Below are positions 1-64,000 of a stretch of 64,000 nucleotides of DNA, in pieces (positions within the stretch are counted from its first letter, which is position 1; each line of letters begins with the position of its first letter). This DNA is from an uncultured Eubacteriales bacterium. Its GTDB lineage: Bacteria > Bacillota_I > Bacilli_A > RF39 > UBA660. The position numbers and the translations under genes were made by a program. The notes beneath the pieces were generated by a model. That model was not told where the DNA came from, searched no databases, and saw only the letters and a program-made list of their open reading frames with translations. The stretch covers positions 6,582 through 70,581 of the forward strand of contig CAUTAF010000003.1 in the NCBI GenBank assembly GCA_963536495.1, in the 5' to 3' direction.

Positions 1-98
1 TTCCCCACTAAACTATTAGCTATATTATCAGCTTTTACAATTAACATTGTTGATAAAAAAAGCATTATCAAACATATTTTTTTTATTATCGATTTCAT
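1..98 (-). CDS. Partial gene: N-terminus of a secreted or membrane protein, continuing past the left edge of the window
   Basis: ATG at 98-96 is preceded by AAGGAG (revcomp of 102-107). The reading frame MKSIIKKICLIMLFLSTMLIVKADNIANSLVG looks like a signal peptide and is still open at position 1. Confidence 0.3.
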   Translation of the reverse strand, partial: MKSIIKKICLIMLFLSTMLIVKADNIANSLVG

Positions 99-243
99 AA
101 ATCTCCTTTAATATATAATTTATAATCGGTATTAATCCAAATATAATACAATACAATTATATCATACTTTTTTAAAACAAAACTTCTTTACATAGTTTTT
201 GACATTATAATATTTTAATATTTCATTTATTTCTAAGTTCTTT

Positions 244-1857
244 TTACTTATTTATATCTTCGTATTTCTCTACTACTTTTCTATCATAAAAACGAATTTT
301 ACCACTTGGTAATAATAAAATTCTCTTTACTCCTAAATTATCTACAAAAGAAGGATTATGTGATACTACTAACATAGTTCCTTTATAATTTTTAAAAGTC
401 TCTGCTATTATTTTTTGAGTATCTTTATCTAAATGGTTAGTTGGTTCATCTAAAACTAAAACATTTGCTTTAGATAATGCTATTTTAGCAAGTGCTACTC
501 TTGCTCTTTCTCCTGGAGATAAAGTAGATATTTTCTTATAGATATCATCATTAAAAAACAAAAACCTTCCTAAAAAACTTCTTAGATTTTTATCATTAAT
601 ATTTTCATTTTCAAAATTTTCTAATATTGTTTTATCTTTATCTAAAGTTTCGTGTTCTTGTGCATAATATGCAAGTTTTACTTTTGTACCTATTTTTATT
701 TCTCCACTACTAGCTTTTAATTTATCTACAATTAATTTTAATAATGTAGATTTACCAACTCCATTTTTACCTACTATTAAAAACTTTTCTCCTCTTTCTA
801 TTTCAAAATATAAATTATGAATTATTACATCTTTATCGTATTTAAAATATAAATTTTTAGCTTTTATAGGTATAACAGAACTCTTTTCTTCAATATCCAT
901 ATTTATTTTTAGATGTTTTTGTTCTTTTACTACTTCAATTTTATTTTTTTGTAATTTTTCTAACTTCTTTTCTCTATCAAATACTACTCTTTTTCTCTTG
1001 CCAGAAGAAGAAGAGTATTTATCTATAAAATTTTTTAACTTTTTTTCTTCTGCTTGTTCTTTTTCTATTAATCTATTTAATGTTTTTTCTCTTTCTTTAT
1101 GTAATTTCATAAAATTATCATAATTACCATCAAAAAGTTCTATCTTTTTAGTTCTCTTATCAATAAAAAGTGTTTTAGTAGTTATTTCATTTAAAAAATT
1201 TATATCGTGAGATATTACATAAACACTTCCATTATAATTTTTTAAATAATTAGTTACGAAAGTTTTTGTATCTTCGTCTAAATGGTTAGTTGGTTCATCT
1301 AAAAGCATTATTTGAGGAGAAGAATATAAAACTCTTGCAAAAGTAATCTTTGATTTTTGACCTCCAGATATATCACTTAATTTACTACTTAATAATTTAT
1401 CATCTATTTTCATACCATAAATTATTTTAAGTAAATCTTCTTCCGCTTCCAGATATCTATAAAACTGTAATTTTTGTTCTATTTTATCAACTTTTTTAAA
1501 TAATAATTTTTGTTTCTTTTCACTTTCTTCTTGTGCTATTTCATTATATGTATTTTGTAAATCTTCTTCTAATTTCTTTATAGGTCTTCCACTTTCTAAA
1601 TAAGAAAAAACATCTATAGATAAATCATCTACTTCATCTTCTAAGACCTGTGGTATTAAATCTATATTATAACCTTCTTTAATAATTATTTTTCCTTCAT
1701 CTATATCAAGTCTTTTCATAATTACTTTAAAAAAAGTAGATTTACCTGCTCCATTAACTCCTACTATTCCTACTTTTTCATCTTCCGGTATATCTAAATC
1801 GACGTTTTTAAATACTTCATGAACTCCAAAGGAAAGAGATAAATTTTTAATTTTCAT
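244..1857 (-). CDS. ABC-F family ATP-binding cassette protein (tandem ABC ATPase domains, no transmembrane domain)
   Basis: Two Walker A motifs (GVNGAGKST and GKNGVGKST) and two ABC signature/Walker B regions (LSGGQK...LLDEPTNHLD and LSPGERAR...LVLDEPTNHLD) separated by a charged linker. This is the EttA/Uup/ARE-like architecture. Confidence 0.85.
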   Translation of the reverse strand: MKIKNLSLSFGVHEVFKNVDLDIPEDEKVGIVGVNGAGKSTFFKVIMKRLDIDEGKIIIKEGYNIDLIPQVLEDEVDDLSIDVFSYLESGRPIKKLEEDLQNTYNEIAQEESEKKQKLLFKKVDKIEQKLQFYRYLEAEEDLLKIIYGMKIDDKLLSSKLSDISGGQKSKITFARVLYSSPQIMLLDEPTNHLDEDTKTFVTNYLKNYNGSVYVISHDINFLNEITTKTLFIDKRTKKIELFDGNYDNFMKLHKEREKTLNRLIEKEQAEEKKLKNFIDKYSSSSGKRKRVVFDREKKLEKLQKNKIEVVKEQKHLKINMDIEEKSSVIPIKAKNLYFKYDKDVIIHNLYFEIERGEKFLIVGKNGVGKSTLLKLIVDKLKASSGEIKIGTKVKLAYYAQEHETLDKDKTILENFENENINDKNLRSFLGRFLFFNDDIYKKISTLSPGERARVALAKIALSKANVLVLDEPTNHLDKDTQKIIAETFKNYKGTMLVVSHNPSFVDNLGVKRILLLPSGKIRFYDRKVVEKYEDINK

Positions 1858-2368
1858 ATTTACCTCTATTATTTTGATAATATTCTAATATTTTTAATAA
1901 TTCTTTTTTTAAGAATATATTTCTTGGATTATTATTTTTATTATTTATAATTATATTTTCTAAATCTTTTATTTTAACTAACTCTAACTTAAAATTATCT
2001 TTAATTTCTTTTTCTGTTAAACTTTGTTTACCTATTCCTTTATATTTAGAAACAAAATAACTTGTTTTTATTAATCTATTAATTATCTTTTTATCTCTTG
2101 TTGGATAATCTTTTTGATAATAAATTACTTTAGTTAAATATTTTAATTCATTTTTTAAATAATCTTTACCTACTTCTTCTTTTAATTCTCTTATAAGAGA
2201 GTTTTTATTTTCTTCATTATCTTCTTTTTTTCCACCTGGAAGAAGATAAGCATCGTAATAATTAACAACTAATATATTATTATCATCTATTAATAATGCT
2301 CTTACTTTTTCTTTTTCTTCTTTAATATCTTTTAATTTTAAATTATCATCATTTATTACTATAGTCAT
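1847..2368 (-). CDS. NUDIX hydrolase
   Basis: Nudix box GGKKEDNEENKNSLIRELKEEVG (GX5EX7REUXEEXGU). 173 aa. Overlaps the upstream ORF by 4 nt. Confidence 0.7.
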   Translation of the reverse strand: MTIVINDDNLKLKDIKEEKEKVRALLIDDNNILVVNYYDAYLLPGGKKEDNEENKNSLIRELKEEVGKDYLKNELKYLTKVIYYQKDYPTRDKKIINRLIKTSYFVSKYKGIGKQSLTEKEIKDNFKLELVKIKDLENIIINNKNNNPRNIFLKKELLKILEYYQNNRGKYEN

Positions 2369-3468
2369 TTTCTTTTTCCTATTCTTAAATTAAGACTATC
2401 ACTATCTACATTAACTTCATTTATTATTCTTATATCATTTCTATGTTCTGTTATTCTATACATTAAATTAATCAATTCTTCTGTTTTTAAATAACTTATT
2501 TTATCTTCTTTATCATGTACTTTATCATACCAAGATTTAACTTCAGAATAAACGTTCTTATAATCGTTAAAATTTGGATATTCTTTAATAGCACTTTCTA
2601 ATGCTTTAAAACTATTTTCAACATTTCTTGAAAGTATTTCATGATATCTATATGATAAAACCTGCATACTTGGAACAACAATATTTGTTATACCTTTTTT
2701 CTTAAGTTCATCCATAAACAAAATAAGTGCATAAACTTTACTAGGATGAACATCAGGATTTTCAATTCCTTTATTTAATTTATATAATTTTCTTTCAATA
2801 GCTTTACTCTTATTTCCATCCTTATTTTGAATACCATATATATAACAATTGTTATTATCATCTATATCATACAAGACATATGGAAGAAGATATTCTTCTT
2901 CATTGTTTTTAATAGTAAAAACCATACTCCTAGTAGTTTCATCATATGTTTTATTAACTACAGTTTTTCTTGTAACATCATAGTCAAAAAAACTATTTAC
3001 TTTTTCTTCTTTATAATCAAAAGTTTTATTATTTACAAACTGTAATTGTTTTTCTAAAAACATATCAATATTTTCTACATCTTCTATTCCCATTCTAAGC
3101 CATATATATCTCATTAAACTAATTGCTATATTTCTTGAATCTATATCATTATTACTTTCTTTATATAAGACTTTTAATGAATTAGTAATATTCATTAAAT
3201 ATTTAAAAAATTGAAGACTATTTTCTATCTTTATAGTTAAAGCATCATCATTTGATCTATCTATTAAAAATTTTATATCAGACTTTTTAACATTAGGAGT
3301 CCAACAACCCTCTTTTTCAAACGGATCATAAACTACATGTTTAAAAAGTCTTAATCCATCTTCATCAAAATGAAAATTAAGATTAGGAGCTTCTATTTCT
3401 TCTTTTAGTTCATGAATAGTTTTAATTAAAAAGAGTTCAATAATTTCCATTAATTCAATTTTTTCCAT
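2365..3468 (-). CDS. Hypothetical protein (367 aa), no recognisable domain
   Basis: Long ORF with an RBS, co-directional with and stop/start-coupled to the NUDIX gene. Confidence 0.5.
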   Translation of the reverse strand: MEKIELMEIIELFLIKTIHELKEEIEAPNLNFHFDEDGLRLFKHVVYDPFEKEGCWTPNVKKSDIKFLIDRSNDDALTIKIENSLQFFKYLMNITNSLKVLYKESNNDIDSRNIAISLMRYIWLRMGIEDVENIDMFLEKQLQFVNNKTFDYKEEKVNSFFDYDVTRKTVVNKTYDETTRSMVFTIKNNEEEYLLPYVLYDIDDNNNCYIYGIQNKDGNKSKAIERKLYKLNKGIENPDVHPSKVYALILFMDELKKKGITNIVVPSMQVLSYRYHEILSRNVENSFKALESAIKEYPNFNDYKNVYSEVKSWYDKVHDKEDKISYLKTEELINLMYRITEHRNDIRIINEVNVDSDSLNLRIGKRK

Positions 3469-3503
3469 AACTTTTTCTTTCTTGGTCTATATTATATCAT
3501 ATC

Positions 3504-3536
3504 TTTTAAAAGTAAAAACGAGTTATTAAAACTCGT
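3504..3536 (-). terminator. Intrinsic terminator downstream of tRNA-Leu(CAA)
   Basis: 7-bp stem acgagtt/aactcgt with loop attaa, followed on the minus strand by a U-rich run. Confidence 0.5.
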
Positions 3537-3549
3537 CTTAATTTTAAAA

Positions 3550-3634
3550 TGGTGCCACGAGTGGGACTCGAACCCACATGAATTTCTTCGCACGATTTTG
3601 AGTCGTGTGCGTCTACCAATTCCGCCATCATGGC
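3550..3634 (-). tRNA. tRNA-Leu (anticodon CAA), type II with long variable arm, encoded CCA
   Basis: Revcomp gccatgatggcggaattggtagacgcacacgactCAAaatcgtg...gagtcccactcgtggcacca. Acceptor stem pairs (one G-U). D-arm GCGG/AATTGGTAGA/CGC. Anticodon loop cuCAAaa. T-loop GGTTCGAGTCC. Confidence 0.9.
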
Positions 3635-3654
3635 AGCAATCTAATTATATCATA

Positions 3655-3730
3655 AAATATAATTAGATTAATATTTATTTATCTTCTTTTTCTAACTCAA
3701 TATTTTCTATCTTATATGAAGAATCTATAT
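3655..3730. repeat. Direct repeat copy A (76 bp): duplicate of the valS 3' end plus 20 nt of 3' flank
   Basis: aaatataattagattaatatttatttatcttctttttctaaCtcaatattttctatcttatatgaagaatctat matches 4370-4445 with a single mismatch. Confidence 0.9.
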
Positions 3731-3765
3731 ATTTGATTTTGCTAATATTGGCCTAATCATTAAAT

Positions 3766-4356
3766 TTATCTATTTTTTGATTTATTGTTTACAGAAATAA
3801 ACCATTTACCAATGCTTGTGTTCATAAAAGCATCTAATTCTTCTTGTGTTTTTATTTGCTTTGTTTTAAATAAAGGATCACATACTATAAATTTACCATC
3901 ACTATAACCAGATATTAAAATAGCATGATACGCCCCTGGAATTTCACCAGCTACTATTACAATATTCCCTTTTTCTAATTTTTTTCTTATCAATTGAGAA
4001 TTAATTTTAATCCCATTAATAATATTGGCACCTGTCATTTTAGCTCTATCTAGCATCTCAGTATACTCTGACATTGCAAATTGAAAAATTTTTTTACTTA
4101 ATGCTCCTTTATTGTTGTTAAACAGATTCAATTCTTCATGATATAGTGAAGTATCTAATCCGTTTTTTGCAAAATGAAATGCTAAAGCGGAAAATGGAGT
4201 ACCACTCATATATTTCGAACCGTAAATTCTATAATATCTTTTTTCATCATCCCAATTTGCTTTTTCCATTACTCCAAAATATTCTAGCGCCATCATCATA
4301 CACGCAATAGCACATGTATCACCTCTTTGCTTATAAATTTTTACATCTTTATCCAT
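3766..4356 (-). CDS. Peptidase C39-like (papain-fold Cys/His) domain protein, 196 aa, no signal peptide
   Basis: N-terminal GDTCAIACMMMALEYFG (catalytic Cys context), later AYHAILISGY (His) and CDPLF (Asp). This resembles Peptidase_C39_2/BtrH-like domains. RBS AAGGAT upstream. Confidence 0.5.
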   Translation of the reverse strand: MDKDVKIYKQRGDTCAIACMMMALEYFGVMEKANWDDEKRYYRIYGSKYMSGTPFSALAFHFAKNGLDTSLYHEELNLFNNNKGALSKKIFQFAMSEYTEMLDRAKMTGANIINGIKINSQLIRKKLEKGNIVIVAGEIPGAYHAILISGYSDGKFIVCDPLFKTKQIKTQEELDAFMNTSIGKWFISVNNKSKNR

Positions 4357-4369
4357 CTATATAATCCTT

Positions 4370-4445
4370 AAATATAATTAGATTAATATTTATTTATCTT
4401 CTTTTTCTAATTCAATATTTTCTATCTTATATGAAGAATCTATTA
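4370..4445. repeat. Direct repeat copy B (76 bp): the authentic 3' end of valS (last 17 codons + stop + 20 nt)
   Basis: Same sequence as 3655-3730. Lies in-frame inside valS (…IDSSYKIENIELEKEDK*). Confidence 0.9.
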
Positions 4446-6789
4446 TATTAAATTTAATATTTTCAATAGTAAGTGTTGCTTTAAAATCTTTTAATGCTTT
4501 GTTTATAGCATCTTTTATTTTATCGCTACAAGATATTTCAAAATTCTTAATAACTGTTTTTAATGAAACATTATTAACTGTCTTATATCCTCTAACTTCA
4601 CTTATTATATCTATTAAAGTATCAGATTCTTCTATATTAAAATTATATTCTACTTCTTTTAATTCTTCTTTATGAACTGATATTTTATCATGATATATTT
4701 CTTGATATATCTCTTCAGTTATAAAAGGAAAATATATTGAAAAGTTAATTAAAAGTTTTTTAAGTAAAGTATATACTGTTTTTTGACCTGAATATCTAGC
4801 TAAATCTCCAAACTCTTCTGGTCTATAAAGTCTATGTTTAACTATTTCTATATAGTTATCACAGAAATTCCAGAAGAATTTTTCTAATGTATTTAAAGCA
4901 AGACCTACTTCATAATGATCTAAATATGAGATAAATTGTGTTTCTAATTCTTTATACTTTTGTAAAATATATTTATCAAAATATTCATAATCATTAAATT
5001 CTTTATCTTCAAAGTCTTCTAAATGCATCTCAATAAACTTAGAAACATTCCATATTTTATTAATTAATTTCTTAGCTCTTAGTAAAGTTTCTTCAGAATA
5101 AGTAATATCTGTTCCAAGACGACCTGATGCTGTCCAATATCTTACTACATCACTAGAATAATTATCTATTAGTTCAATTGGATCAAACTTAGAATTACCT
5201 TTACTCTTAGATATTTTTTCACCTTTAGATGCCATTACAAATCCTGTAATCATTACATCTGTCCATGGTAATTCTTTAAAATGATAAAAACTCTTAACTA
5301 TTGTATAAAAATCCCATGTTCTAATAATATCACTAGAATTAGTTCTAAGAGACATTGGTCTTAATATGTCTTCATAGTTTTCTTTTTCACCATAACGCAT
5401 ATTAATAAGAGGTGTTACTGAACTAGTTGCCCATGTATCTAATACATCAGTTTCCGCTATCACTTCTTCTCTTTTATAACCTTTTGGTAAATCTACTAAA
5501 GGATTAACTGGTAAATCTTCTTCATCTGCTACTATTACTTCTAAAGTATCTTTTTTATACCAAACTGGAAAAGGTACACCAAAATATCTTTGTCTTGAAA
5601 TACACCAGTCCCATGCTATGTTTTTTACCCATTCTTCATATCTTTTTTGCATGTAACTTGGATTCCAATTAATTTTATTACCTTGTTCTAATAGTTCATC
5701 TTTATGATTAATTATATCGATAAACCACTGATTCATAACAGAATATTCTACTTCTTTACCACATCTTTCATGAACTTGAACTTCGTGTTCTATTTCTTCT
5801 TGTTTTACTAAAACCTTAGCTTCTTCTAAATCTTTAAGTATCTCTTCTCTAGCTGCTTTTATCTTTAAACCACCATATTTTTTTATAGATTCTTTTATTT
5901 TTCCATCTTCTGTAAAAATATTTTTTAGTTCTAAATTATATTTTTTCCACCACTCGATATCTGTTTGATCTCCAAAAGTACAGCACATTACTATACCTGT
6001 ACCTTTATCAACTGCTACTTTTTCGTCCCCTAATATCTTAACTTTTTGTTCTACTACAGGAATAACTGCAGTTTTACCAATTAAATGTTTATTTTTTTCA
6101 TCATTTGGATTAACAAATACAGCAACTATTGCAGGTAATAATTCTGGTCTAGTTGTTGCAATAGTAAAAGTTTCATTATCTTCTAAAGTAGTAAAGTTTA
6201 TATAGTTAAATAGCGTTTTAAGACTTTTAGTTTCTAGTTCTGCTTGAGCAATAGAAGTTCTACATTCATTACACCATAAAGCTGGACTTTCTTTATGATA
6301 TGCTAAGTTTTTCTTATATAAATCTAAGAATGATTTTTGACTTATTTTAATAGATTCTTCACTAACTGTTTTATAAGAATGATTCCAATCACTACTTATA
6401 CCAGATTTTGTAAATAATGTTTTAAATTCTTTTTCATATTTATCAGTTATATCATAGCAATATTTTCTAAACTCTTCTCTTGATATTTCATGAGCTCTTA
6501 AAGATAATTCTTTTTCAACTAATCTTTCACTAGGTAAACCATTATCATCAAAACCAAATGGATAAAAAACATTGAATCCTCTTAATCTTTTATATCTAGC
6601 TAACATATCTGCTTGATTATAAGAAAATATATGTCCTATATGTATCTTACCATTTACTGTTGGTGGTGGTGTATCTATTGAATAGACTGTTTTATTATCA
6701 TCTCTTTTAAAAGCATATACTTTATTATCTTGCCAGTAATTACTCCATTTTTCTTCTTTTTCTTTAAAAGAATATTTTTTATCTAACAT
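4390..6789 (-). CDS. valS: Valine--tRNA ligase (short form lacking the C-terminal coiled-coil)
   Basis: Class I HIGH (TPPPTVNGKIHIGH) and KMSKS (KISKSKGN) motifs. ATTRPELLPAIVAVFVNPNDEKNKHLIGKTAVIPV aligns with the ValRS editing-domain region. WCISRQRYFGVPFP and DVLDTWATSS motifs present. Confidence 0.85.
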   Translation of the reverse strand: MLDKKYSFKEKEEKWSNYWQDNKVYAFKRDDNKTVYSIDTPPPTVNGKIHIGHIFSYNQADMLARYKRLRGFNVFYPFGFDDNGLPSERLVEKELSLRAHEISREEFRKYCYDITDKYEKEFKTLFTKSGISSDWNHSYKTVSEESIKISQKSFLDLYKKNLAYHKESPALWCNECRTSIAQAELETKSLKTLFNYINFTTLEDNETFTIATTRPELLPAIVAVFVNPNDEKNKHLIGKTAVIPVVEQKVKILGDEKVAVDKGTGIVMCCTFGDQTDIEWWKKYNLELKNIFTEDGKIKESIKKYGGLKIKAAREEILKDLEEAKVLVKQEEIEHEVQVHERCGKEVEYSVMNQWFIDIINHKDELLEQGNKINWNPSYMQKRYEEWVKNIAWDWCISRQRYFGVPFPVWYKKDTLEVIVADEEDLPVNPLVDLPKGYKREEVIAETDVLDTWATSSVTPLINMRYGEKENYEDILRPMSLRTNSSDIIRTWDFYTIVKSFYHFKELPWTDVMITGFVMASKGEKISKSKGNSKFDPIELIDNYSSDVVRYWTASGRLGTDITYSEETLLRAKKLINKIWNVSKFIEMHLEDFEDKEFNDYEYFDKYILQKYKELETQFISYLDHYEVGLALNTLEKFFWNFCDNYIEIVKHRLYRPEEFGDLARYSGQKTVYTLLKKLLINFSIYFPFITEEIYQEIYHDKISVHKEELKEVEYNFNIEESDTLIDIISEVRGYKTVNNVSLKTVIKNFEISCSDKIKDAINKALKDFKATLTIENIKFNIIDSSYKIENIELEKEDK

Positions 6790-7031
6790 CTTTTCCTCCT
6801 ATAAAAAAAGCACTCTTTATATATTAAAGAGTGCTTTACACGGTACCATCTTTTGTTTTTCTTAATTACTATAACGGTCTACTCCGTCTTACTCTACTTA
6901 TTTTCAAGTAAGAAACTCCCAAGCTACATATTATAAACTAATTTTAAACTTGCACCAACCGTTTAATCTCTAAAAATTCTATTTATAATACCTCTTGATC
7001 AATGTCTATATAAGCTATAATAACAAATTTA
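6790..7031 (-). promoter_or_regulatory. T-box leader (tRNA-sensing riboswitch) upstream of valS
   Basis: Minus-strand RNA has a UGGUUGGUG stem I element, the 3' T-box remnant GAUGGUACCGUG, and then the terminator hairpin aaagcacucuuuaauauauaaagagugcuuuuuuu 10 nt before the valS RBS. Confidence 0.6.
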
Positions 7032-8441
7032 TTATATTCTTTCAATCTTAATTAAATCTGTATCTTTATTATTACTTCCACCAGTAATGATTACTAAATC
7101 ATCATCTGATAAATTTAAAGCTTCTTTTGTTCTAACTTTACTTTCTTTTATTACTTCTTCAATAGTATCAAATCTATTTACTTTTATTGATGTTACTCCA
7201 TATGCAAGTGCTAAAAATCTTGCTATTTTTTCATCTAAACAAGTTGCTACTATTGGTAAATTTGGTCTTAATGTACTTAAAAGAATAGCTGTTTTACCTG
7301 TAGTTGTTGGAACTATTATACACTTAGCATCTAATTCTTCAGTTGCTAAATTAGCAAGTCTTGCTATTGTTGATGCAATATGATCTTCTGTATAATATGG
7401 TAATATTTTTTTCATTAAATCAGGATTAGCTTCTGAAGTTTTACATAAAGTCTTCATATATCTTACTGTTTCAACTGGATATTGACCTATTGTAGTTTCT
7501 CCACTTAACATAACTGCATCTGCCATATCAAATACTGCATTACATACATCAGTAAGCTCTGCTCTTGTAGGTCTTGGTGAATCGATCATACTTCCCATCA
7601 TTTCAGTTGCAACTATAGCAAGTTTATTCTTCATTTTAGCTTTCTTAACAAATTTCTTTTGAATTATAGGTACTTGTTCAACATCTACTTCTAATGCTAA
7701 GTCCCCTCTTGCTATCATTATTCCATCTACTTCATCTAATATTTCATCGATATTTACTAAAGCTGAATAACTTTCAATCTTAGCTATAATCTTAGGAACT
7801 TCATAACCTAATGATCTAACATATTCTTTTACTTCTAAAATGTTGTTTCTTGTTTGGACAAATGATAAAGCTAAGAATGTAGTATTATTTTCTAAAGCTT
7901 TTTTAATCATTATTCTATCTTTATCTTCTAAGAAATCTACATCATAGAAAAGTCCTGGTACATTAACTCCTCTTCTATCTTTAATTTTACAATCGTTTGC
8001 TATAAAACATTTAACTTCATCACTACTTACTTCTACTACTTTTAAAGTTAATAAACCATCATTTAAGTAAACTGTATCTCCTACTTTTAAGTTATCAATT
8101 AAACTCTTATTGTTAATAGTGAATTTAGTTTCATCTCCAACTATATTTTCTCTTACTATACTAACATAGTTACCTTTTCTTAAAGTTACTTCTCCGTTAA
8201 TAAATGTACCTGTTCTAATTTTAGGACCAGCTATATCAAATAATATTGCTACATTTGTATTTAATTCTTTATTAGCATTAGCAACATTACTTACTACAGC
8301 AGCTATTTCTTCATCAGTTGCATGACTTCCATTAACTCTAGCAACATTCATACCTTCTTTTGCTAATTCTTTAAATACTTCATAATTATATGTAGATGGA
8401 CCTATAGTACATATTAATTTTGTTTTGCTATCTTCTAACAT
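7032..8441 (-). CDS. pyk: Pyruvate kinase
   Basis: 469 aa. N-terminal TKLICTIGP, and MIARGDLALEV/SGETTIG motifs. Confidence 0.9.
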   Translation of the reverse strand: MLEDSKTKLICTIGPSTYNYEVFKELAKEGMNVARVNGSHATDEEIAAVVSNVANANKELNTNVAILFDIAGPKIRTGTFINGEVTLRKGNYVSIVRENIVGDETKFTINNKSLIDNLKVGDTVYLNDGLLTLKVVEVSSDEVKCFIANDCKIKDRRGVNVPGLFYDVDFLEDKDRIMIKKALENNTTFLALSFVQTRNNILEVKEYVRSLGYEVPKIIAKIESYSALVNIDEILDEVDGIMIARGDLALEVDVEQVPIIQKKFVKKAKMKNKLAIVATEMMGSMIDSPRPTRAELTDVCNAVFDMADAVMLSGETTIGQYPVETVRYMKTLCKTSEANPDLMKKILPYYTEDHIASTIARLANLATEELDAKCIIVPTTTGKTAILLSTLRPNLPIVATCLDEKIARFLALAYGVTSIKVNRFDTIEEVIKESKVRTKEALNLSDDDLVIITGGSNNKDTDLIKIERI

Positions 8442-8479
8442 TTTCTACCTCCGACTGTAAGATTATATCATAAAGACGA

Positions 8480-8510
8480 AAAAAAACCAATAAATTTTTG
8501 GTCTTTTTTA
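8480..8510 (-). terminator. Probable intrinsic terminator after the hisS-aspS operon
   Basis: aaaaaaccaa-taaattt-ttggtctttttt: a short stem ACCAA/TTGGT flanked by A/T runs, immediately 3' of the aspS stop. Confidence 0.4.
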
Positions 8511-10226
8511 TTATTTTTTGCTCACTTCTATTCCAAGTTCAACAAGTTGATTATCATAAACATTACTTGGAGAAGAACTCATTAAATCAATTGCTTTTAA
8601 TGTCTTAGGAAATGCTACTACATCACGAATATTATCAGTATTTTGTAAAGTCATTAAAAGTCTTTCTATTCCTATACCAACTCCTGCATGAGGTGGTGCT
8701 CCATAATTAAATGCATCCATAAAGAAACCAAATTTTTCTTTAGCATCTGAAATAGTCATTCCAATAGCTTCAAATACTTTAGCTTGAAGTTCACTATCAT
8801 GAATTCTAACTGATCCTGAAAGTAATTCATAACCATTTAACACTAAGTCATAAGCTCTAGAATAACAATTTTCTTTATCTGTTAAAAGTTTATCGACATC
8901 TTCTTTTTTAGGTGAAGTAAATGGATGATGTGCTGATACGTATCTGTTTTCTTCTTTATTAAATTCATACATTGGAAACTCTGTAACCCATAAGAATTTA
9001 TAATCATCTTTATTAATTAAATCATGTTCATGTGCTAAATGTTTTCTTAAGAAACCTAAACTTGTTTTAACTTCTTCATATTTTCCACTAGTTATAAAGA
9101 CAATATCATTATTTTCAAGATTTAAGAATTTTCTTAATTTTTCTTTATCTTCTTCTGTTATATATTTATCAAAAGAAGTCTTAACTATATTATCTTCTAC
9201 TTTTATATTTAAAAGTCTATTATCTGTATATGTTTTAAAAATTTCAGTTAACTTATCAAAGTTTTTTCTAGAATATTTATCAGCATTATTTTTAAGTACT
9301 AAACAGTTAACTTCATCTTTTAATATTTCTATATTTACTACATTCTTTAAATCTATTATTTTCATATCGAATCTTAAATCAGGTTTATCAGATCCATAAT
9401 TTTTTATAGCATCTACATATTTCATTCTAGGAAATTCTTTTAATTCAATGTTTTTTAATTTTTTAAATATTTCTTTCATTAAATTAGATACTACTTCATA
9501 AATATCTTCTTCTTCAGCAAAGCTCATTTCAAGATCTAGTTGAGTAAATTCAGGTTGTCTATCACTTCTTAAATCTTCATCTCTAAAACATCTTGCAAGT
9601 TGAAAATATTTTTCCATTCCACCTATCATTAGTAATTGTTTATATACTTGAGGTGACTGAGGAAGAGCAAAGAATGTTCCATGATTAAGTCTAGATGGTA
9701 CTAAATAATCTCTTGCACCTTCTGGTGTTGCTTTAGAAAGTATTGGAGTTTCTACTTCGATAAAACCTAAAGAATCTAAATAATTTCTAATAATTAATTC
9801 TAATTTATGTCTAGTTATTAAGTTTTTTTGTAATTCTTCTCTTCTTAAATCTAAATATCTATATTTTAATCTCGTATCTTCATTTGATAATTCTTCATTT
9901 AATTCAAAAGGAAGAGTTAAAGATTTATTTAATATTTCTATTTCTTCTAAATCTATTTCTATATCTCCTGTTTGTAATTTAGGATTTTTACTTTCTCTTT
10001 CTTTTACTATACCTTTTACTTTAACAACATATTCTTTTTTTAAAGTTTTAACTATATCTAAACAAGGATTATTCTCTTTTATAGATACTTGAATTATTCC
10101 ACTTCTATCTCTTAAGTCAATAAATGTTATAAAACCTTGATCTCTTACTTTATTAATCCATGCATATAGTGTTACTTCTTCACCTAAGTTTTTTATACTT
10201 AAGTCAGTATTCATGATTTTTTTCAT
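8511..10226 (-). CDS. aspS: Aspartate--tRNA ligase
   Basis: 571 aa. Class II motifs FALPQSPQVYKQLLMIGGMEKYFQLARCFRDEDLRSDRQPEFTQLDLEMSF and C-terminal GAPPHAGVGIGIERL. Confidence 0.9.
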   Translation of the reverse strand: MKKIMNTDLSIKNLGEEVTLYAWINKVRDQGFITFIDLRDRSGIIQVSIKENNPCLDIVKTLKKEYVVKVKGIVKERESKNPKLQTGDIEIDLEEIEILNKSLTLPFELNEELSNEDTRLKYRYLDLRREELQKNLITRHKLELIIRNYLDSLGFIEVETPILSKATPEGARDYLVPSRLNHGTFFALPQSPQVYKQLLMIGGMEKYFQLARCFRDEDLRSDRQPEFTQLDLEMSFAEEEDIYEVVSNLMKEIFKKLKNIELKEFPRMKYVDAIKNYGSDKPDLRFDMKIIDLKNVVNIEILKDEVNCLVLKNNADKYSRKNFDKLTEIFKTYTDNRLLNIKVEDNIVKTSFDKYITEEDKEKLRKFLNLENNDIVFITSGKYEEVKTSLGFLRKHLAHEHDLINKDDYKFLWVTEFPMYEFNKEENRYVSAHHPFTSPKKEDVDKLLTDKENCYSRAYDLVLNGYELLSGSVRIHDSELQAKVFEAIGMTISDAKEKFGFFMDAFNYGAPPHAGVGIGIERLLMTLQNTDNIRDVVAFPKTLKAIDLMSSSPSNVYDNQLVELGIEVSKK

Positions 10227-10235
10227 CGTTTCTCC

Positions 10236-11459
10236 TTATTTTAAATATTCTAATATTTTATCTATTTCTACTTCTTCTTTTGTATTATTTAAATTATCTT
10301 TAATTTCTATCTTTTTTTCTTTTAGTTTTTCATCATTAATAAATATTAAATATCTACTATTTAAATTATCAGCTTTTTTAAATTGTGATTTTAAAGATTT
10401 ATTTTCTGTATCAAAATCAGCTTTCTTATTATTACTTCTTAAATATCTAACTAGTTTTAATGCTTCTTTTCTTTCAGTTTCAGATATTGCTAAAACATAT
10501 ATTAAATCTTGTTTTTCATCTGGTAAATTAATTAAACTTAAGAATCTTTCCATACCTATAGCAAAACCAAATGCACAAGTATCATCTCCTCCTAATTCTT
10601 TAACTAATCTATTATATCTTCCACCACCACATATAGTAGAGTTATCTACTTCTATTTCAAATACTAATTCATCATAATAATCAAGTCCTCTTACTAAATT
10701 ATCATCTATTTCATAATTAATATTTAATTCTTTTAGATATTCTTCTATTCTTTTAAAATATTCTTTTGATTGATCACTTAAATAATCTCTAATCTTAGGA
10801 GCATCTTTAAAGAAATCTTTTTCTCTATCTATCTTACAATCAAGTATTCTAAGAGGGTTAGTATTAAGTCTTCTTTGACAATCACTACATAGATTTTCTT
10901 TATAGTTATTAAAGTGTTCTACTAATATAGTTTTATATCTTGCTCTTGTTTCTTTATCTCCTAAAGAATTAATCTTTAATTTAATATTTTTTAAACCAAG
11001 TCTATTAAATACTTCTATTACAGAAGATATTACTTCCATATCTATTAATGGATTAGATTCTCCTAAAACTTCTATACCAAACTGAGTAAATTCTCTATAT
11101 CTTCCCTTTTGAGGTCTTTCATATCTATACATTGGTTCTATATAATAAAACTTAACTGGTTTAACTAAGTTATTAGTCATTTTATTTTCTATATAACTTC
11201 TAACTACTCCTGCTGTACCTTCTGGTCTTAAAGTTAAACTTCTATCAGATTTATCTTTAAACTCATACATTTCTTTACTAACTATATCAGTTTCTTCTCC
11301 AACTCCTCTTCTAAAAAGTTCACTATTTTCAAATACTGGAGTTCTAATATAATTAATATTATATAACTGCATTACTTCTTTTATTACTTTTTCTGCTAAA
11401 CTAAATTTTTTAGCATCTTCTCCATATAAATCATAACAACCTTTTGCTTTTGTAATCAT
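10236..11459 (-). CDS. hisS: Histidine--tRNA ligase
   Basis: 407 aa. MITKAKGCYDLYGEDAKKF N-terminus, class II motifs, and a C-terminal anticodon-binding domain. Lies upstream of aspS as in the Bacillus hisS-aspS operon. Confidence 0.9.
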   Translation of the reverse strand: MITKAKGCYDLYGEDAKKFSLAEKVIKEVMQLYNINYIRTPVFENSELFRRGVGEETDIVSKEMYEFKDKSDRSLTLRPEGTAGVVRSYIENKMTNNLVKPVKFYYIEPMYRYERPQKGRYREFTQFGIEVLGESNPLIDMEVISSVIEVFNRLGLKNIKLKINSLGDKETRARYKTILVEHFNNYKENLCSDCQRRLNTNPLRILDCKIDREKDFFKDAPKIRDYLSDQSKEYFKRIEEYLKELNINYEIDDNLVRGLDYYDELVFEIEVDNSTICGGGRYNRLVKELGGDDTCAFGFAIGMERFLSLINLPDEKQDLIYVLAISETERKEALKLVRYLRSNNKKADFDTENKSLKSQFKKADNLNSRYLIFINDEKLKEKKIEIKDNLNNTKEEVEIDKILEYLK

Positions 11460-11700
11460 TTTCTCTCCTTAACAAAAAAAGATAGCACCTTATAAGGGCG
11501 AAATGCCGCGGTACCACCTTACTTTTTTCTCTTATAATTATCGCTTATCACGCTTCTTATTTTTCTAGATGTCTTCGTAAATAATTTCATTAATGTTTTC
11601 ACCAACCACATTATCTCTAAAAAGACTTTATTTACTACTATTTCTATAAGAAGATTTATTTTATTATATATTTTTTACTTGTAATTATCAAGTGTGTATT
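11460..11700 (-). promoter_or_regulatory. T-box leader of the hisS-aspS operon
   Basis: Minus-strand RNA contains AGAGAUAAUGUGGUUGGUGAAAAC (stem I) and the canonical T-box AAGGUGGUACCGCGG (revcomp of 11506-11520). A terminator-like hairpin and U7 follow, 12 nt before the RBS and ATG. Confidence 0.85.
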
Positions 11701-12109
11701 TCATAAGTTCTAGTCTTCTTGCTTCTTCTGGATTATCAAATTTAAATCTTTCAAATCCCCCATTATAACTAGCTACTTTTTCATAAAGATTCTTATATTC
11801 TATCTCTAAATACTTTTTATCACTCATCTTAAAGATACTAATCATATCTTTATCATTTTTTGTAAGAGATGCTTCTGTTGGATTTATTTTTTGAAAAATT
11901 TTATAATATGCTTCTTTATATTTTTGTGGATATTTTAGCTTTAATATACTAAGCTTTTTTAATACTTCTTCGTTAGATAAATTAGAACTATCATAATTAA
12001 GAGCTATATATAAAATTTTTCTTGCAAGTAATGCTTTTTCATTTTTCTTTTCTTCTAATTTTTCTTGTAATTCATTATAAAGACTTATATCTATTTGTTT
12101 TTCTTCCAT
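11675..12109 (-). CDS. Hypothetical protein (144 aa)
   Basis: ORF only. Its 3' end overlaps the start of the predicted T-box leader. Confidence 0.4.
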   Translation of the reverse strand: MEEKQIDISLYNELQEKLEEKKNEKALLARKILYIALNYDSSNLSNEEVLKKLSILKLKYPQKYKEAYYKIFQKINPTEASLTKNDKDMISIFKMSDKKYLEIEYKNLYEKVASYNGGFERFKFDNPEEARRLELMKYTLDNYK

Positions 12110-12191
12110 AAATACCTACCTATATTATTATTTTACAATATATTAAGTATTTATATATTAACAAGAATCAATATTATAAATATTATGTAAA

Positions 12192-12716
12192 TTACCATTC
12201 AGTATGATTAAAATAATAATTGTTTTTGATTTCATAAGCTAAGTTAGTTATTTCATCATGTCCTGGATATATAGTTATATCTTTTGGAAATGTCTTTATA
12301 TATTCAATAGATTTTTTCATATCTTCTACATTTCCACCTAAATCACATCTTCCAATATCATCTTTAAACAAAAAATCTCCACTAAATAATACTTTTTCTT
12401 TTTCAAAATAAATACTTATAGAATCATCTGTGTGACCTTTAGTAATAAGTCTTTTAAATTTAAAATTCCCAATACTATTATCATCTTCTAAATTACTATA
12501 ATCATATATATTATATTTATCTTTAAAATCAGGAAGTGCTCCTACATGATCAAAATGATGATGGGTAATTATTACTCCAACTATTTTCTTATTATCAGTA
12601 TTTTTAATTATTTCTTCATAATTATCAGCTGGATCAATTATTAATACTTCATCATTATTTTCTAATATATAACAATTAGTCTGCATAATTCCTAATACTA
12701 ATACTTTTATTTTCAT
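12192..12716 (-). CDS. MBL-fold metallo-hydrolase (glyoxalase II-like)
   Basis: HHHFDHVG metal-binding motif. 174 aa. Confidence 0.7.
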   Translation of the reverse strand: MKIKVLVLGIMQTNCYILENNDEVLIIDPADNYEEIIKNTDNKKIVGVIITHHHFDHVGALPDFKDKYNIYDYSNLEDDNSIGNFKFKRLITKGHTDDSISIYFEKEKVLFSGDFLFKDDIGRCDLGGNVEDMKKSIEYIKTFPKDITIYPGHDEITNLAYEIKNNYYFNHTEW

Positions 12717-12748
12717 AATATTCTCCTAATAAAAAAATGCTAATTTAA

Positions 12749-12946
12749 TTATTTAGCATCTTTAGTGTTTTCTTCTTTTTTGATTACTTGTTTACCTTTA
12801 TACATTCCACAATTTGGGCATGCTCTATGAGCTTTAATTGCTGTCTTACAATTTGGACATGTAAATACATTAACTGCTTCTAATGCATTATGAGATCTTC
12901 TCATTCTTTTTCTAGTTTTTGATACTTTTCTAAATGGTACAGCCAT
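12749..12946 (-). CDS. rpmF: 50S ribosomal protein bL32 (zinc-ribbon form)
   Basis: MAVPFRKVSKTRKRMRRSH... with CPNC...CPNC. Confidence 0.9.
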   Translation of the reverse strand: MAVPFRKVSKTRKRMRRSHNALEAVNVFTCPNCKTAIKAHRACPNCGMYKGKQVIKKEENTKDAK

Positions 12947-13087
12947 GATACACTTCCTTTCTTTAGTTTTAAAATAATATTTAAAATTTAATACACTAAT
13001 ATATTACACATTTCTACTCTTGATGTCAAACAATTTAATATTTGCTTAATTTTTTTTATCATATTAAAATATCTAAAAAGAGGTTTT

Positions 13088-14158
13088 ATGAAAAAAGTAG
13101 GTTTAATAGTTGAATATAATCCATTACATAATGGACATTTAATACATATAGAAAATGCTAAAAAATTAGATAAAGATACTTTGTTAATAGCTATAGTAAG
13201 TGGAAACTACACACAAAGAGGAGAAATATCTATTTTATCAAAATGGGAAAAAGCTGCTCTTGCTCTAAATCACGGTATAGATATAGTTATAGAACTTCCT
13301 CTACCATTTTCTATAATGTCTTCTGATTACTTTAGTTACGCAGCTATTACTACACTAAACAAATTAAATGTTGATACTATAATTTTTGGTAGTGAAACTA
13401 AAAATATCAAAGATTTAGAATATATAGCAGATAAATTAATTAACGAAGATAATGAACTTTTTAAAAAGAATTTAAAACTAGGTTTTGATACAAAAAAAAT
13501 AATAAACAAACTACTAAATAAAGAACACATTTTACCTAACGATACACTTGCGATATCATATATTAAAACTATTAAAGAAAATAATTTTAATATAGAATAT
13601 ATAACTTATAAAAGAGATAATGACTATTTAAAAAGTGCATCTAATATAAGAAATAATTTAAATAATGATAGTTTAAAAGATTTAGTACCTAGTGATACTA
13701 AAAATATTTTAAAATATAAAAAAGAAGTTAATTACTTCAATTATCTAAAATATAAAATACTAAGTGAAAAAGAGAGTATTAAAGATTATTTATTAGTAGA
13801 TGAAGGTATAGAAAATAAAATACTAAAAGAAATTGATAAAGCAGATTCTTTAGATGATTTAATAGAAAAATTAATATCTAAAAGATATTCTAAAAACAAA
13901 ATTAAAAGAACTTTATTATGTATATTACTATCTATAAAAAAAGAAGATAAAGTATTACCTAATTACATAAGAGTATTAGGTTTTAATAAAAAAGGTCAAA
14001 AATATTTAAAGACTTTAAAAGATGTAAATATTATTACTAATATTAAAAATAATAAAGATTTTGAACTTGAAATATCAACTGATAAACTATACTGTTTTTT
14101 TAATAATATAGATATTAATTCTTATTTAAATAAACCAATAATAAAAAGCAATGATTAA
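13088..14158 (+). CDS. tmcAL: tRNA(Met) cytidine acetate ligase-like nucleotidyltransferase (YlbM/UPF0348 family)
   Basis: N-terminal GLIVEYNPLHNGHLIHI (HxGH nucleotidyltransferase motif). 356 aa. Divergent from rpmF, as in the Bacillus ylbM-ylbN-rpmF neighbourhood. Confidence 0.6.
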   Translation: MKKVGLIVEYNPLHNGHLIHIENAKKLDKDTLLIAIVSGNYTQRGEISILSKWEKAALALNHGIDIVIELPLPFSIMSSDYFSYAAITTLNKLNVDTIIFGSETKNIKDLEYIADKLINEDNELFKKNLKLGFDTKKIINKLLNKEHILPNDTLAISYIKTIKENNFNIEYITYKRDNDYLKSASNIRNNLNNDSLKDLVPSDTKNILKYKKEVNYFNYLKYKILSEKESIKDYLLVDEGIENKILKEIDKADSLDDLIEKLISKRYSKNKIKRTLLCILLSIKKEDKVLPNYIRVLGFNKKGQKYLKTLKDVNIITNIKNNKDFELEISTDKLYCFFNNIDINSYLNKPIIKSND

Positions 14159-14180
14159 ATCTTTCATTGCTTTTTATTAT

Positions 14181-14765
14181 TTACATTTTATTATTTTTAA
14201 ACCATTCTGCAAAATCATACTTAGCAGTACCCCAAAATTTTGCTTCATAATCTCTATCTTTTTCTCTTAACTCACTTAATGTTTCAGTTTCACCATCTGG
14301 AATATAAAATTTATCATGCCATCTTCCTAGATTACCTCTTGCAGTTTTAGCTACCAAACCAGATCCACCTCCAGTAAATACAATTGGTTCTTCACCTGGT
14401 TCACAATATGCAAAGCAATCTTCTAATCTTGCTTTTCTATTAGTTTCGTTTTGAAAAAGTTCTAAAAATTTATCAACTCCAATTTGTTTATCAAAATAAG
14501 CATTATATGGGCCAGGAAGACCTCCTAGTGCATCTATGTATAAACCAGAATCAGATTTAATACAAGGTCTACCTAATTTTTCACAAGCATATTTCACACT
14601 AAATTTAACTACTTCTTCACAACTTTTTGCTTGTATTTCAATAATCTCAAAATCAGGATTTTTAATTTCAATATCAAATCCATACATATCTTTAAAAATA
14701 TGTTGTGCTTCCTCAAATTTCCCTTTATTTCCAGTTAAATATATTGGCTTTTTTATATTTTCCAT
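14181..14765 (-). CDS. rdgB: Non-canonical purine NTP pyrophosphatase (Ham1/RdgB family)
   Basis: N-terminal IYLTGNKGKFEEAQ. 194 aa. Confidence 0.65.
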   Translation of the reverse strand: MENIKKPIYLTGNKGKFEEAQHIFKDMYGFDIEIKNPDFEIIEIQAKSCEEVVKFSVKYACEKLGRPCIKSDSGLYIDALGGLPGPYNAYFDKQIGVDKFLELFQNETNRKARLEDCFAYCEPGEEPIVFTGGGSGLVAKTARGNLGRWHDKFYIPDGETETLSELREKDRDYEAKFWGTAKYDFAEWFKNNKM

Positions 14766-14786
14766 TTTCTTATCCTTATTTCTATA

Positions 14787-15446
14787 TTAATTATTTTTTA
14801 TAAATTCAAAATTATTAAAAATACTACTCATATCTTCTTTATCAATATATGAAAACTTCATATATTCTTTAGTAACAGGATGAATAAACTCTAAACTATA
14901 ACACATTAATGCTATTCCACCTTTTGCTTTATTGCCATATCTATAATCTCCATAAAGCGGATGATTACGAGAAGAAAATTGTAATCTTATTTGATGATGT
15001 CTTCCTGTTAATAAATTAATTTTAACTAAAGCATAATTTTGATACTTTTCCAAAACTTGATACTCTAGTTTAGAATATTTACCATTTTTATCTATTACAC
15101 TATTAACATCTTTTTTTAAAATATAATCTATAAATGTATCACTTTCTTTTAAACCATTATCATATACTACTGCTAGATAAGTTTTATTTATTCTATTATT
15201 TTGTATATCTTTACTTAGTCTTTCTGCAGCTTTAGATGTCTTAGCAAGTAACATAATACCACCAACTACTCTATCTAACCTATGTAAAAGACCAAGATAT
15301 ACATTACCTGGTTTATTATACTTAAGTTTTAAATAACTTTTAACTTCTTCTACTAAAGAATCATCGTTAGTATAATCTTTTTGGCTTAACATATTTCTTG
15401 GTTTATACACTATAATTATATGATTATCTTCATAACATATTTTCAT
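14787..15446 (-). CDS. RluA-family pseudouridine synthase
   Basis: HRLDRVVGGIMLLAKT catalytic-Asp motif. 219 aa. Confidence 0.7.
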   Translation of the reverse strand: MKICYEDNHIIIVYKPRNMLSQKDYTNDDSLVEEVKSYLKLKYNKPGNVYLGLLHRLDRVVGGIMLLAKTSKAAERLSKDIQNNRINKTYLAVVYDNGLKESDTFIDYILKKDVNSVIDKNGKYSKLEYQVLEKYQNYALVKINLLTGRHHQIRLQFSSRNHPLYGDYRYGNKAKGGIALMCYSLEFIHPVTKEYMKFSYIDKEDMSSIFNNFEFIKNN

Positions 15447-15447
15447 A

Positions 15448-15831
15448 TTATTTATTTTTCTTCTTTAGTAAATCTCTGATTTCTTCTAAAGTTTTTAATT
15501 CATCAGATTTTACTGGTTTTTCTTCTTTCTTATCATCATCTTGTTTTTTCATAATTTTATTAATTACTTTAACCATTAAGAAAATACAAAATGCTACGAT
15601 TAAGAAATCTACAATATTTTGAATAAAAATACCATATTTAACTGTTGATGAACCTATTTTAATTGTTAAATCAGTAAAATTAATTTTACCTAATACTATA
15701 CCTAAAAGAGGCATTAAAATATCATTTACTAAAGATGTTACAATTTTACTAAAAGCTCCTCCAACTATAACCCCAACAGCTAAATCCATTACGTTTCCTC
15801 TCATAATAAACGTTTTAAATTCTTTAAACAT
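15448..15831 (-). CDS. mscL: Large-conductance mechanosensitive channel
   Basis: [27 protein letters not shown]. 127 aa. Confidence 0.9.
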
Positions 15832-15853
15832 ATCTATTTCTCCTTTCTATTTA

Positions 15854-16840
15854 TTATAACCATACTCCATAATAAATTCCAGCCATAGATAGAATAAAAC
15901 CTATTACTAAGAATAATTTAACTATATCAGGTTCCATCCATCCTTTTTTTTCTAAATTATGATGAAGTGGTGTCATTAAAAATAATTTTCTTTTGAAAAA
16001 ATAAACCCAAAAGTTTTGTAAAATAACACTTATTGTTTCTACAACAAATACTCCTGCAACTACAAGTAAAGTTATCTCTTTATGAGTAAGTATTGCTATC
16101 ATTCCCATAACAGCTCCTATACTCAAACTTCCAACATCTCCCATAAATATTTTAGCAGGATATACATTAAATACTAAAAATCCTAGTATTGATCCAAATA
16201 ATAACATAATAAAGAATGCTAACTCTATTTTACCTACTACCATAGAAATAAGTCCAAATGCTATAAAAGCTACGATAGATAGCGATGCTGCAAGACCATC
16301 AAGTCCATCTGTAAGATTTACAGCATTAGATGAACCAACTAAGATAAGTAAAATAAATGGACCATATAACCATCCTAAATCTATTTTTATTCCAAGTGTA
16401 GATATATGAAACAATGTAGATCCACCTGCTTGCAAATACAAGAAAAATAATATAAGACCAACAATAAATTGTAATGTAAATTTAGATATAGTTGTTAAAC
16501 CTTCATTATCTTTTTTCTTTAGAGATAAATAATCATCTATTCCTCCTATTAAAGCATAAGAAATAAATGTAATTAAGATTATTATTAAATCACTAGTTAA
16601 TTTAATCTTACCAATAGCTACTAAAGAAACAGTAATTAAAACTGTAGGTATTATAAATATTAATCCTCCCATAGTAGGTATACCTTGTTTTTTAGAATGT
16701 TCTTTTGATAAATAACTACTAATATTTTGACCCATTTTTTTATTTTTTAATATAGGTATTAAAATAAATGCTAAACCTATAGAGAATAAAAAACTAGCCA
16801 TTATTAAAAGAACAGCTTTTGTTATTAATAAAATTCCCAT
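15854..16840 (-). CDS. mraY: Phospho-N-acetylmuramoyl-pentapeptide transferase
   Basis: HSKKQGIPTMGG, NAVNLTDGLDGLA and PLHHNLEKKGW motifs. Ten-TM profile. 328 aa. Confidence 0.8.
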   Translation of the reverse strand: MGILLITKAVLLIMASFLFSIGLAFILIPILKNKKMGQNISSYLSKEHSKKQGIPTMGGLIFIIPTVLITVSLVAIGKIKLTSDLIIILITFISYALIGGIDDYLSLKKKDNEGLTTISKFTLQFIVGLILFFLYLQAGGSTLFHISTLGIKIDLGWLYGPFILLILVGSSNAVNLTDGLDGLAASLSIVAFIAFGLISMVVGKIELAFFIMLLFGSILGFLVFNVYPAKIFMGDVGSLSIGAVMGMIAILTHKEITLLVVAGVFVVETISVILQNFWVYFFKRKLFLMTPLHHNLEKKGWMEPDIVKLFLVIGFILSMAGIYYGVWL

Positions 16841-16852
16841 ATTTCCTCTTTT

Positions 16853-17362
16853 CTAATTTACTTTATAATTATATACTTCTTTTTGATTATAAAATTTTAT
16901 AATATTTTTTGCAAAATCTAATACTTTAAATTCTGCTTCTTTACATATAGATAAATCTTCTTTACATTCGTACTTTAGTGTTTTTAAATTATAAGATCCT
17001 GCTACTTGTATTTCACCTTTTTCTTTATCTAAAGTATAAGTAAATTCAATATTATTATCAGTTGCATTAATAGATAAATTTTTAATAATATTCTTATCTA
17101 CTCTTTCTATACTTAAAAATGAATATATCTTATTTTCTATATTAAAACTATAAGATTTATAACTATCTATTTTATTATTATAAAATTCATCTAATGATCC
17201 TTCAGTCTTTTGATAAAAGTTTTCTTCTTCAATATATGAATTTGTTTTTAAATAATTTATTAAATTTTCTTTATGATTAATAAAATATTCTTGTTTTATT
17301 AAGAAAAGTAAAACCATTACTAAAACTAATAAAATCATTATAAATATCTTTTTATTCTTCAT
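16853..17362 (-). CDS. Membrane-anchored hypothetical protein. The start was moved from the track's 17446 to the internal Met at 17362.
   Basis: MKNKKIFIMILLVLVMVLLFL signal/TM begins 1 nt after the stop of the upstream gene. The track's 83-nt overlap with that gene is implausible. Confidence 0.45.
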   Translation of the reverse strand: MKNKKIFIMILLVLVMVLLFLIKQEYFINHKENLINYLKTNSYIEEENFYQKTEGSLDEFYNNKIDSYKSYSFNIENKIYSFLSIERVDKNIIKNLSINATDNNIEFTYTLDKEKGEIQVAGSYNLKTLKYECKEDLSICKEAEFKVLDFAKNIIKFYNQKEVYNYKVN

Positions 17363-17363
17363 A

Positions 17364-18383
17364 TTATCTTCCCGTAACTTCTTTTGCTTTTTTAGCCATT
17401 GTCGTTCCAATTTTAGTAATATTATTAACCCAGTGATCTTTTCCATCAGTTAAATATTTTTGAGATATCCCTCTTAATCCTTTACCATTATAAAATTTAC
17501 CACCAGGAGTTAAATAATTAGTTTTTAATTTAGAAGCTTGTTTATCTATAAATTCTTCTTTACTATTATATCCACTAAAACCACCTTCATGATTAGATAC
17601 AGAACAAGGTCTACTACCTTTACCACGATAACCTCCTAAATTATTACAAAGTCTTGCAAGTTTTTCACTAGCCCATCCTGATTCATGAGCATCAATTGAC
17701 ATAATACCAATCGCATTTACTCCATAATCTTTTTCAGCTTTAATAAAAGCTGGAGCTAAAGGAATAAAATTTTTAACTCTAGGATCTCTTCCTTCCGCAT
17801 ATTTAGTTATAGTTAAAGTAAGTTCTGATACTGTTAAATTACTAGCTTTAGTTAAATCTTCCGGATCAAAAGTAGCTGCTTCAGTACAACTACCTGCACC
17901 ACATAAATTAGGATCTACATTAGAAGAGTTATTTTGTTGATTTTTCTTTTCTGCTTCTTCTCTTATCTTAAGATTATTTTCTCTTTCTAAATTTTTTTTA
18001 TCTCTTTCTTCTTCTATTTTTTTATTTTCTATTTCTTTTAAATTTTGTTCTTGTATTTTTAAAGATTCAACTTTTTCCATAGATGCATTATTATAACAAC
18101 TTAAAAATGTATTATTAGAATTAGTTGTATTATCTAAAATACTAATTACTAAACTTATTATTGTAGGTACTACAAATAATAGCACTGCATAAAAAATTCT
18201 TTTACCTATTACACTTATCGTCTTTGTCATTAAATTACTATCATTAGTTATTAATGCTTTTATTAAATCAAAAACAATGAAAAATATTAAAAGTATAGGT
18301 AAAGCAATTTGAATAAGTTGCATTAAATATTTAATTAATACTATAACTGATAAAAAAGAATAACTTTCACAAATATTTTCCAT
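17364..18383 (-). CDS. Membrane-anchored peptidoglycan hydrolase with a glucosaminidase (FlgJ-like) domain
   Basis: Two N-terminal TM helices, a K/E-rich coiled coil, then NAIGIMSIDAHESGWASEKLARLCNNLGGYRGKGS. This resembles the mannosyl-glycoprotein endo-beta-N-acetylglucosaminidase fold. Confidence 0.55.
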   Translation of the reverse strand: MENICESYSFLSVIVLIKYLMQLIQIALPILLIFFIVFDLIKALITNDSNLMTKTISVIGKRIFYAVLLFVVPTIISLVISILDNTTNSNNTFLSCYNNASMEKVESLKIQEQNLKEIENKKIEEERDKKNLERENNLKIREEAEKKNQQNNSSNVDPNLCGAGSCTEAATFDPEDLTKASNLTVSELTLTITKYAEGRDPRVKNFIPLAPAFIKAEKDYGVNAIGIMSIDAHESGWASEKLARLCNNLGGYRGKGSRPCSVSNHEGGFSGYNSKEEFIDKQASKLKTNYLTPGGKFYNGKGLRGISQKYLTDGKDHWVNNITKIGTTMAKKAKEVTGR

Positions 18384-18441
18384 AAAAACCTCTATAACTA
18401 GTATATCATTATTTTAAAGCTAAAGAAAAGATGATATTAAA

Positions 18442-20436
18442 TCATCTTAACTTATTTTTAATTTCTTCTAATACTTTTGAAAAATCATCTTCTGATGTTT
18501 CTTTAACCATACGTTCTTTTTTTATTTCTCTAACTTTCATTCCAGCTCTTTTCATAGCATCTTTATATATATTTTGATTTTCTAATAACTTAACCACTTC
18601 AAGTACTTCTTTATCAGTTAGTTTAGTATCAGGAAGTGCATAATATCCACCTATTCCATACTTAAGAACTAATCTTCCAGTTTTAATTTTTTCTTGTTCT
18701 TTTATCTTAGCAAGTTCTTCTTGTTTAGTTTTTCTTTCTTCTTCAATCCTTCTCATTACTTCATTTGCAAGTTTTTCAGTTCTTTCAAATTGTTCTGGAT
18801 TATCTTTAAAGAATTCATTAGAATAAATTGAATGTAAATAATAATCTTGAGGTATTTCATCAACTTTTTCTAAAAGTGGTAATTGTTTTTTATTTAAATC
18901 TCTACCATTTGTTTCTAATTCAGCATTATATTCTTTTCTTTGTTTATTTGTTTCTTCAACATATTCTTGAATATTATTTAGTAATTCTCTTGGAGCTTTA
19001 CCATGTTTTAATAACACATAACTTAAGAATGCTTCATTAATTTTCTTTTCTTCTTTCTTTAATTCTTCTTCTGTAAGATTTCTTAAATCATCATTTATTA
19101 TTCCAAAATTATAATCATATGTAATATCTGGATTATATTCTTTATATAATTTATCAACATTTACTTCTTTTACTTCTTCTTTTATTTCTTCTTGTTCTTC
19201 TTTTACTGGTTGTTGATATTTATAATTTCCAGCATTATGTAAAACATTATTTTCTTCATTTTCTTTGCTTGTTGCCTTTTTATATTTGCTAAAATCAAAA
19301 GGTTTATATTTATCTTCTAAATCTTCTTCTTCTAATTCTTCTTCTTTTTCTTCTTTAACATGAGCTTCTTTTTTCTTATATTTACTCCAATCAAAAGGTT
19401 CATATTTCATTTTTGTTCCTTCTAAATTCTTAGGTTCTTTTTCAAGAGGATTTATTTGTCCTTTAGTTTCTTGTTCTTTTTTTAATTTTAAAAGTCTTTC
19501 TTCTTCTTCTTTATAAATATCTTCTCTTGTTTTAATAAAGTTTATATGATATTTATCTGCTATTTCACCATATCTATTGAAAAGTTCTATTTCTTTATCA
19601 CTTGGTTTTTTATAATTAGAATTCAAAACAAAATCTTTAACATAATCTTTAAAATTAATTTTTACATAATCTTCTATATTAAAATTAAGTGTTTGAGCTA
19701 AGTTTTCAATATTTGCTAATTTATCTTTAAAATCTTTTTCATTATATGTAGATATATTTTCAAAATATTTTTCTATAGCTTTCTTAATATCATCTTCTGT
19801 TTCTATTTTTTCTTCTTTTTCTTCTAATTTTTTACTAGCTAAAACTTCACTTAAAGATAAAGGTTTAACTTCTTCTTTTTCTTCTTTTGATTTTTGATAT
19901 TGATTATTAAAAACAGAAATTTTTAAATCTTCAGCTTCTGGTATATTTAATCCAGACTTACCTTCTTCAATTACTTTCTTAAGAGCTTGATCACTAGCTA
20001 ATTCAATTTTCTTTTTATATAAATTCAAGTGTTTCTTTTTACTAAAGAAATTTCTAAATGGAGCTATTGCATGTATTAATATAGAAGGAACTTTTAACTT
20101 TTTAGATTCTCTCTTAATAAAGTTTTCTTTTTCTTCTACCCATAAAATCTTAGCACCAATTTTAGCTAATTTTTCTTCTAATTCATAATATCTTGCATAA
20201 TCAGCTTCTTCTGGATTCATTTCTATATCTGTTGCTATTTCTTCCATTTCTTCTTTAATAGCATTATATTTATGTAATCTATGATTAAATAAACCACCTT
20301 TTTTATTATATAAAAATTGTGCAAAAGTTGGTCCTGTCATTTTAATAGCAGCGCTACCTTTTTTTCTGAATTTTTTTTGACTATCAGCTTCAACTATTTT
20401 AACACTTGATAATTCTTCCATTGTTGATTGATCCAT
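18442..20436 (-). CDS. Hypothetical acidic K/E-rich protein (664 aa) with an internal repeat
   Basis: No TM helices. Contains KYEPFDWSKYKK and KYKPFDFSKYKK about 35 aa apart. Confidence 0.5.
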   Translation of the reverse strand: MDQSTMEELSSVKIVEADSQKKFRKKGSAAIKMTGPTFAQFLYNKKGGLFNHRLHKYNAIKEEMEEIATDIEMNPEEADYARYYELEEKLAKIGAKILWVEEKENFIKRESKKLKVPSILIHAIAPFRNFFSKKKHLNLYKKKIELASDQALKKVIEEGKSGLNIPEAEDLKISVFNNQYQKSKEEKEEVKPLSLSEVLASKKLEEKEEKIETEDDIKKAIEKYFENISTYNEKDFKDKLANIENLAQTLNFNIEDYVKINFKDYVKDFVLNSNYKKPSDKEIELFNRYGEIADKYHINFIKTREDIYKEEEERLLKLKKEQETKGQINPLEKEPKNLEGTKMKYEPFDWSKYKKKEAHVKEEKEEELEEEDLEDKYKPFDFSKYKKATSKENEENNVLHNAGNYKYQQPVKEEQEEIKEEVKEVNVDKLYKEYNPDITYDYNFGIINDDLRNLTEEELKKEEKKINEAFLSYVLLKHGKAPRELLNNIQEYVEETNKQRKEYNAELETNGRDLNKKQLPLLEKVDEIPQDYYLHSIYSNEFFKDNPEQFERTEKLANEVMRRIEEERKTKQEELAKIKEQEKIKTGRLVLKYGIGGYYALPDTKLTDKEVLEVVKLLENQNIYKDAMKRAGMKVREIKKERMVKETSEDDFSKVLEEIKNKLR

Positions 20437-20462
20437 AATCTAGTCTCCTATATTTTATTTTT

Positions 20463-20750
20463 TTATTTAGATACTTGTTCTTCACTTTTTGAAATTTCTT
20501 TTAATATTTCTTTTAATTTATCCCATTCTTGATCTGTTTCTATTGCTCTTAATTCTACATCATCACTATTTTCATTTTCTTTATATAATTCTGATATATA
20601 AATAGTTACATTATTCTTATCATCTGTTTCATTTTTTGTATATATTATATATTTCTTATTAAATTCACTTAATTCTAATCTTAAAAGTTCTTCAGCTTCA
20701 TCTATTGCACCATTTTCATCAACAATAGATATTATTTTCTTTTCTTCCAT
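20463..20750 (-). CDS. DUF1292-like small protein
   Basis: MEEKKIISIVDENGAIDEAEELL... resembles the DUF1292/YrzB N-terminus. Confidence 0.4.
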   Translation of the reverse strand: MEEKKIISIVDENGAIDEAEELLRLELSEFNKKYIIYTKNETDDKNNVTIYISELYKENENSDDVELRAIETDQEWDKLKEILKEISKSEEQVSK

Positions 20751-20795
20751 TTTAAAACCCTCTCATTCTATATAAAATAATACTATAAAGATATA

Positions 20796-21086
20796 TTATT
20801 TGCAAGATTTTAATATAAAATACTTACAACCATAATTACAATATTTTTTTATATAATCATTTATTTTATTATAATCATTTATTTTATTAAATCTTTTATT
20901 ACTTGGTAAATTAAAGCCTTTAAGTCTTAAATTATCACTAGCATAATCTCCTAAAATATAATCAAAACTAGAAAAATAATCCGTATATTTTTTTTCTAAA
21001 TCTTCTAATTTAAATGCATCTCGATAATTTTCTTCTAGACTATAATTATATTCTTTATTTTCATATGTCACTTTAATATTTTTCAT
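20796..21086 (-). CDS. YutD/DUF1027-like small protein
   Basis: DYILGDYASDNLRLKGF ... YCNYGCKYFILK. 96 aa. Confidence 0.4.
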   Translation of the reverse strand: MKNIKVTYENKEYNYSLEENYRDAFKLEDLEKKYTDYFSSFDYILGDYASDNLRLKGFNLPSNKRFNKINDYNKINDYIKKYCNYGCKYFILKSCK

Positions 21087-21721
21087 AATTTAATACCTAT
21101 GTTTTTAAATACACCAGTATAATAAAGAACTCCTATTATTAATATAATTATCAATAATATTACAAATAAAATGATAAAATTATTCTTTTTAGTTATTTCT
21201 TCTTGATCTTCTTTTGCTAAAGAAATAAAGTCCCCTTTTGATAAATCCATACTTCTAGTATAAAAAGAATTAATTAATTTACCATCTTCTTCTGTTACTT
21301 TATCTTTATTACTATCTTCAACATCATGAGCAACAGTATTATTTTCTTCTTTTTCATCTATCATTAAATCAGAAAATAAATCTTTTTCTTCTCTTTCTTT
21401 TTCTTTTTCTTTCTCATAATTTTCATAATATTTTTTATTTAATTCTTCTAAATACGAAAATTGATTAGTAACTAAAGATTCATTTTCATTTTTAATACTT
21501 TCTTTTGCTTTTCTTATATAATTCTTTAAATTATAAGATTCTAAATTAATATTACTAGAAATTATAGTACTATCTATTTCTTCGTTTTTTTCAGTTCTTG
21601 AAAAATTTTCATCTTCTGTTCCAATACCAACTTCTAATTCTTTTAATAAATATTCATTTTTATTAACTCTAGAAAATTTATTATCACTAATTTCTTCATT
21701 ATATCTATCAGATCTTCTCAT
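21083..21721 (-). CDS. Hypothetical protein with an acidic N-region and a C-terminal TM anchor
   Basis: ORF with C-terminal FIILFVILLIIILIIGVLYY. Confidence 0.45.
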   Translation of the reverse strand: MRRSDRYNEEISDNKFSRVNKNEYLLKELEVGIGTEDENFSRTEKNEEIDSTIISSNINLESYNLKNYIRKAKESIKNENESLVTNQFSYLEELNKKYYENYEKEKEKEREEKDLFSDLMIDEKEENNTVAHDVEDSNKDKVTEEDGKLINSFYTRSMDLSKGDFISLAKEDQEEITKKNNFIILFVILLIIILIIGVLYYTGVFKNIGIKL

Positions 21722-21800
21722 AGCATCTCCTATTTATTATTCTAACACACTTTTATTTTTTTTTATATATTGATATACTATTAAAGCAAAAGGAGAAAAA

Positions 21801-22034
21801 ATGAAAGCTAAAGTTAATGAAAATTGCATTGGATGCGGTTCATGTATAGCAATGTGTGAAGAAGTATTTGAATTTAATGATAATGGATTTGCAGAAGCAA
21901 AAGATAAAGAATTAACTGATGAAGAAAAAGAAATGGTTAATAACATTATTCTTATGTGCCCAGTTGAAGCAATATCTATAGAAGAAGAAAAAGAAGAAAA
22001 AGAAGAAAAAGAAGAAAAAGAAGAAAATAATTAA
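21801..22034 (+). CDS. Small 4Fe-4S ferredoxin with an (EEK)n acidic C-terminal tail
   Basis: CIGCGSCIAMC ... MCPVEAI cluster motifs. RBS AAAGGAG upstream. The tail is encoded by a 9-bp tandem repeat. Confidence 0.8.
   Translation: MKAKVNENCIGCGSCIAMCEEVFEFNDNGFAEAKDKELTDEEKEMVNNIILMCPVEAISIEEEKEEKEEKEEKEENN
21984..22028 (+). repeat. In-frame 9-bp tandem repeat (gaagaaaaa)x~5 inside the ferredoxin 3' end
   Basis: gaagaaaaagaagaaaaagaagaaaaagaagaaaaagaagaaaat. Confidence 0.85.
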
Positions 22035-22130
22035 AAAGAAAAGTTCATATGAATTTTTCTTTTTTTCTAAATTAATTTATAAATAATAAATATTTTTATA
22101 TCTATACATTTAATATTTACTACATATTAT

Positions 22131-22172
22131 AAAAAACAACAAACTTTGTTATTTAGTTTGTTGTTTATTTTT
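22131..22172 (+). terminator. Bidirectional intrinsic terminator (ferredoxin / yneF convergent pair)
   Basis: Stem acaacaaact / agtttgttgt with loop ttgttattt, flanked by an A-run upstream and a T-run downstream. Confidence 0.65.
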
Positions 22173-22367
22173 CATTTGTTTCATCATTTGATTAATTTGT
22201 TTTTGATTAACTGGTCTTCCCATTTGAGCCATTAACATTTTAATCATATCTTCATTAATTGGTGGATTTTTTTCTAAATATTTTTCCATATATTTTTTAG
22301 ATATAAAGAATCCTATTAAAGCTCCTACACCTATTCCTAAAAGAATTAATAATATATCTTTTAACAT
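22149..22367 (-). CDS. yneF: UPF0154 (YneF) family membrane protein
   Basis: N-terminal TM LLILLGIGVGALIGFFISKKY, then a Q/M-rich tail. Confidence 0.65.
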   Translation of the reverse strand: MLKDILLILLGIGVGALIGFFISKKYMEKYLEKNPPINEDMIKMLMAQMGRPVNQKQINQMMKQMKNKQQTK

Positions 22368-22376
22368 TTAACCTCC

Positions 22377-23558
22377 CTATACATCTAAGTCTATTCCATC
22401 AAAATATTCTTCTTCGTTATCTGTTTCTTTTGTTTTACTATCTTTAGTATCGCTATAATCATCTTTTTCATCACTTACTTCATATGATTTATAACTTGTC
22501 TTTTTCTTAGATAAGAATAAATATAAAACTATTACTATAACTATTAATATAAGTACTAAAATTATTAAAATAGAACTATTTGATTTTTTCTTTTCTATTC
22601 CTACTTGTACATCAATACTTGCAAGTTCTTTACCATTATAGATTATCTTAACATGTGATTTACCTGTTTTTAAACCTACTAAATATCCATTAGTATCAAC
22701 CCATACTACAGAATTATCACTATTTTCATATTTTAAATTTCTCTTATCAAAACATGAATTATCTAATTTAACATCTAATGAAAATACTTCTCCTACTCTA
22801 ATAAATTTACTTGGTTTTGTAATAGATACTTTATTTACTATACATTCTTCTTTTTCTTTTGGAGTTACTTTTACTTCTACAACTTTTTTATCATCATCTG
22901 TTGCAATTGTAACTTTAGCAACACCTTCTTTTATTCCAGATAAAATTCCATCTTTATCTACTGTAACTATATTAGTATCACTAGATGTAAAAGTTAATTT
23001 TTTATCTTTATATTCTTTTGCTAATTCATAATTTAAAGATTGATTATCTTCAACTGCTACTTCATATTTTTCTAAAACTTTAATAAAACTTCCATCTTTA
23101 GCTTTTATAGATGGTATTACAATATCTGATCTAGATGTGGAAAATTTTACCTTATCATAATCACTAGTAATTGTTGCTGATATTTTTTTATCTGTATCAA
23201 AAGTTTTAACAACTTTATACATAACTGTCACTAATTGTTCTTTTGAATGATCAACATTGTAACATGTTATAACATCTGAAGTTGAAAACTTACAAGCTGG
23301 ATTTGGTTTATTTGGTAATCCAACAACATATTTTACTGATAAATATTCAGTTGGATATTCAAGTTTTATTTGAATATTTGCATTTTTATTAGATTTATAT
23401 AAAAACACATAGTTTACTGTAATAAGTTCATTTACTACTGTAGGTCTTTTATTAACAACCATTTTTCCAACTATAGCTCCATCAGTTACAGTAAGAGCAT
23501 TAGCACTAAATCCTATTAATAAAGTTGTTAAAATAATTAATTTTTTAAATATTTTCAT
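22377..23558 (-). CDS. Surface protein with Big_2 (bacterial Ig-like) domains, an N-terminal signal peptide and a C-terminal TM anchor
   Basis: TFTSSDTNIVTVDKDGILSGIKEGVAKVTIA Big_2-like segment. C-terminal ILIILVLILIVIVIVLYLFL. Confidence 0.55.
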   Translation of the reverse strand: MKIFKKLIILTTLLIGFSANALTVTDGAIVGKMVVNKRPTVVNELITVNYVFLYKSNKNANIQIKLEYPTEYLSVKYVVGLPNKPNPACKFSTSDVITCYNVDHSKEQLVTVMYKVVKTFDTDKKISATITSDYDKVKFSTSRSDIVIPSIKAKDGSFIKVLEKYEVAVEDNQSLNYELAKEYKDKKLTFTSSDTNIVTVDKDGILSGIKEGVAKVTIATDDDKKVVEVKVTPKEKEECIVNKVSITKPSKFIRVGEVFSLDVKLDNSCFDKRNLKYENSDNSVVWVDTNGYLVGLKTGKSHVKIIYNGKELASIDVQVGIEKKKSNSSILIILVLILIVIVIVLYLFLSKKKTSYKSYEVSDEKDDYSDTKDSKTKETDNEEEYFDGIDLDV

Positions 23559-23561
23559 ATA

Positions 23562-25490
23562 CTACCTCTCATTTAACATTTTTAATATTTCTTTTTCTAT
23601 TGTATCATGAGTTAAATTAAAATACTCTAATATATCTTTAACTTTTCCACTTTTTCCAAAAGAATTGACAGAAAAGATATGTTTTTCATCCGTTATAGAT
23701 GTCCATGACATAGAAGAAGAAAATTCAATAACAAATTTTTTCTTATCAGTTAATATTTCTTTTTGATATTCTTCACTTTGTTCCTTAAAAATATTTAAAG
23801 CTGGCATAGATACAAGTCTTAAGTTATATCCTTTAGAACTTAAATTATCAAATATCTCTACTGCTAAGTCTAATTCTTCTCCACAAGAGATAATTACAAA
23901 ATCAACATCTTTAGTTTCTTTTAAAACATATCCACCTTTTTCTACTAAGTTTATTTGTGTTTCTTGTTTTAATTTAGTTTTATTTCTACTTGCTATTAAA
24001 CAACTAGCTTTTCTTCTTTTAAACATAGCTTTATATGAACCTATTACTTCATTTATATCACTAGGTCTATAAACATCTAAATTAGGTATACTTCTTAAAG
24101 ATACTAACTGTTCAACAGGTTGATGAGTCGGTCCATCTTCTCCAACTGTTATAGAATCATGAGTAAAAATATATATAACAAATTGATTCATAAGAGCTGA
24201 TAATCTAATACTTGGTTTTAAATAATCAGAAAATGACAAGAAAGTCGAAGCAAAAGGAACTAATCCAGATAATGCTAAACCATTACTTATTGCTCCCATC
24301 GCATGTTCTCTTATTCCATAAGCAATATTTCTATTTTTATAATTATCTTTATTAAAATATCCACTATCTGTAATATAAGCTTTAGTTGATTCTTTTAAAT
24401 CTGCACTTCCTCCTATTACAAAAGGATTTTCTTTAGCTATTAAATTAAGTACTTTATTATTTGCATTTCTTACTGCTTCATCTTCTCCATTAAGTCCTTC
24501 AAAGTTTAAATCATATCTTTTATTTAAATAATTATCCATTTCTAATTTCAAATTATCATCAAGCATTTCTACTTTTTTTAACCAATTTTCATAAACAAAT
24601 TGATTTCTTTCATCTACTTCTTTTTGAAATTCTTCTATTGTTTCTTTAGATACTAAAAATTCTTGATTTCTTAATTCTAACTTTTCTTTTAGTTGTTCTA
24701 TATCTTCTATAGAAAGTGGTGCACCATGTACTTTATGTGTTCCTTGTAATAAAGAATATTTTCCTATTACTGTTCTTATTTCAATAAGTACAGGTTTTTC
24801 ACTTCTTTTAGCTTCTTTAATAGCATTTTCTATTTCTAAAATATTTTCACCATCTTTTACAAATATATAATTCCAATTCATAGATTTAACTTTTAATTCT
24901 ATATTATCAATACTTGAATTATATAAACTACCATCAAGTGTAATTTCATTAGAATCATATAATACTATTAAATTATTAAGTTCTAAGTTACCTGCTATAC
25001 TCATAGCTTCTTGTGCTACACCTTCTTCTAAGTCTCCATCTCCTACCATACAGTATGTCTTATACTTAATTACATCATCTGTGAAGTGATTACTAAGATA
25101 TTTTTCTGCTATAGCAAAACCAACTGATGAAGCAAGACCTTGTCCAAGTGGACCAGTAGACATTTCTACTCCTAAAGTTCCTATTTCAGGATGTCCTGGA
25201 GTTTTAGAATTTAAACTACGAAATTCTTTCAAATCATCTAAATTTAAATAACCTAAATAAAAAAGTAGTGCATATAATAAACTAGATCCATGTCCTGCAG
25301 ATAAGATAAATCTATCTCTTGATATCCAATTTGGATTTTCTCTACTTATTTTTAAAACTTTTGAAAATAAAGTATAAAGCATCGGTGCTGCACCAAGTGC
25401 TATACCAGGATGTCCACTATTTGCTTTATTTATCATATCGATACAAAGACCTCTAATATTATTAATTATCTTTTTATCTATTTCTTTCAT
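23562..25490 (-). CDS. tkt: Transketolase
   Basis: GHPGIALGAAPMLYTLF TPP-binding N-terminus. 642 aa. Confidence 0.9.
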   Translation of the reverse strand: MKEIDKKIINNIRGLCIDMINKANSGHPGIALGAAPMLYTLFSKVLKISRENPNWISRDRFILSAGHGSSLLYALLFYLGYLNLDDLKEFRSLNSKTPGHPEIGTLGVEMSTGPLGQGLASSVGFAIAEKYLSNHFTDDVIKYKTYCMVGDGDLEEGVAQEAMSIAGNLELNNLIVLYDSNEITLDGSLYNSSIDNIELKVKSMNWNYIFVKDGENILEIENAIKEAKRSEKPVLIEIRTVIGKYSLLQGTHKVHGAPLSIEDIEQLKEKLELRNQEFLVSKETIEEFQKEVDERNQFVYENWLKKVEMLDDNLKLEMDNYLNKRYDLNFEGLNGEDEAVRNANNKVLNLIAKENPFVIGGSADLKESTKAYITDSGYFNKDNYKNRNIAYGIREHAMGAISNGLALSGLVPFASTFLSFSDYLKPSIRLSALMNQFVIYIFTHDSITVGEDGPTHQPVEQLVSLRSIPNLDVYRPSDINEVIGSYKAMFKRRKASCLIASRNKTKLKQETQINLVEKGGYVLKETKDVDFVIISCGEELDLAVEIFDNLSSKGYNLRLVSMPALNIFKEQSEEYQKEILTDKKKFVIEFSSSMSWTSITDEKHIFSVNSFGKSGKVKDILEYFNLTHDTIEKEILKMLNER

Positions 25491-26235
25491 TTTCTTCTCC
25501 CATCAAAATATTTATTGCTTCACTAACACCACTATCATTACTAGATGATACTATTTTAAAAACAACATTTTTTAATTCTTCACAAGCATTATCTACTGCA
25601 AACATTTTATTAACATAATAACTCATAGATATATCATTGTTACCATTTCCTATTGCATAACTTTTATCTTGATCAATTTTTAAATATTCTAATAACCTTC
25701 TTATAGCTAAACCTTTTGAATTACCTTTTAAATTAATGTCAAACAAATGATATTTTTTATATTTATTATAATAATCATGAGTAATTTGTACTTCTTTATG
25801 TAAAAAGACAAATTCTCTTATTTTATCTAAAGTCGATTTTTCAAACGGTTCATTTACCACATATGTAACTTCATATATATCATCATCTATCAAATGAGTT
25901 TTAGTTCTATATCTTGAATGAAGATAAACTACTATATCATTTTTTATAGCATAACTATATAAAATTTCTACTATATCACTTGATATATAATCGTTATGTA
26001 TAAGTTTATCTTTTGCTTTATCATAAATTATAGCACCATTACATGCTATATAATAATTAGAAAAATCATAATGTTTTAAAAAATTTTCTATTCCTACAAT
26101 TCCTCTTCCAGTAGCTAAAACAAAAATATTTTCATCATTTATCCATTTATTAATACTAGATAAATTTTTTTTAGATATACTTTTATTTTTACCTACTAAA
26201 GTATCATCTATATCACAAAAAAAGATTTTATTCAT
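25474..26235 (-). CDS. HAD-IIB (Cof-type) phosphatase
   Basis: IFFCDIDDTLV motif I. ATGRGI. 253 aa. Confidence 0.7.
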   Translation of the reverse strand: MNKIFFCDIDDTLVGKNKSISKKNLSSINKWINDENIFVLATGRGIVGIENFLKHYDFSNYYIACNGAIIYDKAKDKLIHNDYISSDIVEILYSYAIKNDIVVYLHSRYRTKTHLIDDDIYEVTYVVNEPFEKSTLDKIREFVFLHKEVQITHDYYNKYKKYHLFDINLKGNSKGLAIRRLLEYLKIDQDKSYAIGNGNNDISMSYYVNKMFAVDNACEELKNVVFKIVSSSNDSGVSEAINILMGEENERNR

Positions 26236-26274
26236 CTTTTACTCCTATTAGGATTATAATACAAAAAAAAGACT

Positions 26275-26529
26275 TTATCTATAAAAATCTTTTTTATTAT
26301 TTTTAATTAAATAATTGTTATAACTAATTCTTTCTTCTTTTATTTTAGTATTTATTTCTTTTAATTCTTTTATTTCTTCTGTAAGTAAATCTATTTTTCT
26401 ATTATAAAAAAGTATTTGTTTATAATCAGATGCTTCTATAGCAAAATATCTTAATTTTTCTATTTCCTTATTTCTTACACCAGATAATAAATCATATCTT
26501 ATTTTAAATAATTTATCTAATTTTTCCAA
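26275..26529 (-). CDS. Hypothetical protein (84 aa)
   Basis: ORF only. Confidence 0.35.
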   Translation of the reverse strand: MEKLDKLFKIRYDLLSGVRNKEIEKLRYFAIEASDYKQILFYNRKIDLLTEEIKELKEINTKIKEERISYNNYLIKNNKKDFYR

Positions 26530-26532
26530 TTT

Positions 26533-27213
26533 TTAAAAATTATCATCATCAAAGTCGTTTAAAAACTCATCTTCATAATAATCGTTATCAACTTCTTTTT
26601 CTTTTGGTTTTACTTCAACATTCTTAACTTTTCTTGCAATAACTACTTCATCTTCATCTTTTATATTATCTTCTTTTAATACTAATTCATTATTTCTTAT
26701 ATATTTATATATTTTAATACCTACTAATACTGGATAAATAATAGTAATAATAAACATAATAACAAAGAATAAATAATTATTATTACCTAAAATATTTTTA
26801 TAATTAGCTGTATCTTTAAATAATAAAATATGTGATAAAACAATCATTAAAAATGTTGTAATTAGTACTATATATTTTTTAAAACTATTATTTTTAACTA
26901 AGTAAGTTACATAACTATCAACGCTTACTTCAAATAAAGAATATATATTCACTGTAAAAATTATTAAATATAAAAGATAAAATATACTTCTTACGTTATT
27001 AGCTTTTTCTAAGTCATATTTTTCTTGTAATACACTATACAAAAAATCACTTTTTATAAATAAATATGCTAAAAATGTAATAGCTATAAATATTAATAAT
27101 GATTTAGAAAGCTCTACTAAAGCTTTGTTATCACTTTCTTTTTTTTCTATATAATTTCCTATAATTAAATCTAATATAAATACTGCAATAAAAAAACATA
27201 TGTAAAATATCAT
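26533..27213 (-). CDS. Hypothetical polytopic membrane protein
   Basis: Multiple hydrophobic helices and an acidic C-terminal tail. Confidence 0.45.
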   Translation of the reverse strand: MIFYICFFIAVFILDLIIGNYIEKKESDNKALVELSKSLLIFIAITFLAYLFIKSDFLYSVLQEKYDLEKANNVRSIFYLLYLIIFTVNIYSLFEVSVDSYVTYLVKNNSFKKYIVLITTFLMIVLSHILLFKDTANYKNILGNNNYLFFVIMFIITIIYPVLVGIKIYKYIRNNELVLKEDNIKDEDEVVIARKVKNVEVKPKEKEVDNDYYEDEFLNDFDDDNF

Positions 27214-27269
27214 ATTAAACCCCCAAACTTGCTATTTATTATACTTAATTTTTAAAAAAATGCAACTTT

Positions 27270-28043
27270 TTAAGCATTTTCTATCTTTTCTAAAATATAT
27301 TTATTTTGTTTTTCATTATATTTAAATACTAATATAAAACTACTATCACTTTCTTTGTTATCAAAGTACTTTTTATAATAATATTTAATAATATTTTTAT
27401 TTTTTTCTATATGATAAAGTTTATTAAGTAAAAACTTTTTATTATTTAAATAAATACAAGATAAACTATTATCTTTATATTCTAAAACTTTATTAGTATC
27501 AAAAGATATCTTCGTTAAAAAATAATCAATCTTTATCTTAACGGCATATTTTTCATAAAATTTTTCTTCTAAATAACTTTTATCTACTATTTTCTTATCG
27601 CAATCATATAAAGCATTATTTTTTAAATAAGTTTTAAAAAAACTACTAATATTTAATAATAATGTTTTATCTTTTTCACTCATATCTTTTAAATTTAACT
27701 CTTTAGCTGTAAAAAACTTAGATTCTTTATATTCATCTTCATATAAGAATTCCAAATGATAATCATTAACTAAATCAATTGCTTCTTTATTGTTAGTTAA
27801 GTTAGTTTCAGTAGTTAAATATAGATTATTTTGATTTACTTTTTTTACTATGTTAGTTTTTTGATTTAGATTTTTCTTTTTAAATATAAAACCATTTATA
27901 TAAAGAAAAGCAAAAACAAAAAGAAAAATGAAAAAGCTTACAAAAACTATAAGAAATCTTATCTTCTTTAACTCTTTTTCCCTTTCTTCATCAGTTAAAA
28001 CTTTTTTTTCTAAATTTTTTATATCATCAAAATTATTTTCCAT
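27270..28043 (-). CDS. Hypothetical protein with an N-terminal TM anchor
   Basis: ORF. FLIVFVSFFIFLFVFAFLYI. Confidence 0.45.
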   Translation of the reverse strand: MENNFDDIKNLEKKVLTDEEREKELKKIRFLIVFVSFFIFLFVFAFLYINGFIFKKKNLNQKTNIVKKVNQNNLYLTTETNLTNNKEAIDLVNDYHLEFLYEDEYKESKFFTAKELNLKDMSEKDKTLLLNISSFFKTYLKNNALYDCDKKIVDKSYLEEKFYEKYAVKIKIDYFLTKISFDTNKVLEYKDNSLSCIYLNNKKFLLNKLYHIEKNKNIIKYYYKKYFDNKESDSSFILVFKYNEKQNKYILEKIENA

Positions 28044-28052
28044 TTTATCCTC

Positions 28053-28466
28053 TTATTTTTTAAAAACAAATATTTTTGAAAACAAATAATTTAATACTAC
28101 AATTATAAATTGAACTAGTATCTTTGCAATCTTATCATTTATCTTTAAAACAGCTGTAAGTATTAACATTACTAACATTTCAATTAATAAAGACATTATT
28201 CTTGATGTAATAAACTTAACTGATTCTATTTTTTTTGAATTATTCGATTTAAAAACAAATATTCTATTAGCAAAATATGCAAATGTTACTGCTACTATCC
28301 AAGAAAACACGGTTGATATTTGAACATTTAAAGATGTATCTGATTTTAATATAGTTCTAATTAGAAAATAAGATAATATTGATATAACTGTAGTTATACC
28401 CCCTACTACTATATAATTTATTATTTCTTCATATTTTTTATATAAATTTAAAAGTTTTTTAATCAT
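28053..28466 (-). CDS. GtrA-family membrane protein (polysaccharide/teichoic-acid glycosylation flippase-like)
   Basis: IINYIVVGGITTVISILSYFL is typical of GtrA. 137 aa with 4 TM helices. Overlaps the GT2 gene. Confidence 0.65.
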   Translation of the reverse strand: MIKKLLNLYKKYEEIINYIVVGGITTVISILSYFLIRTILKSDTSLNVQISTVFSWIVAVTFAYFANRIFVFKSNNSKKIESVKFITSRIMSLLIEMLVMLILTAVLKINDKIAKILVQFIIVVLNYLFSKIFVFKK

Positions 28467-29403
28467 TAGTATTAATTCTCCTAATTATATATTGAGGTCT
28501 ATTCTTAGTATCACTATCTATTAATTTTATATAACTCATAATTAAAGATAAAACAAAGATATTAATAGATGTCATAATTAATATTAAAAATATTACAATA
28601 TCTAATTTATCTATACCTAAAAAAGTTTTTATTATTAAAAATATAATAGATATTAAAAATAATACAGATGCTATTAATTTAATAAGTGATAAAAATATAT
28701 TAGTGAAATTTTTAAAACCTAGTAAAGCATATGAAAATAAGCTAAAGAAATTCCAAGATGTCTTCCCTTCTTTTCTTGTTTCTACTTCATAAGGCATATA
28801 ATAAATATTAAATCCTACATAAGAAAATATTCCTTTAGAAAATCTATTATGTTCTTTAATAGAGATTATAGCATCAAGAACTTCTTTTCTAAACATCCTA
28901 AAGTCACTTACTCCATTTTTAAATTCAACTTCACTAAATGTATTAATAATCTTATAAAAACTTTTCTTAAATATAGATAATATTCCTTCTTTTCTTTTCT
29001 TTTGATAACAGGCTACTTCATCTATTTCTTTATTTTCATTTAAATATTCATACATTTTCAATAAATATTTAGGATTTTGTTGTAAATCAGCATCAATTAT
29101 AGATATATAATTAGCATCTTTTCTAACATTTTCTAAACCTGCTAACATAGCACTTTCTTTACCAAAATTTCTTGAAAAATTAATACATTTAATTTTAATA
29201 TCTTTATTTTTTAATAATTTTGATAATTCTTCTTCTGTTTTATCTTTTGATCCATCATTTACAAAGATTAATTCTAAATCTATATTTTTTAATTCTTCTT
29301 TAATCTTTTCATAAAATTTAGCTATATTTTTTTCTTCATTATAACAAGGTACAATTACAGATAATTTTTGTTTCATAACAACTCCATAATAAAAATATAT
29401 CAT
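28459..29403 (-). CDS. Family 2 glycosyltransferase (GtrB/CsbB-like polyprenyl-phosphate sugar transferase)
   Basis: LSVIVPCYNEEKNI, DGSKDKT and DADLQ motifs. Two C-terminal TM helices. Confidence 0.75.
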   Translation of the reverse strand: MIYFYYGVVMKQKLSVIVPCYNEEKNIAKFYEKIKEELKNIDLELIFVNDGSKDKTEEELSKLLKNKDIKIKCINFSRNFGKESAMLAGLENVRKDANYISIIDADLQQNPKYLLKMYEYLNENKEIDEVACYQKKRKEGILSIFKKSFYKIINTFSEVEFKNGVSDFRMFRKEVLDAIISIKEHNRFSKGIFSYVGFNIYYMPYEVETRKEGKTSWNFFSLFSYALLGFKNFTNIFLSLIKLIASVLFLISIIFLIIKTFLGIDKLDIVIFLILIMTSINIFVLSLIMSYIKLIDSDTKNRPQYIIRRINTND

Positions 29404-29411
29404 TATTTTTA

Positions 29412-30515
29412 TTAATTTTCTATATATTTAATCTCTACTCTTTTTTTAATACCACATAATATATCACAATTAATAGTATTAAGTTTTTTAGATATTTCAT
29501 CTATTTTTATATTATCACCAAATAATTCTACAACATCTCCTACTTTAACATCAAGACCTGTTACATCTACCATCATATGATCCATACATATTCTTCCTAA
29601 AATATTACATTTTTTATTATTTATATATACATAAAAATCATTAGATAAAGCTCTTGGATATCCATCTGCATAACCTATAGAAACTACTGCTATCTTAGTT
29701 GGTTTATTAGTAGTATAAAGTCTAGAATATGATACTTTAGTATCTTTTTTAACTGTTTTTATAGAAATAACTCTACTATATAACTTAACAACCGGATAAA
29801 ATTTCATATCACTTATATTTCTATAATCATCTCTTACTGTCATTCCATACATAATGATACCAGGTCTTACATAATCAAATTTTTCTTTATAATTTAAAAT
29901 ACCATGACTTGCAAATAAATGAGCATATAGATGATTTATATTTTTACTTTTTAATAATTCTAATAAGTTTTTAAAGTTTTTTATTTGCATATCACTATAA
30001 CTAGTGTCAAAATCATCTGATGAAGATAAATGAGAATAAATTCCTGTAATATTTATATTAGAGAAATTAAAAGCTTTTAAAATTTCATCTATTTCTTTTT
30101 GTTCATCATTATACATAAAACCAAGTCTAGTCATACCAGTATCAATTTTTAAATGAGCATTGATTTTAAAATTCTCTTTTACTAAATAGTTATTAAGACT
30201 TTCTAATTCATCTAACGAATACACCGCTAAAGTAAAATTATTGTTTTTTAATAAATGATATTCTTCTTCAAAAACTTTAGACAGTATTAAAATTTCTTTA
30301 TTTATATTATTTTTTCTAAGTTCTAAAGCTTCTTGTATACTACAAACTGCAAAAAAATCTATCATTTGTTTTTCTAATGTTTGAGCAATTTTAACAGCTC
30401 CCAAACTATATGCATCGCTTTTTATAACAGCAATTATATTTGTCTTAGTTAATCTTTTTATTTCTTCTACATTTTTTATTATGTTCTTTAAGTTTACTTC
30501 CAAGTAACTTCTCAT
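29412..30515 (-). CDS. alr: Alanine racemase
   Basis: AVIKSDAYSLGAVKIA (PLP-lysine region). 367 aa. Confidence 0.85.
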   Translation of the reverse strand: MRSYLEVNLKNIIKNVEEIKRLTKTNIIAVIKSDAYSLGAVKIAQTLEKQMIDFFAVCSIQEALELRKNNINKEILILSKVFEEEYHLLKNNNFTLAVYSLDELESLNNYLVKENFKINAHLKIDTGMTRLGFMYNDEQKEIDEILKAFNFSNINITGIYSHLSSSDDFDTSYSDMQIKNFKNLLELLKSKNINHLYAHLFASHGILNYKEKFDYVRPGIIMYGMTVRDDYRNISDMKFYPVVKLYSRVISIKTVKKDTKVSYSRLYTTNKPTKIAVVSIGYADGYPRALSNDFYVYINNKKCNILGRICMDHMMVDVTGLDVKVGDVVELFGDNIKIDEISKKLNTINCDILCGIKKRVEIKYIEN

Positions 30516-32919
30516 TATTTTTTTCCTTCCATAGTAAATATAAATAAACTATAAAAGATATAAATGTTATTATTAAAGATTCTTTCTTTAAAGGAGAAGT
30601 GAATTTTAAAACAATACTATGTTCTCCTTTAGGAACTTTAAATCCAACAAAAGCTTTATTAACTTTTTCTACCTCTACTTCTTTTTTATCAATATATGCT
30701 TTAAATCCCTTATCATATGGAATACTAGTTATAAAATAACCATCTTCTTTAAGACTTACTTTAGAAGTAAATAAAGAATCTTTATATTCAACATTTAACT
30801 CTTTTTGTTTTAATATATTAAAATCTTTAATTTCATATATTTCATAATCTTTTATATAATATTTACCTTTTTTTATTTTTATATTTAAAACATCACTAGT
30901 AGTTAGATAGTCAAAAGTATAATTTTTATTATGATATTTCCAACTCTTACAAGTTAATTTATTTCTTATATTATTAATATCTATATAAGTATCTTTACTT
31001 TTACATGAAGGAGAATCATACATATTTATTCTTACAAATAATGTTTTAACTTTTCCTAAATTAATACTATATTTTTTATCTTTTTCTTCTAGATATTCAC
31101 CTGTTTTAACTAAATTAATATCATTAATCTTTTCTGTTTTTAAATCAATTTCATTTTTAGCTTCTTTTACTACATCATAGTTCATTAAAGATAAAGGTTT
31201 TTGATAATATTTTAACTTATCATAATATTCTTCACTTATTAAATTATTACTAAAATAAAACATCGGTTTATATTCTTCATTTAAATAAATATTATAATTA
31301 TCTATTTTTTTAATTAATTTTTTATTTATTAAAGTAGTTTTAGTAACTATATATTTATTTGATAATGAAGATAAATAATAATCAGATAATGTCGTAGTAG
31401 TTATTACCCTATTTCTATGTTTAATATTATTTAATAATTCTTCATAATAAAAATTACTATAATTTTTATTATTCAAAGAAGAATATATTGTAGATATCAA
31501 AACTTCACTATTATCAAATATTTGGTTTATAAATGCTTCATTTTTATAATCTATTGCAATTCTATATAAAGATTTATCATTTTCTTTAATATAATTAACT
31601 ATATTTTTCAAACTTTGATAATCTTTATCAAAAGTCTTTTTATCAACTAATGGATCATTTAATGAAAAAATTAAACAAATACTAATTACAAGAAACATAA
31701 TAGTATTTAAAATAAAATCTTTTTTAAATTTTTTATATAAAAAGAAAACTATAGATAATACTATTAAATCAATATATATATACATAGTTGAATTAATTAT
31801 AGATATAGCAGTTATTAACATTATAAAAATAAGTTCTTTATTACTTATTAGATTTTTAGTTAATTTACTTAAAAAATTAGCAATAACTAATATAATAAGT
31901 GGTAAAAATGGTATTAATATTTTTGCATCAATATACATTAAAGCATTTAATATATAATTAAATACTGGAAATAACATTATTAAAAATAATATTATAGATA
32001 AAAATTTATATTTTAAATCTTTAGATATCAAACTATATATTATAGCTACGATAGAAATTAAAGTTAAACCTATTCCATATGGATTATATAAAAAATATAA
32101 AAGATTAATTTTAGGAATTAAAGTTTCTATAAAATTAATTGCTACACTAGTTTTTTCTCTTCCATTTAATATTACTGCTGCTGTTGGTAAAAGTACTATA
32201 GAACTTAAAAGTATTCCATGTATAAAATTTAGTGATAAGTTTAAAAGTTTAAAAAACAAATCTTTTATAACTATTTTTTCTTCTTTTTCTAAATATTTAA
32301 ATATATAGTAAATTATTAAAACTAGATATGATGATATAGAGTAATAAAAACTAGATATCGCTATTAAAAATATTGATATAACAAGTAACGAACTTTCATT
32401 TTTATCATACTTTTTATCTATTCCAAAAAGACCTAGTATTAAAAACGGCATATAATTTATAAACATAATATGTCTATGTGAATGAAAAGAAAGCGACATA
32501 GAAAATATAAATAATATAGTTGTCATAAAAGAAATCTTTTCATCATATCTTTTTCTTAACCAAATATATGTAAGTATTGCAGATATTATAGGTATTAACA
32601 TTCCAATTACCGATATAAAATCTACCATCTTTATAAATGGTAAAAAATATGAAATAAGGATATAAGGATTAAAAAGTCCATAATATGATAAATAATAAAT
32701 ATTTTGACCTGCTCCTATATTTAAAATAAAATCAGGAAAAAGATTAAAATTTTGATAGAACAAAGTTCTAATTGTATTAGGTATTGCTATATGTTGAGCT
32801 TCCCAATCAAGTAAAGATCCATAATAATTAGTAAATCTAGTTATTATTAATACAAAGATTAAAAAAGTTATAATAATTATAACTAGATTTAACTTATCTT
32901 TTTTGTTTAAACTCTTCAT
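30445..32919 (-). CDS. Large polytopic membrane protein, YfhO-like (putative glycosyl carrier-dependent glycosyltransferase)
   Basis: 824 aa with more than 12 TM helices. Lies next to GtrA and GT2, as in GtrA/CsbB/YfhO three-component glycosylation systems. Its 3' end overlaps alr by 71 nt. Confidence 0.45.
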   Translation of the reverse strand: MKSLNKKDKLNLVIIIITFLIFVLIITRFTNYYGSLLDWEAQHIAIPNTIRTLFYQNFNLFPDFILNIGAGQNIYYLSYYGLFNPYILISYFLPFIKMVDFISVIGMLIPIISAILTYIWLRKRYDEKISFMTTILFIFSMSLSFHSHRHIMFINYMPFLILGLFGIDKKYDKNESSLLVISIFLIAISSFYYSISSYLVLIIYYIFKYLEKEEKIVIKDLFFKLLNLSLNFIHGILLSSIVLLPTAAVILNGREKTSVAINFIETLIPKINLLYFLYNPYGIGLTLISIVAIIYSLISKDLKYKFLSIILFLIMLFPVFNYILNALMYIDAKILIPFLPLIILVIANFLSKLTKNLISNKELIFIMLITAISIINSTMYIYIDLIVLSIVFFLYKKFKKDFILNTIMFLVISICLIFSLNDPLVDKKTFDKDYQSLKNIVNYIKENDKSLYRIAIDYKNEAFINQIFDNSEVLISTIYSSLNNKNYSNFYYEELLNNIKHRNRVITTTTLSDYYLSSLSNKYIVTKTTLINKKLIKKIDNYNIYLNEEYKPMFYFSNNLISEEYYDKLKYYQKPLSLMNYDVVKEAKNEIDLKTEKINDINLVKTGEYLEEKDKKYSINLGKVKTLFVRINMYDSPSCKSKDTYIDINNIRNKLTCKSWKYHNKNYTFDYLTTSDVLNIKIKKGKYYIKDYEIYEIKDFNILKQKELNVEYKDSLFTSKVSLKEDGYFITSIPYDKGFKAYIDKKEVEVEKVNKAFVGFKVPKGEHSIVLKFTSPLKKESLIITFISFIVYLYLLWKEKNNEKLLGSKLKEHNKKCRRNKKIN

Positions 32920-33598
32920 TATTCATCCAATCTTCATAAGGTATTAACTTTTCAAAAGCTATCATATGATAAAACATTTTTTTTATAAATCCTTGTGATT
33001 TATAAATAGATAATATTCTTTTCTTTTCTTCTAAATCTTCTTTTGGCATAGGATTATGATAATCTATAATAGATTTTCTCTTATACATATTAAAGTAATA
33101 AAGTTTATTATGATCTACTACTTCACTAACTATTTTACTAGTCATTTTATGATGCATATGTCCATATTCTCCATATGGATTATGTACTACTACCTTTTTC
33201 CAATTTTTTAATTTATATATTTTTTCTACATCTTCCTTTATTCTAGGATATTCTTTTTTCCAATTACTTCTCATATTCATAATCTTATCTGGATATCCAA
33301 GCATATAATATTTATCTTTAGTTTCTTTCATTACTTTTTTAAATTCTTTAACTCTTACCTTGTTACTACCACAAGTAATACATACTACTAGATAATTATT
33401 CTTAATAAGTTCTCTTCCACCCCAAAGCATTTCATCATCAGGATGTGCTACAAACATTAAATTATCAACACCATTTAAATTAAGTTTTTCATAACCATCT
33501 CTTTTTCTAAAAAACAAAAAATAAATACTAGCAAATGCCATTATAACAAATGATATTTTTAAAGTTATAATCAATATATTTTTTTTCAATTTCATCAC
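32894..33598 (-). CDS. PIG-L/LmbE-family N-acetylglucosaminyl deacetylase
   Basis: LMFVAHPDDEMLWGG motif. N-terminal TM. 234 aa. Confidence 0.7.
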   Translation of the reverse strand: MMKLKKNILIITLKISFVIMAFASIYFLFFRKRDGYEKLNLNGVDNLMFVAHPDDEMLWGGRELIKNNYLVVCITCGSNKVRVKEFKKVMKETKDKYYMLGYPDKIMNMRSNWKKEYPRIKEDVEKIYKLKNWKKVVVHNPYGEYGHMHHKMTSKIVSEVVDHNKLYYFNMYKRKSIIDYHNPMPKEDLEEKKRILSIYKSQGFIKKMFYHMIAFEKLIPYEDWMNNEEFKQKR

Positions 33599-33616
33599 CT
33601 AAATAAAATTATACTC

Positions 33617-34303
33617 CTAGTTATTAAATGAAACAAAATTATTGTTTCTAAGTTTCAAATATCTAGTAAATAAGATATATGAAACAGTAAATAAACAGAA
33701 AACATAAAATACAACAAATAAACTAATATCAGAATTTGTCATACTTAAGCTAATAAGTAAATTATATAATCCATGTAAAATAGTAGGTATTAAAAATGCT
33801 AAAAAGATATCAGTAATAGAATTTAAATATTTAGAATTAACTTGATTATCTTTAGCATATCCTAAAAAATAACCCATAATAACACCTAAAGCAAAGTGAA
33901 TACCACAAGACATAACTGATCTTAAGACGATTTCTATCAGATCAAGTTTTAAATCATATATATAGATTATGTTTTCTACAAAAATAAATCCTAAAGCTAA
34001 AAAGGTAGAATAAACTATAGAATCGTATATTTCATCAAATTCCATAGCATTAAAACACATTAAAAAGAGTACTATAAACTTAATAAATTCTTCTTTAAAT
34101 CCTATAAACAATAAATTTTTTAAAACTATATTATTTACTACTATAGGTTTAATAAATTCACTAACTGTATAAGAAAATATTGCACTAAATATCCCCCCTA
34201 GTAATAAAAGTATAATCATATATAAAGATTCTTTATGTTTATCTTTTTTATAAATAAAAAGTGTAAGTAATAGTACTGGTAAAAAACCTATTATTATTTT
34301 CAT
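33617..34303 (-). CDS. PrsW-family intramembrane metalloprotease-like protein
   Basis: EEFIK, FVENIIY and HGLYN motifs in TM helices (EExxK / FxxxE / HxxxN pattern). Confidence 0.5.
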   Translation of the reverse strand: MKIIIGFLPVLLLTLFIYKKDKHKESLYMIILLLLGGIFSAIFSYTVSEFIKPIVVNNIVLKNLLFIGFKEEFIKFIVLFLMCFNAMEFDEIYDSIVYSTFLALGFIFVENIIYIYDLKLDLIEIVLRSVMSCGIHFALGVIMGYFLGYAKDNQVNSKYLNSITDIFLAFLIPTILHGLYNLLISLSMTNSDISLFVVFYVFCLFTVSYILFTRYLKLRNNNFVSFNN

Positions 34304-34611
34304 TTTATATCATCAATAAATTTCTTTAATTGTTTTGAATCTCTACCTAATACTATTTTTAATTTATTATCTATTTCTACTATACCTTTAGCTCCTAGCT
34401 TTTGTATTCCTTCTTTATTAACTATAGATATATCTTTTAAAGTAACTATAAATCTAGACATATTATAACTACTATCTATTATATTATCTTTACCACCAAG
34501 ATATTCTAATAACTTATTCATATTTAAATTAAAATCTGCTTTATTTATTTTTAATACTGTAAACAATATAATTATTAGTATTAATATAACTATATAATAT
34601 TCTGTTCTCAT
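34300..34611 (-). CDS. Hypothetical small protein with an N-terminal TM
   Basis: ORF, overlap-coupled on both sides. Confidence 0.4.
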   Translation of the reverse strand: MRTEYYIVILILIIILFTVLKINKADFNLNMNKLLEYLGGKDNIIDSSYNMSRFIVTLKDISIVNKEGIQKLGAKGIVEIDNKLKIVLGRDSKQLKKFIDDIK

Positions 34612-35459
34612 TTTTTCTCCTTACTCTTCTTTTTTGTTTCTTTTTTAACTTCTTTTACTTCTTCTTTTATCTCTAATTCTTCTTGTTTTTCTTCTTTTTC
34701 TTCATATTTATCTAAGAAATTATCTTCTGTAACTATTCCTTTTTTCTTTATTTTATATAAATTAATAAAATAAAGCACTACTAATACAAGCATAATAAAT
34801 ATTAAAGTTACTAAAGTATATAAAGTTAATTCTTGCATGTATTCTGAATAGTTTAAAAGTAAATTATTTAAATAACTTGCCCAAACATTACCTACAAAAC
34901 TTATAAATTTTGGAATAAAAGTTATTAATAAATTAACTATAAAACAAATAAATAAAATTATCGCAATATTAGAAAATGTTTTAGAAGTAGATTTATTAAT
35001 AATCATAAACATAATAAACATAAAAATAAGTATTACTATTATAGCTATTACTATTTCTTTTAATGCTATTTTTTCTATTTCTTTAAATATACCTACTTTA
35101 TATCTTTTTACTTGATTTATAATTTTTTCTTCTACTAAAGTTTTTTCATAAAAATGTTTATCTAATTTTTCTAACTTTAATTTATCTTTTATATATTCTC
35201 TATCTATTAAAGCATCTTTGTTATTAATAACATCAATAATAAAGTCATCTATTTTTTTATCAATATTTATTACTTCTACTTCTCCAAGTTCTTTAAAAAA
35301 TTCATAAACAAAATTTTTATTATTTTTAGCATACTCAATTTTTTCTACATTTTTTCTTATATTTTCACTACTATTAACTAATTTAAATATATATAAATTA
35401 CTTAATAAAAGTAATGTAACTATAAAAATAAACGATAATATTTTATTTAAAATTTTCAT
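34608..35459 (-). CDS. Hypothetical membrane protein with a K/E-rich C-terminal tail
   Basis: ORF with several TM helices. Confidence 0.4.
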   Translation of the reverse strand: MKILNKILSFIFIVTLLLLSNLYIFKLVNSSENIRKNVEKIEYAKNNKNFVYEFFKELGEVEVINIDKKIDDFIIDVINNKDALIDREYIKDKLKLEKLDKHFYEKTLVEEKIINQVKRYKVGIFKEIEKIALKEIVIAIIVILIFMFIMFMIINKSTSKTFSNIAIILFICFIVNLLITFIPKFISFVGNVWASYLNNLLLNYSEYMQELTLYTLVTLIFIMLVLVVLYFINLYKIKKKGIVTEDNFLDKYEEKEEKQEELEIKEEVKEVKKETKKKSKEKK

Positions 35460-35950
35460 ATTTTTCTCCTACTTTCTATAATTTTATCAAATTCCTTTAA
35501 ATCTTCTTTATTATAAGACCACATTAAAATTTCCATAAAGTTATCACTATCTTCAAATAAAAAGCATTTCATATAATAAGTTTTTTTATTTTTAGTAAAT
35601 GTAAATGTATATGAATTATTATTTTCTTTTATCTCTAGATTTTCTTTATCTTTTTTATTATCTTCTAGTTTATAATTTTTATAAAAATTAAAATCATTTT
35701 TAAAATTATTTTTATTATCTATAAAAACAGTTATTATTTTAAAATTAGTTTTATCCATATAAACTATATCAGTTAAAGGATTAACTTTTTCTTTATCTAT
35801 TTTTTCATATTTTTCATCAATTAATAACTCATAATTATTACTAGTTTTTATTCTTTTTAGATTGCTATTATTAAAATTAGTAAACAAATAAGAAATAGTA
35901 ATAAACATAATTCCTAAGACTAAAAATAGATTTATTATTCTTTTCTTCAT
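35456..35950 (-). CDS. Hypothetical secreted or membrane-anchored protein
   Basis: N-terminal LFLVLGIMFITISYLF. Confidence 0.4.
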   Translation of the reverse strand: MKKRIINLFLVLGIMFITISYLFTNFNNSNLKRIKTSNNYELLIDEKYEKIDKEKVNPLTDIVYMDKTNFKIITVFIDNKNNFKNDFNFYKNYKLEDNKKDKENLEIKENNNSYTFTFTKNKKTYYMKCFLFEDSDNFMEILMWSYNKEDLKEFDKIIESRRKI

Positions 35951-35970
35951 ATACTAAAAGTATAACATAA

Positions 35971-36003
35971 AAATTAAAAAAGATAGAAAATTCTATCTTT
36001 TCA
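35971..36003 (-). terminator. Intrinsic terminator closing the giant-protein operon
   Basis: aaaaagatagaa-aa-ttctatcttttt: a perfect 8-bp stem with A/T runs on both sides. Confidence 0.6.
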
Positions 36004-36007
36004 TCTC

Positions 36008-36436
36008 TTATGCTAAATCGCTATTTACTTTTTCTATAACTGGATTATAAGTTGAATTATCAAACGCTAATATCCCCCAAAAGATTACTGGCAAAAAGAA
36101 TAATCCTAAAGCAAACATTCCAGGTTTTCCAAAGTTTCTTGAAATATTTACTAACATTCTTATACATATATATATGTTAACGAATGGTATAAGTAAAAGT
36201 AATATATTCCATACTGGCATAGACGCTATTTCAAACATAACTACAACATTATATATAGGAATAAGCACTGCCCATCCAGGTTTACCAGCTTTAGTAAATA
36301 CTTTCCATTTAAATATTATAGAAACAATAGCTATTAGAAAAGTGATCATAAAAATAAACATAAAGAATCCTAAAAATGCTGCTACAAAGGCTTCTAAAGC
36401 ATCTACACTACTACTATCATAATAATAATCTGTCAT
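36008..36436 (-). CDS. Small polytopic membrane protein (142 aa) with a KAGKPGWAVLIPIYN motif
   Basis: RBS AAGGAGAAG. 3-4 TM helices. Co-transcribed downstream of the 1340-aa gene. Confidence 0.5.
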   Translation of the reverse strand: MTDYYYDSSSVDALEAFVAAFLGFFMFIFMITFLIAIVSIIFKWKVFTKAGKPGWAVLIPIYNVVVMFEIASMPVWNILLLLIPFVNIYICIRMLVNISRNFGKPGMFALGLFFLPVIFWGILAFDNSTYNPVIEKVNSDLA

Positions 36437-36487
36437 TTTCTTCTCCTTCTATTTTAAGTATATATAATTAATAACTATTATACAATA

Positions 36488-39400
36488 TTATTTTCTTCTA
36501 ATATCTTTTTTTATTTCTAAAGCTTTATTAAACATATTTATTTGTTCATCATTTAAAGATAATAACATGATATCTTTATCTTCTTTTATTTGATTTATCG
36601 CCATATTAATTTGTAATAAAACACTATCTTCTATATCGATAATTTGATTTTTATTTATTATTTTTTTATTAAATAATAAATCTGCTATTTTAACTGTCTT
36701 ATCATCACTATCATAAAGAATTGCAAAATTAGGATTCATTACAACTTTTGTAGTTTGAGGATTTAAATTATGTTTAATAGCTAACTTAGTAATAAATAAG
36801 TTAGATTCTTCTACTTTATAATTAGTATTTTTGGTAATATTTTCAAGTTCTTGATAAGTATTAAAACTCTTAAAATTACTATCGTTATATTCAATATATT
36901 CATCATTATAGATATATAAATTATCAAGATTATATTCTTTATCTACTGTTTTTTCATCTAATAAAACATATTGATTTTTAGAATCATCTAAATCTAATTT
37001 TCTATTTAATATAACTGGTTCATATTTAATAGGTTCTTTTATATTATATTCTTTTTCTAAAGTTAAATTTTCTTCTAAAACTTTATATATATCGTTATTT
37101 CCTCTACCTATCGTAATTTTCTTAAGTCTTAAAGCTTCATATTCTTCTTTAGTTATCTTTTTTTCTTCTAATAATTTTTGATAAGTTTCTTTATCGAGTT
37201 TTATTAATTCCTCTGCTGCTTTTTTATATACTTCAAATATTTCTTTATTTAAAGCTTCTTTAGTTTTATTAACTTCTCTATTAATTGCTTTATTTGGTAC
37301 TTCGATGTTATCAAAACATAATGTGTCCCCATTTCTCCATACCCAACTTTCTGCAACTAAATGACCTACTTTATCTTTTACAACAAATATTCTTCCATCG
37401 TTATCTATCATACTATGTTCCATACAGGTTTCACCACGACCTGATAGTTTTTGACAACAATCACTAAATACACCTACTGTTAATGCAAATGGATCATCTA
37501 ATCTTAATATTTCATAATCATAATCATCATGTGAATTTTCTACTCTAACTATACTACTTAAAGTTCTTTTTCTACCTAAATTATAAATTTGTTGTAATAC
37601 TTCAAAATCTTTTTCTTTATAACCTGCTATTAAAGATGTTCTAGCTAAAGCTTCATTACCAACATTAATATCTTGATAACTTGCACTTGATATATAAGAA
37701 AGTGCATGATTTAATGTTAATTTTCTATTACTATTCATTATTTCTATTTCTCTAAAACTTTTAGCAACTTTATTTAACATTTCTAATTTTTCATTGTTAT
37801 TATTTAAAATAATATTTAAATTTTTTAAAAAGAATTCTCTAAAACCAGGATTATTTTCATATAAGAAATCTTTAAATATTTTTTCTAATTTATTTGGGGT
37901 AATTATAGGTAATTCTTCATACTGTTCTAAAATATTTCTAAATACTTTAGATGTCTTAGTTGCATAATCAAAATTAATATTTAAAGAACAATTGTGATTT
38001 TCATCTTCTGTATAAAATCTTTCAAAGAGCTTATCTTCATCAAATTCTACTTTATCCTTTTTTAAAGATAAAATTAAATCTTTTTTATATTTAGTATTAA
38101 TATCTTTTTTAAGTTCTTCTAATATAAAAGAATAATTACTTGATATAGTTTTAGGAATATATGTAAGTATAGAATATAACTGGTCATATCCTTTACTATC
38201 TTGATCAAAAACTCCAAATAAATAAGAAGCTTTTATTAAAGATATTATTTTATCTTCACTATTTGAATAAGTTTTAAGTCTCATTAAATTAGACCAATAT
38301 TTACCTGATAATAAAAAACTATCTATATCATTTTCTGGAAATTTCATCATTACTGTTTTATTAGGTATAAAAGTTTCTCCAGTTTTCTTATACCATTTTT
38401 CTAATTTATCAATTCTTACTTTATCTATCATAGATATTACATCATCAGTACTTTTAAGAGCTAGTTTTATTCCATTTTCTATTCCAAATCTATTAAAATA
38501 TTCTTTTATATCATTATGTATACTAGGATTTTTTAAAAGAGCCAGTTTAATTTGATTTTTTGTTAAATAACTTTTCCACTCATTATAATTTTCTTTTAAT
38601 ATTTTTAAATCTAAATATCTATTATTAGCATAAAAATATTCTTTTAATTCTTTTGGAGCATTTTCATCTATAAATAATTCTTTATGTTTATCTTTTAGAA
38701 AAATTTTACTATCTTCTTCATATATGAAGTCTCCAGATAAACATTTTTGAGAAATAACATTCATTATTTTTTCTTCTAAATTATTATAATCTTTAAACTT
38801 TTTAATATCTTCAATACTTATAGCTTCTAATAATTTACCATACTTTTCACCTAAAGTTAAAAATGCATCTTTTCCTAAACTTAGAATAAAATCATTATAA
38901 TTATCATTTTTTTGAAAGAATAAGAATAATTTTTTATGTTTTAAATATTCTTTTAACTCTGGATATTTTTTTATGTAATCTAAACTTAACCTTCCATTAT
39001 AACATAGATTTTTTAAATGTTCATTTTCTTCTTTTGTTATATTTAAAACATCTTTAAAATCGACGAATATTTCTGGATATTTATTTTTAAAATTAATATT
39101 TTTTTCTAGTGTTCCATAATTTATATTTTTATTAAATAAAGATGCTTTACCAGTTAAGATAAAATTATAAACACTTTGTTCTATCTTTTCATTTAATTTA
39201 TCAAATTGATAAAAATCATCTAATGTTCTAACATTTAAACCATTCTTAATAAATGGTCCATAACTTGTCCATAATTTTAAAAAATTATAATTACCATAGG
39301 TATTAATATATTCTTTTACAAAATCAAAATTATAATCATTAAAAAGATAAATAATTGGTAAATCTAATACTTTAAATAAATCTTTATTCTTTAATTCTTC

Positions 39401-40510
39401 TATATATTCTTCTTTTTGATATAAAGTTATAGTATTTAAATTTCCTTCATTAAATAATGTTTTTAACTCTTTACTATTTTCATCATTTATAAAAATCAAA
39501 GGGTATTTATCATGTAATAAAGATGTTACACTAGTATAATCTAAGATATCTTTATAAGATTTTTCTTCTCTTGTTTTTTCTAAATAAGAAACAAAGTTTT
39601 TTTCAAAATCATCATAAGTTTTAAAAGATTTAGTAAAATCTATTATATCGTAATTTCTTAATACATAATCTTTAACTATATCAAATATTTTAAAATTACT
39701 TTTACTAAATATTTTAGTATCATTTTCTAATTTTTTTAAATATTCTACATTAAAATACTGAATAAATTTTTCTGTTTGAACATTTTTTAAAAAATCAAAA
39801 TCCAGGTAATCTAATAAATCACTAGTATTAGTAATATCTGTTTTAAAATTAAAGTTTAAACATTCTGCCCACTTTGGAAATTTAAAATCATGATTATTAG
39901 TTAAATAATCTATTATAAATTTTTTTGCAGTTTTAATAGTTGATATTTCAAGATTACCTTCATTTTTAAAAAAATAATTAAAAATTATTAAATCTCTTCT
40001 TCTACTAAGTTCACTAAAAAAGTCTTGATATTTTAAAATAATTTTTTGATATTCTCCAGGTTTATAATTTTCTTTTACAGTTAATGGTATTTCAACTTCA
40101 TTTAATAAAAAATTATCTATTGCTATATTTTTAAAAACATCCTGATACTTTATGAAATCTTCTACTGATAAACTTCTAGCAAAATAATCTTTTTTAACAT
40201 CTTCTGGTATATCTTCATTTATTAAAAATAAATCTTTATTTTTAATAATATCTTTTTTAGAATATTTATTTATGTCAATCTTTTCATCATTAAATAATAT
40301 TTCTTCTCTTATCTTATTATCAAATGATATATCTTTTAATTCTTCATAAGGAATATCACTTAAATCATAAGAAAACAAATCATCTTCTAAACCAGAATAC
40401 ATCACTAAATAATTATTTTTTAGATTAATATTACTTTCATGATCTATTTCTTTTTTTAAATTTAAAAGTTCTTTCTTTTTATTTTTAAATTCATCGATAG
40501 TTAACTTCAT
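36488..40510 (-). CDS. Giant hypothetical cytoplasmic protein (1340 aa), no recognisable domain
   Basis: Uninterrupted ORF with no TM helix, signal peptide or P-loop. The C-terminal third has a Cys/His-rich block: DDPFALTVGVFSDCCQKLSGRGETCMEHSMIDNDGRIFVVKDKVGHLVAESWVWRNGDTLCFDNIE. Confidence 0.6.
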   Translation of the reverse strand: MKLTIDEFKNKKKELLNLKKEIDHESNINLKNNYLVMYSGLEDDLFSYDLSDIPYEELKDISFDNKIREEILFNDEKIDINKYSKKDIIKNKDLFLINEDIPEDVKKDYFARSLSVEDFIKYQDVFKNIAIDNFLLNEVEIPLTVKENYKPGEYQKIILKYQDFFSELSRRRDLIIFNYFFKNEGNLEISTIKTAKKFIIDYLTNNHDFKFPKWAECLNFNFKTDITNTSDLLDYLDFDFLKNVQTEKFIQYFNVEYLKKLENDTKIFSKSNFKIFDIVKDYVLRNYDIIDFTKSFKTYDDFEKNFVSYLEKTREEKSYKDILDYTSVTSLLHDKYPLIFINDENSKELKTLFNEGNLNTITLYQKEEYIEELKNKDLFKVLDLPIIYLFNDYNFDFVKEYINTYGNYNFLKLWTSYGPFIKNGLNVRTLDDFYQFDKLNEKIEQSVYNFILTGKASLFNKNINYGTLEKNINFKNKYPEIFVDFKDVLNITKEENEHLKNLCYNGRLSLDYIKKYPELKEYLKHKKLFLFFQKNDNYNDFILSLGKDAFLTLGEKYGKLLEAISIEDIKKFKDYNNLEEKIMNVISQKCLSGDFIYEEDSKIFLKDKHKELFIDENAPKELKEYFYANNRYLDLKILKENYNEWKSYLTKNQIKLALLKNPSIHNDIKEYFNRFGIENGIKLALKSTDDVISMIDKVRIDKLEKWYKKTGETFIPNKTVMMKFPENDIDSFLLSGKYWSNLMRLKTYSNSEDKIISLIKASYLFGVFDQDSKGYDQLYSILTYIPKTISSNYSFILEELKKDINTKYKKDLILSLKKDKVEFDEDKLFERFYTEDENHNCSLNINFDYATKTSKVFRNILEQYEELPIITPNKLEKIFKDFLYENNPGFREFFLKNLNIILNNNNEKLEMLNKVAKSFREIEIMNSNRKLTLNHALSYISSASYQDINVGNEALARTSLIAGYKEKDFEVLQQIYNLGRKRTLSSIVRVENSHDDYDYEILRLDDPFALTVGVFSDCCQKLSGRGETCMEHSMIDNDGRIFVVKDKVGHLVAESWVWRNGDTLCFDNIEVPNKAINREVNKTKEALNKEIFEVYKKAAEELIKLDKETYQKLLEEKKITKEEYEALRLKKITIGRGNNDIYKVLEENLTLEKEYNIKEPIKYEPVILNRKLDLDDSKNQYVLLDEKTVDKEYNLDNLYIYNDEYIEYNDSNFKSFNTYQELENITKNTNYKVEESNLFITKLAIKHNLNPQTTKVVMNPNFAILYDSDDKTVKIADLLFNKKIINKNQIIDIEDSVLLQINMAINQIKEDKDIMLLSLNDEQINMFNKALEIKKDIRRK

Positions 40511-40561
40511 ATAATTTATCTTTCTATAATAATATATATCATTTTTTAAGATATTTTTAAA

Positions 40562-40595
40562 GTCAAAAAAAATATAGAATTATTAATTCTATATT
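40562..40595 (-). terminator. Intrinsic terminator after serS
   Basis: atatagaatt-atta-aattctatat: a perfect 10-bp stem followed on the minus strand by U8. Confidence 0.7.
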
Positions 40596-41888
40596 TTATT
40601 TATTATCTTTAGGTCTTATAACTTCTAATCCACCCATATATGGTTGTAATACTTTTGGTACTTTAACACTTCCATCTTCTTGATAATTTTGTTCAAGTAT
40701 TGCAATAAGTGATCTAGGACTCGCTACTACTGTATTATTTAATGTTGCAACATATTCATTACCTTTTTCTGTCTTCATTCTTATACCAAGTCTTCTAGCT
40801 TGTGCATCTCCTAGTGTAGAACAACTTCCTACTTCAAAGTATTTTTGTTGTCTTGGACTCCATGCTTCTACATCACATGATTTAACTTTTAAATCTGCTA
40901 AATCACCACTACAACATTCTAAAGTTCTAACTGATAAATCCATACTTCTAAAGAATTCTACTGTATAACTCCACATTTTGTTATACCAAGTCATAGCATC
41001 TTCTGGTTTACAAATTACTATCATCTCTTGCTTTTCAAATTGATGAACTCTATAAAGTCCTCTTTCTTCTAAACCGTGAGATCCTACTTCTTTTCTAAAA
41101 CATGGTGAGTATGAAGTCATAGCTATAGGTAATTTTGTTTCATCTATTATTTGTCCTTGAAATTTACCTATCATAGAATGTTCTGATGTACCTATTAAAT
41201 ATAAATCTTCATTTTCTATTTTATACATCATAGCTTCCATTTCAGGAAATGACATAACTCCTGTTACTACATCACTATGAATCATAAATGGTGGAATACA
41301 GTATGTAAATCCTTTATTAATCATAAAATCTCTTGCATATGCTATTGTAGCTTCGTGAAGTCTTGCTATATCACCTACTAAATAGTAAAATCCGTTCCCA
41401 CTAGTTCTTCCAGCAGATTCTTTATCAAGACCTGCTAAGCTTTCACAAATATCTGCATGATATGGTATTTCATAATCTCTTGTAAATGCTTCTCCAAATC
41501 TTTCTACTTCAACATTTTGACTATCATCTTTTCCAATAGGTACAGTCTTATCCATAATTTGAGGAATAACTAACATATTATTTTTTAATACTTTACTTAG
41601 TTCTTCTTCCTCTTTTTCTATATTTACAAGTGTTTCATTAATTTCAGTAACTTTCTTTTTATTATTTTCTATCTCTTCTATTTTACCTTCTTTTACAAGT
41701 AAAGCTATTTGACTAGAAACATTATTTCTTTCTTGTCTTAAAATATCACCTTTTTGTTTTAAATCTCTTATTTTTACATCTAATTCTATTACTTCATCAA
41801 CTAGAGGTAATTTTTCATCTTGAAATTTCTTCTTTATATTTTCTTTCACTAATTCTTTATTTTCTCTTATAAATTTTATATCTAACAT
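40596..41888 (-). CDS. serS: Serine--tRNA ligase
   Basis: N-terminal coiled-coil arm MLDIKFIRENKELVKENIKKKF. Class II catalytic core. 430 aa. Confidence 0.85.
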   Translation of the reverse strand: MLDIKFIRENKELVKENIKKKFQDEKLPLVDEVIELDVKIRDLKQKGDILRQERNNVSSQIALLVKEGKIEEIENNKKKVTEINETLVNIEKEEEELSKVLKNNMLVIPQIMDKTVPIGKDDSQNVEVERFGEAFTRDYEIPYHADICESLAGLDKESAGRTSGNGFYYLVGDIARLHEATIAYARDFMINKGFTYCIPPFMIHSDVVTGVMSFPEMEAMMYKIENEDLYLIGTSEHSMIGKFQGQIIDETKLPIAMTSYSPCFRKEVGSHGLEERGLYRVHQFEKQEMIVICKPEDAMTWYNKMWSYTVEFFRSMDLSVRTLECCSGDLADLKVKSCDVEAWSPRQQKYFEVGSCSTLGDAQARRLGIRMKTEKGNEYVATLNNTVVASPRSLIAILEQNYQEDGSVKVPKVLQPYMGGLEVIRPKDNK

Positions 41889-41898
41889 AATTTTCTCC

Positions 41899-43152
41899 TT
41901 AATTTATACTATTTAATAAATCTTGTAATGATTTATCTTCTGTTTCTTCTTTTTCTTGTTTTTGATCAAACCAATCTGGTAAGATTTCTTCTTTTTTACT
42001 ATTTATTACTTTTGTTTTATTTTTTGTAGGTGGTTTAAATTCTGTACAATGTTTCATTGCTGCTTCTGCTGTTTTAATACCAAGTCTTAACCACTGACTT
42101 GCTATTGTATCAACATAGTTTTTAGTGAATTTTTGATTATTAACTGTTAATACATAGGAAATAAGTACATTTATAACCTCTGGTTCCATCTTACTTTTAA
42201 AAAGTAAATCTTCTATTATCTTCATTTCTAACTTACTAGGACTACCGGACTTATATTTACTTTTTAAATATACAAATGGAGATGTATTTTGAAATGTTTT
42301 AATTAATTTTTCTTTCTTAGTTTCATTTTCATCACTAGTTTTCATTTTTATATATTTTAAAGTTGGAAGGGACGAATTTTCAAAGACATATAAATCTCTT
42401 GCTCTATTTAATAACACATCTAAATCTAATATATTTTTAGCATTAAGCGAATATAAAACTAATTCTCTTAATTCAGAATCTTTTAAATTATATAAAAATG
42501 CTATATTATTCAAATCTTCTTTTAAACTTTCCGATATATTAGGTAAGCCATCTAATACGAATTCAAAATCTATTACACTAGCCATTTTTATTTTAGCATA
42601 TTCATAATTTATAACATCCATATTATTTAAAGTAAGTAGTGATGTTGTTTTAAATACTTGATCAAAACTTTTAGTAACTTCACTATATTCGCTTAAATCT
42701 ATTTTTATATTTTTATATTCTTTTAAAATATCTTTATATAGTTTATTACCTAAATTATTATATAAAAGTGTATTTAATAACGGATTATTAAAAAAACTAA
42801 ATGCATCTAGTGGTTTATATAAAACATAAATAAATTCACTATTTTTCTTATAAGTCTTAATTAAACCTATTCCTTCTAATTTTTCTTTATTTACCCTAAA
42901 TAAATCCATATTAATACCAAGTATTCTAAGTATGGATTCATGATCTAATTCTTTACTAAGTAAAGTATCTGCTTTTACTTGATTAAATAAAGTCATATAA
43001 ATAAGTATAGATAACGATCCTATAATTGGTTGATATAGGTCAGTTAATATTTTCTTATCATAGTCAGTAGAGTTAGATTTATTAATTATTGTAAATTTAT
43101 CTTTGGGATTTAAAACATACATAACTTCACCTTTATGTATATTTAACCACAT
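41899..43152 (-). CDS. DnaD-domain protein (DnaB/DnaD-like replication initiation/membrane attachment protein)
   Basis: C-terminal YVDTIASQW matches the DnaD-domain YxxxIxxxW signature. 417 aa. Confidence 0.5.
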   Translation of the reverse strand: MWLNIHKGEVMYVLNPKDKFTIINKSNSTDYDKKILTDLYQPIIGSLSILIYMTLFNQVKADTLLSKELDHESILRILGINMDLFRVNKEKLEGIGLIKTYKKNSEFIYVLYKPLDAFSFFNNPLLNTLLYNNLGNKLYKDILKEYKNIKIDLSEYSEVTKSFDQVFKTTSLLTLNNMDVINYEYAKIKMASVIDFEFVLDGLPNISESLKEDLNNIAFLYNLKDSELRELVLYSLNAKNILDLDVLLNRARDLYVFENSSLPTLKYIKMKTSDENETKKEKLIKTFQNTSPFVYLKSKYKSGSPSKLEMKIIEDLLFKSKMEPEVINVLISYVLTVNNQKFTKNYVDTIASQWLRLGIKTAEAAMKHCTEFKPPTKNKTKVINSKKEEILPDWFDQKQEKEETEDKSLQDLLNSIN

Positions 43153-43195
43153 TTAAAGAATAAAAAAAAGATTATAAATAATATTTATAATCTTC

Positions 43196-43510
43196 TTATT
43201 TATAGAAAAGATCTTCTGCTGTATCTTTATTTGTAATATCTTGTTCTTCTATTTGATTTGATTGTTTTTGGATATTATTAGATAAATCTTCTATTTCCTT
43301 TATACTTGAAACTACTTTATCTTTTAAAACTCCTAATTTTTCTTTATAAGCATCTGCATCTTTTCCAGCCCAATCAAAAGAATCTCCATTTAAAAATAAA
43401 TTTGATGCTTTAGTAAAATTTTCTTCTATTTTATCTGATAATCCTTTAATATTTTTTGCTATTGCTTCTGATTCTGCTTTATTATCTTTTAATACTGTAT
43501 CTGAACTCAT
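43196..43510 (-). CDS. WXG100-like small helical protein
   Basis: 104 aa, predicted helix-turn-helix hairpin with a central SFDWAGKDADAY (W-x-G) motif. Followed by the AT-palindrome terminator 43160-43196. Confidence 0.35.
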   Translation of the reverse strand: MSSDTVLKDNKAESEAIAKNIKGLSDKIEENFTKASNLFLNGDSFDWAGKDADAYKEKLGVLKDKVVSSIKEIEDLSNNIQKQSNQIEEQDITNKDTAEDLFYK

Positions 43511-43571
43511 ATTTTCACCTCTACTATTCTAAATAAATAATATATTATTTAAATTAATATTTCAAGTTTTT

Positions 43572-46500
43572 TTATTTTTTTAATACTTCGATGTATACTT
43601 CATAACCATTTATATCATAGTTATTTTCTTTATAATCAGTTAAATTTACTTCATCAGATAAAGTTTCTCTTTTTATAACATCTTGATAATTAGATATAGC
43701 TTTTTTAACTAATTCTTCATTTGTATTATAGTTTACTACTATTCTATCTACTACATTAAAGTCTTGAGTTTTTCTTATATTTTGAATCTTACTAATTATT
43801 TCTCTAGCTATTCCTTCTTCTTCTAATTCTTTAGTAATATTAGTATCTAATATTATATATGTATCATATATTCTTGCTGCATTATAATTTTCTTTTACAT
43901 CTACTCTAACTTCTACTAAATCAGAATTAATAGTATAATCATCTCCTAAAACTGAGATAACTATTTCTTTTCCACTAGCTAAAGATTTAACGTCTTTTTC
44001 TTCTAAATTACTTAAGATATCACTAACTAACTTAATATTCTTACCAAATTTAGGTCCTAGTTCTTTAAAGTTAGGTTTAATACTAATATTCATATAATTA
44101 CTCATATCAGATACGAACTCTATTTCTTTAATATTTAATTCTTCTTTAATTAAATCTATTAAGTCTCCTATTATTTCTTTATTAGAAATATCTAGTATTG
44201 CTCTTCTAAGAGGTTGTCTTATCTTAATCTTAGAATTTTCTCTAACTGTTCTTCCTAAAGTAATTAAATCTCTTACTAAGTCCATTTTTTCTTCTAGTTT
44301 TAAATCTATATATTTATCTTCACATACTGGATAACTATCTAGAAATACTGATTCTTTATTAGTTAAATTCATATATATTTCTTCTGCTAAGAAAGGAGAA
44401 AATGGTGCTATTAACTTAGATAATCCTAAAAGAATATTATAAGTTGTTTTATATACTACTTTTTTACTTAATTCATTTCCTTCTACTTTAGACCAAAAAC
44501 GTTTTCTGTTTCTTCTAATATACCAATTAGATAAATCATCATTAACAAAATTAGTTATCTTCTTAACAACTTTTGTTAAATCAAATTCCTTCATAGAACT
44601 TTCTATATATTTTATTAAATTATTATATTTAGAAATAATCCATCTATCTATTTCTTCTAAATCTTCATCATTTATTTCATAACTACTTGGATTAATAGAA
44701 TCGATATTTGCATACATACTAAAGAAATTATAAGTATTCTTGAGTGTTGAAAACATCTTAGTATTTATTTCTTTTACACCTTCTTCATCATATCTAAGTG
44801 GTGTCCATACAGGAGATGCTGATAAGAAGAACCAACGTATTGCATCTGCTCCAAATTCTTCTAATGCTCCAAATGGATTAACTGCATTTCCTCTTGATTT
44901 ATGCATTTTACTTCCATCTTTTGCAAGAACTAAGTCATTAACTAAAACATTTTTATATGGTGCTTTTTTCTTTAAAAATACTGATATTAATAAAAGTGAA
45001 TTAAACCATCCTCTAGTTTGATCTATTCCTTCACATATAAAATCTGCTGGAAAATGTTTTTCAAAGAAATCTTTATTTTCAAATGGATAATGACAACTAG
45101 CAAATGGCATAGCTCCACTATCGAACCAACAATCCATTACTTCTGGAATTCTAGTCATTTCTTTTCCACATTTTTCACATTTAATATGAATATTATCTAC
45201 ATATGGTCTATGTAAATCTATATCTTTTATCTCTTCAACTGCTTTTTCTTTTAATTCTTCTATAGAACCTATCATTTCTTGATGACCACAGCTACATTTC
45301 CATAGAGGTATTGGTGTTCCCCAATATCTACTTCTAGATATTGCCCAGTCGACCATATTTTCTAACCAATTACCAAATCTTTTTTCACCAACATAACTTG
45401 GAAACCAATTAACTGTCTTATTAGCTTTAATTACATCATCTTTATATGCTGTTGTTTTAATATATAAACTAGGAGATGCATAATACATAAGTGGTGTTGA
45501 ACATCTCCAACAATGTGGATAATTATGTTCTATCTTTTGTTTTTTAAATAATTTATCGTTTTCTTTTAAATACTTAATTATATCTATTTCAAGTTGTGGA
45601 TCTAATACAAATCTATCTTTCCAAAGACCTTCTTTATATTTACCTTCTGAATTAACTGGATTTATAAGTTCTAAATCATATCTTAAACATACATCGTAGT
45701 CATCTTGTCCAAAAGCAGGAGCCATATGTACTATACCTGTACCGTCTTCCATAGTAACATAAGTATCATTTGTAACAATAAATGCTTTTTTAGTCATCTT
45801 TATAGATGGTATTAATTGTTCATATTCTTTATATTCTAAATCTTTACCACTATATTTTTCTATTACTTTATATTCACTTCCTATTACTTTTTCTACTAAT
45901 TTTTCAGCTAAGATAAATTTATATCCTTTAGATTCAACTTTTACATATGTTTCTTCTGGATTAACACAAAGAGCAACATTAGCTATTAAAGTCCATGGTG
46001 TTGTAGTCCATACAAGAAAATAACTATCTTCATCTTTTAATTTAAATGGAATATACACTGAATTAACTGAAACATTTTTATATCCTTGTGCTACTTCGTG
46101 AGATGCAAGACCAGTTCCACATCTTGGACAATATGGTAATATTTTAAATCCTTCGTATATTAAACCAGCTTTATAATATTCTTTTAATATCCACCATTCT
46201 GTTTCAATAAATGAATTATCATATGTAATATATGGGTTCTTAGTATCTATTAATTGACCCATTTTATGTGTAAAATCAACGAATGCTGCTTCGTTAGCTA
46301 ATACACTATCTTTACATTTTTTATTAAATGCTTCTATTCCGTATTTTTCAATATCACCTTTTCCACTAAAACCTAGTGCTTTTTCTACTGCTACTTCTAC
46401 TGGAAGACCATGAGTATCCCATCCTACTCTTCTATCTACTTTATATCCATTCATAGAGTAGTATTTACATACTGAATCTTTTAATAATTTTGCCATCATA

Positions 46501-46664
46501 TGGTGAATTCCAGGCATACCATTAGCAGTTGCAGGTCCATCATAAAAAACAAAATTTTTATCTTTTCCTTGATTACTTTTATTTAATATATCGTGTTCAT
46601 CCCAGTAGTTATATAGTTTTTCATTAACTACACTAACTTTTTCTTTATCAAGTTCTTTAAACAT
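43572..46664 (-). CDS. ileS: Isoleucine--tRNA ligase, type 2 (eukaryote-like/mupirocin-insensitive class). The start was corrected to MFKELDK.
   Basis: GMPGIHHMMAKLL (HIGH), KMHKSRGN (KMSKS-like), WAISRSRYWGTPIP and C-terminal Zn-ribbon Cys pairs. The track ORF's first 19 codons (MVPRHFAL...) are the T-box sequence itself. The true start has the RBS GAGGAGG. Confidence 0.9.
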   Translation of the reverse strand: MFKELDKEKVSVVNEKLYNYWDEHDILNKSNQGKDKNFVFYDGPATANGMPGIHHMMAKLLKDSVCKYYSMNGYKVDRRVGWDTHGLPVEVAVEKALGFSGKGDIEKYGIEAFNKKCKDSVLANEAAFVDFTHKMGQLIDTKNPYITYDNSFIETEWWILKEYYKAGLIYEGFKILPYCPRCGTGLASHEVAQGYKNVSVNSVYIPFKLKDEDSYFLVWTTTPWTLIANVALCVNPEETYVKVESKGYKFILAEKLVEKVIGSEYKVIEKYSGKDLEYKEYEQLIPSIKMTKKAFIVTNDTYVTMEDGTGIVHMAPAFGQDDYDVCLRYDLELINPVNSEGKYKEGLWKDRFVLDPQLEIDIIKYLKENDKLFKKQKIEHNYPHCWRCSTPLMYYASPSLYIKTTAYKDDVIKANKTVNWFPSYVGEKRFGNWLENMVDWAISRSRYWGTPIPLWKCSCGHQEMIGSIEELKEKAVEEIKDIDLHRPYVDNIHIKCEKCGKEMTRIPEVMDCWFDSGAMPFASCHYPFENKDFFEKHFPADFICEGIDQTRGWFNSLLLISVFLKKKAPYKNVLVNDLVLAKDGSKMHKSRGNAVNPFGALEEFGADAIRWFFLSASPVWTPLRYDEEGVKEINTKMFSTLKNTYNFFSMYANIDSINPSSYEINDEDLEEIDRWIISKYNNLIKYIESSMKEFDLTKVVKKITNFVNDDLSNWYIRRNRKRFWSKVEGNELSKKVVYKTTYNILLGLSKLIAPFSPFLAEEIYMNLTNKESVFLDSYPVCEDKYIDLKLEEKMDLVRDLITLGRTVRENSKIKIRQPLRRAILDISNKEIIGDLIDLIKEELNIKEIEFVSDMSNYMNISIKPNFKELGPKFGKNIKLVSDILSNLEEKDVKSLASGKEIVISVLGDDYTINSDLVEVRVDVKENYNAARIYDTYIILDTNITKELEEEGIAREIISKIQNIRKTQDFNVVDRIVVNYNTNEELVKKAISNYQDVIKRETLSDEVNLTDYKENNYDINGYEVYIEVLKK

Positions 46665-46910
46665 ATTTCCTCCTCTAAACAAAAAAAGATGATACCTCAT
46701 AAGGGCGAAATGCCGCGGTACCACCTTAATTTATTACTCATTCATGTTAACGGTTTCTAACCGGCTTTAAACTAAAGCACATCAAAAGTGATTTAAATTA
46801 AAGGTTTTATTGATTCTCACCAACCATCAACTCTCTTAAAAAACTAACTTTAATTTCGTCTTTCTCATCTGTTTTGATGATATTAATTTAGCATATTTAA
46901 CTTACTTTTT
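46665..46910 (-). promoter_or_regulatory. T-box leader of ileS
   Basis: Minus-strand RNA has AGAGAGUUGAUGGUUGGUGAGAA (stem I) and the canonical AAGGUGGUACCGCGG (revcomp of 46712-46726). A hairpin and U7 follow, then the RBS. Confidence 0.85.
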
Positions 46911-46916
46911 CAACTG

Positions 46917-47462
46917 TTAATTATCTTTTGATAAAATCATTAAATAAGTATCTATATTAACTCCATTTTTTTGATAAGAATTACTAATTTTTTTATATTC
47001 TTTAAAGCCTATTTTTTTAGCAAATTCTTCTGATTTTTTATTTCCAGTATCATATCCTATAATTATATTAGAATATCCTTTATCAAATAAAAACTCTATT
47101 ACTTTTCTAACAGATTCTGACATATATCCTTTTCTCCAATAATCAGGATGCATATTAAAAGATAGTTCAATAGAATTAAGACTTTTAATTTCTCTATCAG
47201 CTGTTATATTTCCAATTGGAGTTTTTTCATCTAAAAAGATATACCAATCAAACATTTTTTCTTTAGCTATATCTTCATAATATTTTTTAGAATCTTCTCC
47301 TATAAAATCAATTGGTTTTTTAACTTTCTCTATTACTTCTTCCCCTGCTATTCCCCTACACTTAAGCATGTCATATTCATATACTTTAATTGAGTCTTTA
47401 GACGTCCCCTTTTTTAATACTAGTCTTTTAGTATATAAAGTTTTTGTATCATATTTTTTCAT
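46917..47462 (-). CDS. GNAT-family N-acetyltransferase
   Basis: YWRKGYMSESVRKVIEFLF acetyl-CoA binding region. 181 aa. Confidence 0.65.
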   Translation of the reverse strand: MKKYDTKTLYTKRLVLKKGTSKDSIKVYEYDMLKCRGIAGEEVIEKVKKPIDFIGEDSKKYYEDIAKEKMFDWYIFLDEKTPIGNITADREIKSLNSIELSFNMHPDYWRKGYMSESVRKVIEFLFDKGYSNIIIGYDTGNKKSEEFAKKIGFKEYKKISNSYQKNGVNIDTYLMILSKDN

Positions 47463-48142
47463 GACAATTCATACTTTCTAATAAAGTTTAAATTATCATC
47501 TAATTCATATACTGTAAGAACTCCAGTTTTAATTTCTAAATTAAGTATATCTTCATCACTAATATTTTCGATGTATTTTGCTAAACTTCTAAGTGAATTA
47601 CCATGAGCTGCTATAAGTATCACATCATTATTAACAAAAGAAGTTTTTATTACAGCTTCATAATAAGGAACTACCCTTTCTAAACATAACTTTAAACTTT
47701 CTCCAAGTGGTAGATTATCTATTCCTTTATATAATTCATCAAACTTAGGATTTCTTTTATCATCTTCACTTAGTAATGGTGGTAAAACTTCATAACTTCT
47801 TCTCCATAGTTTTACTTGTTCTTCTCCATATTTATTAGCAGTTTCTTCTTTATTTAATCCTTGTAAAGCTCCATAATGTCTTTCATTTAATCTATAATCT
47901 CTTATTACTGGTATTTTTAAATTATCATTATTTTCTAGAGTTAAAAATAATGTTTGATTAGCTCTTTTAAGTACAGATGTATATGCTATATCTATTTTTA
48001 TATTATTTTTCTTTAATATTTTTCCAGCATTTATTGCTTCTTCTTCACCTTTTGGACTTAAAACTACATCTGTCCATCCAGTAAAACGATTTTCTTTATT
48101 CCAAACACTTTCCCCATGTCTTAACATTATTAATTTTTTCAT
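47459..48142 (-). CDS. gpmA: 2,3-bisphosphoglycerate-dependent phosphoglycerate mutase
   Basis: LIMLRHGESVWNKENRFTGWTDV. 227 aa. Confidence 0.85.
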   Translation of the reverse strand: MKKLIMLRHGESVWNKENRFTGWTDVVLSPKGEEEAINAGKILKKNNIKIDIAYTSVLKRANQTLFLTLENNDNLKIPVIRDYRLNERHYGALQGLNKEETANKYGEEQVKLWRRSYEVLPPLLSEDDKRNPKFDELYKGIDNLPLGESLKLCLERVVPYYEAVIKTSFVNNDVILIAAHGNSLRSLAKYIENISDEDILNLEIKTGVLTVYELDDNLNFIRKYELS

Positions 48143-48194
48143 TTTTTTAGATTCCTTGCTTTATTAATATTTTTTATATAAAATTTATCTATAC

Positions 48195-48271
48195 GCACCT
48201 ATAACTCAGTGGATCAGAGTGTTTGGCTTCGAACCAAAAAGTCGGGAGTTCGAATCTCTCTAGGTGCTCCA
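48195..48271 (+). tRNA. tRNA-Arg (anticodon TCG), encoded CCA
   Basis: gcacctataactcagtggatcagagtgtttggctTCGaaccaaaaagtcgggagttcgaatctctctaggtgctcca. Acceptor 7 bp. T-loop TTCGAAT. Anticodon loop cuUCGaa. A candidate promoter TTGCTT-17-TATAAA lies at 48156-48184. Confidence 0.8.
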
Positions 48272-48281
48272 TTTAGAATTT

Positions 48282-48307
48282 AAAGTAACATTTATGTTAC
48301 TTTTTTA
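48282..48307 (+). terminator. Intrinsic terminator after tRNA-Arg (overlaps the tdk stop; bidirectional)
   Basis: agtaaca-ttta-tgttact + ttttt. Confidence 0.6.
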
Positions 48308-48877
48308 TTTTTCACCTTTTATATAGTGATAATGACATACTGCTATATATTTATCATTTCCACCAATATCTACTTGTTTACCTTCTTTTACTTTTTTACC
48401 ATTTTCATCTACTCTCATATTCATAATAGCTTTTTTATTACAGAATTTACAAACAGTTTCTATTTCATGTATTTCTTCTGCTAAACTCATAGCTGCTATT
48501 GTACCTTCAAATAAATTATTTAAAAAGTCAACTTTTAAACCATAAGCAATAATCGGTATATTATGTTCTATTACAAAAAATTCTTTTAGTTTTTCTAACC
48601 ATTCTTTTTTAAAAAACTGAACTTCATCAATTAATACACATACTGGATTATCTTTTAAATCACAAACTTTTTTAATATCTTCCATACTTGATATTGCTAT
48701 TGCTTCTTTTGAATCTCCAGTTCTAGAAGTAACTTTACCTACTCCATAACGGTCATCTACTTTAGATGTTAAAACCAAAACTTTATCACCTCTAGAATTA
48801 TAATTATATAAAGTTCTAAGTAACTCTTGAGATTTACCCGCTCCCATAGCTCCATACTTAAATTTAAATTTAGCCAT
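48305..48877 (-). CDS. tdk: Thymidine kinase
   Basis: GAMGAGKSQELLR P-loop. C-terminal Zn-ribbon cysteines. 190 aa. Confidence 0.9.
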   Translation of the reverse strand: MAKFKFKYGAMGAGKSQELLRTLYNYNSRGDKVLVLTSKVDDRYGVGKVTSRTGDSKEAIAISSMEDIKKVCDLKDNPVCVLIDEVQFFKKEWLEKLKEFFVIEHNIPIIAYGLKVDFLNNLFEGTIAAMSLAEEIHEIETVCKFCNKKAIMNMRVDENGKKVKEGKQVDIGGNDKYIAVCHYHYIKGEK

Positions 48878-48965
48878 AACTCACCTCTATTTTTATTATA
48901 TATGTTTTTTTAGCTTTTTTAAACAAAGAAAAAACCCTTCACATAGAAGAGTTCAATTTCTTAAT

Positions 48966-49053
48966 TGGTGCCCAAGGCCGGACTTGAACCGGCACGAACG
49001 GTGAAGTTCCCAGGATTTTAAGTCCTGTGCGTCTACCAATTCCGCCACTCGGG
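48966..49053 (-). tRNA. tRNA-Leu (anticodon TAA), type II
   Basis: Revcomp gcccgagtggcggaattggtagacgcacaggactTAAaatcctg...ggttcaagtccggccttgggcacca. Confidence 0.9.
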
Positions 49054-49055
49054 CA

Positions 49056-49132
49056 ATGGTGCCTTGTTGGAGGCTCGAACTCCAGACCCCTTGATTAAAA
49101 GTCAAGTGCTCTACCGACTGAGCTAACAAAGC
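49056..49132 (-). tRNA. tRNA-Lys (anticodon TTT)
   Basis: Revcomp gctttgttagctcagtcggtagagcacttgactTTTaatcaaggggtctggagttcgagcctccaacaaggcacca. Confidence 0.9.
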
Positions 49133-49135
49133 AAC

Positions 49136-49211
49136 TGGCTGCCTCGATTAGATTCGAACTAATGTATGGAAGAGTCAAAGTCTTCTGCCTTTACCGCTTG
49201 GCTACGAGGCA
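49136..49211 (-). tRNA. tRNA-Gln (anticodon TTG)
   Basis: Revcomp tgcctcgtagccaagcggtaaaggcagaagactTTGactcttccatacattagttcgaatctaatcgaggcagcca. Confidence 0.85.
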
Positions 49212-49217
49212 AAAATA

Positions 49218-49301
49218 TGGTGGAGGGAGATGGATTCGAACCACCGAACCATAAGGAACTGATTTACAGTCAGCCGCGTTTAGCCACTTCGCTATCCCTC
49301 C
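49218..49301 (-). tRNA. tRNA-Tyr (anticodon GTA), long variable arm
   Basis: Revcomp ggagggatagcgaagtggctaaacgcggctgactGTAaatcagttccttatggttcggtggttcgaatccatctccctccacca. Confidence 0.9.
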
Positions 49302-49308
49302 ATAAAAA

Positions 49309-49384
49309 TGGTGCCGAAACCAGGACTTGAACCCGGAACCCACTGATTACAAATCAGTTGCTCTACCAATTGAGCCATTTCGGC
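49309..49384 (-). tRNA. tRNA-Thr (anticodon TGT)
   Basis: Revcomp gccgaaatggctcaattggtagagcaactgattTGTaatcagtgggttccgggttcaagtcctggtttcggcacca. Confidence 0.85.
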
Positions 49385-49393
49385 ACTAATAAA

Positions 49394-49470
49394 TGGTGGG
49401 CGATTACGGACTCGAACCGCAGACCCCCTGCTTGTAAGGCAGGTGCTCTAACCAACTGAGCTAATCGCCC
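49394..49470 (-). tRNA. tRNA-Val (anticodon TAC)
   Basis: Revcomp gggcgattagctcagttggttagagcacctgcctTACaagcagggggtctgcggttcgagtccgtaatcgcccacca. Confidence 0.9.
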
Positions 49471-49581
49471 ATTTATTAGTCAATCTACAAGTGATTAACA
49501 ATTAAGATTATAATATGATTCTTTTTTTTTTACAATAGTTTTTTAACAATTTCTAAAAATAATTAAAAGGATAGTTTAAAA

Positions 49582-50367
49582 CTACCCTTCTTTTTTAATT
49601 AATTTATCGATAACTCCACAATATTCATTACTTGTTCCATATGCAAAACAATCATAAACTTGTCTTTCTTCTTCTTTTACTTTTTCTATTTTTATAGCTT
49701 TTATAGCTATTGCATCTTCACCTTTTTGATTTTTTGCTTTAACAAATACTCCTTTAATATCATAATACCCTGAGTCTTCTACTCTCATAGTATTATCAGA
49801 TTTTACTGTAAATCCAACTAAAGTAGCATCTGCTGCACAACAAGTAATATAATATTTACCTATTGCAAAATAACCAATAGGTATATAACTTGCTTCTCTT
49901 ACGACAAATCCCCTAATATTAACTGTTTTACCATACCAATTTTTAGGATTATTATTTATTTCAAGAGAAGCTTCTACATAATTATAATCTTTTATAGTTA
50001 AATCTATATTATTAAGATCATAATTACCAATATTTTTATTATCATCTTCTACTTCATTAAAAGTCAAACTAGTACTTTTATTTTTAATTACTTTTGTATC
50101 TAAAGTAGCGTCCCCTATAAAGAATAATGCTAGTATAGGAATAAAAAGCACTAAATTAAAAATTTTAAATTTTATTTTTTCTTCTTTCTTTTCTTTATCT
50201 TCTGTTAGTAGTAAATAACTTGCTATAATTAAAAATATAAATACAGTTATTAAATTATAATTTATTATCTTTGGTGATAAAAATTTCTTAGTAAGATTTA
50301 AAAAATGTAATATGTAAAATAACATAGAATACATTATTAAAATAATTGAATAATTTGTCTTTTTCAT
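49582..50367 (-). CDS. TIGR03943/DUF1980-like membrane protein (partner subunit of the PF03773-type permease)
   Basis: Two N-terminal TM helices. C-terminal YYITCCAAD and YCGV cysteine motifs. 4-nt overlap with the upstream permease gene. Confidence 0.4.
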   Translation of the reverse strand: MKKTNYSIILIMYSMLFYILHFLNLTKKFLSPKIINYNLITVFIFLIIASYLLLTEDKEKKEEKIKFKIFNLVLFIPILALFFIGDATLDTKVIKNKSTSLTFNEVEDDNKNIGNYDLNNIDLTIKDYNYVEASLEINNNPKNWYGKTVNIRGFVVREASYIPIGYFAIGKYYITCCAADATLVGFTVKSDNTMRVEDSGYYDIKGVFVKAKNQKGEDAIAIKAIKIEKVKEEERQVYDCFAYGTSNEYCGVIDKLIKKEG

Positions 50368-51263
50368 ATTTTCACCACACTTACTACAACAAATATTGTT
50401 ATAAAAATTAAAAATATTAATGTAAATACAAATTTTTTCTTAAATCCTGACATTAAAACGATAGTATTTTTTATATCTATCATAGGTCCTAATAATAAAT
50501 ATGCAAGTATTGCTTTATCATTAAAACTTCCCATCATACTTTTTGCAACAAATGAATCAGATGTTGAACATAAAGACATTAAGTAAGCAAAAATCATAAG
50601 TGATATAGTTGAAATAAGCTGATTACTAAATAAACTTGCAGGTATTAAGTTTTGCATTAAACTTGCAATTAATGCCCCTACTATTAGATATTTTAAAACA
50701 TCAAACATATCTTCTATAGTATGTTTTAATATCATTTTTAAATCATTTTCTTCATGATCTATGTGACAAGAACAACAATGATTGTGATGTTCATGGTGAT
50801 GTTCATGATCATGATTTATTTCTTCTTCATCTTCTATCATAGGGTTTTTATCTTTATAAATAATCGCCATTATAATCGATACTATTAAAGATACAACTAT
50901 TCCAAGTATAAATCTTAAATAGAAGAAATTTAAATTTTTACTAAATGCCGTATATGTTGCAAATAGTACTACTGGATTAATTATTGGAGAAGATAACATA
51001 AACGATAAAATAACATTTAATGGTACCTTCTTCTTTAATAATCTTCTTGCTATTGGTATAACAGCACAATCACATGCTGGTATAAAAAAACCTAATAAAA
51101 CCCCCACAATCGCTGCTAAAAACTTATTTTTAGGTATAAGTTTAACAAATGTTTCCTCAGATACATATCTATCTATTACTGCAGATATAAGTGATCCAAG
51201 AAATAAAAAAGGTAAAGCTTCAAAAAAGATTGAAATAAAAATTATTATAATATTCTTAATCAT
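50364..51263 (-). CDS. Predicted permease (DUF318/ArsP-like, PF03773) with a His/Cys-rich loop
   Basis: Polytopic protein. Internal CDCAVIP and the loop INHDHEHHHEHHNHCCSCHIDHE. Confidence 0.45.
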   Translation of the reverse strand: MIKNIIIIFISIFFEALPFLFLGSLISAVIDRYVSEETFVKLIPKNKFLAAIVGVLLGFFIPACDCAVIPIARRLLKKKVPLNVILSFMLSSPIINPVVLFATYTAFSKNLNFFYLRFILGIVVSLIVSIIMAIIYKDKNPMIEDEEEINHDHEHHHEHHNHCCSCHIDHEENDLKMILKHTIEDMFDVLKYLIVGALIASLMQNLIPASLFSNQLISTISLMIFAYLMSLCSTSDSFVAKSMMGSFNDKAILAYLLLGPMIDIKNTIVLMSGFKKKFVFTLIFLIFITIFVVVSVVKI

Positions 51264-53424
51264 TTTTTATTATTTTCTCCATTATCTTTTTTATTGGATT
51301 TTTTTCTTTTTCTTTTACTCTCAAATCTATTTTACCCTTTTTATCAAGACCTAGTACTTCTACATCTACTTTATCTCCTACACTAAATTTATCTTTAATG
51401 TTTTCAATTCTTTCTTTAGATAATTTAGAAATATGTACTAAACCTTCCATTCCTTCCCAAAATTCTACTATACATCCAAAGTCTTTTATTTCTTTAATTA
51501 CAGCAGGATATACTTTACCAAATTCTAGTTCTTTAACTATATTATCTATCATAGCTTTAGTCTTATCTATTATTTTCTTATCTTTATGATAAATTATAAC
51601 TTTTCCAAAGTCATCGATATCTATCTTAACTGCTTTAACATCGTTTACACTAATAACTCCACTAGCTTCTTGAATAATCTTAGTAATTGTTTCTCCACCT
51701 TTTCCGATAACTTCTTTTATTTTTTCAGGTTTAATATTAAAGGTTAACATCTTAGGTGCATATTCACTTAATTCTTTTCTTGGTTCACTAATAGCAGATT
51801 TCATAACTTTTAATATCTTGATTCTTGCTTTTTTAGCTTCGTTTAATGCCTCAGTTAAAATTTCTTTTGTAATTCCTTTAATCTTAATATCCATTTGTAA
51901 AGCACATATACCGTTTTTTGTACCCGCTACTTTAAAGTCCATATCTCCTAAGTGATCTTCCATACCTTGAATATCAGTTAAAACAGTATAATCATCTCCA
52001 CTAGTAATAAGTCCCATAGCGATACCTGCTACCATATCTTTAATAGGTACTCCAGCTGCCATTAATGACATACAACCAGCACAAATTGATGCTTGTGAAC
52101 TACTTCCATTAGATTCTAATATTTCACTAACAACTCTTATAGTATAAGGAAATTCTTCTTCACTAGGTATTACTTGAAGAAGTGCTTTTTCTCCAAGTGC
52201 ACCATGACCTATTTCTCTTCTTCCAGGTGCTCCATATCTTCCAGTTTCACCTACTGAAAATTGAGGAAAGTTATAATGAAGAATAAATCTCTTACCTTCT
52301 TCTTCGCTAAGTCCATCTAATATTTGATATTCATTTAATGCTCCAAGTGTCGTAATAGATAAACTTTGAGTTTCTCCTCTTGTAAAAAGTGCTGAACCAT
52401 GAGTTCTAGGTAAGAAATCTACACTAGCAGATAAATCTCTTATCTCATCCATCTTTCTTCCATCAGGTCTTTTCTTTTCTTTTACAACAATATTTCTAAA
52501 TAATTCGTATTCTAAATTATTAAAAGTATTTTTATATTTTACTATAAGTTCATTTAATTCTTCTTCTGGAACATTCTTATTAGTTTCTTTTACATATTCA
52601 ACTAATTTTTCTTCTATAGAAGATATAGCATCATATTTTTCTTGTTTTTCTTTAATTCTTAATGCTTTATCTAACTCATCTTTTACTTCATCTACTTTTT
52701 TAACTATATCTTCAGTAATGATAAGTTTTTCATATTCCATCTTCTCTACTGCTAGTTCTTTAATTATTTTTTCTTCAAATTTAATTAATTCTTTTATAGC
52801 TTCATGACCAAACATAAGTGCTTCGATCATTTCATCTTCTTGTAATTCTTTAGCACTAGATTCAACCATATTTATAGCTTCTTTAGTACCAGCTACTGTT
52901 AAATATAATACTGATTTATTTTGTTCTTCAATAGTTGGATTAATTATTAATTTATTATCTACTTTTCCTACTACTACAGATGCAATTGGTCCATTAAATG
53001 GTATCTTAGATAAACTAACTGCAAGAGAAGATCCAAATGTTGCTGCAAGACGAGGATCACAATCTTGTTCAACTGATAATACTGTATTTACAATTTGGAC
53101 ACTATTTCTAAAATCTTCTGGAAAAAGTGGTCTCATAGGTCTATCTATCATTCTTGCTGCAAGTGTTGCTTCATCAGTTGGTCTTCCTTCTCTTTTAATA
53201 AATCCACCTGGTATTTTACCTACTGAATAAAGTTTTTCTTGATAAAGTACTTGTAGTGGAAAAAAATCAGATAATAAATCCACTTTTTTAGCTACTACAG
53301 CACAACTTAAAACAACAGTATCACCATATCTAATTAATACTGAACTATCAGCTTGTTTTGCTACTTCTCCTATTTCTACTTTTAAAGTTTTACCATAAAA
53401 CTTTGTTTCATAAACTTTTTTCAT
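51256..53424 (-). CDS. pnp: Polynucleotide phosphorylase. The start was corrected to MKKVYETKF.
   Basis: Two RNase PH domains plus KH (GKGGETITKI) and S1 (FGKVYPAVIKEIKDFGCIVEF) domains. RBS AAAAGGAGAG before the ATG at 53424. Confidence 0.9.
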   Translation of the reverse strand: MKKVYETKFYGKTLKVEIGEVAKQADSSVLIRYGDTVVLSCAVVAKKVDLLSDFFPLQVLYQEKLYSVGKIPGGFIKREGRPTDEATLAARMIDRPMRPLFPEDFRNSVQIVNTVLSVEQDCDPRLAATFGSSLAVSLSKIPFNGPIASVVVGKVDNKLIINPTIEEQNKSVLYLTVAGTKEAINMVESSAKELQEDEMIEALMFGHEAIKELIKFEEKIIKELAVEKMEYEKLIITEDIVKKVDEVKDELDKALRIKEKQEKYDAISSIEEKLVEYVKETNKNVPEEELNELIVKYKNTFNNLEYELFRNIVVKEKKRPDGRKMDEIRDLSASVDFLPRTHGSALFTRGETQSLSITTLGALNEYQILDGLSEEEGKRFILHYNFPQFSVGETGRYGAPGRREIGHGALGEKALLQVIPSEEEFPYTIRVVSEILESNGSSSQASICAGCMSLMAAGVPIKDMVAGIAMGLITSGDDYTVLTDIQGMEDHLGDMDFKVAGTKNGICALQMDIKIKGITKEILTEALNEAKKARIKILKVMKSAISEPRKELSEYAPKMLTFNIKPEKIKEVIGKGGETITKIIQEASGVISVNDVKAVKIDIDDFGKVIIYHKDKKIIDKTKAMIDNIVKELEFGKVYPAVIKEIKDFGCIVEFWEGMEGLVHISKLSKERIENIKDKFSVGDKVDVEVLGLDKKGKIDLRVKEKEKNPIKKIMEKIIKND

Positions 53425-53466
53425 TTTCTCTCCTTTTAATAAAAAAGACACTCAAAAAGTAAGTGT

Positions 53467-53736
53467 CTATTTTCTTAATCCTAAATCTTTTATAACTTTT
53501 CTATATCTATTAACATCTTTAGAAGCTAAATATTTAAGTAAGCTTTTTCTTTGTCCTACTTTCTTTAATAAACCTCTTTGTGAATGATAATCATGAATAT
53601 TATTTTTCATGTGTTCAGTTAAACGGTTAATTTCTTCAGTTAATATTGCTATTTGGACTTCAGCTGAACCTGTATCTTTCTTAGATGTTTGAAATTTTTC
53701 CACTATTTCTTTCTTTTCTTCTTTTAATAAAGCCAT
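53467..53736 (-). CDS. rpsO: 30S ribosomal protein uS15
   Basis: [42 protein letters not shown]... The rpsO-pnp order is conserved. Confidence 0.95.
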
Positions 53737-53848
53737 TTTTCTTTCCTACCTTTCTTTTCACTTTTAACCAAGTTTTAGTCGGAAAAACTCTAAAACCTCG
53801 TTAAAGAACATTATTAATATATAACATTTTTAAATTTTTTTCAAGATA

Positions 53849-54106
53849 TTAAATCATTCTATCAAATATAGATAAATCTTCTTCTATTTTTTCTATATAG
53901 TCCTCACCTAGTTTTAATATTAAATCATTTATTTTTTTCTTAAAATCTTCATCTAAAAACATAATTATATATCTTGTAAATATTTCATCTAATGATATAA
54001 CATTTAAACTTTTTAAATAATTATAATTATCTACTACAGTTTCTTTATTATCTATTAAATCTTTTTTTATAGAACTTCCATAAGTATCAACTATATCATC
54101 TATCAT
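53849..54106 (-). CDS. Hypothetical small acidic protein (85 aa)
   Basis: ORF only. Confidence 0.35.
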   Translation of the reverse strand: MIDDIVDTYGSSIKKDLIDNKETVVDNYNYLKSLNVISLDEIFTRYIIMFLDEDFKKKINDLILKLGEDYIEKIEEDLSIFDRMI

Positions 54107-55731
54107 TATTTTTTATAAACTTCCATAATCTTTGGAATTATTTGTTTCTTTCTAGATACTACATCTTTTAATGAATATCCTTGTTCTAATTCTTCTATCT
54201 TAAATGCTTTTTCAAGTACTTCTTTAAAACTATCTGTATAGTATAGATAAGATGTACTAGTTAATATATCTGTTACAAAAAGAGTTGTTGCATAAAAATC
54301 TCCTGCTTTTTTAACACTTTCTAAAGCATCTTTTAAGAACGGTTGTTTTTCTTTAATTGCATCCATTCCTGTAACAAACACTTGACCTACTCCAATTAAA
54401 TGATCATCCATTGTAAATCTCTTGAAGTCTTGTGTAACTATATCTTCTGGATCTTTATCACTTAAATCACTTCCTTCTTTAAACATTTCTAAAGCATATT
54501 CTTCATAATTAATATCCAAAGCTTTTGCTAATTCATGAACTACTTTTTCATCTATTTTTGTAGTTGTAGGACTCTTTAAACAAAGTGTATCAGATAATAT
54601 AGCAGATAACATAATACCTTTAATATCATCTGGTATATTTATATGTTGTTCTTTATACATTGAATATAATATTGTACATGTAGAACCAAGAGTCATACAT
54701 CTTAAATTAATTGGTTTATCAGTAGATAAATTACCCATCTTATGATGATCTATTATTTCAATAATATCAGCTTCATCAAGTCCTTCTACACTTTGATTTT
54801 TTTCATTATGATCAACTAATAATACTTTTACTTTATTAATATCAAAAGTTTCATTATATCTTAATAAACCTAAACATTTATCATCTTTATCTACTACCGG
54901 TAAGTTAGTATAATTATATTTTTTTTCTAATTCTTCTATTCTTTCACTAAAATCATTTTCATATAAACATACTACATCATTTCCCTTATATGCTTTTAAT
55001 GAATTAGATAATTTTAAAAGTTCTATTACTTCAAATATAGATAAATCTGTCTTAATAACATTGATTTCATTTTGAATAGCTAAGTTTAAATGTTCTTCTT
55101 TCATATAATTACCATTTGTAAGAATTATCATTTTAACTTTACTGTTAACAGCTTGTTCTATAATACTATGTCTATCTCCAGTTACTACTATATCATCTTG
55201 TGTTAAGACTTCTTTTTCTTTAAATGTAGTAGATCTATAACTAGTAAGAAAAATATTACCAACTATTAAATTATCTACTTTGTTTACAATTTTTCCATTA
55301 ATTGCTTTTAAAATATTCTCCATTGTCGTATCAAGTGATGTTGATAAATTAACAAGTAATTTAGCAATATCTTTTAATGTTATAACTGATTTTACTTTCA
55401 ATTCATAATCTACTACTGGAACACCACTAGTTGAATGTTCTGTTATAAAATCATAAGCATCTTTTATAGAATTATCTTCGTGTATATAAAAATCTTTTCT
55501 ATATCCTATATTTTTAACTTTTAACTTAACATCATTTAAAAATTCTGGTGTATCTATATTAAATCTATTTAATATAAAACTTGTTTCTTTTGAAATTTTA
55601 CCAAGTATTCTAGGTACAAATTCATATTCTTTATATTTTTGATTCATTAAATATGCAGCTGATATAGAAGCAGCTACTGAATCAGTATCTGGTTTTTGAT
55701 GTCCAAATACATAAACTTTTTCTTTTTCCAT
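54106..55731 (-). CDS. Family II (DHH-DHHA2) inorganic pyrophosphatase with a CBS-domain insert (CBS-PPase)
   Basis: N-terminal GHQKPDTDSVAASISAAY (DHH motifs). A central CBS-pair-like region. C-terminal DHHA2 with GSTCTI and SAILSDT. 541 aa. Confidence 0.7.
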   Translation of the reverse strand: MEKEKVYVFGHQKPDTDSVAASISAAYLMNQKYKEYEFVPRILGKISKETSFILNRFNIDTPEFLNDVKLKVKNIGYRKDFYIHEDNSIKDAYDFITEHSTSGVPVVDYELKVKSVITLKDIAKLLVNLSTSLDTTMENILKAINGKIVNKVDNLIVGNIFLTSYRSTTFKEKEVLTQDDIVVTGDRHSIIEQAVNSKVKMIILTNGNYMKEEHLNLAIQNEINVIKTDLSIFEVIELLKLSNSLKAYKGNDVVCLYENDFSERIEELEKKYNYTNLPVVDKDDKCLGLLRYNETFDINKVKVLLVDHNEKNQSVEGLDEADIIEIIDHHKMGNLSTDKPINLRCMTLGSTCTILYSMYKEQHINIPDDIKGIMLSAILSDTLCLKSPTTTKIDEKVVHELAKALDINYEEYALEMFKEGSDLSDKDPEDIVTQDFKRFTMDDHLIGVGQVFVTGMDAIKEKQPFLKDALESVKKAGDFYATTLFVTDILTSTSYLYYTDSFKEVLEKAFKIEELEQGYSLKDVVSRKKQIIPKIMEVYKK

Positions 55732-55732
55732 A

Positions 55733-56302
55733 TTAAAACTCCCACTTTCCTATATTATGTTTTTTTACTTTATAAGCTTGTTTAGCTAATCTTGCTAAAG
55801 GTAAATCATTATTAGAATCAGAATAAAATTCTATAATTTCATAATTTTTTAATACCTTATTTAATCTATTAACTTTTTCTTCTTTATTGCAATTAGCGCC
55901 TTCTATTATAGCACTTTTTTTATTCATTGGTGTTGCAATTAACTCACATTTTAACTCTTTTGCGATATTTTTAAGTAAAAACTCAGGTGATGCTGAAATA
56001 ATATAATTATTTTTATTATTTTTTAGGATTTCTAAAAACTCTTTCTTTATATTTTTTCTATGTTTTTTCCAAAAACTATCAACAAAACTATCTATATCAT
56101 CTATATCTTGCAAAAATAAGAAAACTACCTCTTTAAATTCTTTAGTAGTTTTTAATTTTAATAGATATAATATAGCATTAAAAATAATTTTTAATATTTT
56201 TAAAATACTTATTTTAAAGTTTTTTAATGCATATAAGAAAAAATGAAATGAACTATCTCCATCGTATATAGTATCATCAAAATCATATACATTTATCTTC
56301 AT
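55733..56302 (-). CDS. HAD-superfamily hydrolase
   Basis: INVYDFDDTIYDGDSS (DxD motif I). 189 aa. Confidence 0.55.
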   Translation of the reverse strand: MKINVYDFDDTIYDGDSSFHFFLYALKNFKISILKILKIIFNAILYLLKLKTTKEFKEVVFLFLQDIDDIDSFVDSFWKKHRKNIKKEFLEILKNNKNNYIISASPEFLLKNIAKELKCELIATPMNKKSAIIEGANCNKEEKVNRLNKVLKNYEIIEFYSDSNNDLPLARLAKQAYKVKKHNIGKWEF

Positions 56303-56982
56303 TATTTTCCAAATCTCCTATCTCTTTTATCGTATTCATTTAATACTTTATCAAACTCTTTAGGTGTAAAAGCAGGAAAATAAGTATCTACAAACTTCAT
56401 TTCCGAATAAGCTAAACTATATAACATAAAATTAGATATTCTTACTTCTCCACTAGTTCTAATCATTAAATCTATTGGTGGAAGATCTTTATATAAATAT
56501 TTATAAAAACTTTTCTCATCTATTTCATCAAGTGATATTTTTCCTTCTTTATATAATGTTGCAATTTTCTTAGTAGCATCAACTATTTCTCTTTGACCAC
56601 CATATGCTATACATAAATTAAGTGTATATTCTCCGTTACTATTTTTTTCTATTTCACTAAACTTTTCTCTTAAATCATCACTTAAATATTCTAAATGTCC
56701 CGAAAAAACAACCTTAATGTTTTTTTCACTTATCTTTTTTAATAATTTAACTGCTTCATTATAAAAAAGTTTCATTAAATAATTCACTTCTTCTTCACTT
56801 CTTTTAAAATTTTCTGTAGAAAAAGCAAAAAGACTTAAATATTTAATATCTTTTTTATAAAAAATATGTTTAACTAATTTTTTTAAATTTTTAGCACCTG
56901 CTAAATGTCCAAGAGATGCTATAAGTCCTTTTTCTTTAGCCCATCTTCTATTACCGTCCATAATTATTGCAACATGTTTCAT
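56302..56982 (-). CDS. uppS: Undecaprenyl diphosphate synthase
   Basis: HVAIIMDGNRRWAK. 226 aa. Confidence 0.9.
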   Translation of the reverse strand: MKHVAIIMDGNRRWAKEKGLIASLGHLAGAKNLKKLVKHIFYKKDIKYLSLFAFSTENFKRSEEEVNYLMKLFYNEAVKLLKKISEKNIKVVFSGHLEYLSDDLREKFSEIEKNSNGEYTLNLCIAYGGQREIVDATKKIATLYKEGKISLDEIDEKSFYKYLYKDLPPIDLMIRTSGEVRISNFMLYSLAYSEMKFVDTYFPAFTPKEFDKVLNEYDKRDRRFGK

Positions 56983-57061
56983 TTACTATTCCTCTTTATT
57001 AATTAATATAAATATTAACATAATTATCAAATTTATTCTATAATATTAATAAGGAGAAAAT

Positions 57062-64000: not shown

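Follow-up and report, generated by a model that had tools for sequence, protein, structure and literature searches.

A stand-alone peptidase module behind valS in uncultured gut Bacilli as the likely trimmed product of a microhomology-mediated duplicative insertion

In the 64-kb stretch of DNA analysed here (the window), the 3′ end of valS is duplicated, and a single peptidase gene lies between the two copies. A single illegitimate insertion, guided by microhomology and duplicating its target, is likely to have produced this cassette, which was trimmed afterwards. As comparison with related genomes shows, its cargo is a patchwork drawn from an operon found on the chromosomes of this bacterial clade, and the insertion can be followed through empty, long and trimmed alleles. 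An earlier note on this DNA had interpreted the arrangement as site-specific integration between attL/attR-like ends, reduced to a CIME-like remnant or minimal cassette; the operon-derived cargo, its variable edges and the microhomologies at its joins speak against that interpretation.

The duplicated valS end

All features of the locus described below lie on the minus strand. The valS gene (4390–6789, stop included) is an open reading frame for a valine-tRNA ligase of 799 aa with the Pfam domains tRNA-synt_1 and Anticodon_1, and its homologues, 72–73% identical, are named valine--tRNA ligase in their source records. As the earlier note had proposed, valS is preceded by a probable T-box leader (6824–7011), which matches Rfam RF00230 over its full length (E 7e-21; 90.9 bits against a gathering score of 93) and contains the conserved motifs AGAGA, GGUUGGUG and UGGUACC; its specifier position, read by eye, is GUA (Val).

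The valS gene has its functional end in the proximal repeat copy (4370–4443), made up of the final 17 codons, the stop codon and 20 nt of 3′ flank, and the distal copy (3655–3728) is a non-coding duplicate of it. The two copies align without gaps over 74 nt with one mismatch (3696/4411), which is synonymous as had been claimed (GAG versus GAA, Glu in both in the valS frame), and they are identical (74/74) in the long alleles L078–L080 described below. The duplication previously reported is therefore genuine, and the length of 76 bp given for it is 2 nt too long, positions 3729–3730 and 4444–4445 being mismatched in register. When we searched the 64-kb window with up to three mismatches, the two copies alone were returned (0 expected, 100 shuffles). 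If a 1-nt gap is allowed, the similarity continues for 5 nt more (AATAT), and this stretch past the 74-nt core is the junction microhomology. On the tRNA side, similarity beyond the core (AAGGATTATA..TAGAT versus TATGATATAATTAGAT) was considered as an extended duplication and rejected, since it proved to be N-domain coding sequence in the long allele. The structure of the window recurs in at least 11 independent metagenome contigs, which excludes an assembly artefact.

The distal copy is separated from tRNA-Leu(CAA) (3550–3634; ARAGORN, Rfam tRNA 57.6 bits) by a spacer of 20 nt (3635–3654) that is also found after valS in empty sites and carries a candidate extended −10-like element, TGATATAAT (3644–3652), picked out by eye. 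A second variable slot lies just past tRNA-Leu, and pilin-like N_methyl genes adjoin valS in one relative. Scanning this strand from 3400 to 4700, we found a sole terminator-like site, an intrinsic-terminator-like hairpin after the tRNA (3515–3539), and none between valS and the cargo. Because no terminator separates them, co-transcription of the two is plausible, and the cargo is probably transcribed together with the T-box-controlled valS message. In a promoter scan for the cargo, promoter-like sites were no more numerous than in shuffled sequences, and we claim no promoter.

The peptidase module and its source operon

The 641 nt between the repeats contain one open reading frame, and the remainder consists of remnants of operon genes. 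This frame (3766–4356) encodes a stand-alone C39-like (papain-fold) cysteine peptidase module of 196 aa, which matches PF13529 (Peptidase_C39_2) with E 4e-9 and 37.5 bits against a cut-off of 24. Two observations of the earlier note, a single 196-aa C39-like peptidase gene and the absence of an integrase between the repeats, are borne out by this sole frame. The AF2 model of the module (pLDDT 95.7) was matched by Foldseek to staphopains, the peptidase domains of PCAT1 and ComA, and 3erv as the best PDB folds (probability 1.0, TM about 0.5). Identity to solved structures is 11–15%, and a PDB sequence search with the module gave no match, leaving only the fold search informative. In an alignment of 33 family members, Cys15, His144 and Asp160 never vary. 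The module is thus predicted, on its modelled structure, to have the papain-like fold and the conserved Cys/His pair of the PF13529 family. It resembles C39-like and papain-fold peptidases (PF13529; staphopains; PCAT1 and ComA) in Pfam match, fold and invariant Cys/His/Asp, and differs from them in showing no evident signal peptide and no ABC-transporter fusion, which we found in neither the stand-alone nor the 540-aa form described next. The match to PF03412 is weak (E 1e-3, under the cut-off), and the exporter fusion or pairing that marks the bacteriocin-processing C39 peptidases of ABC exporters is absent.

Where does the module come from? Ancestrally, it forms the C-terminal portion of a 540-aa protein encoded next to a YcaO cyclodehydratase, in a chromosomal, putatively TOMM-type operon for peptide modification that belongs to uncultured low-GC gut Bacilli. 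The gene order of this operon is conserved: RelA/SpoT, 540-aa protein, 109-aa protein, YcaO cyclodehydratase, 287-aa protein and TMP-TENI protein. The operon YcaO matches PF02624 (E 1e-42) and scores 198 bits against TIGR03604 (SagD type), for which the cut-off is 219; the parent 540-aa protein scores 42.3 bits with PF13529. Our module corresponds to about residues 313–508 of the ancestral protein, and in 22 species representatives the module occupies residues ~313–508 of a 535–554-aa frame in a constant operon setting. It is 83–84% identical in amino acids and 85% in nucleotides to the internal part of the 540-aa frames of two operon-bearing contigs, L012 and L013, and 89% identical in nucleotides to a third, L071. 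DNA homology between the cargo and the 540-aa gene (85–89%) starts at the very base touching the proximal repeat.

The sequence between this base and the module is itself derived from the operon: AAGGATTATATAG (4357–4369) opens with 11 nt that are the Lys-Asp-Tyr-(Ile) codons of the N-terminal domain of the 540-aa protein. The RBS that the earlier note had assigned to the gene as its own, AAGGA, consists of the Lys-Asp codons of this truncated upstream domain, apparently moved near the ATG by a later deletion. Placed 8 nt upstream of the module ATG, AAGGA could serve as a Shine-Dalgarno site, and the module would then be translated from a fortuitous signal. At the opposite end of the module, the C-terminal tail of the 540-aa gene persists as AGATAAATTTAATGAT (..LDKFND.., 3756–3771; aligned with L071 4745–4760 and the L013 tail), which is out of frame today and overlaps the module stop. 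It is followed by a remnant of the 3′ end of the TMP-TENI gene (3729–3761), recognised against L071 and L012: window positions 3700–3761 match L071 7799–7860 (84%, E 6e-12) and L012 7687–7732, and both matched regions fall within the final codons of the TMP-TENI gene. Of this last operon gene, about 30 nt remain beside the distal repeat. The cargo skips ~3.1 kb of the operon, namely the 109-aa gene, YcaO, the 287-aa gene and the greater part of the TMP-TENI gene. Nowhere in the 64-kb window did we find the N-domain, YcaO or RelA/SpoT. In an operon context, no copy reaching 95% identity to the cargo was found; the 96–100% identical variants all lie at valS.

Alleles and junctions

The window's exact valS protein is not on record, and empty sites were located via a 98% cluster representative (P0121) together with a search of metagenomes for the DNA pattern. 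In four contigs belonging to the same species complex (L066, L075–L077; ~94–95% identical in nucleotides across the valS region), valS, 40 nt and tRNA-Leu(CAA) follow directly on one another; the 74-nt segment is single and the peptidase gene is missing. These contigs are the empty sites that the earlier note had named as confirmation of an insertion, and they show that the distal copy and its spacer are, as it had proposed, the ancestral valS-tRNA junction. At the same site, conspecific contigs L078–L084 carry a long allele with ~327 nt of N-domain coding sequence and an in-frame stop, which keeps about 100 codons of the upstream domain and is collinear with L071, L012 and L013 across ~930 nt (84–88%). 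Their sequence reads ...TTATATTTAAGGATTATATTAATTCTGAAATAAC... and continues with ~310 nt that code for the N-domain. The window allele has a ~310-nt deletion scar near 4358/4359 and is a trimmed derivative of the long allele; the module stop was created by a deletion of ~21 nt at the start of the tail-coding region. Among 16 contigs, the duplication never occurs without the insert. All three allele types, empty, long and trimmed, are still found side by side within a single species complex.

In six stand-alone copies of the module, the 5′ edge had seemed to lie 13–75 nt upstream of the internal ATG. Such a fixed 5′ edge would point to an RNA intermediate or a set boundary; we considered this and rejected it, as the long allele shows that the −13 edge of the window is a secondary deletion.

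Comparison of the alleles with the source revealed microhomology at every join: (i) at junction 1 (4369–4373), read from empty site L066, long allele L078 and source orthologues L013, L071 and L012, the 5 nt ATTTA are common to the target (..TATATTTA|TGATAT) and the source gene (..AAAGATTTA|AGAATTAT), for which random junction pairs give P(≥5 nt) = 0.015; (ii) at junction 2 (3724–3733), read from the end of the TMP-TENI gene in L071 (source) and from valS (target), the 11 nt AATATAATAGA are shared, with a single occurrence in each (P(≥11 nt) = 6e-5, random junction pairs), with one A missing in every filled allele and an imperfect 11-mer in L012 (AATATTACAGA); and (iii) the internal join of the tail remnant to the TMP-TENI remnant has the 6 nt AATGAT (3756–3761). 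As the source junctions were read from orthologues that are 84–89% identical, the exact microhomology lengths are values that we infer. The earlier note had taken the end of homology at a codon boundary for an integration signature; it is simply the position of the 11-nt microhomology. Source and target share orientation, and the GC skew of the plus strand is negative, which fits leading-strand synthesis toward the valS direction.

What is the mechanism of the insertion? The copied source stretch extends from about codon 205 of the 540-aa gene to a point ~25 nt short of the last gene's stop. The left join (ATTTA) lies 20 nt past the valS stop and the right join (AATATAATAGA) 17 codons ahead of it; because the right join is ~80 nt upstream of the left one, the target stretch in between would be copied twice and appear as a direct repeat. 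Replicative template switching would be the simplest one-step route: a nascent strand moving in the valS direction would exit the target at ATTTA, copy the source, possibly jump 3.1 kb at the third microhomology, AATGAT, and re-anneal to the target at AATATAATAGA, behind its exit point. Later, the ~21-nt deletion would have made the present stop, and in the window allele the ~310-nt deletion would have cleared the dead N-domain remnant and set AAGGA near the ATG. What is left is a single unbroken frame, that of the 540-aa protein's peptidase module. The joins would also fit end-joining or strand annealing, and the 3.1-kb gap may predate the insertion, have arisen with it or have followed it. 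The locus presents the features expected of template switching, with microhomology at each junction (the source being represented by orthologues 84–89% identical), a collinear insert in the same orientation and a target duplicated between the exit and re-entry points.

The nearest known processes are FoSTeS/MMBIR-type templated insertions, together with bacterial replication slippage and illegitimate recombination, and such events are known mainly from human structural variants (e.g. PMC5120786) and laboratory amplifications. Our locus is like these insertions in its copied, same-orientation insert, in the 5–11 nt of microhomology at every join, in the lack of a dedicated recombinase, possibly in several switches per event, and in a duplicated target whose return point lies behind the point of departure. 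It is unlike them in being a naturally occurring polymorphism in bacteria, of which the empty, long and trimmed alleles all still segregate, and in an enzymology that we infer.

Could an integrase-bearing element instead have entered the valS 3′ end with a replacement end and later lost all but one cargo gene, in the manner of a CIME? Like GIs, IMEs and CIMEs, the locus has direct repeats of a gene 3′ end around the insert, a preserved target gene and empty sites. tRNA neighbourhoods are common targets of integration, and the variable slot just past the tRNA would also suit such an element. However, target-end repeats with empty sites are common to any duplicative insertion, and direct repeats of a gene 3′ end around one gene are insufficient alone to identify a site-specific element. 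The insert is collinear with the chromosomal operon right up to both repeats, dead fragments of two genes included, source and target share microhomology at both outer joins, the repeat ends 20 nt before the tRNA, and the flanking duplication found elsewhere (L008–L010, see below) differs in length and is of unrelated sequence. Between the repeats there is no recombinase frame or recognisable remnant of one, and the long allele adds N-domain coding sequence only. Plasmid or phage copies of the 196-aa gene, a possibility raised earlier, did not turn up: INPHARED phages, PLSDB plasmids and IMG/VR contained no homologue of the module, which matched no PHROGs or PADLOC family either. Cargo of mobile origin with fixed ends recurring at the same att was not found; the edges vary, with a longer allele at valS and stand-alone copies in other species that start elsewhere. 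No integron attC-type inverted repeat has both arms inside 3655–3765, and the inverted repeats detected in that interval join AT-rich stretches that lie at least ~1 kb from each other, with 74–81% complementarity. In contrast to GIs, IMEs and CIMEs, the locus combines operon-derived cargo and pseudogene scraps with microhomology joins and has neither integrase nor fixed ends. Descent from such an element is already contradicted, and we hold it to be very improbable.

Alternatively, an incoming operon fragment from a relative may have bridged two sister chromatids of a partly replicated chromosome through its microhomologous ends, and resolution of this unequal interchromatid integration would leave the interval between the joins duplicated. 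We consider this route unlikely. In Streptococcus pneumoniae, interchromatid integration during transformation has been shown to produce merodiploids (Johnston et al. 2013, PMC3784515); there, as would be the case here, short DNA bridging two positions duplicates the interval between them. That no copy with 95% or more identity to the cargo turned up in an operon context, all 96–100% variants being at valS, would suit an outside donor, and a GTDB scan returned no copy for this species, which may lack the operon. The pilin-like genes beside valS in a relative are compatible with it as well, as is the identity of the module to its relatives (83–92%) compared with that of the nearest foreign valS (72–73%), a contrast that is weak because the valS of the L071 and L012 carriers was not seen. 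The documented process, however, needs long homologous repeats (IS fragments) and duplicates 100–900 kb, whereas the ends here are 5–11 nt and the duplication is ~80 nt. A succession of two steps, with slippage producing a ~80-nt tandem duplication at the valS end and an insertion later striking its joint, is scarcely credible: short tandem duplications are common and the two copies at this locus do exchange polymorphisms, but no contig has the duplication alone, the insert must hit the joint exactly, and the inner edge of each copy is a source microhomology, so that one event accounts for both. A single microhomology-mediated duplicative insertion, followed by trimming, is the reading that we retain.

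Repeated orphaning of the module

In these small-genome gut Bacilli, the peptidase module has become a separate gene many times, each time independently. The tree intermingles stand-alone and fused forms, and the stand-alone copies, which sit in about 25 different contexts with differing edges, are under purifying selection (dN/dS 0.15–0.39). In a second, independent stand-alone copy (L008–L010), the module is flanked by a duplicated 3′ end of the upstream gene, 35–41 nt in length. A search for flanking repeats at all other stand-alone copies singled out L008–L010 as the only significant case (z 12–15); a flanking repeat at L042 (z 4) was discarded as a T-rich low-complexity match, and the remaining copies were at chance level. 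It is a quite doubtful proposition that the valS insertion was not a one-off, either because the module is needed without the YcaO pathway and is rescued as the operon decays, or because an unrecognised copy-paste process acts in trans. If such a trans-acting process were real, the segment would be preferentially pasted behind genes with long, variable target duplications.

The event at valS is of an ordinary kind and unusually well resolved. Its set of alleles provides a rare stepwise natural record of gene-fragment capture by microhomology and of the pruning of dead parts, and also of how a protein domain became a new gene in its own right, probably carried by a housekeeping transcript. The papain-fold peptidase seems to be retained by uncultured gut Bacilli even after loss of its original operon.

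Locus and alleles at valS

The window is very AT-rich (G+C ~19–30% in 300-nt windows over 1–12,000), and most of its genes are carried on the minus strand. In gene orientation, a T-box leader (6824–7011) is followed by valS (4390–6789), a 196-aa ORF (3766–4356) matching Pfam PF13529 (C39-like peptidases), tRNA-Leu(CAA) (3550–3634) and a terminator-like hairpin (3515–3539), all on the minus strand. The ORF is flanked on both sides by a 74-nt direct repeat (3655–3728 and 4370–4443, one mismatch), present in only two copies in the 64 kb against none expected. The proximal copy (4370–4443) comprises the last 17 codons of valS, the stop codon and 20 nt of 3' flank, and the distal copy (3655–3728) ends 20 nt ahead of tRNA-Leu(CAA). 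The earlier note had described this locus correctly except for the repeat length, which is 74 and not 76 nt when ungapped.

That note had also claimed an insertion, and an empty valS–tRNA-Leu(CAA) junction was indeed found. In L066, the contig of P0121 (representative of the valS 98%-identity cluster), valS is followed by 40 nt and tRNA-Leu(CAA), the 74-nt segment is present once and the peptidase gene is missing; scanning metagenome contigs for the exact pattern yielded three further empty sites (L075–L077). The valS region of empty contigs is ~94–95% identical to the window. Some filled strains are just as far apart (L001 versus L078, 94.6%), so the insert is a presence/absence polymorphism in one species complex.

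Where does the cargo come from? Relatives of the 196-aa protein were detected in 54 species (one genome scanned per species), nearly all uncultured "Bacilli", "Mycoplasma sp. CAG:472" or "Tenericutes" MAGs whose chromosomes measure 1.2–1.5 Mb, a group called RF39 in GTDB; the window's species did not appear in this GTDB scan. In 22 of the 54, including the closest (L012 and L013, 83–84% aa), the sequence is not a separate gene but residues ~313–508 of a 535–554-aa ORF, which lies every time in the same operon: a RelA/SpoT homologue, this 540-aa protein, a ~109-aa protein, a YcaO cyclodehydratase (PF02624, E 1e-42; SagD-type model score slightly under cut-off), a ~290-aa protein and a TMP-TENI family member. 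The cargo DNA is 85–89% identical to the 540-aa gene from base 4369, the first base past the proximal repeat. Downstream of the current stop, 16 nt (3756–3771) are a remnant of the sequence coding for the tail of that gene, and ~30 nt (3729–3761) match the extreme end of the operon's last gene (L071 7799–7860, 84%, E 6e-12; also L012). The two remnants meet at AATGAT, common to both source sites, with ~3.1 kb of operon absent between them. In L012 coordinates the source spans ~3664–7732 (~4.1 kb). No near-identical operon copy was found.

Protein variants at 95–97% identity (P0001, P0002, P0004) all map to the valS site, with ~310–350 nt between valS stop and peptidase start versus 33 nt in the window. 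The extra ~310 nt of this long allele are the final ~100 codons of the N-terminal domain of the 540-aa protein, with one in-frame stop; over ~930 nt the allele is collinear (84–88%) with L071, L012 and L013. Since the long allele holds this dead piece and its right-hand side is the same as that of the window, the window allele is a derivative from which the piece was deleted, retaining 0.64 kb of the source span against 0.94 kb in the long allele. The long-allele module keeps its native AAAGGAG and a GTG start; the AAGGA 8 nt upstream of the window ATG, the present putative ribosome-binding site, corresponds to Lys-Asp codons of the N-terminal domain at the original left junction. Among contigs we counted four empty (L066, L075–L077), at least seven long (L078–L084) and four short alleles (window, L001–L003). 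The repeat copies are 74/74 identical within L078–L080, and an ATT/ATC polymorphism inside the repeat (window 3699/4414) occupies the proximal copy in L001–L003 and the distal one in L083/L084, a placement that suggests exchange between the copies by conversion or unequal pairing.

Junctions and mechanism

For each junction, source orthologues were aligned side by side with the empty site and the long allele. At the first, the target reads CTAATTATATTTA then TGATATAAT and the source AAAGATTTA then AGAATTAT, with ATTTA in common. At the second, the target (valS) reads TTTAATATAATAGA then TTCTTC and the source (TMP-TENI gene end, L071) GCAAATATAATAGA then GTCAAC, with AATATAATAGA in common and one A missing in every filled allele. 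Random source/target position pairs drawn from these same sequences show flanking identity of at least 11 nt with probability 6e-5 and of at least 5 nt with probability 0.015. The junctions carry the signature of illegitimate joining guided by microhomology, as opposed to recombinase action at att sites. The earlier note had read the repeats as attL/attR of a CIME-like remnant; we reject site-specific integration because the joins lie at source/target microhomology and the cargo comes from a chromosomal operon.

What produced the direct repeat? On the target, the two joins are ~80 nt apart, the right one upstream of the left, hence the duplication. The most economical account is that a nascent strand switched templates in series: the strand would leave the target at ATTTA, copy the source, possibly with an internal hop at AATGAT, re-enter the target at AATATAATAGA, behind its exit point, and copy those ~80 nt again. 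Source and target share one orientation, and GC skew is consistent with leading-strand synthesis in the same direction. Alternatively, and as a close rival, a taken-up DNA fragment could bridge sister chromatids and so integrate; in pneumococcus such integration is known to create duplications, but this precedent involves long repeats (PMC3784515).

Spread among strains and neighbouring variable sites

The window, L001 and L002 show zero differences in a 921–1731-nt tract centred on the cargo, whereas their valS and downstream gene differ by 1.6–2.8% (P of zero differences ≤5e-5). Synonymous divergence between short and long alleles is 0.009 in the module, compared with 0.10 in the valS genes of those two contigs, so the cassette is much younger than the present strain backgrounds and has spread among them by ordinary homologous recombination through its flanks.

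Outside the species cluster (98%), no valS protein among 5.8 billion sequences comes closer than 72–73% identity, unlike the peptidase module, which has relatives at 83–92%; the explanation is either an isolated species or acquisition of the module from a different lineage.

Directly past tRNA-Leu, a second variable slot (window 1847–3549) holds 1.67 kb in the window and all filled contigs, encoding a 367-aa protein without family match and a NUDIX gene. In L075–L077 the slot is empty (62 nt with a hairpin, L075 5422–5483, then an ABC-F gene), and in L066 (5526–6294) it holds an unrelated 188-aa gene without family match. Identity between L001 and L075 falls from 94–98% upstream of the tRNA to 87% across 4.1 kb downstream (ABC-F to YqeH-like GTPase); the tRNA marks a boundary between segments of different history. 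A further small insertion/deletion polymorphism lies in the same 10 kb as the cassette: a 1-kb NAD-dependent epimerase gene between aspS and pyk in L002 (847–1845), L066 (280–1278) and L075, missing from the window (~8442–8510) and L001.

The peptidase module and its relocation

The AlphaFold model of the 196-aa protein is confident (pLDDT 95.7) and predicts a papain-like fold, with staphopains and the PCAT1 and ComA peptidase domains as its nearest counterparts; a PDB sequence search returned no relatives, and defence-system and phage families gave no match. Cys15, His144 and Asp160 are invariant in 33 homologues. Judging from gene neighbourhood only, the ancestral role is plausibly that of peptidase in a YcaO-type peptide-modification pathway. 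Because five of the six coding changes between short and long alleles are nonsynonymous and codon 36 (window 4249–4251) is Asp in the window allele but Tyr in at least 90% of homologues, among them the long allele, the window-species copy may be drifting under relaxed constraint. Other stand-alone copies are under purifying selection (dN/dS 0.15–0.39, pairs with both members stand-alone).

Stand-alone modules (190–232 aa) occur in ~28 species representatives in ~25 different neighbourhoods. In a neighbour-joining tree they intermingle with fused forms, with shallow stand-alone/fused sisters (window with L012/L013; L023 with L022/L060, 98% nt; L015 with L018); their upstream edge ranges from −13 to ~−75 nt or beyond, and tail cut points differ. 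One other lineage (L008–L010) has an independent copy still flanked by 35–41 nt duplicated from the 3' end of the upstream gene (L008 4927–4968, 5579–5619). There the module has a histidine-kinase/response-regulator gene on one side and a Tad pilus operon on the other, and its stop codon falls within the distal repeat copy. The "stand-alone" forms of L017 and L072 represent decay in place.

In L018 (complete MAG OZ007038.1), 94-nt direct repeats (1008–1101 and 7950–8043, 76% identical) enclose the entire 6.9-kb RelA/SpoT-to-TMP-TENI block and consist of upstream region plus the first codons of a downstream amidase-like gene. This is the same signature one level up, and older; no such block repeats were seen in L012 or L028. 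In all four of L004–L007 the same stand-alone module is accompanied by a 42-aa ORF and pheS, and in L007 a large serine recombinase (Resolvase + Recombinase, 1933–3495) replaces the upstream cotJ genes, possibly an integration hotspot beside that copy. The 540-aa genes have, exactly at the module start, a GAAAGGA resembling a Shine-Dalgarno site together with a conserved ATG (3985–4003 in both L012 and L018, and other fused genes), which points to an old fusion of two genes or to translation that starts internally; the latter, if true, would make every excised module copy expressible at once.

Microhomology-mediated duplicative insertion with deletional trimming is an already known kind of event, and the interest of this case lies in its near-complete reconstruction and in the recurrent orphaning of the module: the operon is eroding across many lineages, and its peptidase module tends to persist, often relocated.

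Follow-up and report, generated by a model that had tools for sequence, protein, structure and literature searches.

Gene content and layout of the block

The DNA analyzed here (the window) is a 64-kb stretch from an uncultured gut Bacillota (Firmicutes) bacterium, a peptidoglycan-making organism with a GC content of ~22%. MraY and UppS are encoded in the window, and lipid-carrier envelope chemistry is therefore present. Between positions 26275 and 35950, ORF calls reveal a run of closely packed minus-strand ORFs (Table 1), which overlap by 4, 4, 4, 26, 71, and 8 nt or are separated by gaps of 3 to 57 nt. The block holds 12 ORFs rather than the 14 consecutive genes counted in an initial annotation of the sequence, and these gaps are too short to hide further genes. 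Families were assigned by Pfam profile matches above the gathering score, and by this measure all of the families named in that annotation (GtrA, GT2, alanine racemase, YfhO, PIG-L, and PrsW) were recovered. Of six proteins that it considered unassignable, five have no family match above cutoff, but the 103-aa protein is PTS-EIIB-like.

TABLE 1 Features of the block and their positions in the window
Feature	Length	Position	Strand	Profile match (E value) or remark
h84, coiled-coil-like ORF, TTG start	84 aa	26275..26529	-	Gene status uncertain
h226, multi-TM protein, acidic C-terminal tail	226 aa	26533..27213	-	
h257, single-TM protein, extracytoplasmic domain of ~200 aa	257 aa	27270..28043	-	
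GtrA-family small membrane protein	137 aa	28053..28466	-	PF04138 (1.1e-21)
GT2 polyprenyl-phosphate glycosyltransferase, CsbB/GtrB/ArnC type	314 aa	28459..29403	-	PF00535, Glycos_transf_2 (1.1e-31)
Alanine racemase (alr)	367 aa	29412..30515	-	Ala_racemase_N (6e-58), Ala_racemase_C (7e-45); between YfhO and GT2
YfhO-family GT-C glycosyltransferase	824 aa	30445..32919	-	PF09586 (8.5e-38), residues 12-785
Membrane-anchored PIG-L/LmbE (CE14) Zn-deacetylase	234 aa	32894..33598	-	PF02585 (1.7e-9)
PrsW-family intramembrane protease	228 aa	33617..34303	-	PF13367 (3e-28)
Membrane-tethered PTS-EIIB-like protein	103 aa	34300..34611	-	PF00367 (1.5e-8)
h283, multi-TM protein, Lys/Glu-rich tail	283 aa	34608..35459	-	Narrow family
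h164, signal-anchored protein	164 aa	35456..35950	-	First gene past upstream terminator
Terminator-like hairpin and U-run		35962..36006	-	3' of DUF5684 gene; 11-bp stem

The co-directional packing emphasized in the initial annotation is real, but it is typical of the entire window and not of the block alone. The plus strand of the full 64 kb contains only three nonoverlapping ORFs of at least 100 aa, and GC skew is negative throughout; because nearly all of the window is minus-strand, the shared strand of the block carries no signal. A terminator had also been proposed at the upstream end (35971 to 36003), where we found a hairpin with a folding energy of -10.3 kcal/mol (z = -3.1; 1 of 200 shuffles folds equally well). 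Judged by its sequence, this intrinsic-terminator-like element bounds the transcription unit on its 5' side. The block has such a hairpin at its upstream end only: no convincing terminator was found at the downstream edge at 26275 (z = -0.1 versus shuffles), and no strong hairpin with a T-run follows until near 22136, past HAD, transketolase, and Big_2 genes.

The glycosylation core and the deacetylase

The reading of GtrA, GT2, and YfhO as a three-component system withstood profile tests, including the search on which the YfhO assignment had been staked, in which PF09586 matched the protein over its full length. YfhO has ~13 TM helices and, outside the cytoplasm, a beta-rich domain of ~330 aa, with a TM helix at the C terminus. 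The tail is missing from 801-aa variants in the population, and the final 71 nt of the gene are shared with alr. An AlphaFold2 model (pLDDT 77, pTM 0.78) has AftD, STT3, AglB, PglB, and AftA as its top PDB matches. Invariant residues are D38, within an LDWE motif in the first loop, and H146, H148, R149, and H150. The GT2 protein, with TM helices at its C-terminal end, matches the structures of GtrB (5EKP, 1.9e-48) and ArnC (4e-23) over its full length, and GtrA is a putative flippase for the lipid-linked sugar.

The PIG-L gene overlaps the start of YfhO by 26 nt. Its product scores 38.7 bits against PF02585, versus a gathering score of 28.2; 12 homologs share the motifs AHPDD(E/D), YPDK, and GEYGHxHH without variation, and both metal-binding motifs align by profile with the MshB structures 1q74 and 4ewl. 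No NCBIfam model matched this subfamily, and the structure model was of low confidence, such that a fold search from it was uninformative. The protein has a single N-terminal TM helix. In 25 homologs, the net charge is +3.1 in the N-terminal flank and +0.36 in the 15 residues past the helix; charges in the window protein are near balance, with +3 before and a net +1 after the helix. The positive-inside rule, the basis used here, predicts an N-in/C-out topology with an extracytoplasmic catalytic domain.

Conservation of gene neighborhoods

We compared 167 related loci, many of which come from related gut MAGs and are not phylogenetically independent. The forward test comprised 80 genome loci from a YfhO-profile scan and 7 loci found by exact protein look-up; the reverse test comprised 80 metagenome loci retrieved with the PIG-L profile, 68 of which were informative. 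In the forward test, PIG-L adjoins YfhO in 28 of 87 loci, and GT2 lies directly 3' of YfhO in ~24, mostly with GtrA. GtrA follows GT2 in 19 YfhO-retrieved loci (13 -YGA, 4 ?YGA, and 2 PYGA), and PIG-L and GT2 flank YfhO, without alr, in five (L013, L014, L020, L047, and L073). In the reverse test, no more than 500 nt separates PIG-L from a YfhO gene in 54 of 68 loci (31 co-directional and 23 divergent), with one further pair, in L156, having GtrA between the two genes. After dereplication at 60% identity, the pairing is found in 16 of 24 clusters.

Paired loci range from 21 to 55% GC, and PIG-L occurs upstream of YfhO, divergent from it, or, as a third arrangement in Lachnospiraceae MAGs (L058, L059, and L082), 3' of it. 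Start and stop codons of the two genes often overlap, and the pair is kept while surrounding genes change. In an unbiased clustering of neighboring genes around the pairs, two of the four most frequent families were GT2 (23 loci) and GtrA (18 loci), and across the 167 loci, only PIG-L, YfhO, GT2, and GtrA recur as a set. The coupling of PIG-L and YfhO is not obligatory, because YfhO stands alone in 31 loci and 13 of the 68 PIG-L loci lack YfhO. By this comparison of gene order, PIG-L is a conserved neighbor of YfhO across many lineages. In the literature collection searched, no paper joins PIG-L/LmbE to YfhO.

A candidate pathway for a cationic envelope sugar

On balance, we favor a four-component extracytoplasmic system in which PIG-L, YfhO, GT2, and GtrA add a HexNAc to the envelope and then de-N-acetylate it. 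GT2, given its homology to GtrB, CsbB, and ArnC, would move the HexNAc, most likely GlcNAc, from a UDP-sugar to undecaprenyl phosphate at the inner membrane face, and GtrA would flip the lipid-linked sugar. YfhO, a GT-C enzyme by fold and family, would then pass the sugar on outside the membrane; the envelope acceptor would be a teichoic-acid-type polymer or a surface protein rich in Ser/Thr. Finally, the membrane-anchored ecto-PIG-L would strip off the N-acetyl group, acting either on the sugar once transferred or on the lipid-linked donor once flipped. The amine freed in this step would make the envelope more positively charged. The conserved pairing, the intact catalytic motifs, and the predicted N-in/C-out topology point to this chemistry, by which PIG-L probably converts the N-acetyl sugar that is added to an amino sugar with a positive charge. 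In a review table, every characterized enzyme named YfhO transfers GlcNAc (PMC8035078), and by analogy the sugar is probably GlcNAc here. Of the lineage-specific pathway proposed initially, the glycosylate-then-deacetylate part has strong comparative backing, with PIG-L conserved beside YfhO, but a pathway spanning the whole block is not supported.

Three-component transmembrane glycosylation by CsbB/GtcA (GtrA)/YfhO has been described in Bacillus subtilis, Staphylococcus aureus, and Listeria monocytogenes (PMC5836110, PMC7389260; reviewed in PMC8035078). The 2021 review leaves deacetylases, glucosamine, PIG-L, and LmbE unmentioned (PMC8035078). The window locus would share the order of GT2 acting on C55-P, GtrA as flippase, and YfhO as GT-C transferase outside, and many of its relatives carry GT2 and GtrA directly 3' of YfhO. 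Window-type loci differ in adding a membrane-anchored PIG-L/LmbE protein as a conserved YfhO partner and, in the window's genus, in the insertion of alr between YfhO and GT2. We found no earlier description of this deacetylase partner; the sugar-decorating three-enzyme system itself is known.

The window PIG-L belongs to the same Pfam family as the LmbE-like (CE14) de-N-acetylases of GlcNAc conjugates PIG-L, MshB, and BshB; its AHPDDE and HxxH motifs align with MshB, and like eukaryotic PIG-L it is anchored in the membrane once, at its N terminus. Whereas MshB and BshB serve thiol biosynthesis as soluble enzymes of the cytoplasm, the window subfamily is anchored, has a domain predicted to face outward, and is genomically tied to YfhO.

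Alternative readings of substrate, acceptor, and synteny

A possible, though tentative, alternative is that PIG-L acts first, converting C55-P-GlcNAc into C55-P-GlcN, so that what YfhO transfers is already the free amino sugar. Precedents for this order come from Gram-negative lipid A amino-sugar pathways, namely, the PmrAB-regulated Arn pathway (L-Ara4N; ArnC/ArnD/ArnEF/ArnT) and FlmF2/NaxD/FlmK of Francisella (GalN), in which a GT2 and a GT-C transferase work with a deacylase that modifies the lipid-linked sugar in the cytoplasm. The window system would likewise join a GT2 acting on undecaprenyl phosphate, an amine-unmasking deacylase, a flippase, and a GT-C transferase to yield a cationic envelope sugar. 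The full-length match of GT2 to ArnC structures supports this order, as does the anchor, which holds PIG-L at the membrane surface, the site of the lipid donor; lipid-linked GlcNAc is, moreover, the substrate of eukaryotic PIG-L (PF02585 family definition). In one sublineage, the PIG-L/YfhO pair adjoins a two-component system, which recalls PmrAB control of Arn. Unlike in those pathways, the deacylase is PIG-L/CE14 and unrelated to CE4 ArnD or YdjC-type NaxD, the GT-C enzyme is from the YfhO family and not ArnT/PMT_2, and the host is a Gram-positive-type Bacillota bacterium without lipid A. The predicted outward orientation of the PIG-L domain also contrasts with their cytoplasmic deacylation, but a donor that has already been flipped could still serve, and the data fit donor and product equally well as the PIG-L substrate.

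We consider it unlikely that the acceptor is a protein, with O-glycosylation of surface or membrane proteins in their Ser/Thr-rich regions. The models for such a reading are two streptococcal systems that O-glycosylate proteins, Streptococcus mutans Pgf (PgfS/PgfE/PgfM1/PgfM2) and GtrB/PgtC2, in which disordered regions rich in Ser/Thr are the targets of the YfhO-family enzymes PgtC2 and PgfM1 (PMC12041528). Like the window system, they pair a GT2 with YfhO-family GT-C enzymes, moving HexNAc or Glc outside the cell. PgfS and PgfM2 are the top NCBIfam matches of the window GT2 and the YfhO C terminus, but at scores far under the equivalog cutoffs (203 versus 500 bits and 42 versus 1,500 bits, respectively). 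No Ser/Thr-rich extracytoplasmic protein was found among the block translations, and the block has PIG-L in place of an epimerase (PgfE) or adhesin genes. Also against a protein acceptor, the beta-rich YfhO ectodomain is similar by fold match to the carbohydrate-binding region of AftD (PMC8035078).

It is improbable that PIG-L and YfhO reflect inherited synteny in related gut MAGs and are functionally uncoupled, with PIG-L acting on, e.g., peptidoglycan or a small-molecule GlcNAc conjugate. Most loci do belong to one broad group of uncultured Bacilli MAGs, ~20% of PIG-L loci lack YfhO, and flanking genes vary among loci. Yet the pair persists as all of its surroundings change, in three arrangements and across the full GC range, Lachnospiraceae included, with frequent start/stop overlap and co-recruitment of GT2 and GtrA.

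Remaining genes of the block

The block brings several units together by chance. PrsW, alr, and the hypotheticals lie beside the four-gene module only in the window's genus (L001, L008, and L088), and no copy of PrsW, alr, h164, h283, h257, h226, or h84 adjoins it in the ~160 more distant loci. The entire block is kept in sister species (YfhO identity of ~74%), but these loci are uninformative on function because flanking housekeeping genes are conserved there too. Very improbable, and by synteny apparently largely refuted, is a single lineage-specific pathway in which all 12 genes would serve glycosylation, deacetylation, and regulation through proteolysis by PrsW, the six hypotheticals being accessories: translational overlaps and close packing throughout, the upstream-only hairpin, and sister-species conservation would suit it, but the packing is that of the whole window, the sister loci are uninformative, the non-core genes are absent beside distant modules, the EIIB-like protein is conserved independently, and the block offers PrsW no sigma or anti-sigma factor to cleave.

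The likelier account, judged jointly with the four-component system, is that the 12-gene run is made up of three units, on a chromosome that is uniformly minus-strand, with h164, h283, the EIIB-like gene, and PrsW forming a neighboring backbone segment outside the module and h257, h226, and h84 being genus-specific orphans. The alr product is a TIGR00492 equivalog (371 bits versus a cutoff of 168). The window, L001, and L008 are the only loci in which alr separates YfhO from GT2, GT2 abutting YfhO elsewhere; we judge alr to be a housekeeping gene outside the module, inserted in the window's genus.

PrsW carries EExxK (KEEFIK) and HxxxN (HGLYN) motifs. Its proposed regulatory role in the pathway is not borne out: among the ~160 other loci, the sole PrsW gene (L063) is 8 kb off on the opposite strand, and profile searches of the block found no sigma or anti-sigma factor. 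In the EIIB-like protein, Asn replaces the phosphorylatable active-site Cys (alignment with PtsG IIB structures). Whether the hypotheticals are conserved independently of the glycosylation genes, a question raised by the initial annotation, has a split answer: this 103-aa family is, with >5,800 cluster representatives at 66 to 77% identity in varied contexts, and h257 is, as far as homology searches indicate, a genus-restricted orphan. In L168, PrsW lies three genes past the EIIB-like gene, and a weak h283 homolog (7e-7) lies upstream of it. From such gene order, the EIIB-like gene, PrsW, and an h283-like gene appear as a separate, SerRS-proximal conserved synteny backbone. No Pfam or NCBIfam match above cutoff was found for h283, which has only 11 relatives in 1.84 billion representatives; h164 has no Pfam or NCBIfam matches and has homologs in L001, L008, and L088 only.

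Pfam and NCBIfam searches also gave no family matches for h257 and h226. Only 8 homologs of h257 were found in 5.8 billion proteins, each with at least 66% identity, and those of h226 are confined to sister-species loci. The h84 ORF has a below-threshold FlgN match and is conserved in L001 and L008 at 1e-33, its counterpart in the sister-species locus L001 being called at 53 aa only.

Layout of the block

The 12 open reading frames in positions 26275-35950 (see the table) are all on the minus strand, and neighbors either overlap (by 4, 4, 4, 26, 71, and 8 nt) or lie 3 to 57 nt apart. The initial annotation had described such a run correctly but counted 14 genes in it. All of the family names it assigned hold up, as each Pfam match lies above the gathering score, while one of the six proteins it considered unassignable carries a PTS-EIIB-like domain after a transmembrane (TM) helix. 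Because genes across the window (~22% GC) are almost all on the minus strand and GC skew is uniformly negative, co-directionality and tight packing are the local norm and carry no signal.

Terminators were sought with a custom scan for hairpins and T runs, together with shuffle z scores. The hairpin reported upstream of the block is real (35962-36006; AT rich, with a U run; dG, −10.3; z = −3.1) and plausibly terminates the upstream DUF5684 gene. At the 3′ end of the block, the scan found no convincing terminator (z = −0.1 versus shuffles), and the next strong one lies near position 22136, past the HAD, transketolase, and Big_2 genes. A standard terminator scan requiring at least 3 G-C pairs returned nothing useful in DNA of 22% GC. 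We read what looks like a neat 10-kb operon, in a gene-dense, strand-biased genome, as mostly juxtaposition around one functional core of four genes, encoding PIG-L, YfhO, GT2, and GtrA (here referred to as the module).

Features of the block and of the surrounding window. Hypothetical proteins (h) are named by length in amino acids.
Feature	Positions	Strand	Remarks
Site grouped with the T-box/tRNA features	3553-3634	−	
664-aa protein	18442-20436	−	No family match
Cof-type HAD-IIB phosphatase	25474-26235	−	Just downstream of the block
h84	26275-26529	−	Block
h226	26533-27213	−	Block
h257	27270-28043	−	Block
GtrA	28053-28466	−	Block; Pfam PF04138, 1.1e-21
GT2	28459-29403	−	Block; Pfam PF00535, 1.1e-31
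Alanine racemase (alr)	29412-30515	−	Block; Pfam match above gathering score
YfhO	30445-32919	−	Block; Pfam PF09586, 8.5e-38, residues 12-785
PIG-L	32894-33598	−	Block; Pfam PF02585, 38.7 bits (gathering score, 28.2)
PrsW	33617-34303	−	Block; Pfam PF13367, 3e-28
EIIB-like protein	34300-34611	−	Block
h283	34608-35459	−	Block
h164	35456-35950	−	Block
1340-aa protein	36488-40510	−	Just upstream of the block; kept in sister-species loci
T-box leader	46698-46877	−	Upstream of class I tRNA synthetase (43572-46724)
Single tRNA gene	48195-48268	+	
Seven-tRNA gene cluster	48969-49470	−	
Undecaprenyl-diphosphate synthase (UppS)	56302-56982	−	Adjoins CE4 deacetylase gene (region 56302-58444)
CE4 polysaccharide deacetylase	57062-58444	+	Surface Ig-like domain
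1005-aa protein	59800-62817	−	Weak leucine-rich-repeat match only

Families and folds of the module

Three of the four proteins belong, by family and fold as read from the genes, to the CsbB/GtcA/YfhO class of multicomponent transmembrane glycosylation systems. GT2 is of the polyprenyl-phosphate GT-A type with C-terminal TM helices; its residues 12 to 308 align full length with the polyprenyl-phosphate glycosyltransferase GtrB (5EKP; 1.9e-48), and it also aligns full length with ArnC (4e-23). GtrA, a small membrane protein and putative flippase, covers 116 of the 117 positions of its profile. No solved structure matched YfhO at the sequence level. Its AF2 model (pLDDT, 77; pTM, 0.78) predicts a multihelix membrane domain, a beta-rich ectodomain of ~330 residues, and a last TM helix, and the best PDB matches of this model are the GT-C enzymes AftD, STT3, AglB, PglB, and AftA. 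D38, in the first loop between helices 6-27 and 37-57, is invariant in all 16 sequences and is the putative catalytic acid. The 3′ end of the YfhO gene overlaps the start of alr by 71 nt (30445-30515). The Lys-rich tail of YfhO looks dispensable, because some population variants of 801 aa (among P0070 to P0074) do without it.

The PIG-L family profile matches the deacetylase MshB in the PDB (1.3e-5 to 2.2e-5), and the AHPDD(E) and HxxH motifs align with the corresponding metal-binding segments of that enzyme. Residues A51, H52, P53, D54, D55, H147, and H150 are invariant in an alignment of 12 homologs, as are the motifs AHPDD(E/D), YPDK, and GEYGHxHH. A single-sequence AF2 model of low confidence (pLDDT, 66) has an alternating beta/alpha core, for which Foldseek returned only generic Rossmann folds. 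All homologs have one N-terminal TM helix. Since mean net charge over 25 sequences is more positive in the N-terminal flank (+3.1) than in the 15 residues past the helix (+0.36), we predict an N-in/C-out topology that would place the catalytic domain outside the membrane.

Conservation and gene linkage

YfhO homologs at 97 to 100% identity occur on many metagenomic contigs. Identity is ~74% in the sister species and then drops to ~40% in uncultured gut metagenome-assembled genomes (MAGs) labeled “Bacilli,” “Tenericutes,” or “Mollicutes bacterium.” The whole block is kept in the loci of the sister species (L001, L008, and L088), but these are uninformative on function because the housekeeping flanks are kept too. 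In three independent relatives at ~40% identity, only the PIG-L/YfhO pair is still adjacent and the surroundings are all different.

We evaluated this linkage in both directions. The forward test comprised 87 loci: a YfhO-profile scan limited to one genome per species supplied 80, and exact protein look-up supplied the other 7. PIG-L adjoined YfhO in 28 of them, lying upstream in 25 and, in 3 MAGs of Lachnospiraceae, downstream, and GT2, mostly followed by GtrA, lay directly at the YfhO 3′ end in ~24; in 31 loci, YfhO stood alone. Five loci (L013, L014, L020, L047, and L073) have PIG-L-YfhO-GT2 without alr. The reverse test, a PIG-L-profile scan of metagenome contigs, gave 80 loci, 68 of which were informative; locus GC ranged from 21 to 55%. 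YfhO was within 500 nt of PIG-L in 54 of the 68 (31 co-directional and 23 divergent, the latter often with GtrA and GT2 behind YfhO), and the pairing occurred in 16 of 24 clusters after de-replication at 60% identity. An additional case, L156, has GtrA between PIG-L and YfhO.

In an unbiased clustering of neighbors up to 4 kb from the pairs, the four most frequent families were GT2 (23 loci), a response regulator family (22), a histidine kinase family (20), and GtrA (18). One metagenomic sub-lineage (L115, L119, L121 to L128, L135, L139, L141, L144, and L149 to L154) has GT2-GtrA-YfhO divergent from PIG-L, and behind PIG-L come genes for an OmpR-type response regulator and for a histidine kinase. 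This gene order suggests two-component control of the module in the sub-lineage and is reminiscent of the lipid A modification system Arn, which is under PmrAB control.

Other genes of the block

The initial annotation had suggested that the block is a single envelope pathway combining glycosylation, deacetylation, and regulation by PrsW. Its three-component glycosylation system stands, and to this the coupling of PIG-L to YfhO can be added, but PrsW, alr, h164, h283, h257, h226, and h84 were not found beside the module outside the window's genus in any of the 167 fetched loci. The ordinary part of the block is a known three-component system amid unrelated neighbors.

PrsW carries its EExxK (KEEFIK) and HxxxN (HGLYN) motifs in translation, and no ECF sigma or anti-sigma (RsiW-type) domain was detected in the 12 block proteins or the flanking genes. 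With no anti-sigma substrate in the block and no linkage beyond the genus, we reject PrsW as a regulator of the module. Alanine racemase passes the housekeeping equivalog model and splits YfhO from GT2 in the window's genus only; this genus-limited link, together with MraY nearby, led us to reject it as a dedicated D-Ala supplier of the module.

The EIIB-like protein (103 aa; PF00367, 1.5e-8) has an N-terminal TM helix, and its charge distribution suggests that the EIIB-like domain is cytoplasmic. The phosphorylatable Cys of glucose-class PTS EIIB was not found in the 12 aligned sequences: in the alignment, Asn takes the place of the active-site Cys of PtsG IIB in 10 of them, and Thr or Lys does so in P0178 and P0214. 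The family (relatives P0159 to P0278 and L168 to L171) has >5,800 cluster representatives at 66 to 77% identity in varied contexts. This is unusually strong conservation, given that the YfhO proteins of the same gut Bacilli MAGs share only ~40% identity. Gene order in locus L168 (DnaB_2 - SerRS - ... - h283-like [7e-7] - ... - EIIB-like - ... - PrsW) mirrors that of the window (DnaB_2 - SerRS - ... - h283 - EIIB-like - PrsW), which places the four upstream block genes in a synteny backbone of their own. For h257 there are only 8 homologs among 5.8 billion proteins, each at least 66% identical, and a search of 1.84 billion representatives gave 11 relatives of h283.

Proposed pathway and related systems

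In Gram-positive bacteria, the sugars that GT2/GtrA/GT-C systems attach to teichoic acids and surface proteins influence phage binding, stress tolerance, and recognition by the immune system, and to our knowledge none of the described systems includes a deacetylase. A 2021 review mentions no deacetylase, glucosamine, PIG-L, or LmbE (PMC8035078). Our literature search found no paper treating YfhO together with PIG-L, and LmbE or PIG-L appeared in none of the matches listed for GtrA, GT-C, YfhO, and teichoic acid. The conserved coupling of PIG-L to YfhO is a new element in an otherwise known glycosylation class.

The window encodes MraY and alanine racemase equivalogs, UppS, and a glucosaminidase, from which it follows that the cell builds peptidoglycan and employs undecaprenyl phosphate. 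PIG-L enzymes use GlcNAc conjugates as substrates. We infer the chemistry, sugar, and acceptor as follows. GT2 would make C55-P-HexNAc, most likely with GlcNAc, which is favored by the substrates of PIG-L enzymes and because all of the characterized enzymes listed as YfhO in a review table transfer GlcNAc (PMC8035078). GtrA would flip the lipid-linked sugar, YfhO would hand it to an envelope acceptor, and PIG-L, predicted to face outward, would remove the acetyl group, either after transfer or while the sugar is still on the flipped donor, exposing an amine. A protein rather than teichoic acid is a live alternative for the acceptor, because YfhO-family enzymes also O-glycosylate Ser/Thr-rich regions of proteins (PMC12041528) and because PgfS and PgfM2 are the nearest named NCBIfam relatives, though both are well below cutoff.

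Amino sugars are added to Gram-negative lipid A by ArnC/ArnD/ArnT and FlmF2/NaxD/FlmK, and the likeness of the module to these routes is one of function (it would work like them) rather than membership. GT2, homologous to ArnC, is the sole homologous component. The module has PIG-L in place of the ArnD (CE4) or NaxD (YdjC) deacylase and YfhO in place of the ArnT/PMT_2-type GT-C, neither pair being homologous, and so lacks the deacylase and GT-C that mark those routes; its deacetylation site, moreover, is predicted to be extracytoplasmic.

Tentatively, and with somewhat less than even confidence, we propose that PIG-L/YfhO with GT2 and GtrA is a widespread, undescribed four-component pathway of gut Bacillota (Firmicutes). 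It would attach a cationic, de-N-acetylated hexosamine to surface proteins or teichoic acids and would be the Gram-positive counterpart to the amino-sugar modification of lipid A; in some lineages, a two-component system may control it. If so, surface charge, recognition by host lectins, and resistance to lysozyme or antimicrobial peptides could all be adjusted through this pathway. With a conserved deacetylase partner that faces outward, abundant uncultured gut bacteria would be expected to carry sugars with free amines on their envelopes, which would be a way of modifying surface charge separate from D-alanylation. Curated NCBI protein models leave this PIG-L subfamily unnamed, and the pairing gives it a predicted function that can be tested.

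Other features of the window

For the 1340-aa protein encoded upstream of the block, neither Pfam nor NCBIfam gave any match. As with the phosphatase gene downstream of the block, a HAD gene recurs directly or closely downstream of PIG-L/YfhO in several distant loci (L026, L090 to L092, L006, and L004); similarity is weak (1e-18 to 1e-21), and the phosphatase could be an accessory fifth component or a coincidence among numerous HAD paralogs. CotZ spore-coat genes and SpoVS lie near compared loci in relatives of the MAG group (L170, L171, L004, and L006), which hints that some small, AT-rich gut Bacilli of this group may form spores. The CE4 protein is a second envelope deacetylase in the window, unrelated to PIG-L.

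Follow-up and report, generated by a model that had tools for sequence, protein, structure and literature searches.

The 64,000-nt stretch of DNA analysed here (the window) carries, on its minus strand downstream of serS, a gene for a 1340-aa protein followed by a gene for a 142-aa protein. The large gene lies amid housekeeping genes and has the same GC content as its neighbours (19–23%). The features of the locus, in the direction of transcription, are:

40563–40597, minus strand: serS hairpin terminator (13-bp A/T stem, 3-nt loop, U8 run)
40533–40541, minus strand: extended −10 promoter-like element TGaTATATA of the large gene (called purely on consensus match and conservation)
36488–40510, minus strand: large ORF, 1340 aa, giant cytoplasmic protein of an unnamed family (ORF call)
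36457–36485, minus strand: promoter-like element in the spacer, TTGTAT, 17 nt, TATACT (consensus match only; both hexamers kept in related loci)
36443–36449, minus strand: ribosome-binding site GAAGGAG of the small gene (AGGAG 6–7 nt before the ATG)
36008–36436, minus strand: small ORF, 142 aa, polytopic membrane protein of the DUF5684 family (ORF call and Pfam PF18936)
35970–36002, minus strand: hairpin terminator 3′ of the small gene (perfect 11-bp stem in the centroid structure, 4-nt loop, U-run)

Both ORFs lie where an initial annotation of this DNA had placed them, and the close spacing with a separate ribosome-binding site that it described was recovered as a 51-nt gap containing AGGAG. 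Its two bounding hairpins also proved real. On the minus strand, the segment around the serS terminator (40555–40600), whose stem begins within the serS stop codon, folds at −9.0 kcal/mol (z = −4.0 against shuffles), and that around the terminator of the small gene (35965–36010) has a minimum free energy of −11.9 kcal/mol (z = −3.2), a value that includes extra outer pairs beyond the 11-bp centroid stem. The serS terminator is kept in the homologous loci L001 and L007, the other in L001, L006 and L007. In these three related loci, which come from further MAGs and from metagenome assemblies, the hairpins are 83–85% conserved, while the large proteins encoded there are only about 55% identical. 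A GC-demanding terminator scan detected neither hairpin, because the stems are all A/T.

Upstream of the large gene, AAAAAATGATATATA around the −10-like element is invariant across the clade of the window. TTGACT at 40561–40566 is unconserved and too distant from it (22 nt). The spacer between the two genes is 88% conserved in L001, L006 and L007, and its promoter-like element, which overlaps the end of the large gene, takes the form TTGTnT-17-TATACT. Thus, the unit is bounded by terminators, as had been proposed, and is not necessarily one transcript; with no terminator between the two genes, some co-transcription of the small gene remains likely.

An unnamed family of large helical-repeat proteins

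Sequence searches of Pfam, NCBIfam, PHROGs, PADLOC and PDB gave no match to the 1340-aa protein. Its maximum Kyte-Doolittle 19-mer score is 0.96, so there is no transmembrane-like stretch, and a Walker A motif was sought in it and found absent, all in agreement with its description as a cytoplasmic protein unrecognisable by sequence, with neither transmembrane helix nor P-loop. Even a marginal hydrophobic 19-mer occurs in just 2 of 145 family representatives. A word-indexed search returned 13 full-length homologues, and 146 homologous loci were confirmed in species-representative genomes. The profile of the conserved core matched 3019 cluster representatives at E ≤ 1e-3, 1298 at E ≤ 1e-10 and 289 at E ≤ 1e-30. 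The family is typical of AT-rich, uncultured gut Bacilli, whose MAGs go by the names 'Tenericutes', 'Mycoplasma sp. CAG' or 'Bacilli'. The window protein belongs to a 90%-identity cluster of 107 sequence variants, and since 13 of its 15 listed members are 1340 aa long, the gene is not decaying. The large protein is a soluble, cytoplasmic, multidomain member of a large unnamed family from small-genome gut Bacilli.

An iterated repeat HMM found four copies of a helical module in the protein, each starting with 'PELFIDxxAPxELKxxFY'. These are followed by a conserved middle domain and two alpha/beta lobes:

40106–40243, minus strand: repeat copy 1, residues 90–135, 'DLFLINEDIPEDVKKDYF...' (repeat HMM E = 4e-9)
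39368–39520, minus strand: repeat copy 2, residues 331–381 (E = 5e-11)
38909–39094, minus strand: repeat copy 3, residues 473–534 (E = 3e-16)
38531–38701, minus strand: repeat copy 4, residues 604–660, 'ELFIDENAPKELKEYFY...' (E = 1e-16)
37556–38443, minus strand: conserved all-alpha middle domain, residues ~690–985 (conservation and model)
36941–37540, minus strand: GNAT-like lobe B, residues ~991–1190, the Cys/His/Trp block
37121–37183, minus strand: SHOCT-like helix 'YQKLLEEKKITKEEYEALRLK', residues 1110–1130, between alpha3 and beta5 of lobe B
36506–36913, minus strand: C-terminal alpha/beta lobe C, residues ~1200–1335

The AF2 model of residues 1–1200 has a mean pLDDT of 89.4. Its middle domain is entirely helical (pLDDT ~90), includes the helices 'GNExLA..AGY..DF..LQ.IYN.GK.R..SSIPR' just before the core, and is invariant or near-invariant at W706, Y707, G766, F890, F893, G951 and R982 (48–80 homologues). 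We considered whether the protein might be a fusion of low-complexity surface-protein repeats, which the initial annotation had named as grounds for dropping its proposal, and rejected this, as the N-terminal repeats are folded helical modules. The C-terminal region, initially described as N/Y/D-rich, is likewise a confidently folded alpha/beta lobe and not low-complexity sequence. We hold family membership, this architecture and the GNAT-like fold, taken jointly, with high confidence.

Gene neighbours across the family

The 142-aa protein is a clear DUF5684 member with nothing out of the ordinary: it scores 71 bits with Pfam PF18936 (cut-off 27.4; E = 1.3e-19), and the match spans 78 of the 81 positions of the profile. 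Together with about four hydrophobic stretches, this bears out its annotation as a small polytopic membrane protein; the reported motif KAGKPGWAVLIPIYN is also present. To our knowledge the DUF5684 family has no assigned function, and the literature searched makes no mention of it.

The initial annotation had suggested that the two genes form a dedicated operon for a membrane-associated scaffold or enzyme complex, and the arrangement invites that suggestion: the genes are on the same strand, 51 nt apart, uninterrupted by a terminator and flanked as a pair by hairpin terminators. We fetched 84 loci with a homologue, 81 taken from species-representative genomes and five from metagenome assemblies. 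Two pairs among the metagenome loci are duplicates, and about 80 of the 84 are distinct. The arrangement is kept in three distinct loci (L001/L002, L006 and L007), and a separate 296-aa DUF5684 protein is encoded 1.3 kb downstream in a distant locus, L078. However, direct adjacency is confined to these three, which form the syntenic clade of the window and share the whole ileS-dnaB-serS-X-DUF5684-PrsW order, and so represents just one event in evolution. At the remaining loci, about 75 in number, a DUF5684 gene is absent from the surrounding 8 kb, and homologues that occur without the membrane gene are what the initial annotation had named as grounds for dropping its pairing. The TTGTnT-17-TATACT element and strong Shine-Dalgarno sequence of the spacer also fit an independent transcript, and the partner found across the family is a different protein. 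A dedicated operon of this kind is thus highly improbable, and the DUF5684 protein is very probably not a dedicated partner of the large one. It would instead be a neighbour peculiar to this lineage, served by a promoter-like element of its own, and no functional subunit.

That different partner, an ORF of about 337 aa overlapping the large gene at its 3′ end, is present at about 69 of the ~80 distinct loci (70 among the 84 fetched). It was sought in the window and found absent. Both of its halves align with gamma-glutamyl phosphate reductase ProA (PDB 8zok and 1o20; E = 4e-22 and 3e-21), and it has a weak Pfam Aldedh match. Unlike ProA, it lacks about 65–80 residues between ProA positions ~246 and ~312, a segment that in E. 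coli ProA contains the catalytic cysteine (TQRPSTCNTVE), and its C-terminal end is replaced. The partner is therefore probably not a reductase, and probably a pseudoenzyme. In the family tree the clade of the window is nested among partner-bearing clades, and a single MAG encodes an orphan copy (L006) alongside a paralogue that has the partner (L008). The ancestral large protein probably worked with a translationally coupled, ProA-derived pseudoenzyme, and the window copy would be an orphan paralogue that lost this neighbour.

Tandem arrays hold up to five paralogues of the family (L003/L004, also L023, L027 and L062), a short core-only protein adjoins a T4SS coupling protein (L085), a core-only form lies within ORF68L of the Microcystis phage MaMV-DC, and ToxN is encoded near the large gene in L005. 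The family could on these grounds be a tandemly expanded conflict or mobile-element effector (toxin, anti-phage or anti-host), with the window orphan a domesticated or decaying relic. However, PADLOC and PHROG matches are absent, the IMG/VR viral contigs and plasmids searched held no family member, and the window gene has housekeeping surroundings and neighbour-like GC; the full length of most listed members of its cluster speaks against decay. We consider such an effector role improbable.

GNAT-like lobes and proposed function

The Cys/His/Trp block that the initial annotation singled out, with its motif DDPFALTVGVFSDCCQKL...SWVWRNGDTLCF present at residues 1005–1066, is the most conserved part of the large family, which supports it as the functional centre of the large protein. 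The block corresponds to lobe B. AF2 modelled residues 880–1340 with a mean pLDDT of 92.6 and a pTM of 0.92, and the best Foldseek matches, in line with one of the folds proposed for checking, were GNATs, though every E-value exceeded 0.1. The lobe runs from beta1 (EILRL) through a CCQ loop, alpha2 (ETCMEHSM), beta2 (GRIFVVKD), beta3 (LVAESWVWRN) and beta4 (TLCFDNIE) to a long alpha3 (1084–1115), beta5, alpha4 and beta6. Of 60 family members, 14 gave a weak Pfam SHOCT match at the inserted helix (E = 8e-4 at best); the window copy gave none. Lobe C is probably a second, minimal GNAT-like lobe, by indirect assignment.

All 206 family members compared have D1067 and E1070; C1065, S1055, W1056 and W1058 occur in 205, H1032 in 197 and C1019 in 194. 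All of these except H1032, which is Tyr in the phage homologue, are retained in the short forms and the phage protein; C1018, Q1020 and C1029 vary. The near-invariant positions fall in the alpha1-alpha2 loop (C1019), alpha2 (H1032), beta3 (S1055, W1056, W1058 and R1059) and beta4 (C1065, D1067 and E1070), elements that ring the active-site cleft of ordinary GNATs. From GNAT topology, these residues would be expected to cluster in space. GNAT Pfam models did not match the family, and the CoA-pyrophosphate motif Q/RxxGxG/A occurred within 30 residues after beta4 in only 2 of 202 members.

The missing CoA motif raises the possibility that lobe B has a GNAT-like fold without catalysis, as a pseudoenzyme or as a sensor of a ligand or metal, in a structural or regulatory scaffold, its invariant Cys and His residues holding a structural metal. 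The family's usual partner is also a pseudoenzyme, about 990 residues of helical repeats are typical of scaffolds, and non-enzymatic GNAT-like folds such as antizyme are known. However, absolutely conserved D1067 and E1070 on beta4 and near-invariant S1055 on beta3 are common to the giant, short, conjugative-element and phage forms, a pattern that looks catalytic rather than structural, and apart from C1019 and C1065 the Cys and His positions are not shared by all members. We regard a non-catalytic lobe as somewhat unlikely, and give transferase activity of lobe B somewhat less than even odds.

The large protein is probably an acyl- or aminoacyl-transferase of non-canonical type, carried on a helical scaffold: four helical repeats, a conserved all-alpha domain and a catalytic-looking C-terminal module of two GNAT-like lobes. 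D1067 and E1070 could act from beta4 as general base, as the Glu on that strand does in Gcn5; one invariant cysteine might serve as covalent acyl carrier or, with H1032, as metal ligand; and the N-terminal repeats may recruit a macromolecular substrate or partner. As a whole, this explanation, comprising family, architecture, transferase function, a ProA-like partner history and DUF5684 as a neighbour, has in our estimate a probability of roughly 55%.

An aminoacyl-tRNA-dependent transferase of the FemABX, L/F-transferase or ATE1 kind was also considered. These enzymes are GNAT-like in fold yet lack the CoA motif, and ATE1 relies on conserved cysteines, of which the large protein also has some; its two lobes and the 32-residue helix inserted after beta4 would suit a twin-GNAT transferase of this kind, in which the long alpha3 with its SHOCT-like insertion would serve as a tRNA-binding arm. 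However, classical small GNATs outscored FemA and ATE1, Pfam FemAB, Leu_Phe_trans and ATE gave no match, and the neighbouring genes have no link to peptidoglycan or N-degrons, which makes such a transferase unlikely.

Like the acyl-CoA N-acyltransferases compared (RibT of B. subtilis, 5xxr; RimI-type, 3dns and 9mto; Gcn5, 1ygh; NatD, 4u9w; Naa80, 6nas), predicted lobe B has the full order beta1-alpha1-alpha2-beta2-beta3-beta4-alpha3-beta5-alpha4-beta6, and lobe C probably also follows the GNAT order. Gcn5 carries its catalytic Glu on beta4, and lobe B has acidic residues on the same strand. Unlike these GNATs, the protein has the invariant set C...H...SWxWRN...CFDNIE, a 32-residue alpha3 and SHOCT-like helix inserted in lobe B, and a domain that terminates a 1340-aa helical-repeat protein. 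With FemA (1lrz) and ATE1 (8tzv) it shares a GNAT-like fold lacking the CoA motif, more than one lobe and a helical insertion; it differs from them in structural scores below those of ordinary GNATs, in having no sequence similarity to them, and in an unrelated genomic context.

The two ORFs and the family of the large protein

The unit consists of two adjacent ORFs:

36488–40510, minus strand, large ORF, 1340 aa
36008–36436, minus strand, small ORF, 142 aa, Pfam DUF5684 member

Both ORFs of the initial annotation are present, with a 51-nt gap from the large to the small one and an AGGAG ribosome-binding site ahead of the latter. By sequence, the small protein is an unremarkable member of DUF5684 (E = 1.3e-19; 71 bits against a gathering threshold of 27.4; profile positions 1–78 of 81) with about four hydrophobic stretches. 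The large protein had been described as free of transmembrane helices and P-loops. Its maximum 19-mer hydropathy of 0.96 leaves no TM-like segment and a motif check of its sequence found no Walker A, so this description holds. It was unmatched by sequence in Pfam, NCBIfam, PHROGs, PADLOC and the PDB. The first four were also negative for all homologues, short forms and six divergent representatives, except for weak SHOCT matches and a leucine-rich repeat in the representative P0198. Searching the PDB by sequence and by profile (queries A1, A3 and A7) gave no true match, an isopullulanase hit (E = 0.15) being taken as chance. A keyword literature search (RF39 giant protein, DUF5684, PcfJ) returned nothing relevant on either protein. 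A PcfJ-like domain, an early idea, was dropped, as no Pfam match supported it; the literature under 'PcfJ' concerned C. elegans pCFJ plasmids alone.

A word-indexed search returned 13 relatives at full length, between 1070 and 1761 aa. A core profile built from the conserved residues 925–1150 matched 3019 cluster representatives at E ≤ 1e-3, of which 1298 reached E ≤ 1e-10. Most of these proteins measure 1100–1900 aa, and their core lies some 430 residues before the C-terminus. A third word-indexed homologue search, with a 108-aa core profile, gained nothing useful. In species-representative genomes, a scan confirmed the family at 146 loci. Source MAGs were labelled uncultured Bacilli, Tenericutes or Mycoplasmatota, or else 'Mycoplasma sp. 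CAG:877/956', 'Clostridium sp. CAG:710/914', Candidatus Faecimonas or Candidatus Coprosoma, and the host guts were human, rabbit, goat and chicken. The family forms thousands of 50%-identity clusters in many uncultured gut Bacilli, yet is without Pfam, NCBIfam or PDB coverage, and it can occupy 4–25 kb of genomes thought to be small.

The window protein matched the core HMM at 5.5e-111. The 90%-identity cluster of this exact protein holds 107 variants, and of the 15 listed members 13 have a length of 1340 aa, which points to an intact gene under selection. A marginal hydrophobic 19-mer occurred in just 2/145 family representatives; judged by sequence, the family is cytoplasmic, or else exported via an unconventional route. 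Recent horizontal transfer into the window was rejected because the GC content of the large gene (20.6%) matches that of its neighbours (window range 19–28%). A mobile-element origin was rejected too: tblastn against plasmids found nothing, an IMG/VR scan gave no match, and Microcystis MaMV phages were the only matches in the phage collection.

Giant paralogues also occur in head-to-tail arrays, one of them (homologous loci L003/L004, positions 1–16761) with up to five genes of 1290–1590 aa, the others at L023, L026, L027, L028, L053 and L062. At L087:5941–6000, and at L088, a homologue is split into three ORFs. One of the breaks comes from a lone in-frame TGA within the conserved '...SSIPRIQ*STKGYTYEMLR', which is either read as sense in that organism, or marks a pseudogene, or is a sequencing error. 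In the window, TGA terminates 7/47 long ORFs, so an alternative genetic code was rejected there and table 11 is adequate. The divergent P0198 (1065 aa) has, at its N-terminus, a leucine-rich repeat of the BspA type (Pfam LRR_5, E = 3e-21) replacing part of the helical region, and an LRR_5 protein is also encoded downstream of the family gene in L087.

Domain architecture and conserved core residues

The N-terminal part of the window protein contains four copies of a 'PELFIDxxAPxELKxxFY' helical repeat (family median four; family definition 3–6). Its core carries the signature (C)C(Q)...H...SWxWRN...CFDNIE preceded by '...SSIPR', with all invariant residues present. This Cys/His/Trp block belongs to a lobe (lobe B, residues ~991–1190) whose predicted order, beta1-alpha1-alpha2-beta2-beta3-beta4-alpha3-beta5-alpha4-beta6, is that of the GNAT fold. 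The K/E coiled coil noted at first corresponds to alpha3 of lobe B, a helix of 32 residues, together with a SHOCT-like helix. The N/Y/D-rich tail proved to be a folded C-terminal alpha/beta lobe (lobe C, residues ~1200–1335). SHOCT itself (PF09851) was matched weakly by 14/60 family members (best E = 8e-4), the window copy being unmatched. An internal duplication giving rise to lobes B and C was rejected (hhalign probability 0.2%).

Conservation of core residues (window protein numbering) among family members

D1067, E1070: 206/206
C1065, S1055, W1056, W1058: 205/206
R1059: 201/206
H1032: 197/206
C1019: 194/206

The GNAT-like core is also found outside the giants, at the C-terminus of the 697-aa ORF68L of the cyanophage Microcystis phage MaMV-DC (L089:2531–4624) and in a 345-aa protein (L085:2211–3248) encoded directly after a TraG/VirD4-type T4SS coupling protein. 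C1019, S1055, W1056, W1058, C1065, D1067 and E1070 are kept in both of these and in short core-only proteins. In the model secondary structure, the conserved residues sit on the alpha1-alpha2 loop, on alpha2 and on strands beta3 and beta4, all of which line the cleft in GNATs; the catalytic Glu of Gcn5 is on beta4. By analogy, we infer that the conserved residues of the large protein would cluster in space.

Neighbouring genes and transcription signals

ORFs were called and clustered for each of the 84 loci fetched, of which about 80 are distinct. Besides the window, only L001/L002, L006 and L007 have a DUF5684 gene directly after the large one, and this window clade has a common synteny of ileS, a 102-aa gene, a dnaB-like gene, serS, the large gene, DUF5684 and a 164-aa gene, on to PrsW. 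The distant locus L078 encodes a different DUF5684 protein (296 aa) 1.3 kb away, and about 75 other homologous loci lack any DUF5684 gene over a distance of 8 kb. The initial annotation had proposed a functional pairing of the large protein with the small membrane protein, possibly as a scaffold or complex. That idea is not supported, as adjacency is confined to a syntenic clade and co-occurrence across independent lineages was not found; its view of the large protein as undescribed, and its GNAT lead, stand. For genome scans the case is a caution, since single-lineage adjacency between terminators is here no evidence of a functional pair.

A different gene accompanies most of the family. In 70/84 fetched loci an ORF of ~337 aa overlaps the 3' end (stop) of the large gene (among L005–L084, e.g. 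L046:9283–10296, L005:10625–11614), which suggests translational coupling. The profile of this partner matched structures of ProA (gamma-glutamyl phosphate reductase) at E = 4e-22, and it matched Pfam Aldedh weakly. The partner-ProA alignment skips ProA residues ~247–311, the segment in which we take the catalytic cysteine of E. coli ProA to lie, and the partner is thus probably a conserved pseudoenzyme. L026 and L028 carry repeated cassettes of a giant gene plus a ProA-like gene. By tblastn and HMM, a ProA-like gene is absent from the whole 64-kb window. A neighbour-joining tree of core domains places the window clade in the midst of clades that bear the partner, so its orphan state is derived. 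One MAG, SRR9217414-bin.7, has both an orphan copy beside DUF5684 (L006) and a partner-bearing paralogue (L008). The window gene is an orphan paralogue from a family that is widespread and unannotated and whose GNAT-like core is unusual.

Two hairpins bound the unit:

40555–40600, minus strand, 13-bp stem, then U8; -9.0 kcal/mol, z = -4.0 against shuffles
35965–36010, minus strand, stem of 11 bp, perfect in the centroid structure, then a U-run; MFE -11.9 kcal/mol in a structure that includes extra outer pairs, z = -3.2 against shuffles

Three related loci, drawn from other MAGs and from metagenome assemblies, keep both at 83–85% with large proteins that are only ~55% identical. Fold energy, z-scores and conservation show that the terminators first proposed as boundaries are real. 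A generic terminator scan found nothing relevant because it demands G+C-rich stems.

Locus comparison identified an invariant conserved AAAAAATGATATATA, an extended -10, 5' of the large gene. The spacer between the two ORFs is 88% conserved and holds a promoter-like TTGTnT-17-TATACT ahead of a strong SD, so the small gene may also have a transcript of its own. Directly after the second terminator there is a further conserved extended -10 (TGtTATACT; 35950–35967, minus strand), kept in L001, L006 and L007. Only 8 nt separate its end from the start codon (ATG) of the following gene (164 aa, 35456–35950), which has no SD, and the operon from this gene onward may therefore start leaderless or near-leaderless.

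Elsewhere in the window, a T-box leader (Rfam RF00230, 101.7 bits; 46698–46877, minus strand) lies upstream of ileS (43572–46724). Six tRNA genes cluster at 48969–49470 (minus strand), and isolated tRNA genes lie at 48195–48268 (plus strand) and 3553–3634 (minus strand). GC skew is -0.25 to -0.35 along almost the whole of 1–64000, relaxing to -0.07 only at 56–60 kb, and the minus strand carries nearly all window ORFs examined.

Likeness to known transferases

On the residues placed by the predicted model, the large protein would best be read as a non-canonical acyl- or aminoacyl-transferase. The main rival is that its core is a pseudoenzyme or a sensor. Both readings concern a core that keeps its Cys, Asp and Glu residues almost throughout the family and has the CoA-pyrophosphate motif (Q/RxxGxG/A, ≤30 residues after CFDNIE) in just 2/202 members. 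Taking the transferase reading together with the ProA-like partner, we put at roughly one in four the probability of a new, widespread GNAT-fold enzyme clade without the CoA-pyrophosphate loop. On that reading the clade would have an invariant Cys / Asp-Glu (± His) centre performing covalent or metal-assisted acyl or aminoacyl transfer, an ancestral obligate complex with a ProA-derived pseudoenzyme presenting or sensing substrate, and an expansion in small-genome gut Bacilli. If so, giant, tandemly duplicated proteins would serve some protein- or metabolite-modification pathway in these bacteria. The analysis itself provides a confident map of the domains, a GNAT-like candidate for catalysis whose residue set is defined, and a conserved probable pseudoenzyme partner.

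A likeness to FemABX, L/F-transferase or ATE1 is possible and is not favoured by structural scores. Those transferases carry tandem GNAT-like lobes that lack the CoA motif, and lobes B and C may be such a pair; Pfam FemAB, Leu_Phe_trans and ATE_N/C gave no match, and these families are not the closest structural neighbours of the core. The core differs from the GNAT superfamily in lacking motif A, the Q/R-x-x-G-x-G/A sequence where beta4 meets alpha3 that binds CoA pyrophosphate; the window protein there reads ...CFDNIEVPNKAINRE... The acetyltransferase models of Pfam and NCBIfam were unmatched by the window protein even at E ≤ 10, and were likewise missing among the families most often matched by 60 members. 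As lobe B fails both the motif and the sequence-model tests, we do not class it among the canonical GNATs. What it shares with that superfamily is the predicted order of fold elements, and on this model it works at most like a GNAT.
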